Positions 1 to 64,000 of a DNA stretch of 64,000 nt are shown here, one piece after another; position 1 is the stretch's first letter, and each line of letters opens with the position of its first letter. The notes below the pieces were generated by a model. It saw only the letters and a program-made list of their open reading frames with translations. It was not told the origin of the DNA and searched no databases. The DNA is from an uncultured Bifidobacterium sp. (GTDB taxonomy: Bacteria > Bacteroidota > Bacteroidia > UKL13-3). The stretch spans positions 127,933-191,932 of the forward strand of contig CAZGVO010000010.1 of NCBI GenBank assembly GCA_964529175.1, read 5' to 3'. Made by a program: the position numbers and the translations under genes.

Positions 1-1143
1 GGGTTGATTACCAATAAGTTAAACAACAGCAAAATATTTAATTTTGAGTATGGTACCATCGAAAAAGTAAGTCCTTCAGCTTATTTAAAAGCACATAAAA
101 ACTATTATGCAGTTTTACAAATTCCAGATTCGTTTGGTTTGAACAATACCAAAGGAATTAAGTTTTCAGCCATTGACCAACCCAGTATTTCACAAATAGA
201 TTATATTGAAAATGAAATAGAAAAATATGTAAAAAACGAGCAGTTAGCTAATTATAAAATTGACCAAAGTATTATTGATAAAATTAACGATACCAAAGTA
301 AAACTAAGCACTGTAAAATTAAATTTAGATAGTGAGTCAGAAGAAAAAAGCAACTCGGCTGCCGCTACTGCATTGGGAATGGGAGGTGCTTTACTCATTT
401 ATTTGTTCATATTTTTATATGGCGTAATGGTAATGAAAGGCATTATTGAAGAAAAAACCAATCGTATTGTCGAAATTATTATTTCATCGGTTAGGCCGTT
501 TCAGTTAATGATGGGTAAAATACTTGGAATTGCAAGTGTTGGATTACTTCAATTTATTATTTGGGTAGCTTTAATTTTATTAGCCATGCCATTGGTTAGT
601 AATTTATTAATGGGCGATAAAGTGCAGGAAATGGCCAATGTAGCCAGTCAAATGCCTAATAGTATGCCTGCTAAAGCCATTAGTGGGAATGCATTTATTG
701 ATGGATTGATGGCGTTTAATTATCCTTATTTAATTGGTGTATTTGTATTTTATTTTATCACAGGTTATTTATTTTATGGTGCTTTGTTTGCGGCTATTGG
801 TAGCGCTGTAGATAATGAAACCGATACACAACAATTTATGTTACCAGTAACCATGCCTTTGGTATTTGCCATAGCTTTAGCGCAAGGTTTGGTGTTAAAC
901 GCCCCAAATGGAGCAGCAGCATTTTGGATGTCAATAATTCCTTTTACATCGCCTGTAGTAATGATGATTAGGTTACCATTTGGTGTGCCTACTTGGGAGT
1001 TAGTACTTTCTATGGCTTTAATGGTTTGTGGTTTTATGTTTACAGTTTGGTTAGCATCAAGAATTTACCGCATAGGAATTTTAACTTTTGGCAAAAAACC
1101 TACTTACAAAGAAATTTGGAAGTGGATAAAAATGAGTAATTAA
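1..1143 (+). CDS. ABC-2 family transporter permease (NatB-like), 5' end cut by window edge
   Basis: The ORF is open from the window start. It has a long soluble N-terminal loop followed by about 6 hydrophobic helices (GMGGALLIYLFIFLYGVMVM..., IPFTSPVVMMIRL), typical of ABC-2 permeases. Confidence 0.7.
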   Translation, partial: GLITNKLNNSKIFNFEYGTIEKVSPSAYLKAHKNYYAVLQIPDSFGLNNTKGIKFSAIDQPSISQIDYIENEIEKYVKNEQLANYKIDQSIIDKINDTKVKLSTVKLNLDSESEEKSNSAAATALGMGGALLIYLFIFLYGVMVMKGIIEEKTNRIVEIIISSVRPFQLMMGKILGIASVGLLQFIIWVALILLAMPLVSNLLMGDKVQEMANVASQMPNSMPAKAISGNAFIDGLMAFNYPYLIGVFVFYFITGYLFYGALFAAIGSAVDNETDTQQFMLPVTMPLVFAIALAQGLVLNAPNGAAAFWMSIIPFTSPVVMMIRLPFGVPTWELVLSMALMVCGFMFTVWLASRIYRIGILTFGKKPTYKEIWKWIKMSN

Positions 1144-1146
1144 TAC

Positions 1147-2364
1147 ATGACAATAACACACCCTCTTAAAATTAGCAATTACCGTAACTTTATTTTCACT
1201 CGATTTTTTTTAACACTTGCTTATCAAATTGTTGCAGTTGTAATTGGGTGGCATATTTATAAATTAACTAACGATGTTTTGGCTTTGGGCTTAATTGGTT
1301 TAGCCGAAGCTGTACCTGCCATAAGTATTGCACTTTTTGCTGGTCATGTAGCTGATAAACATAATCGTAAAAAAATTATGCAATTCAGCATGTTGGCTAT
1401 GTTGCTTGGTGCTATTGGTTTATTAATTGTTACTAATGTTTCCTTTCCCGTACCACTTCAAGTAAATGCCATTTATATGCTTATTATGTTGATTGGTTTA
1501 GGAAGAGGGTTTTATGCGCCAGCAGGGCAAGCCATTTTAAATCAATTAGTTAGTAAAGAGCAATTGGTAAAAGGCAGTACCATTTACAGTACCACTTGGC
1601 AAATTGCTTCTATTGCAGGGCCTGCAAGTGCAGGATTTTTATACAATTTTTTAGGAATTACTTATAGTTTCGTTGTTATTGTTATTCTATTTTCGGTTGC
1701 ATTTACCTTTTTAAGTTTAATAAAAGTTACCAAACATCAAGTAGAAATGAAACAACAATCTATTTGGTTAAATTTAGCTGAAGGAATAAAATATGTATTT
1801 AACAATAAAATTATTTTAGGAGCACTTTCCCTAGATTTATTTTCTGTATTGTTTGGTGGAGCTGTGGCTTTATTACCTGCCTTTGCCGATGAAATTTTAA
1901 ATGTTGGTGCTACAGGTTTAGGTTATTTACGAGCAGCTCCTTCGCTTGGAGCTAGTTTAACCATGATAGCTTTTTCATTTTATGGCAGTTTTAAACGCCC
2001 CGGTCAAACATTAATTATAGTGGTAGCTGCATTTGGTGCATGTATGATTGGTTTTGGTTTAAGTACCAATTTTTATTTAAGTTTAGTATTGCTTTTTTTA
2101 AGTGGTGCTTTCGATAGTATAAGTGTAATTATTAGAGGTGCTATTATGCAAATTTTTGTGCCAGATAATATGCGTGGCCGAGTATCATCAATCAACACTA
2201 TTTTTATTGGTAGTTCTAACGAAATTGGTGCTTTTGAAAGTGGAGTAGCAGCTCGGTTATTAGGCATAGCACCTTCGGTAGTATTTGGAGGAACAGCAAC
2301 TTTGGTGGTAGTTTTAATTGCTCAATGGAAAGCAAAAACACTTAAAACTATGAAATTTAATTAG
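1147..2364 (+). CDS. MFS transporter
   Basis: 405 aa with about 12 predicted TM helices and an MFS-like loop (GHVADKHNRKKIM). ATG lies 3 nt after the upstream stop. Confidence 0.8.
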   Translation: MTITHPLKISNYRNFIFTRFFLTLAYQIVAVVIGWHIYKLTNDVLALGLIGLAEAVPAISIALFAGHVADKHNRKKIMQFSMLAMLLGAIGLLIVTNVSFPVPLQVNAIYMLIMLIGLGRGFYAPAGQAILNQLVSKEQLVKGSTIYSTTWQIASIAGPASAGFLYNFLGITYSFVVIVILFSVAFTFLSLIKVTKHQVEMKQQSIWLNLAEGIKYVFNNKIILGALSLDLFSVLFGGAVALLPAFADEILNVGATGLGYLRAAPSLGASLTMIAFSFYGSFKRPGQTLIIVVAAFGACMIGFGLSTNFYLSLVLLFLSGAFDSISVIIRGAIMQIFVPDNMRGRVSSINTIFIGSSNEIGAFESGVAARLLGIAPSVVFGGTATLVVVLIAQWKAKTLKTMKFN

Positions 2365-3103
2365 GTATTTTTTTTACTGTTTTCCATTCTCTAAAACAGT
2401 TCTTTATAGCTAAAATAATATCGTATTCGTTGGAGTTAAGTACAAAATAATTGGGTACTTCGCAATATTTCATAAGCTCTTTGGCTTGTAATTCATTAAG
2501 TTGAGTGGTACGCATTACTAACTCTACATTGTATTTTTCGCTTACTTGGTTTTGCTCTTGGTAAATTTCAATCAAACGCATTAAACGTTCGTATTCTTGA
2601 ATTTTTTTATTGCCCCCAGCTAAAATACTGCTTAACATGCCGCCTTGCGAAGCGTTATAAATAGAATAGGCGGTATTAAAATCATTCAATAAAGGATCTG
2701 TTTTGAGTCTTTTAGCAGCTGCTCTTGCTAAGCTATCTTGTCTGCGTTTTTGCCCCGATACGGTTACTTCTTTTAGTTTAATGTAATTACGTTTTAGTTT
2801 TACCACTATGGGTACATCGCCCTGATTGATGTAGTTTTTGCAAATCAATGTATAAGTTTTATATCCGATAACTGAAAATTCAATGGTATCAGTTGGCAAA
2901 ACATTTAATCCAAATGCTCCATATCTATTGGTAATATACCTTGTTTGTGATGAAATATTATGAATATTAGCCAAGGCAATAGTTGCTGTGGTATCGGTTC
3001 CAACTACAAAACCTTTTATATAAAATTTACCTTGCTGCGCACTTAAATTAAAGCATGCAGCAAGACAAATCATTGCAATTAGGTATTTTTTAAAATTTGG
3101 CAA
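2357..3103 (-). CDS. Secreted CarboxypepD_reg-like domain protein
   Basis: Signal peptide (MPNFKKYLIAMICLAACFNLSAQ) followed by the KGFVVG...GAFGLNV...IEFSVIGYKT pattern of carboxypeptidase-regulatory-like beta sandwiches. Confidence 0.6.
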   Translation of the reverse strand: MPNFKKYLIAMICLAACFNLSAQQGKFYIKGFVVGTDTTATIALANIHNISSQTRYITNRYGAFGLNVLPTDTIEFSVIGYKTYTLICKNYINQGDVPIVVKLKRNYIKLKEVTVSGQKRRQDSLARAAAKRLKTDPLLNDFNTAYSIYNASQGGMLSSILAGGNKKIQEYERLMRLIEIYQEQNQVSEKYNVELVMRTTQLNELQAKELMKYCEVPNYFVLNSNEYDIILAIKNCFREWKTVKKIPN

Positions 3104-3149
3104 AAACTGAATTATTTAATTTGAATAACTGTAACGTATGATATTGAAA

Positions 3150-3449
3150 TTAGTTACCAAATAAATTTCCTAAGCCAGGCATCATGCCGCCCATCATAGC
3201 TCTCATTTCAGCCGATGCTATATTTTCTGCTTGTTCCAAAGCTCTTTCAATTGCTATAACCAATAAATCTTCCACTTGCTCTTTGTTTTCTGGCTGTAAT
3301 AAATTCGCATCAATGTTTACTGAAGTTATTTTTTTATTGGCATTAGCCGTTACTTTAACTCCTTGCGCACTACCTTCCACTGTAATGGCTTCTAACTTTT
3401 GCTTCATTTCTTCAGCTTTTTGTTTTGCTTCGTTTAGTTTTCCAAACAT
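3150..3449 (-). CDS. ybaB: YbaB/EbfC family nucleoid-associated protein
   Basis: MFGKLNEAKQKAEEMKQKLEAI...V.VTANANKKITSVNID matches the YbaB family. I prefer the ATG at 3449 over the upstream TTG at 3476. Confidence 0.85.
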   Translation of the reverse strand: MFGKLNEAKQKAEEMKQKLEAITVEGSAQGVKVTANANKKITSVNIDANLLQPENKEQVEDLLVIAIERALEQAENIASAEMRAMMGGMMPGLGNLFGN

Positions 3450-3546
3450 ATTTTTTAGGTTAATGTTATTGGGCAAATATAGTTAATAGTGCCACTTAAG
3501 GTTAGTAATATTTCTATAATATTTAATAAAATGAGTAGCTTGATAC

Positions 3547-5859
3547 TTAATTTTCTTTTATTACTTGTTCGTGTTTTTTTAGTTTAATTACCACATATTT
3601 ACTTGTGGGCGTGTTACTTTTATCGGCCACCGAATTAATAGGAACCAATACATTTGTTTCAGGAAAATAAGTAGCAGTGCATTGTTCTGGAATATTGTAT
3701 TTTATAATCATAAAGTTATGTGCTACGCGTTCTACATTATCATGGTAATTATAAATATCTACCGAATCTCCATGTTCAAATCCTAACTTTTTGATGTCGT
3801 TTTCATTCATTAAAATTACCCTGCGTTCGTTGTAAATTCCTCTGTAACGGTCGTCTAAACCATAAATAGTGGTATTAAATTGATCATGAGTTCTAATGGT
3901 CATCATCATCAATTCATCATTCGCTAATTCGTTAAATGTTAGTTTTCCAACATTAAAGTTAGCTTTTTGAGTAGTGGTATTAAATTTTCCTTCTCTTGAA
4001 CCATTTGGTAAGTAAAATCCTCCTGACTCTCTAACACGTTTATTGTAATCAGTAAAGCCGTTAATAGTGCGTTCTATATCGTTTCTAATATTATCGTAAT
4101 TAGTTTCGTATTTGCTCCAATCTATTTTAGATTTGGTACCTAAAGTAGCCTTTGCCATTTGGCAAACCATTACACTTTCGCTTAATAAATGTTGACTTAC
4201 TGGTTTTAAATTTCCTTTACTCATTTGTACCACACCCATTGAATTTTCGCAACTAATAAACTGCTCTTCTCCATTGGCATTTATGTCTTTATCGCTTCTT
4301 CCATAAGTTGGCAAAATAAGTGCTTCTTCGCCTGTAATTAAATGGCTTCTATTCAATTTGGTGCTTATATGAACTGTCAATTTACAGTTTTGTAAAGCTT
4401 GTGCTGTATATTTTGTATCTGGTGTTGCCGATAAAAAATTACCACCCATAGCAATAAAAACTTTACCTTTTTCTTCGTGCATTTTTTTAATAGCATCTAC
4501 CACATCAAGTCCATGTTCATATGGTGCATTGATATTAAATACACTATTTAGTTTATCAATAAATGCTTTAGATGGTTTTTCGTAAATGCCCATGGTTCTA
4601 TCGCCTTGCACATTGCTATGTCCGCGTACTGGGCAAGTTCCTGCTCCAGGCTTACCAATACTGCCTTTTAGTAACAATAAATTTACAACTTCTTTTATGG
4701 TATCAACTGCATTTTTATGTTGCGTTAAACCCATTGCCCAACAAGCAATTATTTTCTTTTTGTGTTTAATGGCTTCAAAAGTTTCATGGATTTGGGTTAA
4801 TGAAATACCACAAGCTTTACTTAAATCAAGTAAAGAATAATTATCCATATCGGCTTTTAACTGTTCAAAGCCAAAGGTATTGTTATCAATAAAATCTTGA
4901 TCAAATACAGTTCCTGGATTTTTGGCTTCTTCTTCAAAAAGTAATTTTTCAAGGGCTTTTACCAGGGCTAAATCACTATTAATTTTAACTTGTAAAAATA
5001 TATCAGTTAGTTGCGATTTTATTCCTAAAACCCCGTTTACTTTTTGAGGGTTATTAAAGCCAACCAAGCCTGTTTCTTTTAAAGGATTTACCGAAATAAT
5101 GGTACAACCATTTTGTTTTGCTTTTTGTAAAGCGCTGAGCATCCTAGGATGGTTTGTACCCGGATTTTGCCCTAAAATAATTATGACTTCTGCTTCATAA
5201 AAATCTTCTAAAGTAACTGAACCTTTTCCAATACCTACACTTTCAGAAAGCGCTACACCACTGCTTTCATGGCACATATTACTGCAATCAGGAAGGTTAT
5301 TAGTTCCAAATTCTCTTACAAAAAGTTGGTATAAAAATGCAGCTTCATTACTTGTCCTTCCGGAAGTATAAAAAATAGCATCGTTAGGCGAAGGCAAATC
5401 ATTTAAGTTTTTCGCAATCAATTTAAACGCATTTTCCCAACTTATTGGCTCATAGTGAGTAGCTCCTTTTGGTAAATACATTGGTTCAGCCACACGGCCT
5501 TTTTTACCAATTCTAAAATCATCTAATTGCGAAAGTTCTGCAACCGAATTTTTAGCAAAAAAATCGGCCCATAAAGCTTTGGTTGTTGCCTCTTCAGCAA
5601 TGGCTTTTGCTCCATTTTCACAATATTCAGCTATAGGCGAACGTTCGTCATCAGGGTCAGGCCAAGCACAGCCAGGGCAATCAAAACCATCTTTTTGATT
5701 CAATTTAGCCAAAGCTTTAAAACCACGAATGGGACCCATTTCGCTAAACACATGTTTAACCGAAGAAATTACAGCAGGAATACCAGCAGCAGTTTCTTTT
5801 GGCTCAGTAAGTTTTATTTCTAAAAACTCTTCTGGATTCTCAGGATTGGGTTTTTGCAT
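3547..5859 (-). CDS. FdhF/YdeP family molybdopterin oxidoreductase
   Basis: 770 aa. N-terminal CPGCAWPDP Cys motif, molybdopterin-oxidoreductase core, no in-frame stop. Confidence 0.85.
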   Translation of the reverse strand: MQKPNPENPEEFLEIKLTEPKETAAGIPAVISSVKHVFSEMGPIRGFKALAKLNQKDGFDCPGCAWPDPDDERSPIAEYCENGAKAIAEEATTKALWADFFAKNSVAELSQLDDFRIGKKGRVAEPMYLPKGATHYEPISWENAFKLIAKNLNDLPSPNDAIFYTSGRTSNEAAFLYQLFVREFGTNNLPDCSNMCHESSGVALSESVGIGKGSVTLEDFYEAEVIIILGQNPGTNHPRMLSALQKAKQNGCTIISVNPLKETGLVGFNNPQKVNGVLGIKSQLTDIFLQVKINSDLALVKALEKLLFEEEAKNPGTVFDQDFIDNNTFGFEQLKADMDNYSLLDLSKACGISLTQIHETFEAIKHKKKIIACWAMGLTQHKNAVDTIKEVVNLLLLKGSIGKPGAGTCPVRGHSNVQGDRTMGIYEKPSKAFIDKLNSVFNINAPYEHGLDVVDAIKKMHEEKGKVFIAMGGNFLSATPDTKYTAQALQNCKLTVHISTKLNRSHLITGEEALILPTYGRSDKDINANGEEQFISCENSMGVVQMSKGNLKPVSQHLLSESVMVCQMAKATLGTKSKIDWSKYETNYDNIRNDIERTINGFTDYNKRVRESGGFYLPNGSREGKFNTTTQKANFNVGKLTFNELANDELMMMTIRTHDQFNTTIYGLDDRYRGIYNERRVILMNENDIKKLGFEHGDSVDIYNYHDNVERVAHNFMIIKYNIPEQCTATYFPETNVLVPINSVADKSNTPTSKYVVIKLKKHEQVIKEN

Positions 5860-5963
5860 TTTTGATTTGGAGTTTTGTTGAATTATAGATTTAGAGATTG
5901 TTGTATTGATGAATTGTTAGATTGTTGAATTGATATATTGTTAGATTGTTAGATTGCTTATTT
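5860..5963. repeat. About 13 tandem degenerate 8-bp units (plus-strand consensus GTTAGATT, gene-strand CAATCTAA) abutting the start codon of the YdeP-like gene
   Basis: Parsing from 5860 in 8-mers gives ttttgatt tggagttt tgttgaat tatagatt tagagatt gttgtatt gatgaatt gttagatt gttgaatt gatatatt gttagatt gttagatt gcttattt. Confidence 0.8.
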
Positions 5964-5970
5964 TACAAAT

Positions 5971-6012
5971 CTAATCTCCCAACTCTCACATCCCATTTCT
6001 CAACTCCCATTT
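5971..6012. repeat. 3 x 14-bp tandem repeat (ctaatctcccaact / ctcacatcccattt / ctcaactcccattt)
   Basis: Direct reading. G-rich on the minus (gene) strand (AAATGGGAGTTGAG consensus). It starts 3 nt after the stop of the 6016-6384 gene. Confidence 0.8.
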
Positions 6013-6015
6013 TTA

Positions 6016-6384
6016 TTAACACACAGCATTAGGATTTGGAAACATATCGCTTTGGTCTTCAAAAGTATTATCTAAGCAAACAAAATCTTTTTCTACCAAA
6101 AGGAATAACTTTTTTTCATTACCAATATCGAACTTGTTTTCGAAACCAACTAAGTCAGTTGTAGTCCAATTTTGGGCAATATTTTCAGGCACTAACAATG
6201 TGATTTTATTACCAACCATTTGTGCTGAAAGTTCTGTAACTTGTTGCGAAGCAGCTAAAGCATAAAAAAGTTTGTTATCCATAAATTCGGTAGCCTCTTC
6301 AATATATCCACTATCAGCAAAGTTTTTCACTTCGGTTTGTGTTAAACGAATGCGAATAGAATTGCCTTTTATACGTATTTTCAT
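6016..6384 (-). CDS. Conserved hypothetical small acidic protein
   Basis: 122-aa ORF with clean intergenic spacing. It looks like a Bacteroidota DUF-type protein, but I cannot verify the family. Confidence 0.5.
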   Translation of the reverse strand: MKIRIKGNSIRIRLTQTEVKNFADSGYIEEATEFMDNKLFYALAASQQVTELSAQMVGNKITLLVPENIAQNWTTTDLVGFENKFDIGNEKKLFLLVEKDFVCLDNTFEDQSDMFPNPNAVC

Positions 6385-6591
6385 GTGTTGATTTTATTTG
6401 ATGTTTCGAAATAAAGCAAAAAAACACAAATATTTACTATTTAAATACTGAAGCATTTTTTATTAAATTTATGTAATATTAAGATAGTCAAATTATTATG
6501 TATTGATTTTATTACCTTGGTTTTTCAATAAATAAATTAAATTCGCCCTTCTAAAAAAGAATGTACAACCTATTTTTATTTATTTTTTAAA

Positions 6592-8616
6592 ATGACTGAA
6601 TTAAACGAAGTGAATCCTTCTGAAGCTGCATTAAATGCAGAAGCTACTGAGTTAACTAATGTAGAAAATACTACCACCGAAAGTGTAGTAAGTGAAAGTA
6701 CTGTTGCTGAGCCTACAGCAAGTGTTGAGCCAACTATTGTTGATGAAAATAACACAGAAAAAAAGCCTGAATCCATTGCTAGTTTAGTAACCGATTCAAT
6801 TGAAATAGCTTTAGATGAGCATGAAATAGATGCTGATTTAGCTGCAATTGAACACCATGAAATGGCTGAGCAATTAGATTATGCAAACAAAACTAAAGAT
6901 GAGTTACTTACTATAGCTTTACAAGCTATGAGCGACAAGCCTCATAGTGAAGCTTTGCAAATTTTTAAAGATATAAAACCACACTTTGATGCTGCTTTAA
7001 ATGAAGAACAAAATGTAGCCATGCAAAAGTTTATTGAAGAAGGTGGTGAAAAAGACGATTTTGAATACAAAGCTGGTGTAACTGCCCGCGATACATTTAA
7101 TAAAGCCATTAAAGATTTACGCGATAAAATATCAGCTGCTAAAGCTATAGCAGAGGCTGAACGCGTTAAAAATTTACGTGCAAAGGAAAATATTTTAGAC
7201 CAAATTAAGGCCTTAAATAGCAGTGAAGAGACCAAAGAAAGTTTGAACAAATTAAAAGAGTTACAAACTGAATGGAAAAAAATTAAGAATGTTCCAAAAG
7301 AACACGTAGAACGCCTTTGGGAAAGCTACAGAGTGCTTAACGAAATTTTTTATGATAAGTTAAGCATTGATAACGAAATAGCTCAATTAGACAGAGAACG
7401 TAACTTAGACGCTAAAATAGATTTATGTAAAAAAGTAAGTGAATTAGCTGAAGAAAAAAGCATTAAATCAGCTCTAATTGCAGTAAAAAAATACCAAGAA
7501 GATTGGAGAAATATTGGACCAGTTCCTAAAGAAGCTAACGAAGAAATTTGGACTCGTTTTAAAGCTGAAGTGGATAAAGTTTATGCCAATATAAAAGCTG
7601 AAACCGAAAAAAATGAAGCTGTTCGTCAAGCTAATTTGGTATTGAAATTGGCCTTGATTGAAAAATCGAAAGAATTAGCTACTTATGCTACTACTCGTAT
7701 TAAAGATTGGATGGAAAAAACCAAAGAAGCCAATGAATTAATGGAAGAGTGGAAAAAAATTGGTTATGTGCCAATGGCGGAAAGAGAAAAAGTTTGGGAA
7801 GAGTTTAAAAACATTCGCAATACTTTCTTTAACAATAAAAACAATTGGTTCAAATCATTTAACGCGGTTAGAAACGAAAATTTAAAGAAAAAACAAGAGC
7901 TAGTTAAAGAAGCTGAAAATATTGCTGCTGCGCCAATTGATTGGGGTAAACAAACTGCTACCATTAAAAATTTACAAGAACAATGGAAACAAATTGGCCC
8001 AGTTCCTGATAAATTTAACGATGAAATTTGGAAGAAATTTAGAACTGCTTGCGATTTGTTTTTTGAAAAGAAAGCAGAACGTTTTGCAGAGCAAAATGCA
8101 GAGCAAGGAGCCAATTTAATTGCTAAAAAAGAATTGATTACTCAATTAGAAGCAATGGCTGCCAATGAGGCCGAAAATCCTAATGCTCTGAATGAACTAA
8201 AAACTATTCAAGATGCTTGGAGTAAAATTGGTTTTGTACCAAATAAAGATAAAGATGCCATTGGCAAAGCATACAACGATTTATTAGATAAAATTTATGG
8301 TCGTCACAGAGAGTTACGCAAAAATATGCGTCAAGCCGATGATAGAGCTCACTTTGAATCGTTAGCTAATAACAATGATGGTGGCCAGCGTTTACAGCGC
8401 GAAGAGCGTATTTTACAAGAACGTATTAAAGGTTTAAAAACCGATATTGATACGTGGGATAATAACCTAGGTTTCTTTAAAAATACAAATGCTAAAAACG
8501 AAATGGTTGTTCAAATTAATGATAAAATTGCAGCTGCAAAACGTATGATTAAGGAATTGGAAGATAAAATAAAAACCATTAGAACTTTAAAAAATCAAAC
8601 GCCAAAAGCTGACTAA
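6592..8616 (+). CDS. DUF349 domain-containing protein
   Basis: Five copies of the DUF349 repeat signature W(K/R)xIGxVPxxxxExxWxxF (e.g. LQTEWKKIKNVPKEHVERLWESY, YQEDWRNIGPVPKEANEEIWTRF) after an acidic N-terminus. Confidence 0.85.
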   Translation: MTELNEVNPSEAALNAEATELTNVENTTTESVVSESTVAEPTASVEPTIVDENNTEKKPESIASLVTDSIEIALDEHEIDADLAAIEHHEMAEQLDYANKTKDELLTIALQAMSDKPHSEALQIFKDIKPHFDAALNEEQNVAMQKFIEEGGEKDDFEYKAGVTARDTFNKAIKDLRDKISAAKAIAEAERVKNLRAKENILDQIKALNSSEETKESLNKLKELQTEWKKIKNVPKEHVERLWESYRVLNEIFYDKLSIDNEIAQLDRERNLDAKIDLCKKVSELAEEKSIKSALIAVKKYQEDWRNIGPVPKEANEEIWTRFKAEVDKVYANIKAETEKNEAVRQANLVLKLALIEKSKELATYATTRIKDWMEKTKEANELMEEWKKIGYVPMAEREKVWEEFKNIRNTFFNNKNNWFKSFNAVRNENLKKKQELVKEAENIAAAPIDWGKQTATIKNLQEQWKQIGPVPDKFNDEIWKKFRTACDLFFEKKAERFAEQNAEQGANLIAKKELITQLEAMAANEAENPNALNELKTIQDAWSKIGFVPNKDKDAIGKAYNDLLDKIYGRHRELRKNMRQADDRAHFESLANNNDGGQRLQREERILQERIKGLKTDIDTWDNNLGFFKNTNAKNEMVVQINDKIAAAKRMIKELEDKIKTIRTLKNQTPKAD

Positions 8617-8690
8617 TTATTACCAAAAGACACAATGACATACTGAATAAATAAGTATGGTTTTTGAGTTATTTTTATAAAATTAATACA

Positions 8691-9521
8691 ATGACAAAAA
8701 AAATAGTAAATGTTGGCGATATAGCATGCGGAAGCAATGAGTTATTCTTAATCTCAGGCCCTTGTGTTATTGAAGATGAGTCAATAATGATGAAAACTGC
8801 CGAAAAATTGAAAGAGGTTTCGGAAAAGTTAAAAATTAAGATGATTTACAAATCATCGTTTCAAAAAGATAACCGCAGTAGTTTAAAATATTACGATGGT
8901 CCAGGATTGGCCAAAGGTGTAGCTATTTTAGCTAAAGTTAAAGAGCAATTTGGTTTTCCATTATTAACCGATATTCATTATCCTGATCAAGCAGCTGCGG
9001 CTGGCGAGGTATGCGATGTGTTACAAATTCCTGCTTATTTATGTATGCAATCTACTTTAATGGTGGCTGCTGCTAAAACGGGTCGTGTAATCAATATCAA
9101 ACATGGTCAGTTTTTGGCTCCAGAAAACATGAAACATCCAGTTCAAAAGTGCATTGATGCAGGAAATGACCAAGTAATTTTAACTGAACGTGGTTACACA
9201 TTTGGTTATAACGATATGGTAGTTGATCCAAGAAGTTTCTTTTTAATGGGACAAATTGGTTATCCTGTGGTATTTGATATTACCCATTCTATTCGTAAAT
9301 ATGGTATTCCAAGCGCTGATGCAAAAGGTGGAGCGCGTGAGTTTTTACCTGTTTTAAGTAGAGCTGGAGTAGCTGCTGGAGTTGATGGTGTATTTATTGA
9401 AACACATCCTGAACCGGAAAAAGCTTTATGCGATGCAGCTTCTCAATTAAGTGTTTATCAATTAGAAGAGTTTTTAAAACCGTTAATTGAAATCCACAAT
9501 TTAGAAGTTAGCTACAGATAA
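8691..9521 (+). CDS. kdsA: 3-deoxy-8-phosphooctulonate synthase
   Basis: KSSFQKDNRSS, LTDIHYPDQA, VLQIPAYLCMQSTL and INIKHGQF motifs are typical of KdsA. ATG at 8691 (MTKKIVNV) preferred over the TTG at 8664. Confidence 0.9.
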   Translation: MTKKIVNVGDIACGSNELFLISGPCVIEDESIMMKTAEKLKEVSEKLKIKMIYKSSFQKDNRSSLKYYDGPGLAKGVAILAKVKEQFGFPLLTDIHYPDQAAAAGEVCDVLQIPAYLCMQSTLMVAAAKTGRVINIKHGQFLAPENMKHPVQKCIDAGNDQVILTERGYTFGYNDMVVDPRSFFLMGQIGYPVVFDITHSIRKYGIPSADAKGGAREFLPVLSRAGVAAGVDGVFIETHPEPEKALCDAASQLSVYQLEEFLKPLIEIHNLEVSYR

Positions 9522-9563
9522 ATCTGATTGAAACAAGAATTTTTATAAACAAGAATTAAATAG

Positions 9564-9592
9564 AAAGACGCGATTTATCGCGTCTTTTTTTT
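9564..9592 (+). terminator. Rho-independent terminator after kdsA
   Basis: 10-bp stem aaagacgcga/tcgcgtcttt, short loop, T-run. Confidence 0.8.
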
Positions 9593-9604
9593 ACCAATAA
9601 AAAT

Positions 9605-10330
9605 ATGAATTTAAGTAATAATAAAATACTCATAACTGGCGGTGCTACAGGCATTGGCTTAGGTTTAGCCGAACGTTTTTTAAACGAAGGAAACAAGGTA
9701 ATTATTTGCGGTAGAAGACAAGAAGCTTTGAATGAAGCCCAAGGTAAGTTTCCAGCATTAATTACCAAACAATGCGATTTAAACAATGAAAATGATAGAA
9801 TAGAATTGTTTAATTGGATTCAAACCAATCATAATGATTTAAATGTGTTAGTTAATAATGCAGGTATTCAAAATTGGATGAATATAACCGATGAAGACTT
9901 TTACCAACGTGCCAAAACAGAAATAACCACCAATATTGAAGCACCTATTCATTTAACTACTTTGTTTATGAATATGACAAGTTTAAACACCATTATGAAT
10001 GTTACTTCGGGTTTATCGTTTGTGCCATTAACCAAAACTCCAGTTTACTCGGCTACCAAAGCGTTTTTTCATTCGTTAACTTTATCATTAGCTGAGTTAT
10101 TAAAAGCTAAAAATATTGAAGTAATTGAAATAATTCCGCCTGCTTTAAATACCGATTTAGGTGGAAAAGGTTTACATGACCAAGCGCCACCTGTAAGTGC
10201 TTTTATTGAATCAATTTTTGAGCAATTGAAAGAAGGAAAAACTACCTTAACTTTTGGTTTTAGTGAAATGATGAGCAAAGCAACTCCTGATGAGTTAAAA
10301 CTAGCATTTGCTAGAATGAATCAAGCTTAA
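9605..10330 (+). CDS. SDR family oxidoreductase
   Basis: TGGATGIGLG Rossmann motif, NNAG, and YSATKAF catalytic YxxxK. Confidence 0.85.
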   Translation: MNLSNNKILITGGATGIGLGLAERFLNEGNKVIICGRRQEALNEAQGKFPALITKQCDLNNENDRIELFNWIQTNHNDLNVLVNNAGIQNWMNITDEDFYQRAKTEITTNIEAPIHLTTLFMNMTSLNTIMNVTSGLSFVPLTKTPVYSATKAFFHSLTLSLAELLKAKNIEVIEIIPPALNTDLGGKGLHDQAPPVSAFIESIFEQLKEGKTTLTFGFSEMMSKATPDELKLAFARMNQA

Positions 10331-10354
10331 TAATTTACACCCAATTTTAAACAC

Positions 10355-11683
10355 ATGAGCAAACTAATACGCGGATTAAACTTAAGCCAAGCCACATCGC
10401 TTAATATGATTGATATGGTGGGAATTGGCCCATTTGTAACCATTCCATTTATCATTCATACCATGGGCGGTCCACAGTGTATATTGGCATGGCTTTTAGG
10501 TGCATTGCTTTCGTTTATGGATGCCTTTGTTTGGTCGGAATTAGGTGCCAAATGGCCACAAGCAGGCGGCTCGTATGTGTTTTTACAAAAGTTATATGGC
10601 AAAAAATATGGGCGAATGCTTTCGTTTTTATTTGTTTGGCAAACCAGTATTCAAGCGCCTTTGGTAGTGGCTTCGGGCTCTATAGGTTTTGCTCAATATT
10701 TAACTTATTTATTGCCATTAACCGATATTGAACAAAAAATGGTTTCCGGTTCATTGGTGCTTTTATTGGTTTGGATTTTATACCGAAACATAAAAACATT
10801 GGGCAAACTTTCAGTAATTATGTGGGTAGTAGTTGGCTCCACTATTTTATGGTTAATAGCTTCGGCTTTTACCCATTTCGATGCACAAATGGCCTTTAGT
10901 TTTCCGGCTGATGCTTTCGATTTAAAACCCATGTTTTTTGTGGCTTTAGGGCAAGCTTCGGTTAAAAGTATTTACTCGTATTTGGGTTATTACAATGTGT
11001 GTCATTTAGGTGGCGAAATTATCAATCCTCAAAAAAATATTCCTCGTAGTATTTTTATTTCCATTGCAGGAATAGCAGCGCTTTACATAAGTATGCAAAT
11101 TGGTATTTTAGGTGTAATTCCTTGGCAAGAAGCTCAAAATTCAACTTTTATTGTGAGCGCATTTTTCGAAAAATTATATGGACATGCTACTGCGCAGTTT
11201 GCCACAGGATTGATATTATTTATTGCCATTACTTCATTATTTGCTGTGATGTTAGGTTACTCGCGAGTGCCTTATGCAGCAGCACGAGATGGTAACTTTT
11301 TCAAGGTGTTTGCCAAATTGCATCCCACTAAAAATTTTCCATACATATCGTTATTGGTGCTTGGTGGATTGGCTTTTTGTTTTAGTCTTTTATTTAAATT
11401 GAAAGATGTAATTACAGCCATTATTGTAATGCGTATTTTGGTTCAATTTATTAGTCAATCAGTTGGTTTAATTGCTTTACATTACCGTTCTAAAAAGTTA
11501 CGATTGCCATATAAAATGCCTCTTTTTCCAATCCCAGCTGTATTAGGAATATTGGTTTGGTTATTTGTGTTTTTAAGCAGCGATTGGCAATATATAGTTG
11601 GTGCTTTGGGTATTATAGTTTCAGGTTTAATATTGTATTTTATTAAAGAACATTATACAAAAACAATGATTACAAATAATTGA
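10355..11683 (+). CDS. APC family amino acid permease
   Basis: 442 aa, about 12 TM helices, N-terminal GIGPFVT and WSELGAKWPQAGGSY motifs typical of APC transporters. Confidence 0.8.
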   Translation: MSKLIRGLNLSQATSLNMIDMVGIGPFVTIPFIIHTMGGPQCILAWLLGALLSFMDAFVWSELGAKWPQAGGSYVFLQKLYGKKYGRMLSFLFVWQTSIQAPLVVASGSIGFAQYLTYLLPLTDIEQKMVSGSLVLLLVWILYRNIKTLGKLSVIMWVVVGSTILWLIASAFTHFDAQMAFSFPADAFDLKPMFFVALGQASVKSIYSYLGYYNVCHLGGEIINPQKNIPRSIFISIAGIAALYISMQIGILGVIPWQEAQNSTFIVSAFFEKLYGHATAQFATGLILFIAITSLFAVMLGYSRVPYAAARDGNFFKVFAKLHPTKNFPYISLLVLGGLAFCFSLLFKLKDVITAIIVMRILVQFISQSVGLIALHYRSKKLRLPYKMPLFPIPAVLGILVWLFVFLSSDWQYIVGALGIIVSGLILYFIKEHYTKTMITNN

Positions 11684-11796
11684 AATTCATTTATTATATT
11701 AAAGTACCTTATTACTTAGTAAAACCTTTGACTTTGATCACTAAAAGGTAGTATTGGTATGGTTACCTTGTATGTTCAAATTAAAAAAAATCAATT

Positions 11797-12204
11797 ATGA
11801 AAATTACAATAAGTAATCATACAACTCTTGAAGAAGTTCAGGATGCATTTAATATACGTTTTCCATTTTTAAAAGTAGCGTTTTTTGCAGATTTAAATAA
11901 ACCTTTAAATGCTGAAAATATGGTAAAAAACCATCAAATGGAAATTGGTAAACTATCGCCAATAGCAGCATTAGAAGGGATTGAAATACACGGCACAACT
12001 ACTGTGAAACAACTAGAAAATGCTTTCAATACCCAATTTGGAATAGCTGCGCAAGTTTTTCATAAACGTGGGCATTCATGGATTTTAACTACCACTTCTG
12101 ACGATGCAACATTGGATGCTTTAAATTCAAAAGCGGCTGAAGATACCAAACCATTACCCAAAGAAGAGATAACCGATTCTGCCGACAGAATGGATTTGGA
12201 ATAA
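11797..12204 (+). CDS. Hypothetical protein with internal duplication
   Basis: 135-aa ORF followed by a strong terminator. Residues 3-30 and 62-89 are a diverged repeat (LEEVQDAFNIRFPFLKVAFF vs VKQLENAFNTQFGIAAQVFH). Confidence 0.5.
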   Translation: MKITISNHTTLEEVQDAFNIRFPFLKVAFFADLNKPLNAENMVKNHQMEIGKLSPIAALEGIEIHGTTTVKQLENAFNTQFGIAAQVFHKRGHSWILTTTSDDATLDALNSKAAEDTKPLPKEEITDSADRMDLE

Positions 12205-12240
12205 AAAAGAGAAGAAATAAATTCAGTAATTTTATGAAAT

Positions 12241-12274
12241 AAGAAGCGCTTTTAAGTTTTAAAAAGCGCTTCTT
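12241..12274 (+). terminator. Rho-independent terminator
   Basis: 13-bp perfect stem aagaagcgctttt/aaaagcgcttctt followed by a T-rich tail. Confidence 0.8.
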
Positions 12275-12292
12275 TATTTTATATTTGTTAGT

Positions 12293-12865
12293 ATGAAGAT
12301 AAAATTATTTTTGGGTGCTTTGGTCTGCTGGTTTCTTCTTAGTTGTAATCCAAATACAGAATGTCCACCTAGTTCTAAAGTTTATTATGAGAATCTTATT
12401 CTAAAAGTACCATACCAACTTAATGATTCGGTAACATTCGAAGATTCTATTGGTCATGAATTGACTTTTTATTTGAATAAAATAAATTCAGGTTTTGTGG
12501 AAGGTTATGACAATATAGGTTTAGATTGTGGTAGTCAATATTTACATAAATATGAGTATTCTAAATATTATTTTAGTGAGAAAAATAATAAATCTAATTT
12601 ATGGATTGGTAACTATAGGAAATCCGACACAATATTTTCTGGAGGTGGTTATTATTTGTTAGTCACTATTAATGGAGATAATTATGAACTTCCATCTGAT
12701 TTTATTCAAAATACTTATGGAAACACTACAGAAACAATTTTGAATGGAAAAAAATATAATAATTTGCGTTATGAATATTATGAAAATAATGAATTGTATT
12801 ATTCAAAAGAATTTGGTCTTGTGTGTTTTAAAACCAATAATGTTACTTGGTTTTTAAAGAAATAA
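12293..12865 (+). CDS. Hypothetical lipoprotein
   Basis: Signal peptide with lipobox-like LLSC, Tyr/Asn-rich mature part. No recognisable family. Confidence 0.5.
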   Translation: MKIKLFLGALVCWFLLSCNPNTECPPSSKVYYENLILKVPYQLNDSVTFEDSIGHELTFYLNKINSGFVEGYDNIGLDCGSQYLHKYEYSKYYFSEKNNKSNLWIGNYRKSDTIFSGGGYYLLVTINGDNYELPSDFIQNTYGNTTETILNGKKYNNLRYEYYENNELYYSKEFGLVCFKTNNVTWFLKK

Positions 12866-12994
12866 AACTTTTTAATAAATTAATTACGGAATATTTTGAA
12901 GCTAGAGGCCAACCGCCAGCCGCTAAAATCACCACTAAAAATAATCCATAATCTTCCGAACTTTTTGAGTAGTTTTGTGTTCGTTTTTATATAA

Positions 12995-15850
12995 ATGAGT
13001 CAATCAAATAACAAGGAAATTATCATCAAAGGCGCTCGTGCACACAATTTAAAAAATATTGATGTAAACATTAAGCGTAATAAATTAACAGTAGTTACAG
13101 GAGTTTCAGGTTCAGGTAAATCAAGTTTGGTTTTTGATACGCTTTATGCCGAAGGTCAGCGCAGGTATGTAGAAAGTTTATCAGCTTACGCCAGACAGTT
13201 TTTGGGTAAAATGAATAAGCCCGATGTAGATTATATTCATGGTATTTCACCATCAATAGCTATTGAACAAAAGGTTAATACCCGCAATGCACGCTCAACT
13301 GTTGCCACTTCAACCGAAATTTACGATTATTTAAAATTACTTTTTGCCCGCATAGGTGTTACATTTTCACCCATTAGTGGCAATATGGTAAAACGCCATA
13401 CCATTGATGATGTGGTGCAACATATTTTGGCATTGCCCGAAAATACCAAAGCCTATTTATTGGTAACCATTAATACTGAAAACGAATTGCGTAAGCAATT
13501 AGAAGTTTATTTACAAACAGGTTTTAATCGTTTGTTTTTAAACAACGAAATGCTTGATATTGAAGAGTTTTTAAGCAATGATGAATTGGTTAAAAAAACT
13601 GCAAAAGCTAAAAAAGCCGAACCTCTTTATTTGTTAATTGACCGTTTTGCGGTGCAACAAAATGATGAAGATTTTTTAAATAGAATTTCTGATTCTATTC
13701 AAACTGCATTTTTTGAAGGCGAAGGGGAATGTGTGCTACACACCATCAATGATGAAGGCAAAACCAAATACGAATTATTTAATAATCGTTTCGAATTGGA
13801 TGGACAAAAATTTGAAGAACCAAGCGTTAATTTGTTTAGTTTTAATAATCCTTTTGGAGCTTGTAAAACTTGCGAAGGTCTTGGTAATGTAATTGGTATA
13901 GACGAAGATTTGGTGGTTCCTGATAAAGGTTTATCCATTTTTGAAGATGCCATTGTGCCTTGGAAAGGCGAAAAAATGCAAGAATGGAAACAAATGTTTA
14001 TTCATGTTACCCGTAAAAACGATTTTCCATTACACAAACCATATTTTGAATTGACCCAATCGCAAAAAGATTTTTTATGGCAAGGTGGTGCGGGTTGGCC
14101 CGGATTAAATGGCTTTTTTAAAGAGTTAGAGAAACAAACGTATAAAATTCAATACCGTGTAATGTTAGCACGTTATCGAGGTAAAACTACTTGTTACGAT
14201 TGTAGAGGAACACGTTTGCGCCAAGATGCCAATTATGTAAAATTGGTTAATTCAAATAAATCGGATGCGGTTTATACTTTTAATGGCGATAGTGAATACG
14301 CTTGTTTATCGGTGCTTTTATTAATGAGTATTGATGACTGTGTGGCCTATTTTCAAAACTTAAAACTTTCTGAAACACATCAAAAAATAGCAAACAGAAT
14401 TTTGGTTGAAATAACCAATAGATTGAATTTTTTGCAAAATGTAGGTTTAGGTTATTTGTCGTTAAACAGACTTTCGAGCACTTTAAGTGGTGGTGAAACA
14501 CAGCGTATAAATTTAGCTACTTCGTTAGGTTCAAGTTTGGTTGGCTCATTGTATATTTTAGATGAACCAAGTATTGGTTTACATCCGCGCGATACTGAAA
14601 ATTTGATAAGAGTTTTACAAAAACTGCGTGATATTGGAAATACAGTTGTGGTAGTTGAACACGATGAAGAAATCATGCAAACAGCCGATGAAATCATTGA
14701 CATTGGACCTTTGGCAGGAATTCATGGTGGCGAAAAAGTATCGCAAGGAAATATTGATTTTATAAAAAACGATACCAATAGTTTAACCGGAATGTTCTTA
14801 TCGGGAGTTAAAAAAATTGAGGTTCCTACCAAACGCAGAAAGTGGAAAGATTATATTGAAATAAAAGGCGCTAGGCAGCATAACTTAAAAGGTTTTGATG
14901 TAAAGTTTCCTTTACGAGCATTTACGGTGGTTACAGGCGTTTCAGGAAGTGGAAAAACTACTTTAATTAAAAAGATTTTATATCCTGCTATTCAAAAGCA
15001 TTTAGGTAATTACACAGGCGAAAAAACTGGTGCTCACGAAAGTATTGGTGGAGATATAAAAACCATTACACAAATTGAAATGGTTGATCAAAATCCAATT
15101 GGAAAATCGAGCAGGAGTAACCCCATAACTTATATAAAAGCTTACGATGCCATTAGAGATTTATATTCGCAATTAGCTATTTCGAAAGCAAGAGGTTTTA
15201 AACCGCAACACTTCAGTTTTAACGTAGAAGGTGGTCGCTGCGAAACTTGCCAAGGCGAGGGTGAAGTAACCATTGAAATGCAATTTATGGCCGATATACA
15301 TTTGCCATGCGATGAATGTAAAGGTGCAAGGTTTAAGGAAGAGGTTTTAGATGCCAAACACAATGGTAAAAGCATCAGTGATTTGTTGAACATGAGCGTG
15401 GATGAAGCGTTAGAGTTTTTTCACGATGAAACTACCATTGCCAATAAAATTAAACCATTAAGCGATGTAGGTTTGGGTTATATCAAATTAGGTCAATCGA
15501 GCAATACTTTAAGTGGGGGTGAGGCTCAACGCGTAAAATTGGCTTCGTTCTTGGGCAAACGTGCAAGTTCAGAACATGTATTATTTATTTTTGATGAGCC
15601 AACTACTGGATTACATTTTAACGACATCAATAAATTATTGACTTCGTTTAACGCATTAATTGATCAAGGACACACCATTATTGTTATTGAACACAATATG
15701 GATGTGGCTAAATGTGCGGATTATATTGTAGACCTTGGTCCGCAAGCTGGCGATGAAGGCGGAAACTTAGTGTTTGCTGGTTTGCCCGAAGATTTAGTTA
15801 ACAATACCGAAAGTTATACAGCCAAGTATTTGAAGGATAAACTGAAGTAA
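12995..15850 (+). CDS. uvrA: Excinuclease ABC subunit A
   Basis: Two ABC modules (GVSGSGKSS, GVSGSGKTT, LSGGETQR, LSGGEAQR) plus Zn-finger Cys pairs (CKTCEG, CETCQGEG). 951 aa. Confidence 0.97.
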   Translation: MSQSNNKEIIIKGARAHNLKNIDVNIKRNKLTVVTGVSGSGKSSLVFDTLYAEGQRRYVESLSAYARQFLGKMNKPDVDYIHGISPSIAIEQKVNTRNARSTVATSTEIYDYLKLLFARIGVTFSPISGNMVKRHTIDDVVQHILALPENTKAYLLVTINTENELRKQLEVYLQTGFNRLFLNNEMLDIEEFLSNDELVKKTAKAKKAEPLYLLIDRFAVQQNDEDFLNRISDSIQTAFFEGEGECVLHTINDEGKTKYELFNNRFELDGQKFEEPSVNLFSFNNPFGACKTCEGLGNVIGIDEDLVVPDKGLSIFEDAIVPWKGEKMQEWKQMFIHVTRKNDFPLHKPYFELTQSQKDFLWQGGAGWPGLNGFFKELEKQTYKIQYRVMLARYRGKTTCYDCRGTRLRQDANYVKLVNSNKSDAVYTFNGDSEYACLSVLLLMSIDDCVAYFQNLKLSETHQKIANRILVEITNRLNFLQNVGLGYLSLNRLSSTLSGGETQRINLATSLGSSLVGSLYILDEPSIGLHPRDTENLIRVLQKLRDIGNTVVVVEHDEEIMQTADEIIDIGPLAGIHGGEKVSQGNIDFIKNDTNSLTGMFLSGVKKIEVPTKRRKWKDYIEIKGARQHNLKGFDVKFPLRAFTVVTGVSGSGKTTLIKKILYPAIQKHLGNYTGEKTGAHESIGGDIKTITQIEMVDQNPIGKSSRSNPITYIKAYDAIRDLYSQLAISKARGFKPQHFSFNVEGGRCETCQGEGEVTIEMQFMADIHLPCDECKGARFKEEVLDAKHNGKSISDLLNMSVDEALEFFHDETTIANKIKPLSDVGLGYIKLGQSSNTLSGGEAQRVKLASFLGKRASSEHVLFIFDEPTTGLHFNDINKLLTSFNALIDQGHTIIVIEHNMDVAKCADYIVDLGPQAGDEGGNLVFAGLPEDLVNNTESYTAKYLKDKLK

Positions 15851-15872
15851 ATTGAAACTTGATAGGGTTTTT

Positions 15873-15897
15873 GTTGCAGCCTGAGGACGCCTGCAAC
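15873..15897. repeat. GC-rich hairpin inside a 44-nt GC island (15873-15916)
   Basis: gttgcag-N11-ctgcaac, a perfect 7-bp stem. There is no T-run on either strand, so it is not a canonical terminator. Local GC is far above the window background. Confidence 0.6.
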
Positions 15898-15916
15898 GGC
15901 TGGACTAGGGGGAGAT

Positions 15917-16414
15917 TTAGAGTTTAAATATCCTTAAATCACGGTCTCGAAGATGTTTTTCATCCCAATTTTGGTCAAACTTAATTTTAGGGTGTTCAAT
16001 TCTATTTTGAAGGTCTAAATAAATTTGCTTATCAATATTTGTTAATGAAGTTTTTACTCCCAATTTGTTCAAGATTATTGAATCAATAGGGCAATGTAAA
16101 ATGATTTCATTCCTTTTACTTTGTGAATTACTCAGATAAAAATGATATTTTAAAAGAACATTTATTGGTTTTTGTGCTTGTCCAAATGAAATAGAATTAA
16201 AATCAAACTGTAGTTTGTCAATTGAGCCAATAATTTCACTCTCATTTAATAACTCATTATCCATTTTATAGGATAGATTTGAAAATTCTTCAAATACTCG
16301 AAAAGTAAAATCTTTTTGTTGTTTTTTATCTAGCTTTTTTCCTACAGAGCGCATTATCATTGTTGCGTTATAGAGAATTAAATATATACTTTTTTGTTGA
16401 ATAGTTAAATTCAT
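15917..16414 (-). CDS. Hypothetical cytoplasmic protein (165 aa)
   Basis: ATG-started ORF 24 nt downstream of the 16439-17104 gene. No signal peptide and no family recognised. It contains FGQAQKPINVLLKY and RNEIILHCPID segments. Confidence 0.5.
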   Translation of the reverse strand: MNLTIQQKSIYLILYNATMIMRSVGKKLDKKQQKDFTFRVFEEFSNLSYKMDNELLNESEIIGSIDKLQFDFNSISFGQAQKPINVLLKYHFYLSNSQSKRNEIILHCPIDSIILNKLGVKTSLTNIDKQIYLDLQNRIEHPKIKFDQNWDEKHLRDRDLRIFKL

Positions 16415-16438
16415 TGTGTAAATATTTTAACAACTAAA

Positions 16439-17104
16439 TTATAATGCCTCAATGAATTTAAGAAAGTAGTAAGTTCCTGTTTTTTTGCCATTCAAATTTT
16501 CTAAACTGTCTGGAAAATACATTTGCCCCTCAATACGACCACCAGCTCGATATTTTACACCTTTATATAATGTGCTGATTTCATAGAATTGAACTTCATA
16601 TCCTTTATTATACCCGAGACTACTTTCTATTGATTTAAAAATAATGTAGTCAGAAGTTTTCTCTTTACTTAATTTTATTTTTACTTGAAAATCAATAATT
16701 TCTGATTTTCCAATTTGCCTTGCCACCTGTCTTTTATACTCGCCAATCGCACCTGCCAAAGTGTAAGGTAAAAGAATACTTATCATTGATTGATAGCTAG
16801 GTATTGATGTTGCCCAAAAGGCTTCAGTATCATAGAATCCTTCAAACGTAATTGTTCCCTTTGAATTTTTGTAGTCAACTTTAATTATAGCATCGCAAAT
16901 ATTTGAGCTACTTGGGTTTTCGCTAGTTGCTTGGTTTAAAATTGAAATTAAATATTTTTTATTCTTTTTAAATGCATCTGCTACATTTTTGCTTAGCCCA
17001 TTAACACTGATTTCTTGAATACAACTTTCTTGAAATTGTTGGCTATATGTTGGTTGAAAAATAAGAGAGAATAGTATTCCTGTCAAAATTAGTTTTAGTT
17101 TCAT
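16439..17104 (-). CDS. Hypothetical secreted protein (221 aa)
   Basis: N-terminal signal peptide (MKLKLILTGILFSLIFQPTYSQ). No recognisable domain. Confidence 0.5.
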   Translation of the reverse strand: MKLKLILTGILFSLIFQPTYSQQFQESCIQEISVNGLSKNVADAFKKNKKYLISILNQATSENPSSSNICDAIIKVDYKNSKGTITFEGFYDTEAFWATSIPSYQSMISILLPYTLAGAIGEYKRQVARQIGKSEIIDFQVKIKLSKEKTSDYIIFKSIESSLGYNKGYEVQFYEISTLYKGVKYRAGGRIEGQMYFPDSLENLNGKKTGTYYFLKFIEAL

Positions 17105-17169
17105 TGATTTCTATTTTAGTTTTTGTCCTTACGTTGTATTTAATAGCTTACTTATAAATAATTTATATA

Positions 17170-17194
17170 AGAAGTTTTTCCCCTAAAAACTTCT
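17170..17194. other. Isolated 10-bp hairpin in gene-less spacer
   Basis: agaagttttt-cccct-aaaaacttct. No flanking T-run. Confidence 0.4.
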
Positions 17195-17439
17195 CCAATC
17201 CACCCAAATTTAGCTGGCTTGGAGCAATTTTAGTTCGCTTTTCTTTCCCACAATTATATTCAATTGTTTTGAAAACAGATTTGGTATTTACTTTTTTAAT
17301 AGAAATTTCTGGATTATAAGGAAATAATTATTCTAAAAAATTACCACGAAAAATGGTTGTTAACATTTAATGCATAGTTTAAAAATGGCTACAAATTTTA
17401 CCAGTAAATAAACTTAATTTAGCAGCTTAATTAGTAAAA

Positions 17440-20400
17440 ATGCAGTTTTCTCATTTACACGTTCATACCCAATTTTCGTTGCTCGATGGAGCAGCTGAAA
17501 TTGGTAATTTATATAAAAAAGCAGCTAAAGATAATATGCCTGCTATTGCCATTACAGACCATGGTAATATGTTCGGTGCATTTCAATTTGTGGCCGAAGC
17601 TTACAAGCATAAAAACGATGATGGTTCATTAAAGGTTAAACCCATTGTTGGTTGTGAGTTTTATGTGGTGCCTGATAGAAGCAAAAAAATATTTACCAAA
17701 GAGGATAAAGACAAGCGAAATCATCAATTGCTTTTAGCCAAAAATGCTGAAGGATATAAGAATTTAATCAAACTTTGTTCGCTTGGCTATATGGAGGGAA
17801 TGTATGGTAAATATCCTCGAATTGATAAAGAACTTATTTTAAAACACCATAAGGGATTAATTGCTACTACTTGTTGTTTGGGTGCTATGGTACCACAAAC
17901 CATTTTGAAAAAAGGCGAGGCCGAAGGCGAAAAAGAATTTAAATGGTGGCTCGATTTATTTGGCGAAGATTACTACATAGAAATGCAACGCCACGATATC
18001 AAAGAGCAAAATGAGGTAAACGAAGTGTTGATGAAGTTTGCGGCTAAGTACAATGTAAAAGTTATTGCCTCAAACGATTCTCATTATGTTGATCAACAAG
18101 ATGCCAATGCACACGATATTTTGCTTTGTATCAATACAGGTTCATTGCAAAGCACACCAACTCTAAAAGATTTTTCTGACGATGATGTAAGTATAAAAGG
18201 CCGAAGATTTGCATTTGCAAACGATCAATTTTATTTTAAAACAACTGAGGAAATGAGCACGCTTTTTAGCGATATTCCTCAAGCTATTGATAACACAAAC
18301 GAAATTGTTGGTAAAATAGAAACACTCGATTTAAAGCGAGATGTGTTATTGCCTAATTTCGAAATACCAACTCAATTTCAAACCCAAGATCAGTATTTAC
18401 GACATTTAACATACGAAGGTGCCCGCCAACGTTACAGCGAGTTAACGCCAGCCATTGAAGAACGTATCAATTTTGAATTACATACCATTGAAACGATGGG
18501 TTTTGTGGGGTATTTTTTAATTGTTATGGATTTTATAAAAGCGGGTAGAGATTTGGGCGTTTTTATTGGTCCTGGTCGTGGTTCGGCTGCTGGAAGTGTG
18601 GTGGCTTTTTGTATTGGAATTACCAATATTGACCCAATAAAATATGAATTACTTTTTGAACGTTTTTTAAATCCTGATAGAAAGTCGTTACCCGATATTG
18701 ATACCGATTTTGATGATGTGGGAAGACAAAAAGTAATTGATTATGTAATTCAAAAATACGGACGAAACCAGGTGGCTCAAATTGTAACTTATGGTACAAT
18801 GGCAGCTAAATCAAGTATTAAGGATGTTTCGCGCGTTTTAGATTTGCCTTTGGCCGATGCCAATGCATTGGCTAAATTGGTTCCTTCAAAACCCGGAATT
18901 AACCTTGGAAGGCTTTTAAAAGCACCTTTAGAGGGTGAAAAAAGTTTAAAAGAAAAAGAAGGCTTAGAGGGAGATGATTTAGAAAATGTAAAAAAACTCA
19001 GGTTGCTTTACGATGGAAATGATTTGCAATCGCGAGTGCTCAAAGAAGCTGAAAAGTTAGAAGGTTCGGTTCGTGGAACTGGTGTACATGCTGCAGGTTT
19101 AATTATTGCGCCTTGCGATTTAACCGATTTAATTCCGGTGGCTGTAGCCAAAGATTCTGATTTATTGGTAACTCAATTTGAAGGAAAAGTAATTGAAGAT
19201 GCTGGTGTAATTAAAATGGATTTTTTAGGTTTAAAGAATTTAACCATTTTAAAAAACGCACTTCGATTTATAAAAGAAAATCATGGAGTAGAAATTTTAT
19301 TGGATGAAATTCCTTTAGATGATCAAAAAACATACGAAACTATTTTCCAAAAAGGTGATACCAATGGCGTGTTTCAGTTTGAAAGTGCTGGAATGCAAAA
19401 GCATTTAAAGGATTTAAAACCCGATAAGTTTGACGATTTAGTGGCTATGAACGCTTTGTATCGTCCGGGCCCAATTGCTTATATTCCAACTTATATTGCT
19501 AGGAAACATGGAACCGAAAAAATTGAATACGATTTGCCAGAAATGCAAGAGTATTTGGAATCAACTTACGGAGTAACTGTGTTTCAAGAGCAAGTAATGT
19601 TGCTTTCACAAAAAATTGGTAATTTTACCAAAGGTGATGCAGATACTTTGCGTAAAGCAATGGGTAAAAAAGACCGTAAAACCCTTGATAAAATGAAGGG
19701 TAAGTTTTTAGATGGAGCTACTGCAAATGGCCATCCGGCTGAGGTTTTAGAAAAAATTTGGAAAGATTGGGAAGCATTTGCCCAGTATGCATTTAATAAA
19801 TCGCACTCGGTTTGTTATGCTTATGTAGCTTTTCATACTGCGTATTTAAAAACACATTATCCTGAAGAATTTATGGCTGCCACGCTCGATAATGCTTCGG
19901 GCGATATTGATCAAATATCGTTTTTTATGGAAGAGTGCAAGCGCATGAATTTGAATATTTTTGGTCCTGATGTAAATAAATCGGAAGTTACTTTTTCGGT
20001 TAATAAAGAAGGAGAATTGCGTTTTGGATTAGGAGCAATAAAAGGAGTTGGCGAGGCTGCTGTTGAAGAAATTATTGCTGAGCGCAAAAAAAATGGTCCA
20101 TATAAAAGTATTTTTGATTTAACAAAACGTGTAAACTTACGAGCAGTGAATAAAAAAACGCTTGAAGGTTTGGCATACGGAGGGGCCTTTGATTGTTTTG
20201 AAGGAACCCATAGAGCGCAATATTTTTCGTTGGTTGATGATTCTACTATCATTGAAAAGGCCATTCGATTTGGAAATGCTGCACAAGCTAACGAAAGTAA
20301 TAATCAGCAAAGTTTATTTGGTGGTGGAGTTTCAATAAGTTTACCAGAACCAACTATTCCTGCGGCTGATACTTGGAGTTTGATGGAGCAACTTAAAAAG

Positions 20401-21024
20401 GAAAAGGAAGTAATTGGTATCTATTTGTCAGGCCATCCACTTGATCCATTTAAGATAGAGATAGACAAATTGTCTTCTCATCCATTAAGCGAATTAAAAG
20501 ATTTAAAACCACTAAAAGGAATAGCCGAAATAAAAATTATTGGTGTGGTAGCATCTGTAAATCATAGAATTAGTAAAATGGGTAAACCATTTGGTAGTTT
20601 TGTTTTTGAAGATTTAACAGGAACTTTTGAAATGCCATTATTTGGCGAAAATTATTTGAATTATAAAAAGTTTTTAGAACCAGGTTATTACCTATTTATA
20701 AAAGGTAGGGTTGATAATAGATGGGGTAAGGAAGATGATTTTGAATTTAAGATAAACTCAATAGAAATGCTGCCCGAAATAAGAGAAAAGTACTTTAAAA
20801 CGGTTAACTTAGAAATAGAGTTAGATGAATTAAATGACAATTTGGTTTCAATAATTTATGAAAAAATTAAAAACAATTCTGGTTCAGCTTTGCTTAATTT
20901 TATAATAACCAATAAGAAAGAACAGTTAGCTATTAGTATGAGGTCAAGCAAGTACAAGGTTTCATTAACTAATGAAATGCTTCAAACGTTTGATGAATTG
21001 GGCTTAACTTATAAATTAAACTAA
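17440..21024 (+). CDS. dnaE: DNA polymerase III subunit alpha
   Basis: PHP domain start (FSHLHVHTQFSLLDGA), palm/fingers motifs (PDIDTDF, GLLKMDFLGLKNLT, FNKSHS), 1194 aa. Confidence 0.97.
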   Translation: MQFSHLHVHTQFSLLDGAAEIGNLYKKAAKDNMPAIAITDHGNMFGAFQFVAEAYKHKNDDGSLKVKPIVGCEFYVVPDRSKKIFTKEDKDKRNHQLLLAKNAEGYKNLIKLCSLGYMEGMYGKYPRIDKELILKHHKGLIATTCCLGAMVPQTILKKGEAEGEKEFKWWLDLFGEDYYIEMQRHDIKEQNEVNEVLMKFAAKYNVKVIASNDSHYVDQQDANAHDILLCINTGSLQSTPTLKDFSDDDVSIKGRRFAFANDQFYFKTTEEMSTLFSDIPQAIDNTNEIVGKIETLDLKRDVLLPNFEIPTQFQTQDQYLRHLTYEGARQRYSELTPAIEERINFELHTIETMGFVGYFLIVMDFIKAGRDLGVFIGPGRGSAAGSVVAFCIGITNIDPIKYELLFERFLNPDRKSLPDIDTDFDDVGRQKVIDYVIQKYGRNQVAQIVTYGTMAAKSSIKDVSRVLDLPLADANALAKLVPSKPGINLGRLLKAPLEGEKSLKEKEGLEGDDLENVKKLRLLYDGNDLQSRVLKEAEKLEGSVRGTGVHAAGLIIAPCDLTDLIPVAVAKDSDLLVTQFEGKVIEDAGVIKMDFLGLKNLTILKNALRFIKENHGVEILLDEIPLDDQKTYETIFQKGDTNGVFQFESAGMQKHLKDLKPDKFDDLVAMNALYRPGPIAYIPTYIARKHGTEKIEYDLPEMQEYLESTYGVTVFQEQVMLLSQKIGNFTKGDADTLRKAMGKKDRKTLDKMKGKFLDGATANGHPAEVLEKIWKDWEAFAQYAFNKSHSVCYAYVAFHTAYLKTHYPEEFMAATLDNASGDIDQISFFMEECKRMNLNIFGPDVNKSEVTFSVNKEGELRFGLGAIKGVGEAAVEEIIAERKKNGPYKSIFDLTKRVNLRAVNKKTLEGLAYGGAFDCFEGTHRAQYFSLVDDSTIIEKAIRFGNAAQANESNNQQSLFGGGVSISLPEPTIPAADTWSLMEQLKKEKEVIGIYLSGHPLDPFKIEIDKLSSHPLSELKDLKPLKGIAEIKIIGVVASVNHRISKMGKPFGSFVFEDLTGTFEMPLFGENYLNYKKFLEPGYYLFIKGRVDNRWGKEDDFEFKINSIEMLPEIREKYFKTVNLEIELDELNDNLVSIIYEKIKNNSGSALLNFIITNKKEQLAISMRSSKYKVSLTNEMLQTFDELGLTYKLN

Positions 21025-21132
21025 AAAATAATAATAGCTTGATTTATAAAATGAACTGACAAATTGTTTGCATTTTATAAATTGGGTTTTAAATTGCACA
21101 ATCAAAATATATCAATAATTAAAAATAAAATT

Positions 21133-21453
21133 ATGGCAGTAGAAATAAATGACGCAAACTTTGAAGAGTTAGTTTTAAAATCTTCAGTTCCAGTATTAGT
21201 AGATTTTTGGGCAGAATGGTGTGGTCCTTGCCGCATGGTAGGTCCTGTAGTAGATGAATTACATAAAGAATACGAAGGAAAAGCATTAATTGGTAAAGTT
21301 AACGTTGACTTTAACCCAAAAATTGCTACCGATTATGGCATTATGAGTATTCCAGCTTTGTTATACTTTAAAGATGGTAAATTAGTAGACAAACAAGTAG
21401 GAGCAGTTCCAAAACATATTTTGGCTGGTAAGTTAGATGCTCAACTTGCTTAA
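21133..21453 (+). CDS. trxA: Thioredoxin
   Basis: WAEWCGPC active site. 106 aa from the ATG at 21133. Confidence 0.93.
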   Translation: MAVEINDANFEELVLKSSVPVLVDFWAEWCGPCRMVGPVVDELHKEYEGKALIGKVNVDFNPKIATDYGIMSIPALLYFKDGKLVDKQVGAVPKHILAGKLDAQLA

Positions 21454-21475
21454 TATTTAAAAATTATAAATTATT

Positions 21476-21512
21476 AAATCCCTTCAAAATTATTGAAGGG
21501 ATTTTTTATTTT
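21476..21512 (+). terminator. Rho-independent terminator after trxA
   Basis: 12-bp perfect stem aaatcccttcaa/ttgaagggattt plus T-run. Confidence 0.85.
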
Positions 21513-21520
21513 TACACACT

Positions 21521-22429
21521 TTGGAAAATAAGATAACAGAATATAATTTACTTCAAACAGGGAACCTTGAGTTGCTTGCAAAACAAGTAGTAGAAGGCTT
21601 TATAACAGGTTTGCATAAAAGTCCGTTTCATGGCTTTAGTGTTGAGTTTGCTGAGCATAGGCAATACAATAAAGGCGAAAGCATTAAGCATATAGATTGG
21701 AAATTATTTGGTAAAACTGAGAAGCTTTACACCAAACGTTATGAAGAAGAAACCAATTTAAGGTGTTATTTGGTTATTGATGATTCTTCGTCCATGTATT
21801 TTCCAAACGAAGGGGTAAATAAAATCCAATTTGCTGCTTATGCCTCCGCTTGTATTACTTATATGCTAAAAAAGCAACGAGATGCAGTTGGACTTAATGT
21901 AATTGATAATGAGGTTTCATTCCAATCGCAAGCCAAATCAGGTTCAGTTCATATTAAAATGATTTTTAATGAGTTGAATAAACTTGTTGAAGCCAAAAAT
22001 AAGAATGTTGGAAGTAATTTAGCAGTAGGATTGCATCATATTGCTGAAACTATTCATAAACGTTCGTTGGTTATCATTTTTACTGATATGTTTAGCAATG
22101 ATAATTTGGAAAAAATATTTGAATCTATTCAACATTTAAAATACAATAAACATGAAGTAATTATTTTTCATGTGGCCGATAAAAAATTAGAAATGGATTT
22201 TGATTTTGTTAAACGTCCGTATATTTTTATTGATAGCGAAACCAATGAACAACTGAAACTTCATTCAAATTTGGTAGCTGATGATTATAAAAAATTGGTA
22301 GCCGATTTTAAAGAAGAAATAAAACTTAAATGCGCTCAACTAAAAGTTGATTTTGTGGAAGCTTATATTGAAAATAACCTTGATCAAATACTGCTAAAAT
22401 TTTTACAAAAGAGAGAAAAAATGAAATAA
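21521..22429 (+). CDS. DUF58 domain-containing protein
   Basis: GxHxSPFHGFSVEFAEHRQY motif, diagnostic of DUF58 (MoxR-associated vWA-like). TTG start. Confidence 0.8.
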   Translation: MENKITEYNLLQTGNLELLAKQVVEGFITGLHKSPFHGFSVEFAEHRQYNKGESIKHIDWKLFGKTEKLYTKRYEEETNLRCYLVIDDSSSMYFPNEGVNKIQFAAYASACITYMLKKQRDAVGLNVIDNEVSFQSQAKSGSVHIKMIFNELNKLVEAKNKNVGSNLAVGLHHIAETIHKRSLVIIFTDMFSNDNLEKIFESIQHLKYNKHEVIIFHVADKKLEMDFDFVKRPYIFIDSETNEQLKLHSNLVADDYKKLVADFKEEIKLKCAQLKVDFVEAYIENNLDQILLKFLQKREKMK

Positions 22430-22538
22430 TACGACAAAATATTTTTTTTTCTATAAAAATGTCGTATTGTTGTGTGTGGGAAAAACGTATAAATCAACAA
22501 GAATAAATAAAACATATGCTAGCACAGAACCAGTTTCT

Positions 22539-22991
22539 ATGCTTGTGGAAGAAGCATTGGCAGGAGGTTATACTACACAAAACTCAATGCAATCTATTTT
22601 AAATTTAGCATCTAATTTTCAAAATGAAATGGATTTGGTTACACTTACCAGAAATGGTATTTTAAAACAAGCTGTTACCAATATGGCTGCTAAATTTGGC
22701 ATAACTCAAGAAAAAATTTGTGAGTTGTTACATATGAGTGCTCGTAATTTTCAGCGTATAAAAGATAATGCTCCTTTGGATATTTATACATCGGAACAAA
22801 CTATAGAAATGGCTAATGTTTATAGCAAAGCACATAAAATATTTATTGATGAAGAGGCCGTTAAGCAATGGTTTCAAACACCAAACTATGCTTTAGGTAA
22901 TCAAAAACCTTTAGATTTATTGGATACTAGTTTTGGCGTAAAAATGGTTTCAGATGTATTAGGCAGAATTGAACACGGTGTATTTTCATAA
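22539..22991 (+). CDS. Xre/MbcA/ParS-type antitoxin with DUF2384 toxin-binding domain
   Basis: The C-terminal WFQTPNYALGNQKPLDLLDTSFGVKMVSDVLGRIEHGVFS matches the DUF2384 signature. The first in-frame ATG is at 22539. The stop overlaps the toxin ATG by 1 nt (TAATG). Confidence 0.8.
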   Translation: MLVEEALAGGYTTQNSMQSILNLASNFQNEMDLVTLTRNGILKQAVTNMAAKFGITQEKICELLHMSARNFQRIKDNAPLDIYTSEQTIEMANVYSKAHKIFIDEEAVKQWFQTPNYALGNQKPLDLLDTSFGVKMVSDVLGRIEHGVFS

Positions 22992-23449
22992 TGCAATTAT
23001 TTAGATTTGGGATTGAAACTTATATAAATGATATAAGTGGATATGGAGCAAAATTATATGGAGGAAGATGGAATAATGTAGGTAATGCAATGCTTTACAC
23101 TGCTTGCTCTCCTTCATTAGCTATGTTAGAATTTGTATGTAATGCAAGTGGAATAGCAAAAACTGTTCAGACAAGTTTGTTAACTTTAAAACTTGATAGC
23201 AAGGTAAAACTTGAACAATTAACCGTAAATGAGATGCCTGAAAATTGGCAAGATGTTCCTGCTCCAGATATTTTAAAAAGAATTGGTGATAATTGGCTTA
23301 AAGGTAATACTTCAGTTGGTATAAAAGTTCCTTCGGCAGTAATGCCAATTGAGTTTAATGTGTTAATTAATCCTTTGCATAAAGATTTTTCAAAACTAAC
23401 TATTGAAAATATAGTTAAAATGGATATTGATAAACGAATAATCAAATAA
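22991..23449 (+). CDS. RES domain toxin (NAD+-degrading family)
   Basis: YGGRWN (Arg), LAMLE (Glu) and KVPSAVMPIEFNVLINPLH (Ser) match the R-E-S domain layout. Confidence 0.88.
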   Translation: MQLFRFGIETYINDISGYGAKLYGGRWNNVGNAMLYTACSPSLAMLEFVCNASGIAKTVQTSLLTLKLDSKVKLEQLTVNEMPENWQDVPAPDILKRIGDNWLKGNTSVGIKVPSAVMPIEFNVLINPLHKDFSKLTIENIVKMDIDKRIIK

Positions 23450-23452
23450 AAG

Positions 23453-24277
23453 ATGATTGCATTTTCGAATTGTAAAATAAATTTAGGACTTCATATTATT
23501 AATAAACGCGAAGATGGTTTTCATAACCTAGAAACTGTTTTTTATCCAATTCCTTTGGCCGATTCATTAGAGTTAATTGAAAATGATAGTAATTTATTTA
23601 ACTCGGTTTCATTTAAATCTTTTGGTTTAAGTATTGATGGAAGTTTGGAGAATAATTTAATTGTAAAGGCATATCGTTTATTGGCTAATGATTTTAAACT
23701 GAAAGCAGTTGATTTTTATTTATTAAAAAATATACCAATGGGAGCTGGTTTGGGCGGTGGGAGTAGCAATGCTGCTTTTGCTTTAAAATTATTGAATAAT
23801 AGTTTAGAGCTTAATTTATCTAATAATCAGCTTGAAAATTATGCTGCTATTTTGGGTAGCGATTGTGCTTTTTTTATTGAAAATAAACCAAGTTATGCCA
23901 CAGGAAGAGGCGAGGTTTTAGAGTCAATAAATATTGATTTGAAAAGTTATTTTTTTGTATTAGTTAAACCTAATATTCATGTAAGTACGGCTGATGCTTT
24001 TGCCAATGTTTATAAAAGAGGCGAAGGTTCAATATCTTTAAAAGAGTTAATTAAAAATCCTATTGAAAATTGGAATGGATTAATTGAAAACGATTTTGAA
24101 AAATCGGTTTTTAAGCACCATCCAAGTATTAGATTAATAAAAGAAAAGCTTTACGAAAATGGTGCTATTTATGCAAGTATGAGCGGAAGTGGCGCGAGTG
24201 TATTTGGGTTATTTAAAGACGAAATAGATTTAAAAGGCCAATTTGAAAACGATTTTTATTTTAGCTGCAAACTTTAG
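23453..24277 (+). CDS. ispE: 4-(cytidine 5'-diphospho)-2-C-methyl-D-erythritol kinase
   Basis: GHMP kinase motif [14 protein letters not shown] and N-terminal KINLGLHI. Confidence 0.9.
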
Positions 24278-24960
24278 CTAATATTATCACTTTCTATTAC
24301 ACCATCTCTAAGTCTAACTATACGTTTAGCTCTTTTAGCAATATCTTCTTCGTGAGTTACTATAATTACTGTATTTCCCTTTTGGTGTATTTCCTCCAAC
24401 AAGTCCATAATTTCATGACTAGTTTTGGTATCTAAATTTCCTGTTGGTTCATCGGCTAAAATAATAGCAGGAGAGTTTACTAAAGCCCTTGCAATGGCTA
24501 CTCTTTGGCGTTGTCCACCACTTAATTCGTTTGGTTTGTGTTCTACTCGCTCACCTAAACCAACGCTTTCTAATGCTTGTTTAGCTTTCGCTAATCTTTC
24601 AGCTTTTCCAATTCCAGCATATACCAATGGTAACGCCACATTTTCCAACGAACTATTGCGAGCCAGTAAGTTAAAAGTTTGAAAGATAAATCCAATTTCT
24701 TTGTTTCTTATTTCGGCTAATTCATTGTCTGTCATGTGGCTTACATCAGTGCCATTCAGTTTATAACTTCCGCGGCTTGGTGTATCTAAACAGCCCAAGA
24801 TATTCATTAAAGTAGATTTTCCTGAGCCGGAAGGTCCCATTAAAGCCACATATTCGCCTTTGGCTATTTTTAAATCTACACTTACCAAAGCATTAACTAC
24901 TACTTCACCAATTTTATACGTTTTTCCTATTCCATTTATATCAATTACTAAATTAGCCAT
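24274..24960 (-). CDS. ABC transporter ATP-binding protein (LolD/MacB-type)
   Basis: Walker [10 protein letters not shown], signature LSGGQRQR, Walker [12 protein letters not shown]. Confidence 0.9.
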
Positions 24961-25043
24961 GCTTTTATATTTTGGTTTTGATGCAATAAAATAAATTATT
25001 ACTTATGGTTATTCCTTTTTTTGATAGAAGGGAAAACAAGGTG

Positions 25044-25334
25044 TTATTTATCTAAAAACTTTGGAACTCTAAAGTAATCCGAATCTTTATCAGGTGCGTT
25101 TAATAACGCTTCTTGATGGGTGATTTCGTGCTTAGGTTCATCGTTACGTAATACATTTTCGTGGCTATTCATAAATATCAACGGCTCTACATTATCTGTA
25201 TTTACCTCATTCATTTTTTCGAAAAACGATATAATTTGGGTCATATCTTTTTGCAAAGCTACTTTTTCTGTTTCGGTAAAATCAAGTTTAGCTAAATCAG
25301 CTAATTTATCAATGATTTCGTTATTAATTTCCAT
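25044..25334 (-). CDS. gatC: Asp-tRNA(Asn)/Glu-tRNA(Gln) amidotransferase subunit C
   Basis: 96 aa. LAKLDFTE...L..DM..II.F..M..V and RxDE pattern typical of GatC. Confidence 0.85.
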   Translation of the reverse strand: MEINNEIIDKLADLAKLDFTETEKVALQKDMTQIISFFEKMNEVNTDNVEPLIFMNSHENVLRNDEPKHEITHQEALLNAPDKDSDYFRVPKFLDK

Positions 25335-26073
25335 AATTGTATTCGGCTAATTTATTGTTTATTATGTTATAAACTTGGTTTTTTAATTCATCTACGTTTT
25401 CCAATGTCATGCCTTTGGTTGAAATTGGTTTGTGAATTATTTGGTATCCGTGTCCTGGTTTTCCTTCAAAAACTCCTTGATCTGGCAATATATTATTGTT
25501 TCCAACAATGGTAACAGGCAATATATCTATTTGTTTTTCAATGGCTAATCTAAAAGGGCCATCTTTAAATTTTATCAATTTAGGTACTTGGTTTGAAATG
25601 GTTCCTTCTGGAAAAATAACCAAACTTCTACCACTTTCAAAAAACTTGGTAGCTTTAATATAAGCTTCGGCAGCTTTTCGAGGGTTTTTTCTATCCACAG
25701 CTATATCAATGGTTCTGAACCAAATACCAAAAACTGGAATTTCCTCCAATTCTTTTTTAGCCATAAAACTAAAATCTAATTGGTTTAATTTTACAGTTAA
25801 AGTCACAATATCTAATTGCGAGGTATGATTAGGGCAAATAATATATGGTTTAGTGGTGTCAAATGGTTCTTCAACTATTTGAGTAATTCTTACAAAACCA
25901 GTAGTTAAAAGTATTCGGCCCCAAAATCTACGAATTTTATGTCCTAAAGGATAGCGTTTAGGGTTGCTTAGAGCATATCTAATAAATGGATATAACACTG
26001 TAAATGAAAACACTGTCCACAAACCAAACCAAACCGCATAAGTTGTTTTAAAAGGATTTTTAGAAAATTTCAT
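25324..26073 (-). CDS. 1-acyl-sn-glycerol-3-phosphate acyltransferase family protein
   Basis: NHTSQLD (HxxxxD) and FPEGT acyltransferase motifs. ATG at 26073 preferred over the TTG at 26100. Confidence 0.8.
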   Translation of the reverse strand: MKFSKNPFKTTYAVWFGLWTVFSFTVLYPFIRYALSNPKRYPLGHKIRRFWGRILLTTGFVRITQIVEEPFDTTKPYIICPNHTSQLDIVTLTVKLNQLDFSFMAKKELEEIPVFGIWFRTIDIAVDRKNPRKAAEAYIKATKFFESGRSLVIFPEGTISNQVPKLIKFKDGPFRLAIEKQIDILPVTIVGNNNILPDQGVFEGKPGHGYQIIHKPISTKGMTLENVDELKNQVYNIINNKLAEYNYGN

Positions 26074-26087
26074 AGGCACAAATTTAG

Positions 26088-26729
26088 TTATTGATTCCAA
26101 GTTGATGGACTTTTACGCCAATCGTTAAGTAAAGCTAATTGCTCCGGCAAAACTATACCTTTATCAATAGCAATTTGAATTAATGTTTGGTAATTGCTTA
26201 ACGAAACATATTTGCAGTCAGCATTATTAAAAGCATTTTGTGCCTCATCAAAGCCATAAGTAAAAATGCTAGCCATTCCTAGTACTTGGCAACCATAATT
26301 TTTAAGCGTTTCTACAACTTGTAAGCTACTTTTACCAGTACTTACTAAATCTTCAATAACTACTACTTTGGTATTTGGAGCTATATCGCCTTCAATTTGT
26401 TTGCCCATTCCGTGTTTTTTAGCTTCAGAACGCACATAACCAAAAGGTAAATTTAATTCATCAGCAGCTAAAGCACCTGGAGCTATTCCGGCAGTTGCTA
26501 CGCCAATAATAGCTTCTACATCAGAAAATTGCTCTTTAATAATTTGCCCTAATGCTTTTTTTATAAAATTGCGTGCTTCAGGATACGAAAGTGAAACTCT
26601 ATTATCGCAATAAATTGGGCTTTTCCAACCACTGGCCCAAGTAAAAGGTTCGTTTGGTTTTAATTTAATTGCATTTATTTGTAACAAGTATTCCGCTACT
26701 TTTGCGGCAGTATTTTCACTTAAATTCAT
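26088..26729 (-). CDS. pyrE: Orotate phosphoribosyltransferase
   Basis: PRPP-binding motif VVVIEDLVSTGKS. ATG at 26729 (MNLSEN) preferred over the TTG at 26738. Confidence 0.9.
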   Translation of the reverse strand: MNLSENTAAKVAEYLLQINAIKLKPNEPFTWASGWKSPIYCDNRVSLSYPEARNFIKKALGQIIKEQFSDVEAIIGVATAGIAPGALAADELNLPFGYVRSEAKKHGMGKQIEGDIAPNTKVVVIEDLVSTGKSSLQVVETLKNYGCQVLGMASIFTYGFDEAQNAFNNADCKYVSLSNYQTLIQIAIDKGIVLPEQLALLNDWRKSPSTWNQ

Positions 26730-26738
26730 ATTGGGCAA

Positions 26739-27335
26739 ATGTATAAAATTTTTATAAACGATAAACCATTCATTATAGCAAATTCGGCTTTTACTGATAA
26801 TTCTTTTCCAAGTTTTGATTTTGATGAAAAATTATTTGAAACTAAAATAGCTGAAGTGTTTGCAAATCAGTTTAGTGGAGTTGTTTTTAAATGTAAAGAT
26901 GAAGAACTGGTGTTTAACAAATTTGCCAAACATTTTAAAATAATTGAAGCAGCAGGAGGGTTGGTATTTAATAGTAAAAACCAATTGCTTTTAATTGAGC
27001 GATTAGGTGTTTGGGATTTACCTAAAGGAAAAATTGAAGTGGGCGAAATACCTGAAGTAGCAGCTGTTAGAGAAGTAGAGGAGGAGTGCGCTGTAACTGG
27101 TTTAACCATTGAAAATTTGGTATGTAAAAGTTACCACACTTATTTTTTTAAAGAAAAGCACATTTTAAAACGTACTTATTGGTATAAAATGAACACTAAT
27201 TTTAGCCAAAATTTAGTACCTCAAACGGAGGAAGATATAACAAAAGTAGAATGGCAAAATTTCACTAAAAGTGATATTGAAACTTTAAATACTTACCAAA
27301 GTATTAAGGATGTTTTGAAAAAATGTTTTGAATAA
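26739..27335 (+). CDS. NUDIX hydrolase
   Basis: Nudix box GKIEVGEIPEVAAVREVEEECAV after an N-terminal extension of about 65 aa. Confidence 0.8.
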   Translation: MYKIFINDKPFIIANSAFTDNSFPSFDFDEKLFETKIAEVFANQFSGVVFKCKDEELVFNKFAKHFKIIEAAGGLVFNSKNQLLLIERLGVWDLPKGKIEVGEIPEVAAVREVEEECAVTGLTIENLVCKSYHTYFFKEKHILKRTYWYKMNTNFSQNLVPQTEEDITKVEWQNFTKSDIETLNTYQSIKDVLKKCFE

Positions 27336-27337
27336 AC

Positions 27338-27372
27338 AAAGCCATTTAGAATGAATTCTAAATGGCTTTTAA
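27338..27372. terminator. Bidirectional hairpin terminator between the NUDIX gene and comA
   Basis: 15-nt inverted arms aaagccatttagaat/attctaaatggcttt, flanked by A- and T-rich tracts. Confidence 0.75.
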
Positions 27373-27396
27373 ATAATTGATTATCAATATTTTGTA

Positions 27397-28191
27397 TTAT
27401 TTGTTCTTTTTAACAATGTATTTAGCATTTTTACCTAAAAAGAAGTTAAAAGTATCGCTTCTTAAGCCAAGTCTTAATGTTTCGCAAGGTATTACATCGT
27501 TTGGAGCAATATTTCCTAGGCTTACATTAGCACCTACTAATTTAATAAAATAGGTTTGTTGAGCCTTTTGAGGTGCTTCCCAAATAATTTTTTCTTCTGG
27601 TATTTTGGTTAAAATTTCTTGAACCAAACCCTCTCGAACTTCACCGCTACTTCTGTAAACACCCACATTTCCTGCTTCACGTGCTTCGGCAATTACTTTC
27701 CACGCACCAGCCTGAATTTCGGTTTCCATTAATTCAATCCATTGGTAAGGAGGAATAATTTTTTCTACATCTTTACTACCTACTTCACTTAATACGGTAA
27801 CATATTGGCTTAATTTGCTTATGTAATCAAGTTTAATATCGTGAGGTAATTCAATTGATCCATCCGATATTTCGGCATGAGTTAACTTAAAACGTTCTAA
27901 TACTTTTAAGTATTCATCAAACTGATTTCTTACTAAAAACGCTTCAAATAAAGTACCTCCAAAATATACAATAATGTTATTACTTTGGTAAAGTTTAATT
28001 TTTTCTTCCAAATTGGGAGTAACAAAAGCAGTCCCAAACCCAAGTTTAATTATATCTATTAGTCCGCCCGATACTGAAATTAAGTCTTCTGCTTCTCTGT
28101 AGCTCAGACCTTTATCCATTACCATTGTTAATCCTTTTTCGCGAGGTTTTGCACTTCGCTCAGGTATCATTTTAAGTTTAAAGTTGTTCAT
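27397..28191 (-). CDS. comA: Phosphosulfolactate synthase (ComA family)
   Basis: Collinear by eye with archaeal ComA: KGLTMVMDKGL, FGTAFV, GGTLFE, ISDGS, EAPQKAQQ, ETLRLGLRSDTF. Confidence 0.88.
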   Translation of the reverse strand: MNNFKLKMIPERSAKPREKGLTMVMDKGLSYREAEDLISVSGGLIDIIKLGFGTAFVTPNLEEKIKLYQSNNIIVYFGGTLFEAFLVRNQFDEYLKVLERFKLTHAEISDGSIELPHDIKLDYISKLSQYVTVLSEVGSKDVEKIIPPYQWIELMETEIQAGAWKVIAEAREAGNVGVYRSSGEVREGLVQEILTKIPEEKIIWEAPQKAQQTYFIKLVGANVSLGNIAPNDVIPCETLRLGLRSDTFNFFLGKNAKYIVKKNK

Positions 28192-28292
28192 TTATAAAAA
28201 TTTGCAAAACTGCTTTTTAGAACTGCTAAAGTATGATAAATAGTTTTTTTATTATGTATAAAATTTGTCAGGTTATTAATTAACAAATACCA

Positions 28293-30185
28293 TTAACTAA
28301 CGCTTACATAAATTGATTTAATTTCATCAGCATATTTGGTTTCTACCACTTTACGTTTAATTTTTTGAGTTGGAGTCATTTCCCCATCTTCCAAAGTAAA
28401 TGGTCTGCGCTTAATTGAATAATTTTTTACTCGTTCAAACTTTCCTAAATTAACTTCCAACGTTTTCATATCGGCATCCAACCAATCAATTACTTCCTTG
28501 TCTCTAATAAATTCATCATCTTGCTTAAAGTAATCTTCTTTAAAGTTAAATACTTCTTTCATTTCTTCTTTACTAGGAACAATCAATGCAGTTAAATACT
28601 CTTGCCTATCGCCAATTAAAAATATTTGCTCAATTTTATTTGATTTCATATAAACATTTTCAATTGGAGTTGGATACACGTTTTTACCAAACGAGTTAAC
28701 GATGATGTTTTTAATTCTATCAGTAATTTTTAAATAACCTTTTTCAAATTTTCCAACATCTCCAGTATGCAACCAACCATCGCTATCAATTGCTTTTGCT
28801 GTTTCTTCTGGTAAGTTCCAATAACCTTTCATTACGTTTAATCCACGTACCAAAATTTCACCTTCAGCACTTTCAAAGCTTGGATTAAATGATTCGTAGG
28901 TTTGAAGAGTAATAATTTCTTTGGTATCTACATTTTGAATGGCTACTTCGTTGGCTTGCCCAATACGACCTACAGTTCCCCAAACTTGGCGATGCACTTC
29001 GTTAGCACATACAAATGGCGAAGTTTCCGTTAAGCCATAACCTTCAATTACTAAAATATCTAAATTGGCAAAAAACTCCCCAACGTGTTTAGGTAAAGCA
29101 CCTCCACCACTAACCATTACACTCATTTTTCCACCCAAGCGTTCCTTAATTTTGGTGTAAACTAATTTTTCAGCTAAAGCCAATTGTAGGTTTAAAAACA
29201 GACCGTTACTTTTTCCATTTTCCTTGTTAATTCTACGTTTTTCGCCAGTGGCCAAAGCCCAATTGAATATTTTTAGTTTAAAACCACCTTGTGATGTAGC
29301 ACTTTTTCTAACACGTTCTTCTATGCGTTCAAGTAAACGAGGAACTGTTAAAATAGCACGTGGTTGAACCTCTTGAATATTGGTAGTTAAGGCTTCTAAA
29401 CTTTGCGCAAAAGCTACTTTAAAACCTTTGTAAGTACTAAAATAATAAGTACAAGTGCGCTCGTACACATGGCAAAGCGGTAAAAATGATAAAAATGTAA
29501 AATCTTTGGTAACAATTGGAAGTAATAAATCGGCCATTACTATGTTGCTCATAAAGTTATTATGGGTAAGCATAGCACCTTTAGGTTTTCCGGTAGTTCC
29601 TGAGGTATATAACAAACACGATAAATCTTCGTAAGTTACTTTTTCAAGTTCTTCTTCAATTAATTGTTTGGTACTGTCGTACAATGAAGTGCCTTCTTCA
29701 ATAACTTTATGGTATGATTTTATTTCATCACCTTCTGTATCAAAGGCTGTAATAATGGTTTTTAAAGTTGGACAATTATCTTTTACTTTTTTTAATCGTT
29801 TAAGTAAAAATGGAGTTCCTACTAAAATTGTTTTTGATTCTGAATCGTTTATAATATACTCAATATCAGACTCTGACGAAGTTGGGTAAATAGAAACATT
29901 TACTATGCCTAATTGCATTAAAGCTTGGTCAAAGCAAATATACTCAGGACAGTTTTCAATTAACAAAGCTGCTTTATCGCCTTTTCTTAAACCTGCATTA
30001 TACAAATAGGCCGAAATAGCATTAAGCTGTTCAAAAACTTGAGCATAAGTTATATCTTCATATCTGTCTCTTTTTTTTACTTGCAAATAGGTATCGCTTG
30101 GCTTGTTAATATTATTGGCAGTATTGCGCAAAAAATAATGCAGCGATTTAAAATCTTTGTATTTATCTGTAATAGTCTCGAACAT
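28293..30185 (-). CDS. Long-chain fatty acid-CoA ligase (AMP-dependent synthetase)
   Basis: YTSGTTGKPKG AMP-binding motif, GYGLTE, TGD. 630 aa. Confidence 0.85.
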   Translation of the reverse strand: MFETITDKYKDFKSLHYFLRNTANNINKPSDTYLQVKKRDRYEDITYAQVFEQLNAISAYLYNAGLRKGDKAALLIENCPEYICFDQALMQLGIVNVSIYPTSSESDIEYIINDSESKTILVGTPFLLKRLKKVKDNCPTLKTIITAFDTEGDEIKSYHKVIEEGTSLYDSTKQLIEEELEKVTYEDLSCLLYTSGTTGKPKGAMLTHNNFMSNIVMADLLLPIVTKDFTFLSFLPLCHVYERTCTYYFSTYKGFKVAFAQSLEALTTNIQEVQPRAILTVPRLLERIEERVRKSATSQGGFKLKIFNWALATGEKRRINKENGKSNGLFLNLQLALAEKLVYTKIKERLGGKMSVMVSGGGALPKHVGEFFANLDILVIEGYGLTETSPFVCANEVHRQVWGTVGRIGQANEVAIQNVDTKEIITLQTYESFNPSFESAEGEILVRGLNVMKGYWNLPEETAKAIDSDGWLHTGDVGKFEKGYLKITDRIKNIIVNSFGKNVYPTPIENVYMKSNKIEQIFLIGDRQEYLTALIVPSKEEMKEVFNFKEDYFKQDDEFIRDKEVIDWLDADMKTLEVNLGKFERVKNYSIKRRPFTLEDGEMTPTQKIKRKVVETKYADEIKSIYVSVS

Positions 30186-30465
30186 ATATTATATCATATT
30201 TACTGTTGCGAATAAAAGGCATTTTTTTGAAACTGCAATTGCAATGCTTACAAAATGGAGGTATTAAAATTGGTAAATATTACTAAAAATGCTATTTATT
30301 GTTGTAAAATTCAATAATTCATACAATTTGGCCTAATATTTGTTTGAATACAATTGTATATTTCATTAAAAAACAAGTGCATTTAATTATGAGCAAAGTT
30401 TTACATTAATGGTAATATAATTGAGTAAATTTGTTTTTGTTTTGTATAACCAAATAATTAATAAT

Positions 30466-31821
30466 ATGTCAGTTAAATCGATTTTAGCATTATTTACAAC
30501 AACCATGATTTTTGGTTCTTGTGCGCTTTTAAATCAACCTGCAACGGCTGATGATGATGTTTATTACACTAATTCCAATAATTTAATAGGTGTTGGAGCG
30601 TCTAAAATTCCAACTGTTGATTTAGAGAAAATTAAACGCGAAAATCCTTCGTTAATAGATACTACCAAACCCTCTGGATATAATAATATGGAGGAAACGG
30701 CTAATCCAAGGGCGGTTTTGGGATATTCTGCCTACAAAGCAACTCAAGATTCAATTTACAAACAACATCCAGAATATTCGGGTTATTATCAACCTTATTC
30801 AATGCCACCTTTTAGTTTGAGAGAAGAGTATTTGCGTTTAAAAGCTGAGCGTAGACAACAAAGAAGATTAGCTAGAATTAATAACAGGCGTTACTACGGA
30901 TATAATAATTACTACAACCAAGGCCCAGGTTTTAATTATGGTTACAATAATTTTGGTTACAATAACTTCTGTAATCCTTGGTACGGAAACACAGGCTGGG
31001 GTTATAATAATTGGGGTCCAACTTTTGGTTTTGGTTGGAATACATTTAATGGCTGGAATGCAGGCATAGGTTTTGGTTACAATAATTTTTATAATCCTTG
31101 GGCTTTTAATAATTATTATTACAATCCATGGGGATATTATAATAATTACAATCCTTACGGGTATTATAATAACTATTACCCAAGTGGAAATGGAGGAGTT
31201 GACAATAGAAATAGTTCAGGTCAACATGGGCAAAATCAACCTCGTCAAGTTGTTGGCTCTAATTTACCCTCAACTAATGGAGGAACCATTGATAATCCAA
31301 ATCCTAACCCACTTAAATTAGCTCCTAGAGCTCCTAATGCAAATGGTGACGTTTTAGATAATAACCAAGGTCAACCCAATCAGGTTAGGGTTGTTGGATC
31401 TGGAGGTACACTTGTAAATACTGAAAGCGGTGTTCAATATGTAGCTCCTCGTTCTGAAAATGCTACACCACAAAGTTATCCTACTTACGAGAGGTCTGTT
31501 GAGCAAAATAATGCCCAAAACGAATACAGAAGAGCCAATCCTCAATATGCTGCTCCGGCTCCTGTTCCTGCTGAAACACCAAGAGTAAACAATTCAAATT
31601 ATTCGCAACCTAATTACAATTATCAGCCAAATAATAGTCAGCCTACTTATTCTCAACCATCAAATAATTATAATCCACCAGCTTATAGTCAACCTAGCTA
31701 TAATACTCCTCGTTCTAATGGTTCATTTAATGGAGGAGGGGGCAATAGTGGTGGAGGTGGAGGAAGAAGTTCTGGTGGAGGAGGTTCTTCTGGAGGCGCA
31801 CCTGTTTCTAGACCAAGATAA
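30466..31821 (+). CDS. Low-complexity Asn/Tyr/Gly/Trp/Pro-rich lipoprotein (prion-like composition)
   Basis: ATG at 30466 gives MSVKSILALFTTTMIFGSC (signal peptide plus lipobox Cys19). Residues about 143-240 are almost only N/Y/G/W/F/P. SQPxY repeats and a Gly/Ser tail follow. Confidence 0.6.
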   Translation: MSVKSILALFTTTMIFGSCALLNQPATADDDVYYTNSNNLIGVGASKIPTVDLEKIKRENPSLIDTTKPSGYNNMEETANPRAVLGYSAYKATQDSIYKQHPEYSGYYQPYSMPPFSLREEYLRLKAERRQQRRLARINNRRYYGYNNYYNQGPGFNYGYNNFGYNNFCNPWYGNTGWGYNNWGPTFGFGWNTFNGWNAGIGFGYNNFYNPWAFNNYYYNPWGYYNNYNPYGYYNNYYPSGNGGVDNRNSSGQHGQNQPRQVVGSNLPSTNGGTIDNPNPNPLKLAPRAPNANGDVLDNNQGQPNQVRVVGSGGTLVNTESGVQYVAPRSENATPQSYPTYERSVEQNNAQNEYRRANPQYAAPAPVPAETPRVNNSNYSQPNYNYQPNNSQPTYSQPSNNYNPPAYSQPSYNTPRSNGSFNGGGGNSGGGGGRSSGGGGSSGGAPVSRPR

Positions 31822-31860
31822 TTTTAGTCCATATTTTATTAAATTTTTTTGAATCAATTT

Positions 31861-33390
31861 ATGAAAAAAATATATTTGGTAATGGCATTATTATGCCTTT
31901 CGAGTGGGGTTTTTGCCCAAAACGAACAAGATGCATTACGTTATTCTCAAAACAAAGTTTTTGGTACTGCTCGTGTTCAAGGTGCTGGTGGTGCTTTTGG
32001 AGCTTTGGGAGCTGATGCAAGTGCAATTGCTATTAATCCTGCTGGTATAGCTTTATACCGAAAAACTGAAATTTCGGCAAGCTTGGGAATAAGTTCTTAC
32101 TTTAACGATTCTCGTTACATTGGCACCAGTTCTACTGAAACAAAAACAGGTTTAAATATACCTCAATTTGGAATTGTGCTTACAAAAATACAGCAAGGTT
32201 TAAAGGGAGATGAAACCAAAGGTTTGGTTAGTTATTCGTTCGGTTTTGGAATGAATAGATTGAACGATTTCAATCAAAATTCGAACTTTACGGGAGTTAA
32301 TACAAAATCGAGCATTGCTGATTATTTTGCAGAGCAAGCTAATGGACAAACTTTTCCTAGTACCAATTCATTTGCCTCATATATTAATAATATTCCAGGA
32401 ATGGCTTGGAACACTTATTTAATTGACTCAATTGGGGTTAAAAAATATGGCTCAACTTTTAAAAGTAATAATGATACTAATTTCTCTATCCGTCAATCCA
32501 ATATTTCAAAAGTTTTAGGTAGAATAAACGAATACAATTTCTCAAGTGGATTAAATATTTCAAATACAATTTATGTTGGAGCTTCACTAATTTTTCAAAA
32601 TATAAATTACGAAAGTAAAAGTACTTTTTACGAAAACGTAATTAGTAAGAGTAGCGCAAACAATCTTTACAATTCAAGCGAGTTTGTTTCAACATTAACT
32701 ACTTCAGGTACAGGAATTGGAGGTAGATTTGGATTAATTGTAAAGCCAATTGATTATTTAAGACTAGGTTTAAGTTATATCACTGCGGTAAGATTAAATT
32801 TAAAAGATGATTATGGATATGCAATAAATTCAGTAGTTAATGGAAATAATTACAATTACAGCCAATATGCAGTATCAAATTATTATGAATACGATATTGT
32901 AACACCCTCAAAATTAACAGTTAGTGGTGCCTTTATGCATCCTAAATTAGGTTTTATTTCAATTGATTGGGATAGAGTTGATTACACATCGGCTAGGTTA
33001 ACTTCAGGCAGTAATTTGTTTGCCAATGCAAACGATGCTATTAAAACTAATTATAGAGCTGCCAATAATGTGAGAATTGGTGCTGAATTGAAATATTTAA
33101 ACACTAGATTTAGAGGTGGTTATAGTTATTATGAATCACCATTTAACTCTACTTCCTTGGGAGTTTCGTTAGATAATCCTACCCAAAGTGTTTCTGGTGG
33201 TTTAGGGTTTTTGTTTCCATCAATAGATAATTTTGGATCTGACTTTTTTATAGATGGGGCATTAACTTATACTTGGAATAAAAATTACCAAACTCCTTAT
33301 CAATTAGTTGAAAAAGGAAAAACAACTTACTCTTCCGAAAATAATTTTTCAATGTTAAACGTGGTGGTAACTGCTGGTTTTAGATTTTAA
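31861..33390 (+). CDS. FadL/OmpP1/TodX-like outer membrane beta-barrel protein
   Basis: Signal peptide, N-terminal QDALRYSQ...GTARVQGAGGAFGALGADASAIAINPAG plug-like motif, alternating beta-strand pattern, C-terminal aromatic residue (GFRF). Confidence 0.55.
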   Translation: MKKIYLVMALLCLSSGVFAQNEQDALRYSQNKVFGTARVQGAGGAFGALGADASAIAINPAGIALYRKTEISASLGISSYFNDSRYIGTSSTETKTGLNIPQFGIVLTKIQQGLKGDETKGLVSYSFGFGMNRLNDFNQNSNFTGVNTKSSIADYFAEQANGQTFPSTNSFASYINNIPGMAWNTYLIDSIGVKKYGSTFKSNNDTNFSIRQSNISKVLGRINEYNFSSGLNISNTIYVGASLIFQNINYESKSTFYENVISKSSANNLYNSSEFVSTLTTSGTGIGGRFGLIVKPIDYLRLGLSYITAVRLNLKDDYGYAINSVVNGNNYNYSQYAVSNYYEYDIVTPSKLTVSGAFMHPKLGFISIDWDRVDYTSARLTSGSNLFANANDAIKTNYRAANNVRIGAELKYLNTRFRGGYSYYESPFNSTSLGVSLDNPTQSVSGGLGFLFPSIDNFGSDFFIDGALTYTWNKNYQTPYQLVEKGKTTYSSENNFSMLNVVVTAGFRF

Positions 33391-33553
33391 ATTAATATAA
33401 TTTTTAGGTTATTTATAATAATAAGTGGCTCAATTACAGTAGAATAAACCTTATTTCACACGTATTTGAGCTATTTTTTTTATTAACAAATTGTATTTAT
33501 ATTTTACTAATTGGCCGTATAGCCTTATTTTGCGTAACTAAAAATAATAAATT

Positions 33554-34972
33554 TTGACGTTAATTAAATCAATATCAGGTATTAGGGGAACAATTGGTGG
33601 GCAAAGTGGAAATGCACTTACTCCAATTGATGTTGTAAAATTTACTGCTGCTTTTGGTAGCATGATAAAGCAAGAATCTAATGATTGTAAAATTGTAGTT
33701 GGAAGAGATGCGCGAATAAGCGGAGATATGGTAAACCGCTTGGTTTGTGCTACCCTTTGTGGATTGGGAATAGATGTAATTGATTTAGGTTTAAGTACCA
33801 CACCTACTGTTGAAATGGCAGTAGTTATGGAGCAAGCCAATGGAGGTATTATATTAACAGCTAGTCATAATCCAAAACAATGGAATGCTTTAAAATTATT
33901 GAATAGCAAAGGCGAGTTTATTTCTGACGAGTTAGGTAAACAAATGTTAGCCGTAGCCGAAGGTGGTAATATTGAGTTTGCTGATGTAGATAAACTAGGA
34001 AAAATTACTGAAAAGAAAGATTACATAGCCAAACATATTGACGAAATTTTAAAATTAGATTTAGTAGATGTAGAAGCTATTAAAGCTAAAAAATTCAAAA
34101 TAGTAGTTGATGCTGTTAATTCAACAGGAGGAATAGCTGTGCCAATGTTATTGCGTGCACTTGGAGTAGATGATATTATTGAAATATTCTGCACTCCTGA
34201 TGGTAAATTCCCTCATAATCCAGAACCGCTTCCTGAAAATTTAACTGCAATTTCAAATGAAGTTACTAGAAATAATGCTGATTTGGGTATTGTAGTTGAT
34301 CCAGATGTGGATAGATTAGCTTTGGTTAACGAAGATGGTAGTATGTTTGGCGAAGAATATACGTTAGTAGCCGTAGCTGATTACATATTGAAAAATGTAA
34401 GTGATGATAATTTAAAACGCAATGGTTTTGTAAAAAACACTGTTTCTAATTTGTCTTCAACTAGAGCATTACGCGATGTTACCGAAAAACATAGTGGTTC
34501 ATACAAAGCTAGTGCTGTTGGTGAAGTAAATGTGGTTACCATGATGAAAGAAACCAAAGCTGTAATTGGTGGTGAAGGCAATGGAGGAATTATTTTCCCA
34601 GAATTACATTATGGTAGAGATGCCATGGTTGGAATTGCATTATTCTTAACACATTTAGCTAAAAGCGATAAATTATGCTCAATTTTACGCTCGTCTTACC
34701 CTGATTATACTATAGCTAAGAAGAAAATTGATTTAGATGCAAGTATCAATATTGACGAGCTTTTAAGCGGTATTCAAGAAAAATATAAAAAACAACCAAT
34801 CAATACTGTTGATGGTGTAAAAATAGAATTTGATAATGAGTGGGTTCATTTGCGTAGAAGTAATACAGAGCCTATTATTCGTATTTATGCTGAAAGCAAA
34901 AGTGAGGCAACTGCTAACCACTTAGCCGAAAAAATAATTATGGATATGAAACAAATTATTAATGGACAATAA
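33554..34972 (+). CDS. glmM: Phosphoglucosamine mutase
   Basis: SGIRGTIGG start, active-site TASHNP, DPDVDR metal loop. TTG start. Confidence 0.9.
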   Translation: MTLIKSISGIRGTIGGQSGNALTPIDVVKFTAAFGSMIKQESNDCKIVVGRDARISGDMVNRLVCATLCGLGIDVIDLGLSTTPTVEMAVVMEQANGGIILTASHNPKQWNALKLLNSKGEFISDELGKQMLAVAEGGNIEFADVDKLGKITEKKDYIAKHIDEILKLDLVDVEAIKAKKFKIVVDAVNSTGGIAVPMLLRALGVDDIIEIFCTPDGKFPHNPEPLPENLTAISNEVTRNNADLGIVVDPDVDRLALVNEDGSMFGEEYTLVAVADYILKNVSDDNLKRNGFVKNTVSNLSSTRALRDVTEKHSGSYKASAVGEVNVVTMMKETKAVIGGEGNGGIIFPELHYGRDAMVGIALFLTHLAKSDKLCSILRSSYPDYTIAKKKIDLDASINIDELLSGIQEKYKKQPINTVDGVKIEFDNEWVHLRRSNTEPIIRIYAESKSEATANHLAEKIIMDMKQIINGQ

Positions 34973-35020
34973 TAATTTGCAAAAACTAAAAACAAAGTAC
35001 TAAAAACTAAGAACTAACGA

Positions 35021-36112
35021 ATGCAGTGTGGAATAGTAGGCTTACCAAATGTAGGCAAATCAACTTTATTTAATTGCTTAAGCAATGCAAAAGCGCAAGC
35101 AGCTAATTTTCCTTTTTGTACCATTGAACCTAATGTGGGCGTTATTACAGTTCCTGATGAGCGTTTAAATGTACTAGAAAGTCTGGTTAAACCTAACCGA
35201 ATTGTACCAACAAATATAGAAATAGTCGATATAGCTGGATTGGTAAAAGGTGCTAGCAAAGGCGAAGGATTAGGAAATCAATTTTTGGCAAATATCCGTC
35301 AAACTGATGCTATTATACATGTTTTGCGTTGTTTCGAAGATGAAAATATCATTCACGTAGATGGTTCCGTTAATCCATTGCGTGATAAAGAAATTATAGA
35401 CACTGAATTGCAATTAAAAGATTTAGATTCGGTTGAAAAGAAACTTCAAAAAGTAAGCAGAGCTGCTAAAACTGGTGATAAAGAAATGATTAAAGTGGAA
35501 AATACTTTGTTAAAATACAAAGCCCACTTAGATGATGGAAAATCGGTTAGAACTTTGGAAGTAACTGATAATGAAAAAGAACATGTAGAAGATTTGTGTT
35601 TACTTACTGCTAAACCTGTTATGTATGTTTGCAACGTAGATGAAGCATCAGTAGTAAACGGAAATAAATTTGTAGTGCAAGTACGCGAGGCAGTTAAGGA
35701 TGAAAATGCAGAGGTATTAATCATTAGTGCAGCTATTGAAAGTGAAATTTCTGGATTAGACAGTTATGAAGATAGAATTGCTTTTTTAAATGATTTAGGT
35801 TTAACAGAAAGTGGTGTGGCTAAACTAATTAGAGCATCATATAAATTATTAAATTTAATTACTTACTTTACTGCTGGTGTTCAAGAGGTTAGAGCTTGGA
35901 CTATTGACCGTGGTTTTAAAGCTCCACAAGCAGCAGGGGTTATTCATACCGATTTTGAAAGAGGTTTTATTAAAGCAGATGTTATTGCTTATGAAGACTT
36001 TAAAAAATATGGTTCAGAGTCGGCTTGTAGAGAAGCTGGGGCTTTACGTATGGAAGGAAAAGAGTATATTGTAAACGATGGTGATGTAATGCACTTTAAA
36101 TTTAACGTTTAA
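35021..36112 (+). CDS. ychF: Redox-regulated ATPase YchF
   Basis: GIVGLPNVGKSTLFN, DIAGLVKGAS, C-terminal TGS-like FIKA.V.... Confidence 0.95.
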   Translation: MQCGIVGLPNVGKSTLFNCLSNAKAQAANFPFCTIEPNVGVITVPDERLNVLESLVKPNRIVPTNIEIVDIAGLVKGASKGEGLGNQFLANIRQTDAIIHVLRCFEDENIIHVDGSVNPLRDKEIIDTELQLKDLDSVEKKLQKVSRAAKTGDKEMIKVENTLLKYKAHLDDGKSVRTLEVTDNEKEHVEDLCLLTAKPVMYVCNVDEASVVNGNKFVVQVREAVKDENAEVLIISAAIESEISGLDSYEDRIAFLNDLGLTESGVAKLIRASYKLLNLITYFTAGVQEVRAWTIDRGFKAPQAAGVIHTDFERGFIKADVIAYEDFKKYGSESACREAGALRMEGKEYIVNDGDVMHFKFNV

Positions 36113-36424
36113 ACTTTATCCTTCAATTTATTAGATTGAGTAAATAAAAATTACGTTTCAGTTTAAATGTAACTCTTTTGTAAATTACTAAGTTAGCTTT
36201 GTAGAGGTTTGTAGGCATAAATATTTGATTAAAACAGTTGATTTAGATAAAATATTTAGGTTTGAATAAATAATATATTGTCATATTTGTGTAACCAAAA
36301 AATGTAGTGCAACCATTGTTAACACTATATTTTACTTATGAATAACAATTAATAATCAATCATATCAACAAATAAAACAAAGAAGTAAAAACAGTAAATT
36401 AACTCAAAAGGTATTAAATTTTTG

Positions 36425-36441
36425 TAAACACTATGTGTTTA
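36425..36441. promoter_or_regulatory. Perfect 7-3-7 palindrome TAAACAC-TAT-GTGTTTA, 54 nt upstream of exbB
   Basis: Direct reading. It sits near the 3' end of a 382-bp AT-rich leader. The operator role is inferred only. Confidence 0.3.
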
Positions 36442-36494
36442 TTCAACTAAAATAATTTTATTCGCAATTAATTAACTAAAAAATAAACAAAAAA

Positions 36495-37322
36495 ATGAAT
36501 CAAACAGCAACAAAAAAAGAAGAAAGTAAAGCGGGGAGTATTTTTGCTTCGCTTGCAATTCCAATGTTAGTAGTAGTAGGTTTTTTACTATGGAAATTTG
36601 TATTGGGTAGCCCAAGTAATTTTGCCGATGGTGTAACTCGCCACACGCCAGTTAAAGAAGGTATTGGCTCAACATTAGGATTAATTTATTTAGGTGGATT
36701 TATTGTACCTATCTTATTATCGTTGGTATTAATGAGTATTACTTTCTCAATCGAGCGTTTTTTAACTATTAGCAAAGCATCAGGTAAAGGTTCTACTGAA
36801 AGTTTTGTACGTAAAGTAAAAACTCAACTTTCTGCTGGAAATGTTGATGCTGCTATTAAAGAGTGTGATGCACAGCAAGGTTCAGTAGCTAACGTTGTTA
36901 AAGCTGCTTTGAAAAAATACAAAGAAATGGAAGGCGAAAGTTCAATGGAAAAAGACCAAAAGATTTTAGCTATTCAAAAAGAATTAGAAGAAGCAACATC
37001 GTTAGAATTACCAATGTTAGAAAAAAACTTAGTAATTATTGCTACAATGGCTTCGGTATCTACGTTAGTTGCGTTATTAGGAACGGTATTAGGTATGATC
37101 AAGGCGTTCTCGGCTTTAGGTAATGCTGGTGCTCCTGATTCAACAGCTTTAGCTATTGGTATTTCTGAGGCGCTTATTAATACAGCTTTAGGTATTGGTA
37201 ACTCTGCTATCGCAATTATTATGTATAACGTATTTACAACTAAAATTGATAAAATTACTTATACAATTGACGAAGCTGGTTTCACTATTGTTCAAAACTT
37301 TGCAGCAGCACACAAACGCTAG
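36495..37322 (+). CDS. exbB: MotA/TolQ/ExbB proton channel family protein
   Basis: C-terminal three-TM MotA_ExbB core (LGTVLGMIKAF, ISEALINTALGI). First gene of an ExbB-ExbD-ExbD-TonB cluster. Confidence 0.85.
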   Translation: MNQTATKKEESKAGSIFASLAIPMLVVVGFLLWKFVLGSPSNFADGVTRHTPVKEGIGSTLGLIYLGGFIVPILLSLVLMSITFSIERFLTISKASGKGSTESFVRKVKTQLSAGNVDAAIKECDAQQGSVANVVKAALKKYKEMEGESSMEKDQKILAIQKELEEATSLELPMLEKNLVIIATMASVSTLVALLGTVLGMIKAFSALGNAGAPDSTALAIGISEALINTALGIGNSAIAIIMYNVFTTKIDKITYTIDEAGFTIVQNFAAAHKR

Positions 37323-37385
37323 TTTTATTTGCAATTAATAATTGCATATTTAAATTTTATAATTTTAAAAAAATAAAACAGACAA

Positions 37386-37982
37386 ATGGCTAAAGTAAAA
37401 GTACCTCGTAAGAGCACATCGGTTGATATGACCGCAATGACTGACGTTGCGTTCCTATTGTTAACATTTTTTATGTTAGCTACACAGTTTAAACCCGATG
37501 AACCAGTTCAGGTGTTAACGCCATCTTCTGTTGCCGAAATTCCACTTCCTGATGTTGATGTAATGCTTATTACCATTAGTAAAGACAATAAAGTTTTCTT
37601 TGATTTACAAGGAGAACAATATAAAATGACTTTATTAGATAAAATGGGTAAAAAGTATAAAATTCAATTCACTGAGGACGAAAAGAAAAAATTTGCAAAT
37701 ATGAGTAGCTTTGGTTTACCAATTGCTCAGTTGCAACAATACATTAACTTAAGTCCAGATAAGAGAAAAGACGTTCAATCAACAGGAATTCCTTATGATT
37801 CGTTAAATAACGAGCTAGGCGAGTGGATAATACAAAGTAGATATACCAATAATGGTGTACGCGTTGCTATTAAAGGCGATAGAGAGGTTAGTTACCCTGC
37901 AATAAAACAAGTAATTAGAACCCTTCAAGATAAAGATGTAAATAGATTCAATTTTATTACATCAATGGAAGGTGGTCAATAA
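37386..37982 (+). CDS. exbD: ExbD/TolR family biopolymer transporter
   Basis: N-terminal DMTAMTDVAFLLLTFFML single TM with the conserved Asp. Confidence 0.8.
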   Translation: MAKVKVPRKSTSVDMTAMTDVAFLLLTFFMLATQFKPDEPVQVLTPSSVAEIPLPDVDVMLITISKDNKVFFDLQGEQYKMTLLDKMGKKYKIQFTEDEKKKFANMSSFGLPIAQLQQYINLSPDKRKDVQSTGIPYDSLNNELGEWIIQSRYTNNGVRVAIKGDREVSYPAIKQVIRTLQDKDVNRFNFITSMEGGQ

Positions 37983-38004
37983 TTTTAAAGAAAGGAATTA
38001 AATA

Positions 38005-38661
38005 ATGGCAGAAATAGAAGGTGGCGGAGGTGGCCATAAAAAAGGTGGAAAACCAAAAGGTAAGAAACTTTCAACTAGGGTAGATTTTACTCCAATGGTT
38101 GATTTGGGTTTTTTATTGATTACCTTTTTTATGTTAACAACCTCGCTTAACAAACCAAAAACAATGGAACTGAATATGCCTGTTAAAGATCCCACAGCTG
38201 ATCCAACCCCAGTGAAAGTATCTCAAACAGTAACTGTTCTATTAACAGGTAATGACCAAGTAATGTATTATTTTAGTGATCCTGTAACATTAGATCCAAT
38301 GACTCCACAAATTACTGATTACAGTGCTGGTGGAATTAGACCAATGTTATTGGGCGAAAATAGAAAGCGAGTTCCTAATATAGATTCAGTGCAAGTTTAT
38401 AAAGATTTATTCAAAATAAACAAAATGTCTGAAGCAGATATGAAAGCTAATATTTCACGATTAAAATCTGATAAAGAAGGTTTAATTGTAATTATAAAAG
38501 CGGATGATAATGCTAAATTTAGTAATATAGTTGATATACTTGACGAAATGCTAATTTGTAATATTGGACGTTATGCTATAGTAGATATTTCGGAACCTGA
38601 AAAGGAATTAATAAAAAGTTCTGCTCCTTTATTGGAAGCAGCTTTAAAAGAAAAAAAATAA
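38005..38661 (+). CDS. exbD: ExbD/TolR family biopolymer transporter (second copy)
   Basis: DFTPMVDLGFLLITFFML motif and a C-terminal ADDNAKFSNIVDILDE segment. Confidence 0.8.
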   Translation: MAEIEGGGGGHKKGGKPKGKKLSTRVDFTPMVDLGFLLITFFMLTTSLNKPKTMELNMPVKDPTADPTPVKVSQTVTVLLTGNDQVMYYFSDPVTLDPMTPQITDYSAGGIRPMLLGENRKRVPNIDSVQVYKDLFKINKMSEADMKANISRLKSDKEGLIVIIKADDNAKFSNIVDILDEMLICNIGRYAIVDISEPEKELIKSSAPLLEAALKEKK

Positions 38662-38664
38662 CAC

Positions 38665-39465
38665 ATGGCAAATACAAGTATTTTTGATAATAATTGGGTT
38701 AATATGGTCTTTGAAGGCCGTAACCAACAATATGGTGCCTTTGTGTTGCGTAAAAAAAGTAGCAACTATACCATTAAAGGTATCATATTTTCTATTATTG
38801 GATTTTCTTTGGCAATTGCAGCACCAGTTATTATTAACTATGTAAAATCGCAAATACCAAAAGAGAATATTATAGTAGAGGCTGAGGTAACTAAGTTAGA
38901 TGCGCCACCACCAATGGATGAGGATGCACCACCACCACCACCACCACCGCCACCACCACCTCCGGTTAAGAGTACCATTAAATTTACTCCACCTGAGATT
39001 AAGAAGGATGAGGACGTAACAGAACCACCTCCAACTCAAGTAGAGTTAGAGAAAGTAGATGCGGGTTCACAAACTGTAGTAGGTGATCCAGATGCTAAGG
39101 AGGTTTTAATTGAGCCATCTGGTGATGGAAATGGTGAAGGTGAAATTTTGTTAGAAGCCGAAGTTCCAGCTGAATTTCCTGGAGGAGAAGATAAAATGAA
39201 TGAGTATTTAGCTCAAGCGGTTGAATATCCTCCAATGGCCAAAGAAAATAATATTGAAGGAAGAGTTGTTCTTAGATTTGCTGTAATGGCAGATGGTAGA
39301 ATAGACAAAATTGAGGTCTTAAATAAGCCTGCTTTAGGATGGGGCTGTGAGGCCGCAGTTGAAAAAGCAGTTAAAAATATGCCAAAGTGGAGTCCAGGTC
39401 GCCAAGCAGGTAGAGCTGTACCAGTTTATTTTACTTTACCTTTCGTATTTAGATTAGATCAATAA
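38665..39465 (+). CDS. tonB: Energy transducer TonB
   Basis: N-terminal TM anchor, Pro-rich spacer, C-terminal TonB_C (PEFPGGEDKMNEYL...YPPMAKENNIEGRVVLRF). Confidence 0.85.
   Translation: MANTSIFDNNWVNMVFEGRNQQYGAFVLRKKSSNYTIKGIIFSIIGFSLAIAAPVIINYVKSQIPKENIIVEAEVTKLDAPPPMDEDAPPPPPPPPPPPPVKSTIKFTPPEIKKDEDVTEPPPTQVELEKVDAGSQTVVGDPDAKEVLIEPSGDGNGEGEILLEAEVPAEFPGGEDKMNEYLAQAVEYPPMAKENNIEGRVVLRFAVMADGRIDKIEVLNKPALGWGCEAAVEKAVKNMPKWSPGRQAGRAVPVYFTLPFVFRLDQ
38929..38964 (+). repeat. Run of 12 consecutive proline codons, mostly (CCA)n, inside tonB
   Basis: cca x6, ccg, cca x3, cct, ccg, read directly. Confidence 0.9.
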
Positions 39466-39486
39466 GTAATAATAAAATAATATAGA

Positions 39487-39527
39487 ATAAGCTTGCTAAA
39501 CATTAGTTTAGCAGGCTTATTTTATTT
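39487..39527 (+). terminator. Rho-independent terminator after tonB
   Basis: 15-bp stem ataagcttgctaaac/gtttagcaggcttat (one G-U pair) followed by a T-run. Confidence 0.8.
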
Positions 39528-39545
39528 AGAACATAACCTGAAATT

Positions 39546-39761
39546 ATGAGTTTAGACGAAATTAGAGAAGAACGCGAAAATAAAGTTGGCAATATTGTAA
39601 AATATTTTGGAGCAATTATGGGTTTATTTTACTTGGTACTTGGCGCTAGTATTTTATTCGATAAAGTTCCTTTAATAGTAAGTAATTGGGTAAAATACAC
39701 TTTGGGTATTGCCATGTTTTTATATGGAATTTTTAGATTAGTTCGAATCGCTAAAAAATAA
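39546..39761 (+). CDS. Small two-helix membrane protein
   Basis: 71-aa ORF with two hydrophobic helices. Well-spaced ATG after the terminator. Confidence 0.4.
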   Translation: MSLDEIREERENKVGNIVKYFGAIMGLFYLVLGASILFDKVPLIVSNWVKYTLGIAMFLYGIFRLVRIAKK

Positions 39762-39784
39762 AATTACAAACAGTTGATAATAAA

Positions 39785-40831
39785 ATGATTAGAAATCCTA
39801 AACCTATACATATAGCCTTATTGGTTTCAAGTATTATAGCTACTGTGGTGGCTTTAGTAATGTATTTTATTTTAGATTCAAGTATTATCAATGTAATTAT
39901 CATATTTACACTTACATCTGGTTTATCGTTTTTCTTATTTTTTTATACACTTGAATTTTTTATTTACAGAAAAATTAAGTTGATATATAAAACTATTCAT
40001 AGCTTAAAAACCCAAAAGTATGATGCCGTACTTGAAAATTTTGATTGGGATAAAGACCCTATTTTTGAAATGAGTAAAGAGGTAATTAATTGGGCTAGAG
40101 ATAAAAAAATGGAAATTGACCAACTGAAAAAAGTGGCTGATTTTAGAAAAGAGTTTTTAGGAAATGTAAGTCATGAATTAAAAACACCTATTTTTAGCAT
40201 TCAAGGTTACTTACATACTTTGTTAGATGGAGCCATGGACGACCCTGAGGTGAATACAAAATTTTTAAAAAAAGCAGCAAAAAGCACCGATAGATTAAGT
40301 GATTTAGTAGCTGATTTACTTGAAATATCGAAGTTAGAAAGTGGTGAACTTCAAATGAATGAAGAATTATTTGATATCAATTCATTAACCAAAGATGTGT
40401 ATGAACAGTTTGAAGTTAAAGCCAAAGAAAAAGGAATTGAGCTTACCATAAAAGAGGGTTGTAATAAACCATTTATGGTTTTAGCTGATAAATATAGAAT
40501 TAGAACTGTTTTGGTTAATTTGGTAGGTAACTCGCTTAAATATGGCAAACCTAATGGATTTACCTCTGCTGCTTATTATGTAATGGGCGATAATATTTTG
40601 GTAGAAATAGCCGATACTGGCGAAGGTATAAGTCAAGAATATTTGCCACGTATTTTTGAAAGATTTTACCGTGTTGATAAAAGCAGAACCAGAAATGATG
40701 AAGTTGGAGGAACTGGTTTAGGTTTGGCTATTGTAAAACACATTATAGAGGCTCATCAACAAACAGTTAATGTGCGCAGTACCATTGGTCAAGGTACCAC
40801 TTTTGGGTTTACACTTAAAGCTGCACAGTAA
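39785..40831 (+). CDS. Sensor histidine kinase (PhoR-like), no adjacent response regulator
   Basis: Two N-terminal TM helices, H-box SHELKTP, N-box LVGNSLKY, G-boxes DTGEGI and GTGLGLAIV. Confidence 0.85.
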   Translation: MIRNPKPIHIALLVSSIIATVVALVMYFILDSSIINVIIIFTLTSGLSFFLFFYTLEFFIYRKIKLIYKTIHSLKTQKYDAVLENFDWDKDPIFEMSKEVINWARDKKMEIDQLKKVADFRKEFLGNVSHELKTPIFSIQGYLHTLLDGAMDDPEVNTKFLKKAAKSTDRLSDLVADLLEISKLESGELQMNEELFDINSLTKDVYEQFEVKAKEKGIELTIKEGCNKPFMVLADKYRIRTVLVNLVGNSLKYGKPNGFTSAAYYVMGDNILVEIADTGEGISQEYLPRIFERFYRVDKSRTRNDEVGGTGLGLAIVKHIIEAHQQTVNVRSTIGQGTTFGFTLKAAQ

Positions 40832-40903
40832 AAAATACTAACACTTTATACATACTGCTATTTTTGTGGCTTTTTAAAGCAAAAATAATTTATAATTGCA
40901 AGT

Positions 40904-41224
40904 ATGAGTAACGAACCTATTAACGAATCAAACCAATTAAATATTGAATTAAGCGAAGAAATGGCTGAAGGAATTTATGCCAATTTAGCTATAATAACTC
41001 ATAGTAACAGCGAGTTTGTGCTTGATTTTGTGCGTATAATGCCAGGAGTGCCAAAAGCCAAAGTTAAATCGCGTATTGTACTAACACCTGAACACGCAAA
41101 ACGTTTATTATTAGCACTAGGCGATAATGTTAGAAAATACGAAGATCAAGTAGGTGAAATTAACTTACCTGATATGATGCCTCCTTTCCCTATGAATTTT
41201 GGTGGTCCAACTGGGCAAGCATAA
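40904..41224 (+). CDS. DUF3467 domain-containing protein
   Basis: YANLAIITHSNSEFVLDF...P...V.SRIVL.PEHAKRLL pattern recalled from DUF3467. Confidence 0.65.
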   Translation: MSNEPINESNQLNIELSEEMAEGIYANLAIITHSNSEFVLDFVRIMPGVPKAKVKSRIVLTPEHAKRLLLALGDNVRKYEDQVGEINLPDMMPPFPMNFGGPTGQA

Positions 41225-41371
41225 ATAATTTATCTATATACAAAATTTTTGATTTAAAGATAAAATAATTTTTAATTTTTTTAGTAAGTTGTAATATTAA
41301 CTAATTGAATTAAAATAGGTTAGAAGTAAATTATCTGAGATTTTAAATATCTTTTAGCAAAAAGCATTTTT

Positions 41372-42922
41372 ATGAAAGAACAGTTTATTGAACAAATAAA
41401 AGCTGGATATACATTTAAAGGTGAGTGCATTCAGTTAGGAGCAGCCATGTTAAATGGCGAAGTAATAGCAGATTGTGCCATCAATTTACCTTTAAAAACC
41501 TTAAATCGACATGGTTTAATAGCTGGTGCTACGGGTACAGGCAAAACCAAAACATTGCAAACCATAGCCGAAGGCTTAAGCGATGCTAGTGTTCCAGTTT
41601 TGCTAATGGATATAAAAGGTGATTTAAGTGGAATAGCTGCGCAAGGTACTGTAAATGATAAAATTACCGAAAGGTATCAAAAAATTGGATTAAATTATAA
41701 TCCTCAATCATACCCTGTTGAATTACTTTCGCTTAGCAAGCAAAAAGGTGTTAAATTAAAAGCCACTGTTAGTGAATTTGGTCCAATTTTATTATCAAAA
41801 ATTTTAGATTTAAACGAAACCCAAGCTGGTTTTGTAGCTATGATTTTTAAGTTTTGCGATGATGCGCAATTACCTTTATTAGATTTAAAAGATTTTATTA
41901 AAGTATTACAGTACATTAGTAATGAAGGTAAGGCTGAAATGGAAAAGGATTATGGCAAAATTTCAACCACTTCTACTGGTACTATTTTACGTAAAATAAT
42001 AGAGCTACAACAACAAGGAGCTGATAGCTTTTTTGGTGAAAAAAGCTTTGAAGTAGATGATTTGATGGGCATTAGCGATGATGGGAGAGGTGTAATTTCT
42101 ATTTTACGTGTAACCGATATTCAAGATAAGCCCAAATTATTCTCTACATTTATGTTGAGTTTATTGGCCGAACTTTATGCTACATTGCCCGAAGAGGGCG
42201 ATATGGATAAACCAAAATTGGTATTATTTATTGATGAAGCACATTTAATTTTTCAAGAGGCAAGCGAAGCGCTTTTGCAACAAATTGAAACCATTATTAA
42301 ATTGATTCGCTCAAAAGGTGTGGGTATTTTCTTTTGTACCCAAAATCCAGCTGATGTGCCTGCTTCAGTGCTTGGTCAGTTAGGTTTAAAAGTTCAACAT
42401 GCATTGCGTGCTTTTACTGCTAACGATAGAAAAACAATTAAGCAAACGGCCGAAAATTATCCTTTTTCTGATTTTTATAAAACTGATGAGTTAATTACTC
42501 AATTGGGAATGGGTGAGGCTTTGATTACTTGCTTAAATGAAAAAGGAATTCCTACACCCTTGGCTGCTACCATGCTTTGTGCGCCTAAGTCAAGAATGGA
42601 TATTTTAACTGATGCCGAAATAGATGCCTTGGTTTCAAAATCTCGCATTGTGGCTAAGTATAATCAAAATATTGATAGTGAAAGTGCTTACGAAATTTTA
42701 AATGCCAAATTAGAACAAGCAGCAGCTCAAAGTCAAGCGCAAGTTGAGGAGCAAAAAGAGGTAAAGGCTAATAGAAACGAAAAATCAACTTTAGAACAAA
42801 TATTAAGTAGCCCTGTAACCAAACAAGTAGGCCGAACTGCTGCGCAAATTATAACTCGTAGCTTATTAGGTGCTTTAGGTTTGGGAGGAAAATCTACTAA
42901 AAAGTCAAGTTCTTGGTTTTAA
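41372..42922 (+). CDS. HerA-like helicase domain protein (DUF853/YjgR family)
   Basis: Walker A GATGTGKTK, Walker B LFIDEAH, 516 aa with a basic C-terminal tail. Confidence 0.8.
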   Translation: MKEQFIEQIKAGYTFKGECIQLGAAMLNGEVIADCAINLPLKTLNRHGLIAGATGTGKTKTLQTIAEGLSDASVPVLLMDIKGDLSGIAAQGTVNDKITERYQKIGLNYNPQSYPVELLSLSKQKGVKLKATVSEFGPILLSKILDLNETQAGFVAMIFKFCDDAQLPLLDLKDFIKVLQYISNEGKAEMEKDYGKISTTSTGTILRKIIELQQQGADSFFGEKSFEVDDLMGISDDGRGVISILRVTDIQDKPKLFSTFMLSLLAELYATLPEEGDMDKPKLVLFIDEAHLIFQEASEALLQQIETIIKLIRSKGVGIFFCTQNPADVPASVLGQLGLKVQHALRAFTANDRKTIKQTAENYPFSDFYKTDELITQLGMGEALITCLNEKGIPTPLAATMLCAPKSRMDILTDAEIDALVSKSRIVAKYNQNIDSESAYEILNAKLEQAAAQSQAQVEEQKEVKANRNEKSTLEQILSSPVTKQVGRTAAQIITRSLLGALGLGGKSTKKSSSWF

Positions 42923-42937
42923 AATATTAATAAAATT

Positions 42938-43480
42938 ATGCAAATTACAACTACCCCAATTGAAGGATTGTTAGTTATTCAACCTCAGGTTTTTAACGAC
43001 CCAAGAGGTTACTTTTACGAAAGTTATAATAAAGATAAATTTTTTGCTGCAGGCATAAAATTGGAATTTGTGCAAGACAATCAAAGCCTTTCGCAAAAGG
43101 GAATTGTACGTGGTTTGCACTTTCAAGCACCACCTTTTGATCAAGGTAAATTGGTACGTGTAATTCAAGGTGCGGTTATGGATGTAGCAGTTGATATCAG
43201 AAAAAATTCACCAACTTATGGACAACATTTTTCTATAAAATTATCAGCCGAAAATCAAACCATGTTTTTTATTCCGCCTGGTTTTGCTCATGGATTTGAA
43301 ACATTGGAAGACAATACCATTTTTTTATATAAATGTACCAATGTGTATAACAAAGAAAGTGAAGGCGGATTGCTTTGGAATGATAGTGATTTAGGAATAA
43401 AATGGCATAGCCAAGATCCATTAATAAGTGATAAAGACAAGGTATTACCAACTATAAAAAATTTTGTAAGTCCTTTTTAA
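42938..43480 (+). CDS. rfbC: dTDP-4-dehydrorhamnose 3,5-epimerase
   Basis: F.D.RG.F.E, RGLHFQ, KLVRV..G.V.DVAVDIR, PGFAHGF motifs. Confidence 0.92.
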   Translation: MQITTTPIEGLLVIQPQVFNDPRGYFYESYNKDKFFAAGIKLEFVQDNQSLSQKGIVRGLHFQAPPFDQGKLVRVIQGAVMDVAVDIRKNSPTYGQHFSIKLSAENQTMFFIPPGFAHGFETLEDNTIFLYKCTNVYNKESEGGLLWNDSDLGIKWHSQDPLISDKDKVLPTIKNFVSPF

Positions 43481-43490
43481 ACAGAAAACA

Positions 43491-44423
43491 ATGGAAAATA
43501 TTGATAATGAAGTAATTGCTTTAATTACTAAAATTAAAGAAAAATATAGCGCCCAAGGCCAAAATTTTAAAAGCTATTTAGAGGGTTTATTGTACCAAGA
43601 TTATACTCACTATTGGGATTACATTGCAGTTGATAGCTTGCTTACATTGCAAAAGCCTAAAACTTTAATTCCAGATGAGATGATATTTATAATTTATCAT
43701 CAAATTACTGAATTGTATTTTAAGCTCTCGTTGCACGAAATGGAGCAAATTGCTGCCGCAAAAAATAATATTTCAGTTGAATTTTTTACTGAAAGAGTAA
43801 GGCGCATAAATGCTTATTTTAAAAACTTGGCCAATAGTTTTGAAATAATGGTAGATGGCATGGAGCCTGAACAGTTTTTAAAATTTAGAATGAGTTTATT
43901 ACCTGCTAGTGGTTTTCAAAGTGCACAATACCGCATGATTGAAATGTATGCTACAAGTTTTGATAGATTAGTGGCTAAAGACAAACGCGAAGAATTAAAA
44001 GATAAGAGCATTGAAAAGCAATTTAAATACATTTATTGGCAAGCTGGAGCTACTGAAACTGATACTGGAAACAAAACTTTAACATTAACCAAATTTGAGC
44101 AAAAATATGGTGCAGAGTTATTACGTTTAGCAAATTCAAATAAGGAATGTAACCTTTGGGCAATTTATAAATCGTTGAACGATAGCGATAAACAAAACCA
44201 AGATTTAAGAACTGAACTGCGTAATTTAGATTTAAATGTAAATGTAAATTGGCCTTTAATGCACTATAAATCGGCAGTAAAATATTTACAAAAACCTAAA
44301 GAAGATGTGGCAGCAACAGGTGGAACTAACTGGCAAAAATACTTGCCTCCACGTTTTCAATTAAGAATTTTTTATCCTGAACTTTTTACTCAAGATGAGT
44401 TAACCAATTGGGGTAAGTTTTAA
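43491..44423 (+). CDS. Tryptophan 2,3-dioxygenase family protein
   Basis: YWDYIAVDSLLTLQKP...DEMIFIIYHQITELYFKL matches the TDO helix-B region. Confidence 0.7.
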   Translation: MENIDNEVIALITKIKEKYSAQGQNFKSYLEGLLYQDYTHYWDYIAVDSLLTLQKPKTLIPDEMIFIIYHQITELYFKLSLHEMEQIAAAKNNISVEFFTERVRRINAYFKNLANSFEIMVDGMEPEQFLKFRMSLLPASGFQSAQYRMIEMYATSFDRLVAKDKREELKDKSIEKQFKYIYWQAGATETDTGNKTLTLTKFEQKYGAELLRLANSNKECNLWAIYKSLNDSDKQNQDLRTELRNLDLNVNVNWPLMHYKSAVKYLQKPKEDVAATGGTNWQKYLPPRFQLRIFYPELFTQDELTNWGKF

Positions 44424-44528
44424 AATTAGATAATGAAATAGTACTATTGGATAAAATTGTTTTACAAAGCTATATTTTGTTAAAAACTGTTTTTTACCTT
44501 TATTTGAGCAATTAACCATAAAAAACGT

Positions 44529-44723
44529 ATGCGTAAAATATTTATATCATTATCAATCATAACATTGATAGCAAGTTGCACCAACGATGCACCTTTAAAT
44601 ACACAAGAAGAAAAAACAGTTGATAGCCTTGTAAACAATGAACAAGCAGCTAGCGACTCATTAATGAAAGCCATTCAGGCTGAAATAGGTGCGGATACCT
44701 TGTCTGAAGATAGCGTTGATTAA
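44529..44723 (+). CDS. Small acidic lipoprotein
   Basis: MRKIFISLSIITLIASC signal/lipobox. Preferred over the antisense ORF at 44480-44674. Confidence 0.4.
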   Translation: MRKIFISLSIITLIASCTNDAPLNTQEEKTVDSLVNNEQAASDSLMKAIQAEIGADTLSEDSVD

Positions 44724-44756
44724 TACCACACAACATAAACATCTTATCACACATAA

Positions 44757-45917
44757 GTGACAAATAATAAAGATATAGAATTAAGCATTGTAATGCCATG
44801 CTTAAACGAAGCGGAAACGCTTGCCATTTGTATAACTAAAGCCAATACTTGGTTAAAAAATAACAATGTAAAAGGCGAAGTTGTAATTGGTGATAATGGA
44901 AGTACTGATGGTAGCCAAGAAATAGCCAAAAACCTAGGTGCAAGAGTAATTGATATTCCACGAAAAGGTTACGGGAGTGCTTTAATGGGCGCTATTGAAG
45001 CCAGTTATGGTAAATATGTAATTATGGGCGATAGTGATGATAGTTACGATTTTGGTAACTTAACTCTTTTTGTTCAGGAGCTTCGCAATGGTTACGATTT
45101 GGTAATGGGAAACCGTTTTAAAGGTGGAGTAGCTAAAGGAGCTATGCCTTTTTTACATCGTTACCTTGGTAATCCTGTTTTATCTTTCATAGGACGGTTA
45201 TTTTTTGGAAGCAAAGCAGGCGATTTTCATTGCGGTTTGCGTGGTTTTAGACAAGATATTGTTTCGCTATTAAATTTACAAACAACAGGAATGGAGTTTG
45301 CGAGTGAAATGGTAGTTAAAGCAACCATCTTTAATTTAAAAATTACTGAAGTTCCAACTACACTTTCGCCAGATGGACGCTCTCGCCCGCCACATTTAAG
45401 AACCTGGCGAGATGGATGGAGACACTTAAGATTTTTACTATTATATAGCCCTAAATGGCTGTTTTTAATTCCTGGTATTTTCTTAATGTTATTGGGTTTT
45501 ATTATGGGTGTTTTTATCATTCAAGGTCCTGTTCATTTATTTAATATGTATCTCGATACCAACACATTGCTATATGCAGCTGCATTTGTAATTACTGGTT
45601 TTCAGGCCATAAATTTTGCTATTTTTACCAGAACATACGCCATTCAAGTTGGTTTTTTACCCCAAAACCAAACATTGAATAAAATGTATAAATATGTAAA
45701 CTTAGAATCGGCTTTAATAGTTGGTTTAATAGTTACAGCCTTAGGCATTGGTGGTTCGGTGTATTCGTTAATGATTTGGAATAAAGCCAACTTTGGTTAC
45801 TTGGATTATTCATCCATTTTGAGATTAGTAATACCTTCGGTGGTATGTATTATTATTGGTTTGCAAATTATTTTGTCGAGCTTTTTTTTAAGTGTACTTG
45901 GGGTGAATAAAAAATAG
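44757..45917 (+). CDS. Family 2 glycosyltransferase with C-terminal membrane domain (polyprenyl-phosphate sugar synthase-like, GtrB/ArnC/DPM1 type)
   Basis: IVMPCLNE, DNGSTDGS and GDSDDSYD (DxD) motifs followed by about 4 hydrophobic helices. GTG start immediately after an in-frame TAA. Confidence 0.85.
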   Translation: MTNNKDIELSIVMPCLNEAETLAICITKANTWLKNNNVKGEVVIGDNGSTDGSQEIAKNLGARVIDIPRKGYGSALMGAIEASYGKYVIMGDSDDSYDFGNLTLFVQELRNGYDLVMGNRFKGGVAKGAMPFLHRYLGNPVLSFIGRLFFGSKAGDFHCGLRGFRQDIVSLLNLQTTGMEFASEMVVKATIFNLKITEVPTTLSPDGRSRPPHLRTWRDGWRHLRFLLLYSPKWLFLIPGIFLMLLGFIMGVFIIQGPVHLFNMYLDTNTLLYAAAFVITGFQAINFAIFTRTYAIQVGFLPQNQTLNKMYKYVNLESALIVGLIVTALGIGGSVYSLMIWNKANFGYLDYSSILRLVIPSVVCIIIGLQIILSSFFLSVLGVNKK

Positions 45918-45919
45918 AA

Positions 45920-46471
45920 ATGAAGAAATTAGATATATATCTACAAAACGTAAGAATTTCGAAAGCTGAAAAGTTTATAACAAAAGGAAATAATGTATTA
46001 GACATTGGTACCGATGATGGTGTAATGTTTGAAAAATTAAGCCATTTAATTGATGCTGGTGTAGGAATTGAGCCCACTATTAGTAAAGTTGAAAATAAAG
46101 GCAAATACAAAATAATTCCTGGTTATTTTCCTGAAGCCTTGGCTAACGAAAATGCACCTTTATTTGACGCCATAACCATGCTTGCCGTTTTGGAACATGT
46201 GCCAACTGAAGAACAAAAACAGTTAGGCGAAAATTGTGCTAAATACTTAAAAAAAGGTGGTAAAGTAATTATTACAGTTCCTTCGCCTCAAGTAGATATA
46301 ATACTTGATATATTAGGTAAATTAAAATTAATTGATGGCATGCAATTGCATGAGCATTATGGTTTTAAACCAAGTGATACAGAAAAGATTTTTGCAAAAG
46401 ATTTTAAATTAATTTGTAAAAAAACATTCCAATTTGGGTTAAATAATTTATTTGTTTTCGAAAAAATATAA
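45920..46471 (+). CDS. Class I SAM-dependent methyltransferase
   Basis: Motif I VLDIGTDDG plus the acidic loop and LAVLEHV. 2-nt gaps to both neighbouring genes. Confidence 0.75.
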   Translation: MKKLDIYLQNVRISKAEKFITKGNNVLDIGTDDGVMFEKLSHLIDAGVGIEPTISKVENKGKYKIIPGYFPEALANENAPLFDAITMLAVLEHVPTEEQKQLGENCAKYLKKGGKVIITVPSPQVDIILDILGKLKLIDGMQLHEHYGFKPSDTEKIFAKDFKLICKKTFQFGLNNLFVFEKI

Positions 46472-46473
46472 TA

Positions 46474-49410
46474 ATGGAAAAACAAGCTTTAGTAGAATCA
46501 AGAATATCGTTATTGCTCCCAATTGATGCAAAAAATGGAGGCGATAAAGCCATTGATAGCATTTGCCAATATGTATTAAAAGCAAAGGCTGATATTGAGT
46601 GTTTTTTTATTACTTCAAACAATGATTTGGTAAGTAATAATAAAAATTTTACCGAATTAAGTGGAAAAGGTAAAGCAAATGTATTAAAAGTAAGTGACTC
46701 ATTATCTTCTTCTTACAAAGAGGCTTTGAAATTAGCCACAGGCGCTAATTCTATTTGTATTGAAAACTTTAATGAGCTTAATTTAAACAGCATTATCAAT
46801 TGGGTAAATGCCAATAAGCGAAATATAAAATCAGACGCAATTGGATACACTACCCAAGCAGGTAAAAGTAGCTTTGGCAATAAAATTTATAATGCAAGCT
46901 TGCATTTTTTTACGCCATTGCAATTAAGCCAAACTTCAGTACCGGTTTTAATTGGAAAAACTGACGATTTATTAAACTTATTTTCAACTAAAGTGGTGGC
47001 TGCTACTAGCCATCTTTCTATATTATACACTGCCAAATGCAGTGCAGTAGACATTACAGATTATACAGTTTCGGCTTATAATAAAACACCTGAAAATGGA
47101 ATTGGTGGAGCTTTGTTGTTTCCATTTAAGGCCATTGCTATGCGCTATAATTATTTTGTAACCGCAGCATTAGCAGAGTTAAAAATTCCTAATTTAAACA
47201 GTTTAAAAAATGGCAATCATCCTTTGTTCAGATTGTTGTTTTTTGTACTGGTGTTATTGTCAACTTTTGCCATGCCTTATTTTAGTGGCGATTTTGGAAT
47301 GACTTGGGATGAACGCCAGCATAACGATTATTCTCAATTGTCGTACAAGTGGTTTGCTACTATGGGCGAAGATACTTCGGCTGTAGCTGAACCAAAAGGA
47401 AGCTCCGATTTTATACGTCAAGCGTATCGTTTTTATGGCGAGCAAATCAATACTGTTTCAGCAATTGTTTATACCACTTTTGGTTTACCTCAATTTGAAA
47501 CACGCCATTTTATCAATGCCCTTTATGGTTTAATTGGTGTTATTTTTTGCGGTTTAGCAGTTAAGCAATTAGTTGGTTGGCGAGGAGGCATTTTAGCCAT
47601 TATTTTTATGGTATTTAACCCAGGTTGGTTTGGAAATTCTATGAATAACCCAACTGATATTCCTTTTGCTTCAAGCTTTGCTATGTCGTTGTATTTTTTC
47701 ATTAAAATACTCAAATCAATGCCTAAACCTTCCACAAGTAATTTGGTATGGCTAGGTATGGCTATTGGATTAGGTATTGCTTCGCGTGTGGGTGCTTTCT
47801 TAATTGTGGCTTACTTTGGTTTGTTTTTAGGAATTCAGTTTTTATGGTTATTTAAAAATAAAAATAATCAACCATTTAAATTGATAGGTAGGTACTTTAA
47901 AGTCTTTATAACAGTAGCTGTAGTTGGTTATATTTTAGGAATTTTATTATGGCCTTATGGATTGTTAAATCCATTTAAAAATCCATTTATAGCATTTGCA
48001 AAAGCCAGCGATAACTCGTTTTATACCAATAATGTAGAAATTTTTGAAGGCAAACGTATGTACATGCTTTTACAAGCTCCTTGGTATTATGTAATTAAGT
48101 TTTTATCAATTGGAAATCCTTTATACTTATTGCTTGGTTCTGGTTTATTTGTAATTTTAATAAAATGGATAAAAGACAGTATTGGAATTGGTATGGCCTT
48201 GATGTTATTATTTATGGTGGTTTTCCCAATTGCTTATGTAGAGTATTCAAATATCAATTATTATAACGGATGGCGCCATTATTTATTCATTGTACCTTCA
48301 ATGGTAACTTTGGCTGCTGTGGCTTTTGATTACTTGCTAGGAAATAATAATAAAATTGTTCAATATGTTTCTATAGCTGTTTTAGTAGGACTATTTGTTA
48401 AACCAACTTATTGGTTTATAAAAAATCATCCAAACCAATATGTTTATTTTAACGAACTGGTAGGAGGAATAAATGGAGCATATGGAAATTACGAAACTGA
48501 TTATTATTCTAATTCATGCAGGGCTGCAGGCGAATGGATTGCAAAGCAAGAACCTAATAAAAAATTATTAGTTTGTATAAACAATGAGCCTTTAACAGCT
48601 TCGTATTATGCCAATAAAATAAATTCAAATATTCAATTCCAATGGGTTAGAGAATATGAAGAACAAAAACCTGAATGGGATTATTTGATTTTAACTACTA
48701 GAACATATTCAAAAAATGAATTGTTAAATGGTGCATTTCCTCCAAAAGGAACTGTGTTTACTGTGATGGCAGATGATGTGCCTTTAGCAGCCGTTGTAAA
48801 ACGTGAGGTTAACTACATGCCACTTGGTTATAAAGCTATTGATGCTAAAAGGTTTGACTCTGCTGTAGCCTATTTTAACCAAGCCGTGTTATGGGAGCCA
48901 AAAAGCGAAGAAGCCAATAGAATGTACGGTTTTGCATTGATGTTAAATAATCAATTTGATTTGGCTGAAAAAGCATTTGATAAATCAATTGAAATTTTCC
49001 CCGAAAATTATACTGCTTACGCCAATAAAGGTTTACTTTATTTTAACTTAAAACAATACCAAAAATGTATTGATGCATGTGTGAAAGCCACTACTTATAA
49101 AAATAATATTACCGAAGCGTATTATTATTCGGCATTGGCTTATTTAAACATGAACGATTATAATGGTGCTATTGATAGACTTGAAACGGCTTTAAAATAC
49201 AATGGACAATCGCCTGAAATATTTTATTATCTAGGAAAATCGTACGAAATGGTTAAAAACAATACCAAAGCAGCTTCTAATTACGAATATTGCTTAGGTA
49301 TGAATCCTAATTTTAAACAAGCTTGGTTCGATTTAGCTAATCAATATAAAATATTAGGTAAAAACGATGGTTACGACTTCTGTATGCAAAAATTCAATGC
49401 GCTTCCTTAG
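46474..49410 (+). CDS. Fusion protein: degenerate GT-A-like N-domain + GT-C (PMT/ArnT-like, GT39/GT83-type) membrane glycosyltransferase + C-terminal TPR domain
   Basis: Residues 1-245 are soluble and GT2-like with the acidic motifs lost. There are at least 10 TM helices from about 47220, with W-D-E (47305-47313) right after TM1. About 5 TPR repeats occupy about 48830-49380. Confidence 0.75.
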   Translation: MEKQALVESRISLLLPIDAKNGGDKAIDSICQYVLKAKADIECFFITSNNDLVSNNKNFTELSGKGKANVLKVSDSLSSSYKEALKLATGANSICIENFNELNLNSIINWVNANKRNIKSDAIGYTTQAGKSSFGNKIYNASLHFFTPLQLSQTSVPVLIGKTDDLLNLFSTKVVAATSHLSILYTAKCSAVDITDYTVSAYNKTPENGIGGALLFPFKAIAMRYNYFVTAALAELKIPNLNSLKNGNHPLFRLLFFVLVLLSTFAMPYFSGDFGMTWDERQHNDYSQLSYKWFATMGEDTSAVAEPKGSSDFIRQAYRFYGEQINTVSAIVYTTFGLPQFETRHFINALYGLIGVIFCGLAVKQLVGWRGGILAIIFMVFNPGWFGNSMNNPTDIPFASSFAMSLYFFIKILKSMPKPSTSNLVWLGMAIGLGIASRVGAFLIVAYFGLFLGIQFLWLFKNKNNQPFKLIGRYFKVFITVAVVGYILGILLWPYGLLNPFKNPFIAFAKASDNSFYTNNVEIFEGKRMYMLLQAPWYYVIKFLSIGNPLYLLLGSGLFVILIKWIKDSIGIGMALMLLFMVVFPIAYVEYSNINYYNGWRHYLFIVPSMVTLAAVAFDYLLGNNNKIVQYVSIAVLVGLFVKPTYWFIKNHPNQYVYFNELVGGINGAYGNYETDYYSNSCRAAGEWIAKQEPNKKLLVCINNEPLTASYYANKINSNIQFQWVREYEEQKPEWDYLILTTRTYSKNELLNGAFPPKGTVFTVMADDVPLAAVVKREVNYMPLGYKAIDAKRFDSAVAYFNQAVLWEPKSEEANRMYGFALMLNNQFDLAEKAFDKSIEIFPENYTAYANKGLLYFNLKQYQKCIDACVKATTYKNNITEAYYYSALAYLNMNDYNGAIDRLETALKYNGQSPEIFYYLGKSYEMVKNNTKAASNYEYCLGMNPNFKQAWFDLANQYKILGKNDGYDFCMQKFNALP

Positions 49411-49509
49411 TGCATTGAATTTTAGTATTTTGTAATTTGATTATTGAAATAAATTACTTTAACTCATTGATAAAATAAAACATTTTACATAAAAATAAGT
49501 TATATAAAT

Positions 49510-49896
49510 ATGCCCGTAGCTATTTCTAATGATGTTCAAATTAGTGTTGAAACTTATTACCAAAACGATAAGTTAAACAATATGGATGGAAACTATATGT
49601 TTGCTTATAGAATTACCATTGAAAATAAGGGCGAATACACTTTAAAATTATTGCGCAGACATTGGGATATAACCGATGCCGCTAATGGTTTAAGCGAAGT
49701 AGATGGTGACGGTGTGGTTGGTTTTCAACCGGTATTAGAACCTAACGAAAAATATACTTATGTATCGGGGTGTGCCCTTGAAAGTGAGTTTGGTAAAATG
49801 AGTGGTTATTATATTATGCAACGCCAATTTGATGGCAAGGAATTGAAAGTAGAAATACCAGAATTTCAATTAATAGTTCCATTTAAAAATAACTAG
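49510..49896 (+). CDS. apaG: ApaG (DUF525) protein
   Basis: 128 aa. F.Y.I.IEN.G.....LL.RHW.ITDA.G....V.G.GVVG.QP.L.P pattern. Confidence 0.85.
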   Translation: MPVAISNDVQISVETYYQNDKLNNMDGNYMFAYRITIENKGEYTLKLLRRHWDITDAANGLSEVDGDGVVGFQPVLEPNEKYTYVSGCALESEFGKMSGYYIMQRQFDGKELKVEIPEFQLIVPFKNN

Positions 49897-50978
49897 TATT
49901 TATAAATAATCATAGTGCCTGGATTTGGCATTATGTATTTACTTTCCCAATTAAAATTTGCCTCTTCGGAGGCTTTTATTTTTTTATAAAAGTAGTTGAA
50001 GTTGGTAGCCCTAACTGTTTTTATTTTTTTAGGAGCATAAGGTTTAAAAAAATCTTCCCAATGCGTTAATATTACTTTTTTAGGCTTAATTTGATTAATT
50101 AAATTTTGCGGATAGCAATTAGTAAAATTAGCTGATGCTACTTGGAGCAAAGCAATATCCACGCCATGTTCAAGTAGTAATTCATCATATAATTTACCAT
50201 CATTTATGGCGCAGCCTGCACCTTTTAAAAGCAACCTAAGGGTTATTGAATCGTTACTCAAAATATCTACCAAATACGCAAAAGTGTTTCCATCTTTAAA
50301 TTGGCCTGCTTTAACTTTCTGATTGGTGCTTGTATAATTTTTAAAATAGTTACTATCGCACTGGCCATGCATAAAATTAATATTTGCTATATGTGGAGCA
50401 TGTACCGAAGGCAACACCAATACGCGCATTTCGTTACTTACTTTTATCCATTTTGGCTTAGTTTTAGGTTTATAAACAAAACTATCTTGGTTTATAAATG
50501 GATTATTTTGAATAAAATTTTGAATAACTGTTTGTGCTGACTTATCTCCGTATATTTTAGTTGTATTACTCACCAGTTTATTTTCTAATAAATAACTTAA
50601 GTCAAATAAATGGTCGTAATGTGAATGAGAAATAAAAATGCTATTGATTGACTCATAATTATTACCAAATCTATTTAAAAAATAAGTTCCTTTATCAAAG
50701 TATTTTTGATTGAATTTTATTTTTCCAAAGGCCACCTTATAACCTCTGGCATTTGAAAAAAATGGATCAAATAAAATGGCATCTTTTCCATGTTTTATAA
50801 AAATATTTCCACAACCCAAATATTGGATATTTAATTGATTGTCAGTATTTTGTGATATATTGCTTTCTGTTAAAGTATCTGTACTATAAATGCCCAATTT
50901 TTCATATTTTTTGGGATAATGAGGAACTGAACACGAAAACACAATAAAAATAGTGAATATTAAAAAGCTAAATTTCAT
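49893..50978 (-). CDS. MBL-fold metallo-hydrolase lipoprotein
   Basis: Signal peptide plus lipobox (IVFSC) and the HSHYDH zinc motif. Confidence 0.75.
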   Translation of the reverse strand: MKFSFLIFTIFIVFSCSVPHYPKKYEKLGIYSTDTLTESNISQNTDNQLNIQYLGCGNIFIKHGKDAILFDPFFSNARGYKVAFGKIKFNQKYFDKGTYFLNRFGNNYESINSIFISHSHYDHLFDLSYLLENKLVSNTTKIYGDKSAQTVIQNFIQNNPFINQDSFVYKPKTKPKWIKVSNEMRVLVLPSVHAPHIANINFMHGQCDSNYFKNYTSTNQKVKAGQFKDGNTFAYLVDILSNDSITLRLLLKGAGCAINDGKLYDELLLEHGVDIALLQVASANFTNCYPQNLINQIKPKKVILTHWEDFFKPYAPKKIKTVRATNFNYFYKKIKASEEANFNWESKYIMPNPGTMIIYKY

Positions 50979-51134
50979 TTCGCATCAAATGTAACCTTAC
51001 TAAACAATATTGATAAAATAATATTCTATTAAAATTATCCAATTAGCTATAAATGAATTAATTAAAAATTTAATAAATGTATTGCTAATTGATATAAATT
51101 ACTTTATTCGCATTAGTAAAATTTAACCAAAGTA

Positions 51135-52184
51135 ATGAGTATTCAAACAATGATGGAAGAAATGACCAAAACAAGCGAAAAGCTTGCTAAAGGTTATGAA
51201 GTACTACAACATATAAAAGATGTAGAAATAGCAACTACTCCTAAGGAATTAGTTTGGCAAAACGATTTAGTAAAATTGTATCATTACAAGCGCGATACAC
51301 CTGCTAAAGTTAAAATTCCAGTTTTGGTTTCGTTTGCTATGATGAACCGCCACGATGTATTGGATTTACAACCTGACCGTAGTTTAATGAAAAAATTATT
51401 AGATGAAGGTTTGGATATATACATTATGGATTGGGGTTATCCTAAACGCCAACATATGTATTTAACCATGGAAGATTACATTCTTGAGTTTATGGGTGGG
51501 GCAGTTGATTTTATTAGAAAAACCACCAAAAACGATAAAATACACAAAATGGGCATTTGCCAAGGTGGAACTTTTAGTACTATTTACGCGGCTTTATTTC
51601 CCGAAAAATTGAAATCATTAACTGTGTATGTTACACCATACGATTTTAGCGATAAAGGCTCTTGTATGCTTTATAAATGGACTAAAGACCTTGATGTAGA
51701 TGCCATGGTTGATAATTTAGGAATTATTCCGGCCGATATGCTTGGTGCAGGTTTTAACTCGCTTAAACCAAGTATGGATATTAGCAAATATTTTGGTGTA
51801 ATGGATATGATGGAAGATGAAGCCAAATTGCTCAACTTTTTGCGCATGGAAAAATGGAAAGCCGATTGCCCTGATTTAGCTGGCGAAATGTTTAGAAAAT
51901 ACATTAAAGATTTATGGTGCGATAATAAATTAATTAAAGGCGAACTTGAAATAGGAGGCCGCAAGGTTGACTTAAAAAATGTAACCATGCCTTTTTTAAA
52001 TGTGTATGCCACAGAGGATAATATTATTCCTAATAACTCTACTATTCCTGTAAATGATTTAATAGGTTCAAAAGATAAAGAATTATATGCTTTTCCTGGC
52101 GGACATATTGGAGTTTTTGTAGGAGCAAAATCGCAAAAAGAATTAGCACCAAAAGTAGCAAAATGGGTTGCTGAAAAAAGCTAA
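51135..52184 (+). CDS. phaC: Class III-type poly(R)-hydroxyalkanoate synthase subunit PhaC
   Basis: 349 aa. Collinear by eye with Allochromatium-type PhaC: GICQGG lipase box with Cys, FLRMEKW, ATEDNIIP (Asp), FPGGHIGVFV (His). Confidence 0.75.
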   Translation: MSIQTMMEEMTKTSEKLAKGYEVLQHIKDVEIATTPKELVWQNDLVKLYHYKRDTPAKVKIPVLVSFAMMNRHDVLDLQPDRSLMKKLLDEGLDIYIMDWGYPKRQHMYLTMEDYILEFMGGAVDFIRKTTKNDKIHKMGICQGGTFSTIYAALFPEKLKSLTVYVTPYDFSDKGSCMLYKWTKDLDVDAMVDNLGIIPADMLGAGFNSLKPSMDISKYFGVMDMMEDEAKLLNFLRMEKWKADCPDLAGEMFRKYIKDLWCDNKLIKGELEIGGRKVDLKNVTMPFLNVYATEDNIIPNNSTIPVNDLIGSKDKELYAFPGGHIGVFVGAKSQKELAPKVAKWVAEKS

Positions 52185-52205
52185 CCATAATTTGTGATTC
52201 AATAT

Positions 52206-52560
52206 CCGCGGTCGTTGAGCGAAGTCGAAACGAATATCAATAAATGTAAAAAAGCTTAAGAAAACGAGAGTTATTGGTGAATTTTGATTTTTGAATAAAA
52301 AGCTGCTTTGAACCAAGTGTTCAAGGCGGCTTTTTTGTTGGATTATTGCAAAGCTAGTGCAAGCATATGCTTGTGCTACTAATTTAAAAAGCATCCGCTT
52401 GTACAACAAAGTAATAGCAAGCTTCCGCTTGCCTGTTTAAAGCACAAGCTTGCGCTTTCAGTGAATTAAAGTGCGGGAACGTCATCCTGAACGCAGAGAA
52501 GGAACTTTGCATTTTGGTTTACCCACCTTTTATAGGTGCTTCGTTCCTCAGCATGACGTT
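52206..52560. repeat. Cluster of GC-rich palindromic intergenic repeats (REP/BIME-like)
   Basis: ccgcggtcgttgagcgaagtcgaaacg at 52206-52232. Four hairpins share the core GCAAGC..GCTTGC at about 52355-52458. An imperfect inverted repeat has ends aacgtcat (52478-52485) and atgacgtt (52553-52560). Confidence 0.7.
52300..52337 (+). terminator. Rho-independent terminator after phaC
   Basis: 14-bp stem aagctgctttgaac/gttcaaggcggctt (two G-U pairs) plus TTTTTTG. Confidence 0.7.
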
Positions 52561-52576
52561 TATTGCTAGTAACTTT

Positions 52577-53254
52577 TTACAAACTCCAATCTATAGGTGT
52601 TTTGTTATTAGCTATTAAATACTCATTTGTTTTTGAAAAATGTTTGCAACCAAAAAATCCTCTTGAGGCCGAAAGAGGTGAAGGATGAACTCCTTTTAAA
52701 ACTAAATGTTTGTTTGGGTTAATGAATTGGGCTTTCTCCATAGCATTTTTACCCCAAAGAATAAATACAACATCTTCTTTTTGGTTAGAAATGGTTTCAA
52801 TAATTTTATTGGTAAACTGGTGCCAACCAACTTTACTATGTGAGTTTGCTTGGTCTTTTATTACCGTTAAACTTGTATTGAGTAATAAAACACCTTGTTT
52901 GGCCCAATTTTCAATATTCCCGTGGTTGGGTATTTTAAAATGGTTTATGTCGGTGGCCAATTCCTTATAAATATTTCGCAAGCTGGGAGGAACTTTTATT
53001 CCTTTATTTACCGAAAAACAAAGTCCATTGGCTTCTCCTTCTCCATGGTATGGATCTTGACCTAAAATTACCACTTTGGTGTTTTGCAAAGATGTTAACT
53101 TAAAAGCTTCAAATATTTGATTTTGGGGAGGGAAAATGATGTTTCCATTAGCCAAATCTAAGTTAATTTGAGCCACTATTTTGTGGTAGTAAGGCTTTGA
53201 TGCTTCATGCTCAAAAATAGGCAACCAGTCAGGTTGAATTTGGTTAAAGTTCAT
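52577..53254 (-). CDS. ung: Uracil-DNA glycosylase
   Basis: GQDPYHG, LLLNTSLTV and HPSPLS motifs. Confidence 0.93.
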   Translation of the reverse strand: MNFNQIQPDWLPIFEHEASKPYYHKIVAQINLDLANGNIIFPPQNQIFEAFKLTSLQNTKVVILGQDPYHGEGEANGLCFSVNKGIKVPPSLRNIYKELATDINHFKIPNHGNIENWAKQGVLLLNTSLTVIKDQANSHSKVGWHQFTNKIIETISNQKEDVVFILWGKNAMEKAQFINPNKHLVLKGVHPSPLSASRGFFGCKHFSKTNEYLIANNKTPIDWSL

Positions 53255-53270
53255 TGGGCTAAAACAAAAA

Positions 53271-53295
53271 AAGCCAAAACATTAAATTTTGGCTT
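53271..53295 (-). terminator. Hairpin terminator downstream of the small basic ORF, 16 nt upstream of the ung ATG
   Basis: 9-bp stem aagccaaaa/ttttggctt. On the minus strand it is followed by a TTTTTTTTGTTTT run. Confidence 0.65.
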
Positions 53296-53318
53296 TTTAT
53301 AAATATTTTGTAGAAATA

Positions 53319-53456
53319 TTATCCTTCAATAATAACAGTACGCTCAGTGTTTGGCGATTTTACTTTTACTAATTGAGTGTTCAATTTAATGCGTTGTACG
53401 CGTAAATGTGATTTAGTTTTATTTCTTCTGTCTTTTCTTTTTAATCGTGTAAACAT
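53319..53456 (-). CDS. Candidate 45-aa highly basic small protein
   Basis: ATG...TAA ORF below the track cutoff. It translates to MFTRLKRKDRRNKTKSHLRVQRIKLNTQLVKVKSPNTERTVIIEG and is followed by its own terminator. No family recognised. Confidence 0.3.
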   Translation of the reverse strand: MFTRLKRKDRRNKTKSHLRVQRIKLNTQLVKVKSPNTERTVIIEG

Positions 53457-53528
53457 GGTGGTCTATTTTTTATTGGGCGCAAATATAATTTTATTTATCT
53501 TATTGTCAATCTTGTTTCAATAATAATT

Positions 53529-54083
53529 TTACTCTAACTCAAATTCTTTTATTATTTCATAATTATCTGAAAAGCAGTTAATTAAACAAATTTTATTTGC
53601 AATAAAATGAATATTGAACGAATTTTCCTTTAAATCTGTCCAAATTTTGTTCAGTTTGCTTTGCTTTTCTTGATAACCAAAAAGTTGTAATTGTGGTTCA
53701 AAATTATTCAAACTATAGTTTTCAAAGGCTATTTTATTGTGTATTTCTAAAAAATATTTTAAGCTGCGCTGAAAATCTCCTATTTGTTGTTTTTCGTTTA
53801 TTTTTAAATAAAAGGAATCATTAATCAGCTCAAAACCCGAAAACTCCAATTCCATTGAAAATGTTTGGGCAGCATATTTTTTTAAACTATCAATTAATAA
53901 GAACTCATTTTTTTCGTCCCAACTAAAATTATCAGTTAATTTAATAAGAGGTAAAAACAGGTTTGAACTTTTTAATTTGTATTTTTTTTCAATTTGAGCT
54001 TTAAACTCAGCTATGATGCTACATGTTGAATTACTAGGAATAATTCCAATGCAGTAATTATTTAATGTATCTGGGACTTTCAT
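53529..54083 (-). CDS. Hypothetical protein with 2H-phosphoesterase-like layout but no HxT/S motifs
   Basis: 184 aa. Its segment pattern resembles LigT-type proteins, but the expected His motifs read LPLIKL and PQLQLF. Confidence 0.45.
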   Translation of the reverse strand: MKVPDTLNNYCIGIIPSNSTCSIIAEFKAQIEKKYKLKSSNLFLPLIKLTDNFSWDEKNEFLLIDSLKKYAAQTFSMELEFSGFELINDSFYLKINEKQQIGDFQRSLKYFLEIHNKIAFENYSLNNFEPQLQLFGYQEKQSKLNKIWTDLKENSFNIHFIANKICLINCFSDNYEIIKEFELE

Positions 54084-54239
54084 TTTAATTGTTCAATACG
54101 CAATATTTATAAAAAATAGGTGATATAATATTTTTTTATATAAATAGCTTTAATGCCTATTTAAGTTAATGAGTTGTGAATAAAACTAGGTTCGTTATAA
54201 TATTTTCAAAGTATAAATTGCCAATCTTATTTTAAAAAA

Positions 54240-55580
54240 ATGAACATTCACTTTATTTCTATTGGCGGAGCTGTAATGCATAATATGGCCATTGCTTTGC
54301 ATAAAAAAGGGTATAAAATTACAGGTAGCGATGACGAAATTTACGAACCTGCAAAATCAAGACTGGAAAAATATGGCTTATTACCAACCAAAATGGGTTG
54401 GGATGTAAATAATATTAATCCCAATTTAGATGCCATCATTTTAGGAATGCACGCCCGAAAGGATAATCCTGAAATGCTCAAAGCTTTGGAATTAGGTTTA
54501 AAAATATATTCTTTTCCTGAATATATGTATGAGCAAACTAAAGATAAATTGCGCATAATAGTAGGTGGAAGTCATGGTAAAACTACCACCACCGCCATGA
54601 TTCTACATGTGTTAAACCATTGTAATATTGAGTTTGATTATTTGGTAGGAAGTATTTTAGAGGGTTTTGAAACCATGGTTGGTTTAAGTAATACTTCTAA
54701 AATTGCTGTATTTGAAGGAGATGAATATTTAACTTCGGCTTTGGATTTACGACCTAAATTTCATGTTTATAAAGCTGATATTGGTATAATAACAGGTATT
54801 GCTTGGGATCATATCAATGTGTTTCCAACTTTCGAAAATTATGTTGATCAATTTAAAATATTTGTAGAAGCATTGCCCGAAAATGGAAGCATTATTTACA
54901 GTCAAAACGATTTAGAAGTTGAAAAATTAATTCAATCTACCAATATCAAGGCTGAAAAAATTCCTTATGTAACGCCAACTTTTGAGGTAAAAGATGGTGT
55001 GGTTTACATTAAACCAAACCAAACAGAAGTGGCTTTAAAGTTTTTTGGAACCCACAATTTACAAAATATGATAGCGGCCAAACACGCTTGTAAAGCGGCT
55101 GGAGTAAGTGAAGAACAATTTTACGAAGCTATTCAATCGTTTAAAGGAACAGCTAAAAGGCTTGAAACTTTATATGAAAGTGGCAATTCGTTAATTATTA
55201 GAGATTTTGCCCATGCGCCATCCAAATTAAAAGCTACGGTAAATGCCGTACGCGAGTTAAATCCTGAGCGAAAACTTATAGCTGTTTATGAATTACATAC
55301 TTTTAGCAGTTTAAATAAAGATTTTTTACCTCAATATCATAATAGCATGCAAGCTGCAGATGTAAAGGCTGTTTTGTTTAGCAAACATGCTTTGGAAATG
55401 AAAAAAATGCCAATGCTTAACGAGGCCGAAGTGGCAGCAGGTTTTGGTAACGATGTAAAAGTATTTACCGATAAAATTGAACTAAGTAAATTTATTAAAA
55501 GTAATTATACTCAAAACGAAAATTTGTTGTTAATGAGTAGTGGTACTTTTGATGGAATGGACTTAAACTTTAATCAATAA
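54240..55580 (+). CDS. mpl: UDP-N-acetylmuramate:L-alanyl-gamma-D-glutamyl-meso-diaminopimelate ligase (Mur ligase family)
   Basis: IHFISIGGAVMHNMA...GYKITGSD N-domain and GGSHGKTTTTAM P-loop. Confidence 0.8.
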   Translation: MNIHFISIGGAVMHNMAIALHKKGYKITGSDDEIYEPAKSRLEKYGLLPTKMGWDVNNINPNLDAIILGMHARKDNPEMLKALELGLKIYSFPEYMYEQTKDKLRIIVGGSHGKTTTTAMILHVLNHCNIEFDYLVGSILEGFETMVGLSNTSKIAVFEGDEYLTSALDLRPKFHVYKADIGIITGIAWDHINVFPTFENYVDQFKIFVEALPENGSIIYSQNDLEVEKLIQSTNIKAEKIPYVTPTFEVKDGVVYIKPNQTEVALKFFGTHNLQNMIAAKHACKAAGVSEEQFYEAIQSFKGTAKRLETLYESGNSLIIRDFAHAPSKLKATVNAVRELNPERKLIAVYELHTFSSLNKDFLPQYHNSMQAADVKAVLFSKHALEMKKMPMLNEAEVAAGFGNDVKVFTDKIELSKFIKSNYTQNENLLLMSSGTFDGMDLNFNQ

Positions 55581-55607
55581 TTTTTAACATTTTACGTTAT
55601 AAAATAC

Positions 55608-56453
55608 ATGAATTTTAAAGCAATAGTGTTTTGTAGTGGCATATTAGTAGCTCACAATTTTGTTGCAAAGGCTCAGCAAAATCCAATTAATAATGTTTGT
55701 AATTCTATTGAGCAAAATGTGCCCACACCATGGGGGCCTTTGCGCGAAGGGGATGTTAATTTTAGCAAACGTGTGGTTAGAATCATTGATTTGCGCGAAA
55801 AACAAAATCAAGTTTTGATGTATCCTAAAAATGCTTTACCTGTATTGCTTTACGATGCCATTAAAACCAGAAAATTAGTTCCCTTTAAAAACGATAGTTG
55901 TACCAGTGTTTATTCTCCTGAAAAAGTATTATCATTTGGAACAGATACGCAGTATGTTGAAAATCCTGATATAAACAACCCAGATAATGTAAAAACGGAT
56001 ACCATTATAACACCCTTTGACCCTCTGCGCCAAATATATAAACTGCGCATAGTTGAAGATTGGTATTACGATAAAAAACACAGCTCTTTTTCTATTAGAA
56101 TACTGAGCATAGCTCCAGTTTATAAAATGAAAATTGCAGGTGTTGATTTAGGCGATCAAGACTTATGCGTGTTTAGGTATTATTATAACAATGTGGCAAA
56201 AACTAAAGATGTTAGAAATTTATTGGCTAAAAAATGTATTTTTAATAGACAAAATGATGCTGCCCTAATGAGCTTTGATGCATTTTTTGAAGGTCGTTAT
56301 TTTTCAAGTTATGTAATTAAAGTTAGCAATCAATTTGATTTTTATATAAAAGACCAAGCCGAATACCGCGATAATGGGGTAGGAGCAATATTAGAAAATC
56401 AATTGTTACAAGATGAACTGATGAAAAGAGAGCACGATGAATACGATAACTAA
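55608..56453 (+). CDS. GldN/PorN family protein (stand-alone paralog)
   Basis: REGDVNFSKRVVRIIDLREKQN..LMYP, VEDWYYDKKHSSFSIRILSIAP and the F..R.FSSYVIK pattern match the GldN layout. No gldK/L/M is adjacent. Confidence 0.6.
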   Translation: MNFKAIVFCSGILVAHNFVAKAQQNPINNVCNSIEQNVPTPWGPLREGDVNFSKRVVRIIDLREKQNQVLMYPKNALPVLLYDAIKTRKLVPFKNDSCTSVYSPEKVLSFGTDTQYVENPDINNPDNVKTDTIITPFDPLRQIYKLRIVEDWYYDKKHSSFSIRILSIAPVYKMKIAGVDLGDQDLCVFRYYYNNVAKTKDVRNLLAKKCIFNRQNDAALMSFDAFFEGRYFSSYVIKVSNQFDFYIKDQAEYRDNGVGAILENQLLQDELMKREHDEYDN

Positions 56454-56460
56454 CAATAAA

Positions 56461-56497
56461 AAAGCCCAACTTTAAATTTAAAGTTGGGCTTTTTTAT
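56461..56497. terminator. Bidirectional terminator between the gldN-like and DUF1573 genes
   Basis: 14-bp perfect stem aaagcccaacttta/taaagttgggcttt, with an A-run before and a T-run after. Confidence 0.85.
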
Positions 56498-56511
56498 TGT
56501 ATTATTTTAAA

Positions 56512-56955
56512 TTATTGCTTTGGAGCTTCAGCTGGTTTTACTTCACCTTTTAAGTATAATACTACTTGCGATTTTTTACCGTTGCTCATTACTGTAACTG
56601 TTTTGTTAAAAGTTCCAGGCGATGCAGCATTGTAAGTAGCTTTTACATAACCTTTTTGACCTGGTTTAATTGGCTCTTTTGTCCACTCAGGTGTTGTACA
56701 TCCGCAACCAGCGGCAGCGTTTGTAATAATTAATGGCTCTTTACCAGTATTTTTAAATACATAAGTGTAAGTAGCTGGTACACCTTGAGGAATAGTTCCA
56801 AAATCGTGAGTTTCTTTTTCAAAAGTAATATCAGCTTGATTTGGATTTTCTTGAGTTGCAGGAGCTACTGCAGGAGTTGTAGTTGTTTGTGCAATTGCAT
56901 TTGCACTCATAAAAGTAGCTACAGCTACTAAAGCGGTAATAATTAACTTTTTCAT
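56512..56955 (-). CDS. DUF1573 domain-containing protein
   Basis: F....HDFG.I.QG......F.F.NTG..PL.I....A.CGCT.P.W.K.P..PG. Confidence 0.85.
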   Translation of the reverse strand: MKKLIITALVAVATFMSANAIAQTTTTPAVAPATQENPNQADITFEKETHDFGTIPQGVPATYTYVFKNTGKEPLIITNAAAGCGCTTPEWTKEPIKPGQKGYVKATYNAASPGTFNKTVTVMSNGKKSQVVLYLKGEVKPAEAPKQ

Positions 56956-57104
56956 TGTATTGATATATTTTTATTTAATTTGATTAGTGTGTTACAAATG
57001 TTGTACCAAAAAAATTACAATTTCAAATGTAATGGTTTTTAAAATAACTATCTCCAAAAAAAATCTTAAAGAAAATATTTATTTAAATTTTTACAATAAA
57101 ATTA

Positions 57105-58349
57105 TCAGTTCTTAGCCAATTTTCCTTTAATTACCAACAACATTGCAGCCGACAATAATAAAAAAAATGCCATTGCGGCATAAGCATAAACAATATTATT
57201 TTGGAATGAAAAGAAAGATTGTGAGAAGACAAATATAAAAACACTTCGAGTAAAAACATTTATTAAATTAAAAATACTGCCAACACGCCCCATTAAAGTA
57301 TTAGGAATGTGCTTAAACATGTATGTTAACCTTAAAACCCTTATACCTGCATTACAAAATCCTAAAATTAGGCTAACTAAATAAATAACTAAAATACTCT
57401 TACTAACTGAAGCCGCAAAAAAAATAGAAGAAACTACAACCGTTAAAGCTATAATTACCTGAATAATTGATTTATTTTGAAATAATTTATTAATAAAAAA
57501 TCCTGCACTTAATGCACCTACAGCATAAATGGTATCTGCTAAAGCAAATACATTTCCTTTAGCATTTAAATGTTGTTTTATATAAATAGGCAATACCGCG
57601 TGAATTTGTACTAAAAGCATGGCAAAAACCATGTAACTGCAAATACCAAAAATTAAAATTGATTGGTTTTGTTTCAAATAATTAAATCCATTTTTTAAGC
57701 GTTTTCCTATACTTTCATTAATATCTCCAACTGTTTTGGTTTGTGTGTATGGAATAAAATAAATTAAAACAGCTGCTATAAAATAGGTAATTGCATCCAT
57801 CATAAACACATCATGAATTTGCCAAGCGTTTATTTTTAGGTTTAAATTACCAATTGAAAAATCAGTTCCATCAAGTAAAATAGCAGCAAATCCACCAGAA
57901 AGTATGGAGGTTGATTGACCTACTATTTCAATATTTGAATTGACAGATTTGTATTGTTCAGGTTTTGAAATTTCTTGGCCAAATGCATATAAAGTGGGGT
58001 AATGTATATTGTAATTTAGCATAGTAATAGCAAAAACGCTTATAACTAAAAATGCTGGTAATGAATTATTTATATAGCCATAACTTGCAATGGCAAACAG
58101 TAAAAAACCACATACCAATGAAGTGTATAAAAAATTATTTTTACGACTAAATTTATCAACCAATGTGCCCGCGTAAAGTCCAAAAAACATAACTATAAAA
58201 GTTAATAAGGCATAAGAGTAGTTAAAAATCTGCGAGTTATTTGTTTTGGCAAAATACCAAGGAATGGAAAGCATGCTAACTCCTTGTGCAAATCCACTTA
58301 TTCCGTTTGCTAAGAATAAAAGTTGGATTGATTTTTTGTTATTTTGCAT
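57105..58349 (-). CDS. MFS transporter
   Basis: 414 aa, about 12 TM helices. Confidence 0.8.
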   Translation of the reverse strand: MQNNKKSIQLLFLANGISGFAQGVSMLSIPWYFAKTNNSQIFNYSYALLTFIVMFFGLYAGTLVDKFSRKNNFLYTSLVCGFLLFAIASYGYINNSLPAFLVISVFAITMLNYNIHYPTLYAFGQEISKPEQYKSVNSNIEIVGQSTSILSGGFAAILLDGTDFSIGNLNLKINAWQIHDVFMMDAITYFIAAVLIYFIPYTQTKTVGDINESIGKRLKNGFNYLKQNQSILIFGICSYMVFAMLLVQIHAVLPIYIKQHLNAKGNVFALADTIYAVGALSAGFFINKLFQNKSIIQVIIALTVVVSSIFFAASVSKSILVIYLVSLILGFCNAGIRVLRLTYMFKHIPNTLMGRVGSIFNLINVFTRSVFIFVFSQSFFSFQNNIVYAYAAMAFFLLLSAAMLLVIKGKLAKN

Positions 58350-58389
58350 GGTTCAAAACTAATAATTGCAATTGGTTATTTTTAGTTAA

Positions 58390-58905
58390 TTGTATCATAT
58401 TTTTGTCCATTCATTTAAACATTCTCATTTGAAAAAAGAAATAAAACTTACTCCGCAACAAGCACTGCTAAAATTGGCTAATTACTGCGCCTACCAAGAA
58501 AGATGTCATCTTGAGGTAGCTAATAAATTAGCTGAGTATGGAGTTTATTACGATGATGCAGAGCAAGTTATAGCTGAGTTAATAGTTCAAAATTACTTGA
58601 ATGAAGAACGTTTTGCTAAAGCTTTTGCTGGAGGAAAATTCAGGGTAAAAAAATGGGGACGAAATAAAATTAAACAAGAACTTAAGCTAAAAAAAATTTC
58701 GGAATATTGTATAAAACAAGGATTGAAAGAGATTGATAATGAGCAATATATGGAGGTATTGGAAAAAGAAGCTGTTCAGAAATATAAAGCAGTAAAAGAC
58801 AAGAATTTTTTAGTAAAAGCCAATAGAACTGCGCAATATTTAGTAAGCAGAGGTTTTGAAACTGATTTAGTTTGGGATATAGTTAAGCAATTAAACCCTA
58901 AATAA
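58390..58905 (+). CDS. recX: Regulatory protein RecX
   Basis: YCAYQERCHLEV..KL and NEERFAKAFAGGKFRVKKWGRNKI motifs. The start is uncertain (TTG at 58390 or TTG at 58429). Confidence 0.8.
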   Translation: MYHIFVHSFKHSHLKKEIKLTPQQALLKLANYCAYQERCHLEVANKLAEYGVYYDDAEQVIAELIVQNYLNEERFAKAFAGGKFRVKKWGRNKIKQELKLKKISEYCIKQGLKEIDNEQYMEVLEKEAVQKYKAVKDKNFLVKANRTAQYLVSRGFETDLVWDIVKQLNPK

Positions 58906-60148
58906 CATTTTCTAGTTCTTTGGGATTATGCTTGTGCTTGAAAAGAACAGTAAAACTAATGGCAATAATAGCTGCATAAATTGCAAATGAAATCCAAATA
59001 GAATGCCAGTCTTTAGTTCCATTAACTGTAAAATATTTATCAATTAAATAACCACTTACAGAACTTCCTAAAATTGCTCCAAAACCATTGGTCATCATCA
59101 TAAATAAGCCTTGCGCACTTGAACGTATAGTTGAATCGGTTGAAGTTTCAATGAACAATGAACCTGAAATATTGAAAAAATCGAATGCCATACCGTAAAC
59201 AATACATGATAATATTATCATCCATAATCCTCCAGAAGGATCGCCAAAGGCGAACAAACCAAAACGTAATACCCAAGCTAACATTGATATAAGCATAACT
59301 TGTTTAATACCAAATCGTTTTAAAAAGAAAGGAATAGCTAAAATGAATAGTGTTTCTGATATTTGAGAAATGGACATAATGATAGTAGAATATTTCACAA
59401 CAAAAGAATCGCTGTATTCTGGGATATTCGAAAAATCGGATAAAAAAGTATCTCCATACATATTGGTTAATTGTAGAGCAGCACCTAAAAACATGGAGAA
59501 AACTAAGAATAGCGCAATTTTGTATGTTCCAAAAAGTTTAAATGAGTCTAATCCTAATTTTTGAGCTAAACTTGAATTACTTGATATTAGGTTTTTAGGT
59601 GGACATTTTGGTAAAGTAAATGAATAAATACCTAACCCAATAGCAGCAATTGCAGCTATGTAAAACATATTTGCCGAAGCTTTATTACCAGAAATATTGG
59701 TAATCCACATAGCTATAATAAAACCAATCGTTCCCCATACTCTAATTGGGGGGAACACTTTTACAACATCAAATTTATTATTTTTTAAAATTGCATAAGC
59801 TATAGAGTTGGATAATGAAATGGTAGGCATATAGCATAACATGGCTGCAAAAATTATCCAGAAAAAAGAAGAAGGGGTTTCTACTTGGGGAATATAACAC
59901 AATGCCAATCCTCCTAAAATATGCAAAATACCATATAGTCTTTCAGCATTGATAAATTTATCGGCTATAATTCCTGTTAGCGCAGGCATTAATATTGATG
60001 ATAAGCCTAATGTAGAAAAAATGGCACCAAATTCAGAACCGCTCCATTGTTTGGTAGCAAACCAATAATTTCCAACGGTAATTAACCATGCTCCCCAAAC
60101 AAAAAATTGGAGAAAACTCATTAGTGTAAGACGGTATTTGATGCTCAT
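58898..60148 (-). CDS. nupG: Nucleoside permease (NupG/Nuc_H_symport MFS)
   Basis: N-terminal RLTLMSFLQFFVWGAWLIT signature, 12 TM helices. Confidence 0.8.
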   Translation of the reverse strand: MSIKYRLTLMSFLQFFVWGAWLITVGNYWFATKQWSGSEFGAIFSTLGLSSILMPALTGIIADKFINAERLYGILHILGGLALCYIPQVETPSSFFWIIFAAMLCYMPTISLSNSIAYAILKNNKFDVVKVFPPIRVWGTIGFIIAMWITNISGNKASANMFYIAAIAAIGLGIYSFTLPKCPPKNLISSNSSLAQKLGLDSFKLFGTYKIALFLVFSMFLGAALQLTNMYGDTFLSDFSNIPEYSDSFVVKYSTIIMSISQISETLFILAIPFFLKRFGIKQVMLISMLAWVLRFGLFAFGDPSGGLWMIILSCIVYGMAFDFFNISGSLFIETSTDSTIRSSAQGLFMMMTNGFGAILGSSVSGYLIDKYFTVNGTKDWHSIWISFAIYAAIIAISFTVLFKHKHNPKELENVI

Positions 60149-60191
60149 AAAAGTTTTGTAACTGTATAATCTATATTTAACTGATGTTTTA

Positions 60192-60794
60192 TTATTTATT
60201 TTTTCTTAAGTCAATTTCATCTCTTATTTTTGCTGCTAAAGCATAATCTTCAACAGCTAAAGCTTCATTTAATAATTGATTTAAGTTTTCTAGAGGCAAT
60301 TTACTTAAATCATTATTGCTTCCAACTGTTTTTACATTTATTTTTTGTTCTACTATATCGTCATCAAAAATATTTTCTTCTTCAGCAGCATCAATAATAA
60401 TTCCCGCTTCTTCAATAATATCTTCAAAAGTATAAATTGGACATTTAAAACGTACAGCTAAAGCAATACTATCACTAGTTCTTGCTTCAATTTCTTTTAA
60501 AATACCTAAATGTTCACAAATTAGTTTAGCATGAAACACCCCTTCATGCAAATTATAAATTTGTACTTCAACTAATTCTATCCCAAACTCCTTAAAAAAG
60601 CTCAAAAATAAATCGTGTGTCATTGGCCTGAAAGGTACAATTTTCTCAATTTCTATAGCTATAGCCTGAGCTTCAAAACTACCAATAACAATGGGTAAAC
60701 GCTTGTTTCCTTTGGCTTCACCTAAGATTAAAGTGTAACTTCCACTTGTTTGTCCGCTACTTAATCCTAGTACATTTAACTTTATTTTATCCAT
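60192..60794 (-). CDS. Bifunctional nuclease family protein (DUF151) with C-terminal UVR motif
   Basis: LPIVIGSFEAQAIA..., RPMTHDL and ARTSDSIALAVRF are DUF151-like. The C-terminal EDYALAAKIRDEI is a UvrB/C-type motif. Confidence 0.75.
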   Translation of the reverse strand: MDKIKLNVLGLSSGQTSGSYTLILGEAKGNKRLPIVIGSFEAQAIAIEIEKIVPFRPMTHDLFLSFFKEFGIELVEVQIYNLHEGVFHAKLICEHLGILKEIEARTSDSIALAVRFKCPIYTFEDIIEEAGIIIDAAEEENIFDDDIVEQKINVKTVGSNNDLSKLPLENLNQLLNEALAVEDYALAAKIRDEIDLRKNK

Positions 60795-60947
60795 AAAATT
60801 TGTAATAAATACAAAAAACGAAATAATTAAATTTAATGCTTAATGTACCAACAACTTATCAATACTATTTTTGGATAAGTTTAAATTAACAAATAAAATG
60901 ATTCAATATTATTTATTGAACTTATTTTTTTGTAAAATCGCACCAAT

Positions 60948-61523
60948 ATGGAAATTAGTAGCGAAGAATATTTTGCTTATTTAAAAACTAGAAGCAAAAT
61001 AGCTGATATTTATAGAAAATATGTTATGTACCCTGCGGTAAATAGAACACTTAAGGGAAAAGTACTAGATGTTGGTTGTGGAATTGGTGATTTTTTGGCT
61101 TTTAGGGGCGTAAATACTGTGGGAATAGATATTAACCCATTAAATGTAAATTATTGCAAAAGTAATGGACAAGAGGCCTACTTAATTGAAGGAAATACTT
61201 ACCCTTTTACAGAACAAAGTTTTGATAGTGTAATTTTGGATAATGTGTTAGAGCATTTAGTTGAACCAGAATTTACAATTAATGAAATATCTCGTGTACT
61301 TAAATCTAATGGAGTTTTAGTAATTGGGGTTCCGGGATTAAAGGGTTATACTATGGATAGCGACCATAAAAAATTTTATGATGAGGTTGAAATGAATAAA
61401 TTGTTAGTTAAAAATAATTACACCAATATTGGATTTAAATACATGCCTTGTTTTATTAAATCCAATTTTTTAAGTAAATCCATATCTCAATATGTTATTT
61501 ATGGTATTTACAAAAAGAACTAA
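60948..61523 (+). CDS. Class I SAM-dependent methyltransferase
   Basis: Motif I VLDVGCGIGDF plus LDNVLEHL. Confidence 0.75.
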   Translation: MEISSEEYFAYLKTRSKIADIYRKYVMYPAVNRTLKGKVLDVGCGIGDFLAFRGVNTVGIDINPLNVNYCKSNGQEAYLIEGNTYPFTEQSFDSVILDNVLEHLVEPEFTINEISRVLKSNGVLVIGVPGLKGYTMDSDHKKFYDEVEMNKLLVKNNYTNIGFKYMPCFIKSNFLSKSISQYVIYGIYKKN

Positions 61524-61553
61524 ACTATTGTATTAATAATAATTTCTAGTTAA

Positions 61554-63995
61554 ATGTATTTAAAAATAAAAAGTATTTGTGTTCTAGTGTTAATTGTGTT
61601 TGTTATTAATATAAATACAATTTATGCTCAAACCCAACAGCCGCTTAGCCTTCAAAATATTTCAACTATTAAAATAGATGAAGTAAACAATGATCAAATA
61701 GCTGAATTTTGGACAAAAGTTCAAGAAAGTGGATTGTCAATAGCACAACTTGAAATTGAAGCTAAACGCAGAAATATGCCTGCTGAGGAATTTGCTAAAT
61801 TGAAAGAACGTATCAATAACTTACAGACAAAAACCACCGAAAAATCAAATCAAAATACTGATAGAACTAACGAAAATAACTTTAGTAAAAAAGAAAATGA
61901 GCAGTTAGGTTCCGCTAAAAGCAAAGTTTTTGGTTCTGAATTATTCAATAATAAAAACCTAACCTTTGAACCCAATTTAAAAATTGCCACACCACAAAAC
62001 TATCAGCTTGGTCCTGATGATGAGTTGATAATCGATATTTACGGGTATTCAGAAGAAGGTTTTAAACTAAAAGTTAGCCCTGATGGAAATATTCGTATTC
62101 CCTTGGTTGGAATTGTTCAAGTTTCAGGTTTAACCATAGAGCAAGCAAAAACTAGAATAATTGCGGCTCTTTCAAATGTATATGATAGAATAAATACTGG
62201 TGAAACTAAAGTAAACATCACTTTGGGCAATATTAGAAGTATAAAAGTTTTGATAGTAGGTGAAGCAAATTTACCTGGAACATATACTTTACCATCTTTA
62301 GCCACAGTTTTTAATGCACTTTATGTTTCTGGCGGACCGAATAATAATGGTTCAATGCGTAACATAAAAGTTGTAAGAAATAATAAAGTGGTAGCCACTC
62401 TTGATATTTATGATTTTATGCTAAAAGCAGAAGCAAAGGGTAATATCAGGCTTCAAGATCAAGATATTATAAAAATTAGTCCTTATGAAAATAAGGTGGA
62501 AGTCAAGGGTGAAGTAAAACGAGAAGGTTTTTTTGAAGTGACTAAAAATGAGACGTTGAAAGACTTACTAAATTTTGCTGGAGGATTTACCAATGATGCC
62601 TTTAAAGAACGTATTAAAGTTGTTAGAAATACAAGTAAAGAAAAAAGTGTGGCTGATATTGAGCAAGGGATTTTTTCAATGTTCATTCCCAAAAGTGGAG
62701 ATAGTTATACTGTAGATAAACTCTTAGAGCGATACGAAAATAGAGTTCAAATTAAGGGCGCAATTTTCAGACCAGGAATTTATGCTTTAGAAAATGGTTT
62801 AACTGTTTTAAAACTAATCAATAAAGCAGAAGGATTAAAGGAAGATGCTTTTTTAACTCGAGCAATAATTTATAGGTTAAATGATGATAATAGTTTAAGT
62901 ATGCTTTCTTTAAATTTAGAAGATGTAAAAGCTGGGAAAGCAAGTGATATTGAGTTAAAGCGTGAAGATATGATACAAATTGCTTCAAAACTAGATTTAA
63001 AAGAAAACTATAATGTTACTATTAACGGTCAAGTTATTAAGCCTGGTGTTTTTCCTTTTGCACAAAATATGAAGATAGAAGATTTGATTATAGCAGCAGG
63101 TGGTTTAAAAGAAGATGCAGCTATTAATAGGGTAGAGGTTTCAAGACGCAAATTTGATATTGATAAAACAAAAAACAACTCTGAGATTGCAATTGTTAAG
63201 CAATTTGAGCTAAATAAAGATTTGAAGAATAATGCTGATTTAAACTTTAACTTAGAACCCTTTGATATTGTTACCATATTTAGGTTACCAGGCTATGAAC
63301 CACAAAAAAATGTAGTAATTGAAGGGGAAGTTTTATATCCTGGTAGTTATAGTATAGAAAAGAATAATGAAAAAATTTCAGATTTGTTTAAAAGATGCGG
63401 AGGTATTACAGCTAGTGGGAGTGCGAATGGTACTATTTTATTGAGAAAAAAAATACAAAGTGAAACAGAAAATTATATAAAACTGAATAAAATTAAAGCA
63501 TTTAAACGTCAATCCAAAGATACGGCTGATGTGCAAGATAAAATTGAAGAAGAGCAAGACGAAATGTACGATATAGTTGGAATCGATATTAACACAATTT
63601 TGAAAAAACCAGGCTCAAAAGCTGATTTATTGCTAAGAGATGGAGATGTTATTAAAGTACCATCCGAACGTCAAACAGTTTTAGTTTCTGGTGAAGTACT
63701 ATACCCAGCAAGAGTAAACGTAAACAATGCAAGTGGATTAAAAGGTTTTGTGCAAAATGCGGGTGGATTTAGTTCTAAGGCATTAAGACGTAAGGCTTAC
63801 GTGGTTTATGCTAATGGAACAGTAAAGGCAACTAAAAATTTCCTGTTTGTTAAATTCTATCCTAAAATTAAACCAGGTTGTGAAATTGTTATTCCTAAAA
63901 AAGATGTAAAAAAACCGGTAAGTTTGGTTGAAATTACCACCGTGGCAACTAGTTTAACTACTTTGGTATTTTTAATTATTACTATTTCAAAATAA
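61554..63995 (+). CDS. Polysaccharide biosynthesis/export protein (Wza-like, multiple SLBB domains)
   Basis: Signal peptide, Poly_export motif YQLGPDDELIIDIYG, several repeats of G.V..PG.Y......L.DLI..AGG, C-terminal TM helix. Confidence 0.8.
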   Translation: MYLKIKSICVLVLIVFVININTIYAQTQQPLSLQNISTIKIDEVNNDQIAEFWTKVQESGLSIAQLEIEAKRRNMPAEEFAKLKERINNLQTKTTEKSNQNTDRTNENNFSKKENEQLGSAKSKVFGSELFNNKNLTFEPNLKIATPQNYQLGPDDELIIDIYGYSEEGFKLKVSPDGNIRIPLVGIVQVSGLTIEQAKTRIIAALSNVYDRINTGETKVNITLGNIRSIKVLIVGEANLPGTYTLPSLATVFNALYVSGGPNNNGSMRNIKVVRNNKVVATLDIYDFMLKAEAKGNIRLQDQDIIKISPYENKVEVKGEVKREGFFEVTKNETLKDLLNFAGGFTNDAFKERIKVVRNTSKEKSVADIEQGIFSMFIPKSGDSYTVDKLLERYENRVQIKGAIFRPGIYALENGLTVLKLINKAEGLKEDAFLTRAIIYRLNDDNSLSMLSLNLEDVKAGKASDIELKREDMIQIASKLDLKENYNVTINGQVIKPGVFPFAQNMKIEDLIIAAGGLKEDAAINRVEVSRRKFDIDKTKNNSEIAIVKQFELNKDLKNNADLNFNLEPFDIVTIFRLPGYEPQKNVVIEGEVLYPGSYSIEKNNEKISDLFKRCGGITASGSANGTILLRKKIQSETENYIKLNKIKAFKRQSKDTADVQDKIEEEQDEMYDIVGIDINTILKKPGSKADLLLRDGDVIKVPSERQTVLVSGEVLYPARVNVNNASGLKGFVQNAGGFSSKALRRKAYVVYANGTVKATKNFLFVKFYPKIKPGCEIVIPKKDVKKPVSLVEITTVATSLTTLVFLIITISK

Positions 63996-64000
63996 GTAAG

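Follow-up and report, generated by a model that had tools for sequence, protein, structure and literature searches.

A predicted disordered, aromatic-rich lipoprotein encoded directly upstream of a FadL-type outer-membrane barrel gene in Bacteroidota

The DNA analyzed here is a window of 64,000 nucleotides (GC content approximately 0.32), in which one gene encodes a protein of 451 aa with a central part composed almost exclusively of Asn, Tyr, Gly, Trp, Phe, and Pro. The question raised by this locus is whether such an unusual protein is real and, if so, what it does in the cell envelope. The first-pass annotation of the window considered it to be an envelope-anchored lipoprotein and proposed that it could form a prion-like, amyloid, or hydrogel-like matrix or act as an adhesin. 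The features of the gene, and of the gene that follows it, are given below.

30466..31821, + strand: lipoprotein gene, 451 aa (ATG 30466, stop codon 31819-31821; based on the ORF list and the starts of homologues)
30466..30522, + strand: signal peptide and lipobox (IFGS-C), with Cys19 as the putative lipidated residue (C19/S18 conservation and the lipoboxes of the family)
30523..30567, + strand: uncharged tether (ALLNQPAT), then the family-wide ADDDVYY motif, residues 28-34 (alignments)
30568..30891, + strand: conserved N-terminal region, residues 35-142 (alignments, AlphaFold2)
30892..31188, + strand: uncharged aromatic/Gly/Asn/Pro low-complexity block, residues 143-241 (composition, alignment)
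31189..31575, + strand: polar N/P/Q/G-rich spacer, residues 242-370 (alignments, AlphaFold2)
31576..31731, + strand: N/S/Q/P/Y-rich region with SQPxY-like repeats, closing on the conserved YNTPRSN, residues 371-422 (composition, alignment)
31732..31818, + strand: Gly/Ser tail with terminal VSRPR, residues 423-451 (alignments)
31861..33390, + strand: FadL-family 14-strand outer-membrane barrel gene (likely ATG 31861, MKKIYLVMALLCLSSGVFA/QNE; computed TTG start 31849)

The longest computed ORF for the lipoprotein gene begins upstream, at TTG 30421. The ORF at 30466-31821 is nevertheless considered correct because all homologues begin at ATG 30466 (MSVKS/MKVKS). A low-complexity protein from a genome of about 32% GC, for which Pfam and NCBIfam return no match, might be a spurious or decaying ORF held open by AT-rich sequence. 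However, this reading has practically no chance of being right and is already refuted. Intact ORFs of 425-474 aa were present in 14 of 14 related genome loci, where the many indels were all in-frame, and the dN/dS ratio was 0.05-0.2 in every region, the aromatic block included; the gene is under purifying selection over its whole length. Furthermore, the invariant positions are sequence-specific, conservation extends across the phylum, metatranscriptome contigs span two parts of the gene (30404-30716 and 31420-31669), and the syntenic protein of Flavobacterium johnsoniae has been detected by mass spectrometry. The gene is therefore real, as the first-pass annotation had held, and the checks that it had proposed on frame conservation and on transcript or proteomic evidence turned out in its favor; its remark that the alternative-frame ORFs are short also agrees with the two overlapping ORFs found, of only 82 and 63 aa. 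The gene is expressed, and its product is an exported outer-membrane lipoprotein. In a sigma-70 promoter scan, a model that is ill-suited to Bacteroidota promoters, the score at the locus was not above that of shuffled sequence. In the 14 related loci, the lipoprotein and barrel genes both evolve faster than their neighbors.

The protein starts with the signal peptide MSVKSILALFTTTMIFGS-C19, with an invariant C19 and an almost invariant S18 (alignments A1 and A3). The signal peptide, lipobox, and invariant Cys of a signal peptidase II substrate are all present, which supports its assignment as an envelope-anchored lipoprotein. In the ADDDVYY motif, A28, D30, D31, and Y33 are invariant in the alignments; among 40 distant members, the only invariant positions are M1, C19, D30, and D31, and across the family the DDxYY motif mostly lies at +8 to +13 from the Cys. 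The region of residues 35-142 contains the motifs IPTVDxEKIKR, QDS[ILFM]Y, which matches the Bacteroidota O-glycosylation sequon, and MPPFSL, and a basic helix, EYLRLKAERRQQRRLARINNRR; the basic stretch RLKAERRQQRRLARINNRR occupies residues 124-142. AlphaFold2 placed helices here at residues 53-59, 87-100, and 118-145 (pLDDT 64-82). In the spacer, the short conserved motifs are PRQVxGSNLPxTNGGTIDNPNPNP, GTLxNTxxGVQYxAPR, and ANPQY, the second of these forming a modeled hairpin (residues 315-326), and a helix is modeled at residues 345-357 (pLDDT ∼55-69). The SQPxY-like stretch covers approximately residues 380-412, and in the tail R449 and R451 are invariant, the terminal basic cluster being a hallmark of the family. 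The lipobox, basic stretch, SQPxY region, and Gly/Ser tail had all been recognized in the first-pass annotation. The mean pLDDT of the lipoprotein is 45, and taking low AlphaFold2 confidence as disorder, we predict that most of the chain is disordered.

The aromatic block contains 26 N, 23 Y, 18 G, 9 F, 7 P, and 7 W, no charged residue, and one aliphatic residue. N, Y, G, W, F, and P together account for 91 per 100 aa, whereas the other ORFs of the window average 26.8 and reach 46 at most, so the composition first noticed from the sequence is far above chance expectation. The block has a conserved core, GPxxxFGWNxFNGWNxGIGFG, with G184, G204, and P211 invariant and P185, G190, N192, G196, W197, N198, G200, and G202 nearly invariant. 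Its dN/dS was 0.05-0.17 in pairs without saturated dS, and its pLDDT was ∼30, with no beta structure in the model. Its estimated interfacial free energy was -29.6 kcal/mol, against +18.8 ± 14.4 kcal/mol for windows of other ORFs, and the family median was -31.6 kcal/mol. Across 53 family members, Asn varied from 0 to 31% and dropped as genome GC rose (rho = -0.57), whereas the aromatic content stayed at a median of 44%. The conserved property of the block is thus its aromatic character rather than Q/N, and because Asn tracks genome GC while the aromatic content is constant, the Q/N flavor is filler characteristic of low-GC lineages.

The homologue search with the lipoprotein gave 37 clusters, and the family as a whole comprises approximately 119 clusters at 50% identity with a common architecture: a signal peptide, usually with a lipobox (93 of the 119 representatives); DDxYY about 10 residues past the Cys; an uncharged block of ∼100 residues that contains Gly and Pro beside some 40% Tyr/Phe/Trp; an extended polar spacer in which short motifs are conserved; and a Gly/Ser tail with a terminal Arg, R or K occurring within the final three residues in 96 of 119. 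We propose to define these Fjoh_4940-like, barrel-coupled aromatic disordered proteins by five features: a signal peptide or a lipobox; DDxYY located between +8 and +13; an almost uncharged block containing 18 or more Y/F/W per 60 aa; a Gly/Ser tail running to R/K; and a FadL-type barrel gene immediately downstream. The window lipoprotein has all five. Members were found in Flavobacteriia, in Cytophagia such as Hymenobacter, in Bacteroidales, and in at least one locus labeled Ignavibacteria. Pfam and NCBIfam searches matched neither the window protein nor 40 diverse members, and the family has no curated model in these databases; a search of PDB sequences with the lipoprotein profile gave compositional noise only (E ≥ 0.1). 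A search of the literature for Tyr-rich disordered lipoproteins of Bacteroidota turned up only the EL3 loop of BamA and a passing mention of Fjoh_4940.

The barrel gene begins 39 nt past the lipoprotein stop codon, a terminator scan detected no terminator-like site between the two, and metatranscriptome contigs also lie over the barrel gene (32129-32291 and 32823-33008). The single barrel sequence scored 24.5 bits with the Pfam model Toluene_X, under the cut-off of 29.7, and had no match in the PDB by phmmer; a family profile was needed, and this matched TbuX (7e-11) as well as FadL and CymD, with no BamG chain at E ≤ 1. The AlphaFold2 model of the barrel (pLDDT 86.6) gave Foldseek matches to FadL, PaFadL, TodX, TbuX, and CymD at 5e-16 to 1e-12, and the NPA motif (N63-P64-A65) is invariant in 28 members of the barrel family. 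The 14 strands, N-terminal hatch, sequence match, and NPA motif of FadL/OMPP1/TodX proteins were all found. It was also observed that BamG, a non-transporter, is structurally as close to the model (7e-16) as FadL is (5e-16), and this closeness counts against reading the barrel as a channel. The fold, N-terminal hatch, and NPA motif are common to E. coli FadL and the TodX/TbuX/CymD channels, whereas the partner barrel is ∼60-80 residues longer than these and is extended at its N terminus by the conserved QNExDALRYSQ. We know of no dedicated partner protein for the classical FadL channels; in contrast, the subfamily described here always has one.

This pairing was evident from gene order. Distant homologues of the lipoprotein lie in varied genomic contexts, always with a barrel homologue directly 3', and when metagenome loci were searched with the barrel profile, 57 of 57 assessable loci had an upstream ORF ending in R/K, which contained the aromatic block in 54. 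The lipoprotein is thus obligately paired, as operon partner, with a distinct FadL-type barrel subfamily, and the synteny with the downstream barrel that the first-pass annotation had suggested looking for is real. Apart from the barrel gene, the sole deeply conserved neighbor is proS; it is oriented divergently to the pair in 28 of the 31 long loci and is uninformative about function. In the lineage of the window, the pair no longer adjoins it. Around the lipoprotein gene, the window contains the FadL-type barrel gene and glmM-like, ychF, and FadD-like genes. The FadD-like gene adjoins the pair, as does an AMP-binding gene in locus L027, and a patatin gene lies immediately 3' of the barrel gene in six loci. 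These lipid-related neighbors are lineage-specific, and the FadD-like gene was rejected as a general functional clue because it is confined to its lineage (2 of 80 loci). Cell-wall genes (Amidase_3, YceG) are close to the pair in some loci only. Gene order was identical among 14 GTDB loci, which is uninformative because all are close relatives.

In Flavobacterium johnsoniae, the same gene order is found: proS (Fjoh_4939), the signal peptidase II lipoprotein Fjoh_4940, and the 55-kDa FadL-type barrel Fjoh_4941. Based on this synteny, we infer that Fjoh_4940/Fjoh_4941 is the counterpart of the pair. Single tryptic peptides of Fjoh_4941 gave no significant alignment to the barrel family, but two that are adjacent on the barrel, joined as one query, aligned to the homologous position. 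The probable orthology of the lipoproteins is drawn from synteny together with these peptide matches to Fjoh_4941. Depletion of TamL raises both proteins in F. johnsoniae, and the only suggestion made about them is that they are possibly functionally linked (PMC12045153).

Surface-exported lipoproteins of Bacteroidota follow an empirical rule of at least two acidic residues within ∼6 residues after the lipidated Cys (PMC12578637). Because the window lipoprotein has no acidic residue at +1 to +6, it is considered to be without this export signal, and 81 of the 82 members with a lipobox likewise fail the rule, the first acidic residue usually being at +9 to +12. The DDD at +10 to +12 might be a displaced export signal. 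One abundant variant is cleaved by signal peptidase I and is not lipidated; its mature protein starts at QDDDVYF. Fjoh_4940, which also has no surface-export signal, was detected by mass spectrometry and classed as periplasm-facing by manual check (PMC12045153). These observations suggest that the lipoprotein has its anchor in the outer membrane's inner leaflet and faces the periplasm.

We therefore favor a periplasm-facing disordered lipoprotein that serves as the partner of a FadL-type channel for hydrophobic substrates, a mechanism to which we give about an even chance. The anchor in the inner leaflet would leave the chain in the periplasm, where, by conjecture, the tether and the DDxYY segment may keep it docked to the barrel. 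The aromatic block would then be not an amyloid but a sticky segment, drawn to the membrane interface or able to bind hydrophobic molecules. The block could receive or pass on hydrophobic cargo, such as a fatty acid or lipid, released sideways into the membrane by the FadL channel, or alternatively condition the membrane around the channel, while the polar spacer and the basic tail would extend deeper into the periplasm. The FadD-like/AMP-binding and patatin neighbors and the response of Fjoh_4940/Fjoh_4941 to TamL depletion hint weakly at a lipid link.

Because the family always lies directly upstream of a FadL-type barrel gene, such a channel partner is more likely than the prion-like surface matrix envisaged in the first-pass annotation, namely a surface-anchored amyloid, hydrogel, or adhesin that would assemble by itself through the N/Y/G-rich block. 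Of the 99 residues of this block, 39 are aromatic, 26 are Asn, and none is charged; such sequences are established drivers of self-association, which is physically plausible here, and the rapid evolution of the two genes relative to their neighbors is common for surface proteins. However, we consider this matrix very unlikely. Q/N-rich prion-like domains have at least 30 Q + N in an 80-residue window by the Michelitsch-Weissman criterion, whereas the maximum in the lipoprotein is 25, and its Asn is the GC-dependent filler described above. Pro and Gly are scattered throughout the block, the model has neither beta structure nor a beta-solenoid, repeats in the DNA are weak (27-30 nt, 2-3.5 copies), and neither CsgA/Fap repeats in the protein nor CsgG/E/F, FapF, or other curli- or Fap-type secretion genes near the gene were found. 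The obligate link to the barrel, the absence of both the surface-export signal and a T9SS C-terminal domain, the existence of a non-lipidated variant, and the periplasmic classification of the syntenic F. johnsoniae protein (PMC12045153) also speak against a surface matrix.

Two further readings keep the barrel as a partner, and both are possible but improbable. In one, the pair would be an accessory of outer-membrane biogenesis or homeostasis like BamG-BamH, the barrel serving as a scaffold and the Tyr/Gly-rich chain acting like the EL3 loop of BamA, which is disordered and enriched in Tyr/Gly/Asn in 861 Bacteroidota homologues. The BamG proteins of P. gingivalis, B. thetaiotaomicron, and F. 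johnsoniae are among the top Foldseek matches, and the pair is phylum-wide, lies beside a housekeeping gene, and goes up on TamL depletion. BamG-BamH and its paralogues encoded by adjacent genes, BamG2/BamH2 (Bt1785/Bt1786), also combine a FadL-fold 14-strand barrel with a lipoprotein whose lipidated N-tail is held by the barrel (PMC12578637, PMC12611786). In contrast, the resemblance to BamG is structural, with the profile matching TbuX, FadL, and CymD at the sequence level and the barrel retaining the FadL NPA motif. BamH has two folded domains, is exposed on the surface, and carries a surface-export signal, whereas the window lipoprotein is predicted to be disordered and lacks that signal; EL3 is extracellular, whereas a periplasmic location is predicted for the lipoprotein; and neither protein is among the BAM subunits reported to co-purify with BamA in the text covered from the two papers (PMC12578637, PMC12611786). 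In the other reading, which we find similarly doubtful, the barrel would anchor the lipoprotein, which would serve the envelope as a structural or sensory element: as a spacer, tether, or gel in the periplasm, or as a stress sensor resembling RcsF, with a disordered chain that touches the barrel or passes through it. A disordered chain of ∼430 residues, an invariant C-terminal basic cluster behind a flexible Gly/Ser linker, induction under envelope stress in F. johnsoniae, and the Amidase_3 and YceG genes of some loci would suit this role. However, the protein has no peptidoglycan-binding domain, the FadL barrel lumen is plugged by its own N-terminal hatch, the cell-wall neighbors are not conserved, and the conserved aromatic content of ∼44% would be left unexplained.

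The channel-partner reading also has a parallel outside Bacteroidota. VolA of Vibrio cholerae is reportedly a lysophospholipase, and its gene is said to adjoin a fadL homologue. VolA has been described as a lipoprotein for the use of exogenous lipids in a paper that often mentions FadL (PMC3656444). VolA is folded and lies on the surface, whereas the window lipoprotein lacks an enzyme domain and is, by prediction, disordered and periplasmic.

Barrel-lipoprotein pairs in the outer membrane, such as SusCD and BamG-BamH, are a distinguishing trait of the Bacteroidota envelope, and to our knowledge, the lipoprotein is folded in every characterized pair. In the family described here, a FadL-type channel has as its obligate partner what appears to be a disordered chain conserved for its extreme aromatic density. 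In composition only, the block resembles the Tyr/Gly-rich "sticker" domains of FUS-like low-complexity proteins, FG nucleoporins, and mussel foot protein 3, being un- or weakly charged and predicted disordered, with dense aromatics spaced by Gly/Asn/Ser/Pro. It has no homology to any of these, its aromatic density (∼40%) is much higher than in FUS or FG domains, and it is predicted to be periplasmic and membrane-tethered beside a channel. A rather improbable extension of the channel-partner reading is that the uncharged, tethered block (∼40% Tyr/Phe/Trp) forms a small greasy phase, similar to a condensate, on the periplasmic side of the outer membrane by the FadL lateral gate, and that this phase carries hydrophobic molecules between the outer membrane and the periplasm; if true, this would be a bacterial selective phase based on stickers and would explain how FadL substrates leave the outer membrane. 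In F. johnsoniae, the pair is amenable to genetics and could be used to follow the onward route of hydrophobic substrates from FadL channels, and the lipoprotein is a clean natural example for work on low-complexity "stickers" in a bacterial periplasm.

Finally, the analysis corrects two misleading annotations of homologues, "Prolyl-tRNA synthetase" and "YgcG." The latter, a JGI name, would imply a TPM phosphatase domain, for which neither the window protein nor 40 members had a Pfam match; the name probably derives from the Gly-rich tail.

The longest ORF ending at 31821 begins at TTG 30421, in a window with a GC content of ∼32% throughout. Because homologues all begin at a Met matching ATG 30466 (MSVKS/MKVKS), the coordinates 30466–31821 (451 aa) of the first-pass annotation are correct, and all the segments it described were found:

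Segments of the lipoprotein
Signal peptide and lipobox, IFGS-C19, + strand
Basic stretch, RLKAERRQQRRLARINNRR
Aromatic block, residues 143–241, nt 30892–31188, + strand; N 26, Y 23, G 18, F 9, W 7, P 7
Polar N/P/Q-rich region
SQPxY-like repeats
Gly/Ser tail, C-terminal end VSRPR

The aromatic block contains no charged residues and one aliphatic residue. N, Y, G, W, F, and P reach 91 per 100 residues in the lipoprotein; the remaining window ORFs of ≥ 150 aa average 26.8 and none exceeds 46, so this composition is far beyond the local background. At the DNA level, the gene has only weak repeats of 27–30 nt.

The view that the ORF is real was borne out. An ORF of 425–474 aa was intact from the lipobox through SRPR in 14 of 14 related loci, drawn from a species-representative genome collection, despite numerous indels. 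A closely related population (public run X3) carried a 12-nt in-frame insertion (GGTTTTAACTAC) at 30939, within the aromatic block, together with a 3-nt in-frame deletion at 31748, within the Gly/Ser tail; the low-complexity parts change length yet retain the reading frame. The Nei–Gojobori dN/dS was 0.05–0.2 in each of four regions of the lipoprotein, and 0.12–0.17 in the aromatic block (pairs with unsaturated dS). The alignments revealed conservation at specific sequence positions, beyond mere common composition:

Conserved elements of the lipoprotein
N-terminal part: C19, ADDDxY, IPxVD, QDSxY, MPPFSL, KAERRQQRRLARINNR
Core within the aromatic block: GPxxxFGWNxxNGWNxGIGFG
After the block: PRQVIGSNLPxTNGGTIDNPNPNP, GTLIxTPNGVQYxAPR, ANPQY, PRSN, terminal SRPR

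AlphaFold2, with a 36-sequence alignment, predicted disorder (mean pLDDT 45; ∼30 in the aromatic block), with only short helices at residues 53–59, 87–100, 118–145, and 345–357 and a hairpin at 315–326. The lipoprotein is a real, exported, mostly disordered protein under purifying selection, and the intact ORFs in relatives, low dN/dS, and sequence-specific conservation refute a spurious ORF. Two metatranscriptomes contained contigs 95–99% identical to parts of the lipoprotein and barrel genes, which is weak evidence of expression because DNA carry-over is possible.

We analyzed the pairing of the lipoprotein with the barrel across loci. The 14 related loci (L001–L014), compared with positions 26000–38000 of the window, have identical gene order, and because these genomes are close relatives, they tell little about linkage. 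In the same genomes, the lipoprotein (47–85% identity) and barrel (67–92%) have changed much faster than the housekeeping genes beside them (85–99%). The contexts of distant lipoprotein homologues differ, yet a barrel homologue lies directly downstream of each. In Bacteroidales and other lineages, barrels with only 30–40% identity each follow a 400–560-aa protein of the same architecture, none with a Pfam domain. A lipoprotein profile search of 1.84 billion representatives yielded 119 clusters, including 33 at E ≤ 1e-10. A lipobox was present in 93 of the 119, a density of ≥ 18 aromatic residues per 60 aa in 109, and Arg in the last three residues in 96. The strongest test of pairing was the reverse one, in which 80 metagenome loci were gathered with the barrel profile alone. 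Wherever there was enough upstream DNA (57 loci), a same-strand ORF ending in R/K occurred 6–190 nt upstream of the barrel (57/57), with an aromatic block in 54, a lipobox in 46, and a DDxYY-like motif in 46. The synteny check proposed in the first-pass annotation thus showed an obligate link, and we consider the pair an ancient, obligate module. Of 31 long loci, 28 had the prolyl-tRNA synthetase gene next to the pair in divergent orientation; in the window's lineage, this gene is not adjacent to the pair. In one clade (L015, L016, L019, L033, L034, and L036), a patatin-like phospholipase gene lies directly 3′ of the barrel gene, overlapping it by 4 nt in L015, with LptD, MlaD, and OlsF-like acyltransferase genes close by.

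The barrel gene (∼510 aa) begins 39 nt downstream of the lipoprotein gene, and no terminator-like site was found between them. The neighbouring genes are as follows:

Genes flanking the pair
Within 27397–30185, − strand: AMP-binding (FadD-like) gene, 630 aa, divergent, upstream of the lipoprotein gene
Within 27397–30185, − strand: ComA-type (2R)-phospho-3-sulfolactate synthase gene, adjoining the AMP-binding acyl-CoA-synthetase-like gene
Downstream of the barrel gene: phosphoglucosamine-mutase-like gene, then ychF

This arrangement of the ComA-type and AMP-binding genes is restricted to the window's lineage and may have to do with cysteate or sulfonolipid metabolism. An ExbB-ExbD-ExbD-TonB cluster (36495–39465, +) lies three genes downstream of the barrel; no sign of its linkage to the pair was found outside this lineage. 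A toxin-antitoxin pair is located at 22467–23449 (+), with an Xre/MbcA/ParS-type antitoxin (22467–22991) directly followed by a RES-domain toxin (22991–23449).

The barrel scored 24.5 bits against Pfam Toluene_X, under the threshold of 29.7. However, a profile of 28 relatives matched TbuX in the PDB at 7e-11, and also FadL and CymD; the AlphaFold2 model was a confident barrel (pLDDT 86.6, pTM 0.80); Foldseek matched E. coli and P. aeruginosa FadL, TodX, TbuX, and CymD (5e-16 to 1e-12); and the FadL NPA motif (N63-P64-A65) is invariant within the family. On these grounds, the barrel belongs firmly to the FadL family. BamG of three Bacteroidota BAM complexes was equally close (5e-16 to 1e-12), and PorV was much weaker (3e-4).

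To characterize the conserved property of the aromatic block, we analyzed the most aromatic 80-residue window of each of 53 members. Median Y+F+W was 44% (range, 27–51%), independent of GC, with 17.5% Gly, 7.5% Pro, 2.5% acidic, 0% basic, and 3.8% aliphatic residues. Asn ranged from 0 to 31% and was lower with higher GC (rho = −0.57, p = 9e-6); the Asn richness seen here is therefore filler of low-GC lineages, and the selected property is dense uncharged aromatic/Gly/Pro sequence. Since Q+N also peaks at only 25 per 80 aa, the prion-like reading of the first-pass annotation was not supported. With Wimley–White interfacial values, the block scored −29.6 kcal/mol (family median, −31.6), against +18.8 ± 14.4 (minimum, −19.1) for other ORF windows, so it should partition strongly to the membrane interface or bind hydrophobic surfaces.

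Surface export in Bacteroidota follows a rule of ≥ 2 acidic residues within ∼6 after the Cys (PMC12578637). This rule was failed by 81 of the 82 lipobox members, in which the first acidic residue was mostly at +9 to +12, inside the DDxYY motif. The Bacteroidota O-glycosylation sequon is D-[ST]-[AILVMT]; the nearly invariant QDS[ILFM]Y matches it where I, L, or M occupies the third sequon position. The match agrees with export and gives no information on the membrane side.

In Flavobacterium johnsoniae, Fjoh_4939 is a proline-tRNA ligase, Fjoh_4940 an SPII lipoprotein of unknown function, hand-checked and classed as periplasm-facing, and Fjoh_4941 a FadL homologue (PMC12045153). Mass spectrometry detected both of the latter, which increased 2.6-fold and 5.6-fold, respectively, on TamL depletion; the authors propose only a possible functional link (PMC12045153). 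We infer from synteny that Fjoh_4940 is the orthologue of the lipoprotein. Fjoh_4941 has a mass of 55 kDa, and two of its tryptic peptides (PMC12611786 supplement), neighbours on the barrel, when joined aligned to barrel residues 357–374 and the equivalent region of other members (z = 3.8–10; 0 to 2 of 500 shuffles scored as high).

Systems that pair a lipoprotein with an outer-membrane barrel are known; no earlier description of a phylum-conserved, disordered, ∼40% aromatic partner is known to us or was found in the literature searched. We propose that the lipoprotein faces the periplasm, where its tether and DDxYY would dock it near the barrel, and its spacer and basic tail would extend into the periplasm. 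The aromatic block would be a non-amyloid element that seeks the membrane interface or binds hydrophobic molecules, serving the channel's hydrophobic cargo. TamL-depletion induction and, in some lineages, FadD-like and patatin neighbours hint weakly at lipids.

BamG, a FadL-fold barrel, grips the lipidated tail of the lipoprotein BamH (PMC12578637, PMC12611786), a likeness to the present pair. Extracellular loop 3 of Bacteroidota BamA, which is disordered, Tyr/Gly/Asn-rich, of unknown function, and conserved in 861 homologues (PMC12578637), resembles the aromatic block in composition. We nevertheless consider it unlikely that the pair is a BAM-like biogenesis accessory, and equally doubtful that the lipoprotein is an envelope tether or sensor. 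A surface form of the amyloid-like protein suggested in the first-pass annotation is the least probable of the three and quite improbable, given the failed surface-export rule, the GC-tracking Asn, and the predicted disorder. The cargo-serving role is a proposed mechanism for a well-defined family directly testable in F. johnsoniae.

The family is uncurated: none of 37 homologue clusters (search of 5.8 billion proteins) had a Pfam domain, and 40 diverse members gave no Pfam or NCBIfam match. Its members are obligately paired with a FadL-type barrel of a distinct kind. Named members include three Hymenobacter species. In L029 (2986–6216), a locus labelled Ignavibacteria, two tandem Tyr/Gly-rich lipoproteins precede the barrel. 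An abundant variant (1,425 member sequences; L027, 5001–7834) is cleaved by signal peptidase I and not lipidated, with the mature end QDDDVYF; because it has no T9SS domain, it has no known route to the surface. A 55-aa ORF separates it from the barrel. Public annotation of some homologues (P0012, P0014, P0018, P0028, P0031, and P0299) is misleading. The JGI name “uncharacterized membrane protein YgcG,” given to several members, was rejected because the TPM domain is absent, and the UniRef name “Prolyl-tRNA synthetase” of a Hymenobacter metallilatus member was presumably taken from the neighbouring gene.

Follow-up and report, generated by a model that had tools for sequence, protein, structure and literature searches.

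The window analysed here, a stretch of 64,000 nucleotides in all, carries three co-directional genes, ORF1, ORF2 and ORF3, which are listed with their neighbouring features in Table 1. The genes are separated by only two nucleotides each (45918-45919 and 46472-46473), and ORF1 starts at a GTG codon directly after a TAA at 44754-44756, an arrangement described in the earlier note and reproduced here to the exact coordinate. The trio constitutes a genuine operon, and the spacing suggests that its genes are co-translated. The terminator-like hairpin at its end is a consensus match only, four such hairpins being found in the region against 3.9 expected. Immediately upstream lies a small lipoprotein gene, retained in seven genomes of the window clade, whose sequon density gives P=2e-4 on shuffling; a link between this gene and the trio is speculative.

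Table 1. Features of the operon and its surroundings (positions in the window)
Feature	Position	Strand	Basis or remark
Small lipoprotein ORF, 64 aa	44529..44723	+	Ends 33 nt before ORF1; D-(S/T)-(L/V) sequons, four in all
ORF1, predicted polyprenyl-phosphate glycosyltransferase, GT2 of DPMS/AglJ/ArnC type	44757..45917	+	Pfam, NCBIfam and PDB matches, TM segments
ORF2, cytoplasmic class-I SAM-dependent methyltransferase, 183 aa	45920..46471	+	Methyltransf_23 at 3e-11
ORF3, multidomain GT-C glycosyltransferase, 978 aa	46474..49410	+	Pfam, AlphaFold model, Foldseek
ORF3 residues 1-236, cytoplasmic GT-A-fold domain, GT2-derived, without DXD (pseudo-enzyme)	46474..47181	+	Model, relatives
ORF3 residues 250-651, GT-C membrane core, 11 helices	47221..48426	+	Foldseek of core-only model, PMT_2 match, loop charges
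W278-D279-E280, first periplasmic loop, putative catalytic acidic pair	47305..47313	+	Invariance, position
ORF3 residues 655-780, periplasmic alpha/beta domain	48436..48813	+	AlphaFold model, conservation
ORF3 residues 781-976, six periplasmic TPR repeats	48814..49401	+	Pfam TPR, PDB TPR matches, 12 model helices
Terminator-like hairpin	49389..49423	+	15-bp stem and T-rich tail; overlaps ORF3 stop codon

The glycosyltransferase and methyltransferase genes

The catalytic domain of ORF1 (approximately residues 1-226; PF00535 at 1.3e-25) bears the GT2 motifs IVMPCLNE, DNGSTDGS and GDSDDSYD, and is followed by four TM helices, seen as hydrophobic segments within residues 238-380, a tail that matches nothing in Pfam at E<=10. 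The intact motifs and roughly four C-terminal helices reported earlier are thus borne out, and the proposed class, enzymes that load a lipid carrier, finds support in the best PDB matches, the Pyrococcus furiosus DPMS (5mlz; 2e-12, residues 7-262) and ArnC (1e-9, residues 8-289). The best curated match is the NCBIfam AglJ model at 2e-36, its 126 bits lying below the equivalog cutoff of 325, and ORF1 reaches no NCBIfam equivalog cutoff. Across 30 homologues, DNGSTD, DSDD and DFHCGLRGF are kept. With a GT2 domain that bears DXD, a membrane anchor at the C-terminus and a resemblance to members of known structure, ORF1 is predicted to be a polyprenyl-phosphate GT2 of the DPMS/GtrB/ArnC/AglJ type, that is, a synthase of monophosphate-linked monosaccharides.

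ORF2 is the small SAM methyltransferase it had been taken for, and the SAM-binding methyltransferase core is kept in 32 homologues. In the N-glycosylation pathway of the archaeon Haloferax volcanii, AglJ is a Dol-P-hexose GT2 and AglP a SAM methyltransferase that acts on the lipid-linked sugar. The operon shares with this pathway the AglJ match of ORF1, and AglP constitutes a precedent for methylation by a protein such as ORF2. However, the AglJ score is far below the cutoff, the host is bacterial, and the transfer enzyme is not AglB/STT3.

ORF3 among the GT-C enzymes

The full AlphaFold model of ORF3 (pLDDT 83.7) resolves the N-domain, TM core, alpha/beta domain and TPRs. The core has 11 membrane helices, beginning with TM1 at residues 250-271 and ending at residue 651, and its core-only AF2 model reaches a pTM of 0.81. 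The structure search proposed in the earlier note returned GT-C enzymes as all 35 of the top 35 Foldseek matches in the PDB (STT3, ArnT, AglB, PglB, AftA/B/D, DPY19, ALG9/12 and Pmt), with STT3A at 2e-8, ArnT at 3e-8, PglB at 9e-6 and Pmt4 at 2.5e-4; the significant matches comprise no other class of protein, and TM-scores to solved GT-C structures are moderate (0.45-0.51). Moreover, residues 344-456 match PMT_2 (PF13231) with 32.2 bits, above the gathering score of 26.1. As modelled, the membrane core has a GT-C fold, with STT3 and ArnT the closest.

The predicted topology is N-in/C-out, with K/R at the cytoplasmic helix ends and invariant residues on the periplasmic face. Since the helices number 11 and the GT2-derived N-terminus is cytoplasmic, the TPR domain is predicted to be periplasmic, a point on which the earlier note had asked for a topology prediction. 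That note had counted about five TPRs and at least 10 TM helices; both elements stand, with strong Pfam TPR matches over residues 777-975, and the counts become six and 11. The W-D-E sequence noted directly after TM1 does lie there, six residues past the helix in the model and in the first periplasmic loop, and is invariant in 38/38 family members; the D-E pair is invariant in the intact fusions described below as well. Acidic pairs at a matching position have been described in ArnT (D55/E56) and Pmt1 (D77/E78) (PMC7801869), to which the putative catalytic pair D279-E280 corresponds by position rather than by residue alignment. With a multi-spanning core of this fold and conserved acidic residues in the first extracytoplasmic loop, ORF3 belongs to the GT-C superfamily. 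The alpha/beta domain holds many invariant residues and is the most conserved part of the protein: in the four closer relatives that were compared, identity is 87-93%, and in the most distant one it is 70%.

Placement within a named GT-C family is another matter. A close architectural parallel is offered by the eukaryotic protein O-mannosyltransferases TMTC1-4 (GT105), in which the loop that follows TM1 carries an acidic pair and an Arg precedes TM10, and whose Dol-P-sugar donor is the product of a GT2 (PMC7801869). ORF3 shares each of these, its predicted donor likewise being a GT2-made lipid-phosphate sugar, together with the order of a GT-C core followed by extracytoplasmic TPRs, C-terminal here and so placed by the predicted topology. 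Unlike TMTC, ORF3 has DE in place of DD, an extra periplasmic domain of 125 aa between core and TPRs, and an N-terminal GT2-derived domain; its fold ranks STT3 and ArnT above PMT, and PF08409 (DUF1736) is not matched at E<=0.01. The earlier description as TMTC-like therefore holds for domain composition and fails for family kinship: the resemblance is one of architecture, not orthology. As a PMT/POMT (GT39), ORF3 lacks a PF02366 or MIR match, and Pmt structures rank below STT3 and ArnT; some ORF3 relatives do match PF02366, mostly weakly. As an STT3/PglB/AglB enzyme (GT66), it lacks PF02516 and WWDYG, and its partner GT2 is of the monophosphate-monosaccharide type, in contrast to the pyrophosphate-linked oligosaccharide donor of GT66; STT3 is nevertheless the best PDB fold match of the core. 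As an ArnT, it matches no NCBIfam ArnT model at E<=0.01. ORF3 thus stands outside the TMTC, PMT, ArnT and STT3 families.

Fused relatives and the recurrence of the trio

The N-domain of ORF3 has a beta/alpha fold (pLDDT ~88) and is the fastest-evolving part of the protein. The earlier reading of it as a degenerate GT2-like domain is upheld by its relatives and not by a Pfam match of its own: the window protein shows no PF00535 match, whereas relatives' N-domains match with 31 bits, or at 1e-24 to 1e-26 in others. The DXD position reads IENFNE, and the hhalign comparison with ORF1 is statistically weak (E=0.011). The family is large and unnamed, comprising 1,631 clusters at E<=1e-30, and some members are intact GT2::GT-C::TPR fusions; all three GT2 motifs are retained in 7/81 N-domains among the best 150 representatives. 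Seven fusions with readable context were sampled; in six, the N-domain shows either the full set of three GT2 motifs or a strong PF00535 match over its whole length, and in one it shows partial motifs. None of the seven has a separate GT2 beside it, and a methyltransferase gene abuts five. Where the N-domain is degenerate, as in the window clade, or absent, as in the one well-resolved member of that kind (L040), a separate GT2 does occur in the same cluster; another member without the domain, P0099 (L041/L042), has no GT2 in its operon, only one two genes upstream that is divergently transcribed. Judged by these sequences, the intact fusions, missed in the earlier reading, appear to be the ancestral form, and the N-domain of ORF3 is most likely a decayed copy of the fusion-type GT2, with ORF1 providing that activity in trans. 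The methyltransferase, also overlooked earlier as such, is an ancestral core component of the system.

The trio is conserved as a block, as the earlier note had proposed to check. Of the 29 related loci that extend far enough upstream, 28 have the order GT2-MT-GT-C, and they span at least four unrelated genomic contexts whose other genes are housekeeping genes only; such conservation argues that the arrangement is not due to chance. In one locus (L005), the same GT-C is preceded by a methyltransferase with 33% identity and by a GT2 that is short, has no TM helices and shows 26% identity, which on sequence would be a non-orthologous replacement that keeps the scheme; three others (L025, L039 and L049) have no adjacent methyltransferase. 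It could be argued that the genes are adjacent without being coupled, ORF1 belonging to another pathway and ORF2 methylating some small molecule or lipid that has no connection with it. The closest named relatives of ORF2 are UbiG and phosphoethanolamine-MT-like proteins, with weak scores, and the family-associated methyltransferases split into three divergent types. However, the linkage recurs in many unrelated contexts among deeply diverged members and takes two forms (a fusion with an MT; GT2, MT and GT-C as separate genes), and the 2-nt spacing suggests co-translation, so that uncoupled genes deserve hardly any credence. None of the three outcomes that the earlier note held to count against its reading was observed, namely a core outside the GT-C superfamily, ArnT-like lipid A homologues in the same context or a lack of co-occurrence.

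A GT2 synthase and a GT-C enzyme handling a single sugar also define the three-component systems of periplasmic glycosylation, such as GtrA/GtrB/Gtr* O-antigen glucosylation, CsbB/GtcA/YfhO, GtrB/PgtC2 streptococcal protein glucosylation and GT136 pentofuranose transfer (PMC11127046, PMC12041528). The operon shares with these a GT2 polyprenyl-phosphate sugar synthase and a GT-C that would add one sugar outside the cytoplasm. Unlike them, it has the methyltransferase as a core partner, ORF3 carries the cytoplasmic (pseudo)GT2, the periplasmic alpha/beta domain and TPRs, and the ancestral form fuses synthase and transferase. No GtrA, MATE or SMR flippase gene is linked here, and none of the GtrA (PF04138), ArnE/F or MATE type adjoins the trio in any of 37 loci; membership of the Gtr-type systems was rejected on this ground.

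A probable relay across the membrane and its possible acceptors

It is probable that the operon encodes a self-contained relay in which a lipid carrier takes a sugar through the inner membrane to an acceptor outside the cytoplasm. In the relay as we infer it, from the order of its steps to the methylation target, sugar and acceptor, ORF1, at the cytoplasmic face, would load polyprenyl (undecaprenyl) phosphate with a single sugar taken from a nucleotide sugar, and ORF2 would methylate that sugar in the cytoplasm, the lipid-linked intermediate being the likeliest substrate and the nucleotide sugar the alternative; the transferred sugar is probably methylated. After translocation, the periplasmic GT-C site of ORF3 (D279/E280, NNPTD395, R438 and R601) would pass the sugar from its lipid phosphate to the acceptor, which the alpha/beta and TPR domains may help to bind or position. 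The N-domain, a catalytically dead GT2 relic, would probably now act as a scaffold on the cytoplasmic side, where it may dock ORF1 and ORF2. The class of ORF1, the GT-C fold of ORF3, its topology and invariant residues on the periplasmic face, the 2-nt spacing and the hairpin, the linkage of the trio, the L005 replacement and the complementarity of fusion and separate GT2 support the relay; the missing linked flippase, the three divergent methyltransferase types, the loci without a methyltransferase, the weak hhalign value, the moderate TM-scores and P0099 weaken it.

The acceptor could be a protein, which is plausible because of the TPRs, or an envelope glycan or lipid, the two falling equally just short of an even chance and leaving a small share to anything else. 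As an envelope modifier, the same relay would act on LPS, lipid A, O-antigen, capsule or another glycolipid (cf. Arn, Gtr, Lgm and Flm), with the TPRs serving as a scaffold toward export or assembly machinery instead of selecting proteins; this is a strong contender, if still below an even chance. The Arn pathway (ArnC, ArnD, ArnE/F and ArnT; lipid A aminoarabinose) likewise has a GT2 that loads the carrier and a PMT_2-class GT-C that transfers, and the ArnD deformylase alters the lipid-linked sugar at the cytoplasmic face, comparable to ORF2. ArnC and ArnT are among the best sequence or structural matches; ArnT is joint-best by fold and the only sequence-level PDB match of ORF3 (family profile against 5ezm), a similarity that is marginal (E=0.065). 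One family member lies in an Arn-like amino-sugar cluster (GT2, two DegT, epimerase/dehydratase, GFO/IDH/MocA and acyltransferase). Further, the 5' part of the module, the donor genes, has been swapped between genomes that are nearly identical, a pattern typical of surface-antigen loci. Periplasmic TPRs are also known in polysaccharide export scaffolds such as BcsC, PgaA and AlgK. Against this, ArnT is without the TPRs and N-domain, and no ArnT model is matched; no ArnA, ArnB, ArnD, ArnE or ArnF gene lies in the window; in none of four contexts is the trio linked to genes for LPS or O-antigen; and no GT-C enzyme characterised as modifying lipid A or O-antigen is known to bear TPRs.

The earlier note had further suggested ORF3 as a candidate for the transferase step of general Bacteroidota protein O-glycosylation. 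In that role, ORF3 would be the initiating enzyme, the missing O-mannosyltransferase or OTase that attaches the hexose at the reducing end to D(S/T)X sequons phylum-wide. The OTase, the ligase and the core machinery have yet to be identified, and the core is likened to eukaryotic O-mannosylation (PMC12871550). A PMT_2-type GT-C paired with a Pol-P-hexose synthase would suit this role, methylation is frequent on Bacteroidota O-glycans, and the sequon-rich lipoprotein gene lies directly upstream. However, that gene belongs to the conserved left flank and not to the exchanged module, an amino-sugar cluster is used elsewhere in the family, and the named carriers are limited to Chitinophagales, Cytophagales and one unclassified Bacteroidales genome ('Bacteroidales bacterium'), mostly MAGs, with no Bacteroides, Flavobacterium, Porphyromonas or other model genus among those seen. 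Moreover, the type of donor synthase differs between genomes whose flanks are ~90% identical, and such cassette exchange would be unexpected for a conserved housekeeping role. The suggestion fits poorly and is unlikely, with only a slim chance of being right.

Overall, the large transferase of the probable relay belongs to a large and unstudied family of bacterial enzymes, brought to light here. A bolder proposal, which we consider improbable, is that this family is the bacterial counterpart of TMTC, a protein O-(methyl)hexosyltransferase whose TPRs would select periplasmic or lipoprotein substrates, the upstream lipoprotein among them. The ancestral GT2::GT-C::TPR polypeptide would then charge the carrier in the cytoplasm and use it in the periplasm, handing over the donor without a dedicated flippase.

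The operon and the genes around it

The three genes constitute a real, conserved operon that belongs to a large uncharacterised family. Only 2-nt gaps separate ORF1, ORF2 and ORF3, the GTG start of ORF1 is directly preceded by a TAA at 44754-44756, and the motifs quoted in the earlier note are all present in the translations. At the 3' end, a hairpin (15-bp stem, T-rich tail) that overlaps the stop codon of ORF3 is suggestive, the scan being at background for the region. A promoter scan with the sigma-70 consensus, which is poorly suited to Bacteroidota, was also at background (30 found vs 28.5 expected), and an Rfam scan of 44300-49700 returned no match. The G+C content of the window is 32%, and its nearest relatives are uncultured freshwater Bacteroidota MAGs.

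Features of the locus in the order of their positions in the window
Feature	Positions	Strand	Description
rmlC block	42938-44423		
Lipoprotein ORF	44529-44723	+	64 aa; lipoprotein signal peptide (MRKIFISLSIITLIAS followed by C)
ORF1	44757-45917	+	386 aa, GTG start
ORF2	45920-46471	+	183 aa
ORF3	46474-49410	+	978 aa
ApaG-like gene	49510-49896	+	
Convergent ORF	49893-50978	-	361 aa

A small lipoprotein gene, below the 80-aa minimum used in the first ORF listing, ends 33 nt 5' of ORF1. Its mature part of 47 aa is acidic and carries four D-(S/T)-(L/V) motifs (shuffle P=2e-4), which match the Bacteroidota O-glycosylation sequon. The gene and its motifs are kept in six loci of relatives (L001, L003, L004, L005, L006 and L028), and in other clades no such gene was seen 5' of the trio. 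Further upstream, a lone rmlC (dTDP-4-dehydrorhamnose 3,5-epimerase, 238 bits) with no other rml genes nearby has a HerA-like ATPase gene on one side and, on the other, a divergent gene of tryptophan 2,3-dioxygenase type (99 bits vs a cutoff of 391); only in the window clade, the members in which the ORF3 N-domain is degenerate, does the block accompany the trio. Downstream of the trio, the 3' ends of the ApaG-like gene and the convergent ORF share 4 nt (49893-49896).

ORF1 can be assigned as a polyprenyl-phosphate monosaccharide synthase, since it matches PF00535 (1.3e-25), carries four hydrophobic helices C-terminal to its catalytic domain and keeps DNGSTD, DSDD and DFHCGLRGF across 30 homologues. 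The assignment also draws on the curated matches, of which AglJ is the best (2e-36), with Dol-P-hexose transferase, PpgS and ArnC next in order and every one of them well short of its equivalog cutoff, and on solved structures, headed by Pyrococcus DPMS (5mlz, 2e-12, residues 7-262) and ArnC (1e-9). The TM tail gave no GtrA signal. These matches bear out the earlier description of ORF1 as a GT2 with C-terminal TM helices, and that of ORF2 as a small SAM methyltransferase holds equally: it is a class-I enzyme (Methyltransf_23, 3e-11) with weak resemblance to UbiG and phosphoethanolamine methyltransferases, and no signal peptide was seen in its N-terminal sequence. BLAST of ORF2 against the methyltransferase of L038, a fusion locus, found no similarity, and the methyltransferases of the family, sorted after this result, fall into three types. 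ORF2 and the L005 enzyme are of type C, the latter being tied weakly to type B (E=8e-8). NCBIfam has no equivalog for any component of the trio.

Architecture of ORF3

Pfam places PMT_2 over residues 344-456 of ORF3, above the gathering score, and TPRs over 777-975. A full-length AlphaFold model, for which 38 homologues were used (pLDDT 83.7, pTM 0.76), comprises a beta/alpha N-domain (1-236), a membrane part of 11 helices that extends to residue 651, with TM1 at 250-271 and W278-D279-E280 in the long first loop, and, beyond it, an alpha/beta domain (655-780) followed by 12 TPR helices. Against PDB sequences, full-length ORF3 and the family profile found TPR proteins only, and TPRs also dominated the Foldseek search with the full-length model; because of this swamping, a core-only alignment and model were built (residues 240-780; pTM 0.81). 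The top 35 Foldseek PDB matches of the core were GT-C enzymes without exception (35/35), with STT3A at 2e-8, ArnT at 3e-8, PglB at 9e-6, Pmt4 at 2.5e-4 and Pmt1/2 at 8e-3, and the matches also include yeast STT3, AglB, AftA, DPY19 and ALG12/9; unrelated transporters came in only at E>0.08, their probability being low. The core is therefore GT-C, as the earlier note had anticipated, and nearer STT3 and ArnT than PMT.

The GT-C fold and PMT_2 are thus found in ORF3, and membership of the named families is not: the ArnT test failed, and searches for TMTC (PF08409), PMT (PF02366 or MIR) and STT3 (PF02516 or WWDYG) signatures were negative. The proposal of a TMTC-like architecture stands as regards the order of a GT-C core followed by TPRs, and falls as regards PF08409. 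The core profile against PDB sequences retrieved ArnT alone, at E=0.065, too weak for membership.

The invariant residues D279/E280, NNPTD395, R438 and W600-R601-H602 lie on the predicted periplasmic face, and K/R residues are concentrated where the helices end on the cytoplasmic side. W600-R601-H602 sits before TM10, in agreement with the conserved Arg noted at this position in TMTC and STT3 (PMC7801869). Given 11 helices and an N-domain in the cytoplasm, the topology would place the alpha/beta and TPR domains in the periplasm.

On sequence grounds, the N-domain is a decayed GT2. Window ORF3 itself has no PF00535 match; among relatives that are 55-56% identical the score rises to 31 bits, against a gathering score of 23.3, and the more distant family representatives P0124, P0158 and P0223 match PF00535 over its full length at 1e-24 to 1e-26. 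In P0124 and P0158 the motif set is complete (VDDGSxD, DSD/DTD, TDxQCGFKLYP and HDVE), and P0223 has DAD, the last two motifs and VDDASKD as the first. No DXD conservation was found in the N-domains of the window clade, and in an alignment with weak statistics the DXD of ORF1 falls opposite IENFNE. Since the hhalign match between the N-domain and the family of ORF1, though co-linear, is weak at E=0.011 (probability 3.8%), the GT2 origin rests on the PF00535 matches in relatives. In every comparison the N-domain evolves faster than the rest of ORF3 (27-72% identity vs 61-91% for the core). Such a pseudo-GT2 offers a clean example of an enzyme domain kept after the loss of its catalytic residues.

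Family, linkage and cassette exchange

At E<=1e-3, an exhaustive core-profile search yielded 7,748 representative clusters at 50% identity, of which 1,631 passed E<=1e-30. Among the best 145 full-core representatives, 132 have a TPR-sized C-terminal extension; an N-terminal domain is present at 170 aa or more in 81, and 62 lack one of this size; all three GT2 motifs occur in only 7 of the 81 N-domains and some motifs in 5. The subfamily with an intact GT2::GT-C::TPR fusion accounts for 489 clusters at E<=1e-50. Besides MAGs (one of Taibaiella, others of Cytophagales), its carriers include the cultured Nemorincola caseinilytica and a complete genome that was deposited under the name Hyphobacterium sp. 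CCMP332. Cultured carriers of the whole family are found among Chitinophagales and Cytophagales. The names in use for the family are generic, and in the fusion subfamily they are limited to 'glycosyltransferase', 'TPR repeat protein', 'hypothetical protein' or a truncated UniRef label starting 'dolichyl-phosphate be...'. Three contigs that encode ORF3 relatives at 57-92% identity (L002, L004 and L024) come from MAGs labelled Methylacidiphilales, Bifidobacterium and Vulcanococcus, which are probably binning or labelling errors and not cross-phylum occurrence.

Linkage was assessed in 37 loci, namely 36 from reference genomes and the window. The order GT2-MT-GT-C recurs in 28 of the 29 reference loci with enough upstream DNA, so that the trio does form a conserved block, a point that the earlier note had proposed to check. 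It lies in at least four unrelated contexts with housekeeping neighbours (for example an HflX-like GTPase, an HTH protein, DUF218 and an AMP-binding enzyme), and the search beside it for a flippase, or for a gene that might encode the acceptor, found such neighbours only. Where the fusion occurs, a Methyltransf_23-type gene directly adjoins it in 5/7 contexts (L038, L044, L045/46, L047 and L048; not L039 or L049) and a separate GT2 in none of the seven. From these two- and three-gene packagings, the conserved unit is therefore GT2 activity, a methyltransferase and a GT-C/TPR protein.

Individual loci vary around this design. The Nemorincola caseinilytica fusion (L048, 3442-8021) is adjoined by a type-B methyltransferase 10 nt upstream and by a divergently transcribed type-A enzyme, which hints at two methylation steps. 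L025 (6817-10943), the exception among the 29, is the sole full-length relative with upstream DNA whose GT2 directly adjoins the GT-C gene with no methyltransferase between. At L041/42, a member without an N-domain stands in an operon devoid of GT2 or methyltransferase, with a divergent GT2 two genes upstream. Another such member, at L040 (16-7919), lies between the acyltransferase and the first DegT of a cluster with a GT2, a GFO/IDH/MocA oxidoreductase, a hexapeptide acyltransferase, two DegT and an epimerase/dehydratase; its resemblance to an Arn-like amino-sugar cluster suggests that clades of the ORF3 family transfer different sugars.

The genes upstream of the trio are common to the window, L005, L006 and L028 at 90-97% protein identity, and the GT2 of these three relatives is short, TM-less and 26% identical, with a methyltransferase at 33%. 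The locus is a mosaic (window 44700-49410 vs L005 6590-10961): in DNA, the window and L005 are mostly 83-94% identical in the flank and intergenic region up to about 44700 (73% in one comparison interval), 23-39% in ORF1, 47-58% over ORF2 and the ORF3 N-domain, 65-73% in the ORF3 core and 72-85% over 48451-49350 (periplasmic domain and TPRs), and synteny is lost past the ORF3 stop. The left breakpoint at the ORF1 start is sharp, and recovery toward the 3' end is gradual. Thus, the donor-making half and the pseudo-GT2 domain have been exchanged between close relatives. A clean recombination step within ORF3 was rejected, the low protein identity of the N-domain reflecting a general relaxed constraint.

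Proposed mechanism, acceptor and significance

The scheme that we favour, and consider probable, is a lipid-phosphate-sugar relay that would include a methylation step. The trio would work as Gtr- and Arn-type relays do, but without a linked flippase, and it adds to them a methyltransferase, a (pseudo)synthase domain and TPRs. The Arn pathway offers a precedent for changing the lipid-linked sugar ahead of transfer, and archaeal AglP a second.

As for the acceptor, the TPRs of ORF3 suggest a protein, as do the analogies with TMTC and with streptococcal GtrB/PgtC2, which glucosylates protein (PMC12041528). An envelope glycan or lipid is suggested by the ArnT similarity of ORF3, the Arn-like cluster at L040 and an exchange that resembles antigen loci. 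The earlier candidacy of ORF3 as the general Bacteroidota O-glycosylation transferase draws on the fact that the OTase, ligase and core machinery of that system, whose O-glycan core is mannose-based, are still to be identified (PMC12871550); given the variable donor genes and a poor fit with the carriers seen, we now regard it as very improbable.

The making of a lipid-linked sugar by a GT2 and its transfer by a GT-C enzyme is a known route to glycosylate extracytoplasmic targets. A literature search, not exhaustive, found no characterised bacterial GT-C with TPRs, no GT2::GT-C fusion and no such system. Undescribed in the literature found are the union of synthase and transferase in one membrane protein, or the retention of a dead synthase relic, the SAM methyltransferase as a constant partner and the periplasmic TPRs on nearly all family members. 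Since the family is found in cultured carriers such as Nemorincola caseinilytica, it is directly testable. Should the acceptor be a protein, the trio would represent a new route of O-glycosylation in bacteria, with a bearing on the O-mannosylation-like machinery of Bacteroidota; if it is an envelope glycan, the cassette exchange among near-identical freshwater genomes would point to a surface-variation locus.
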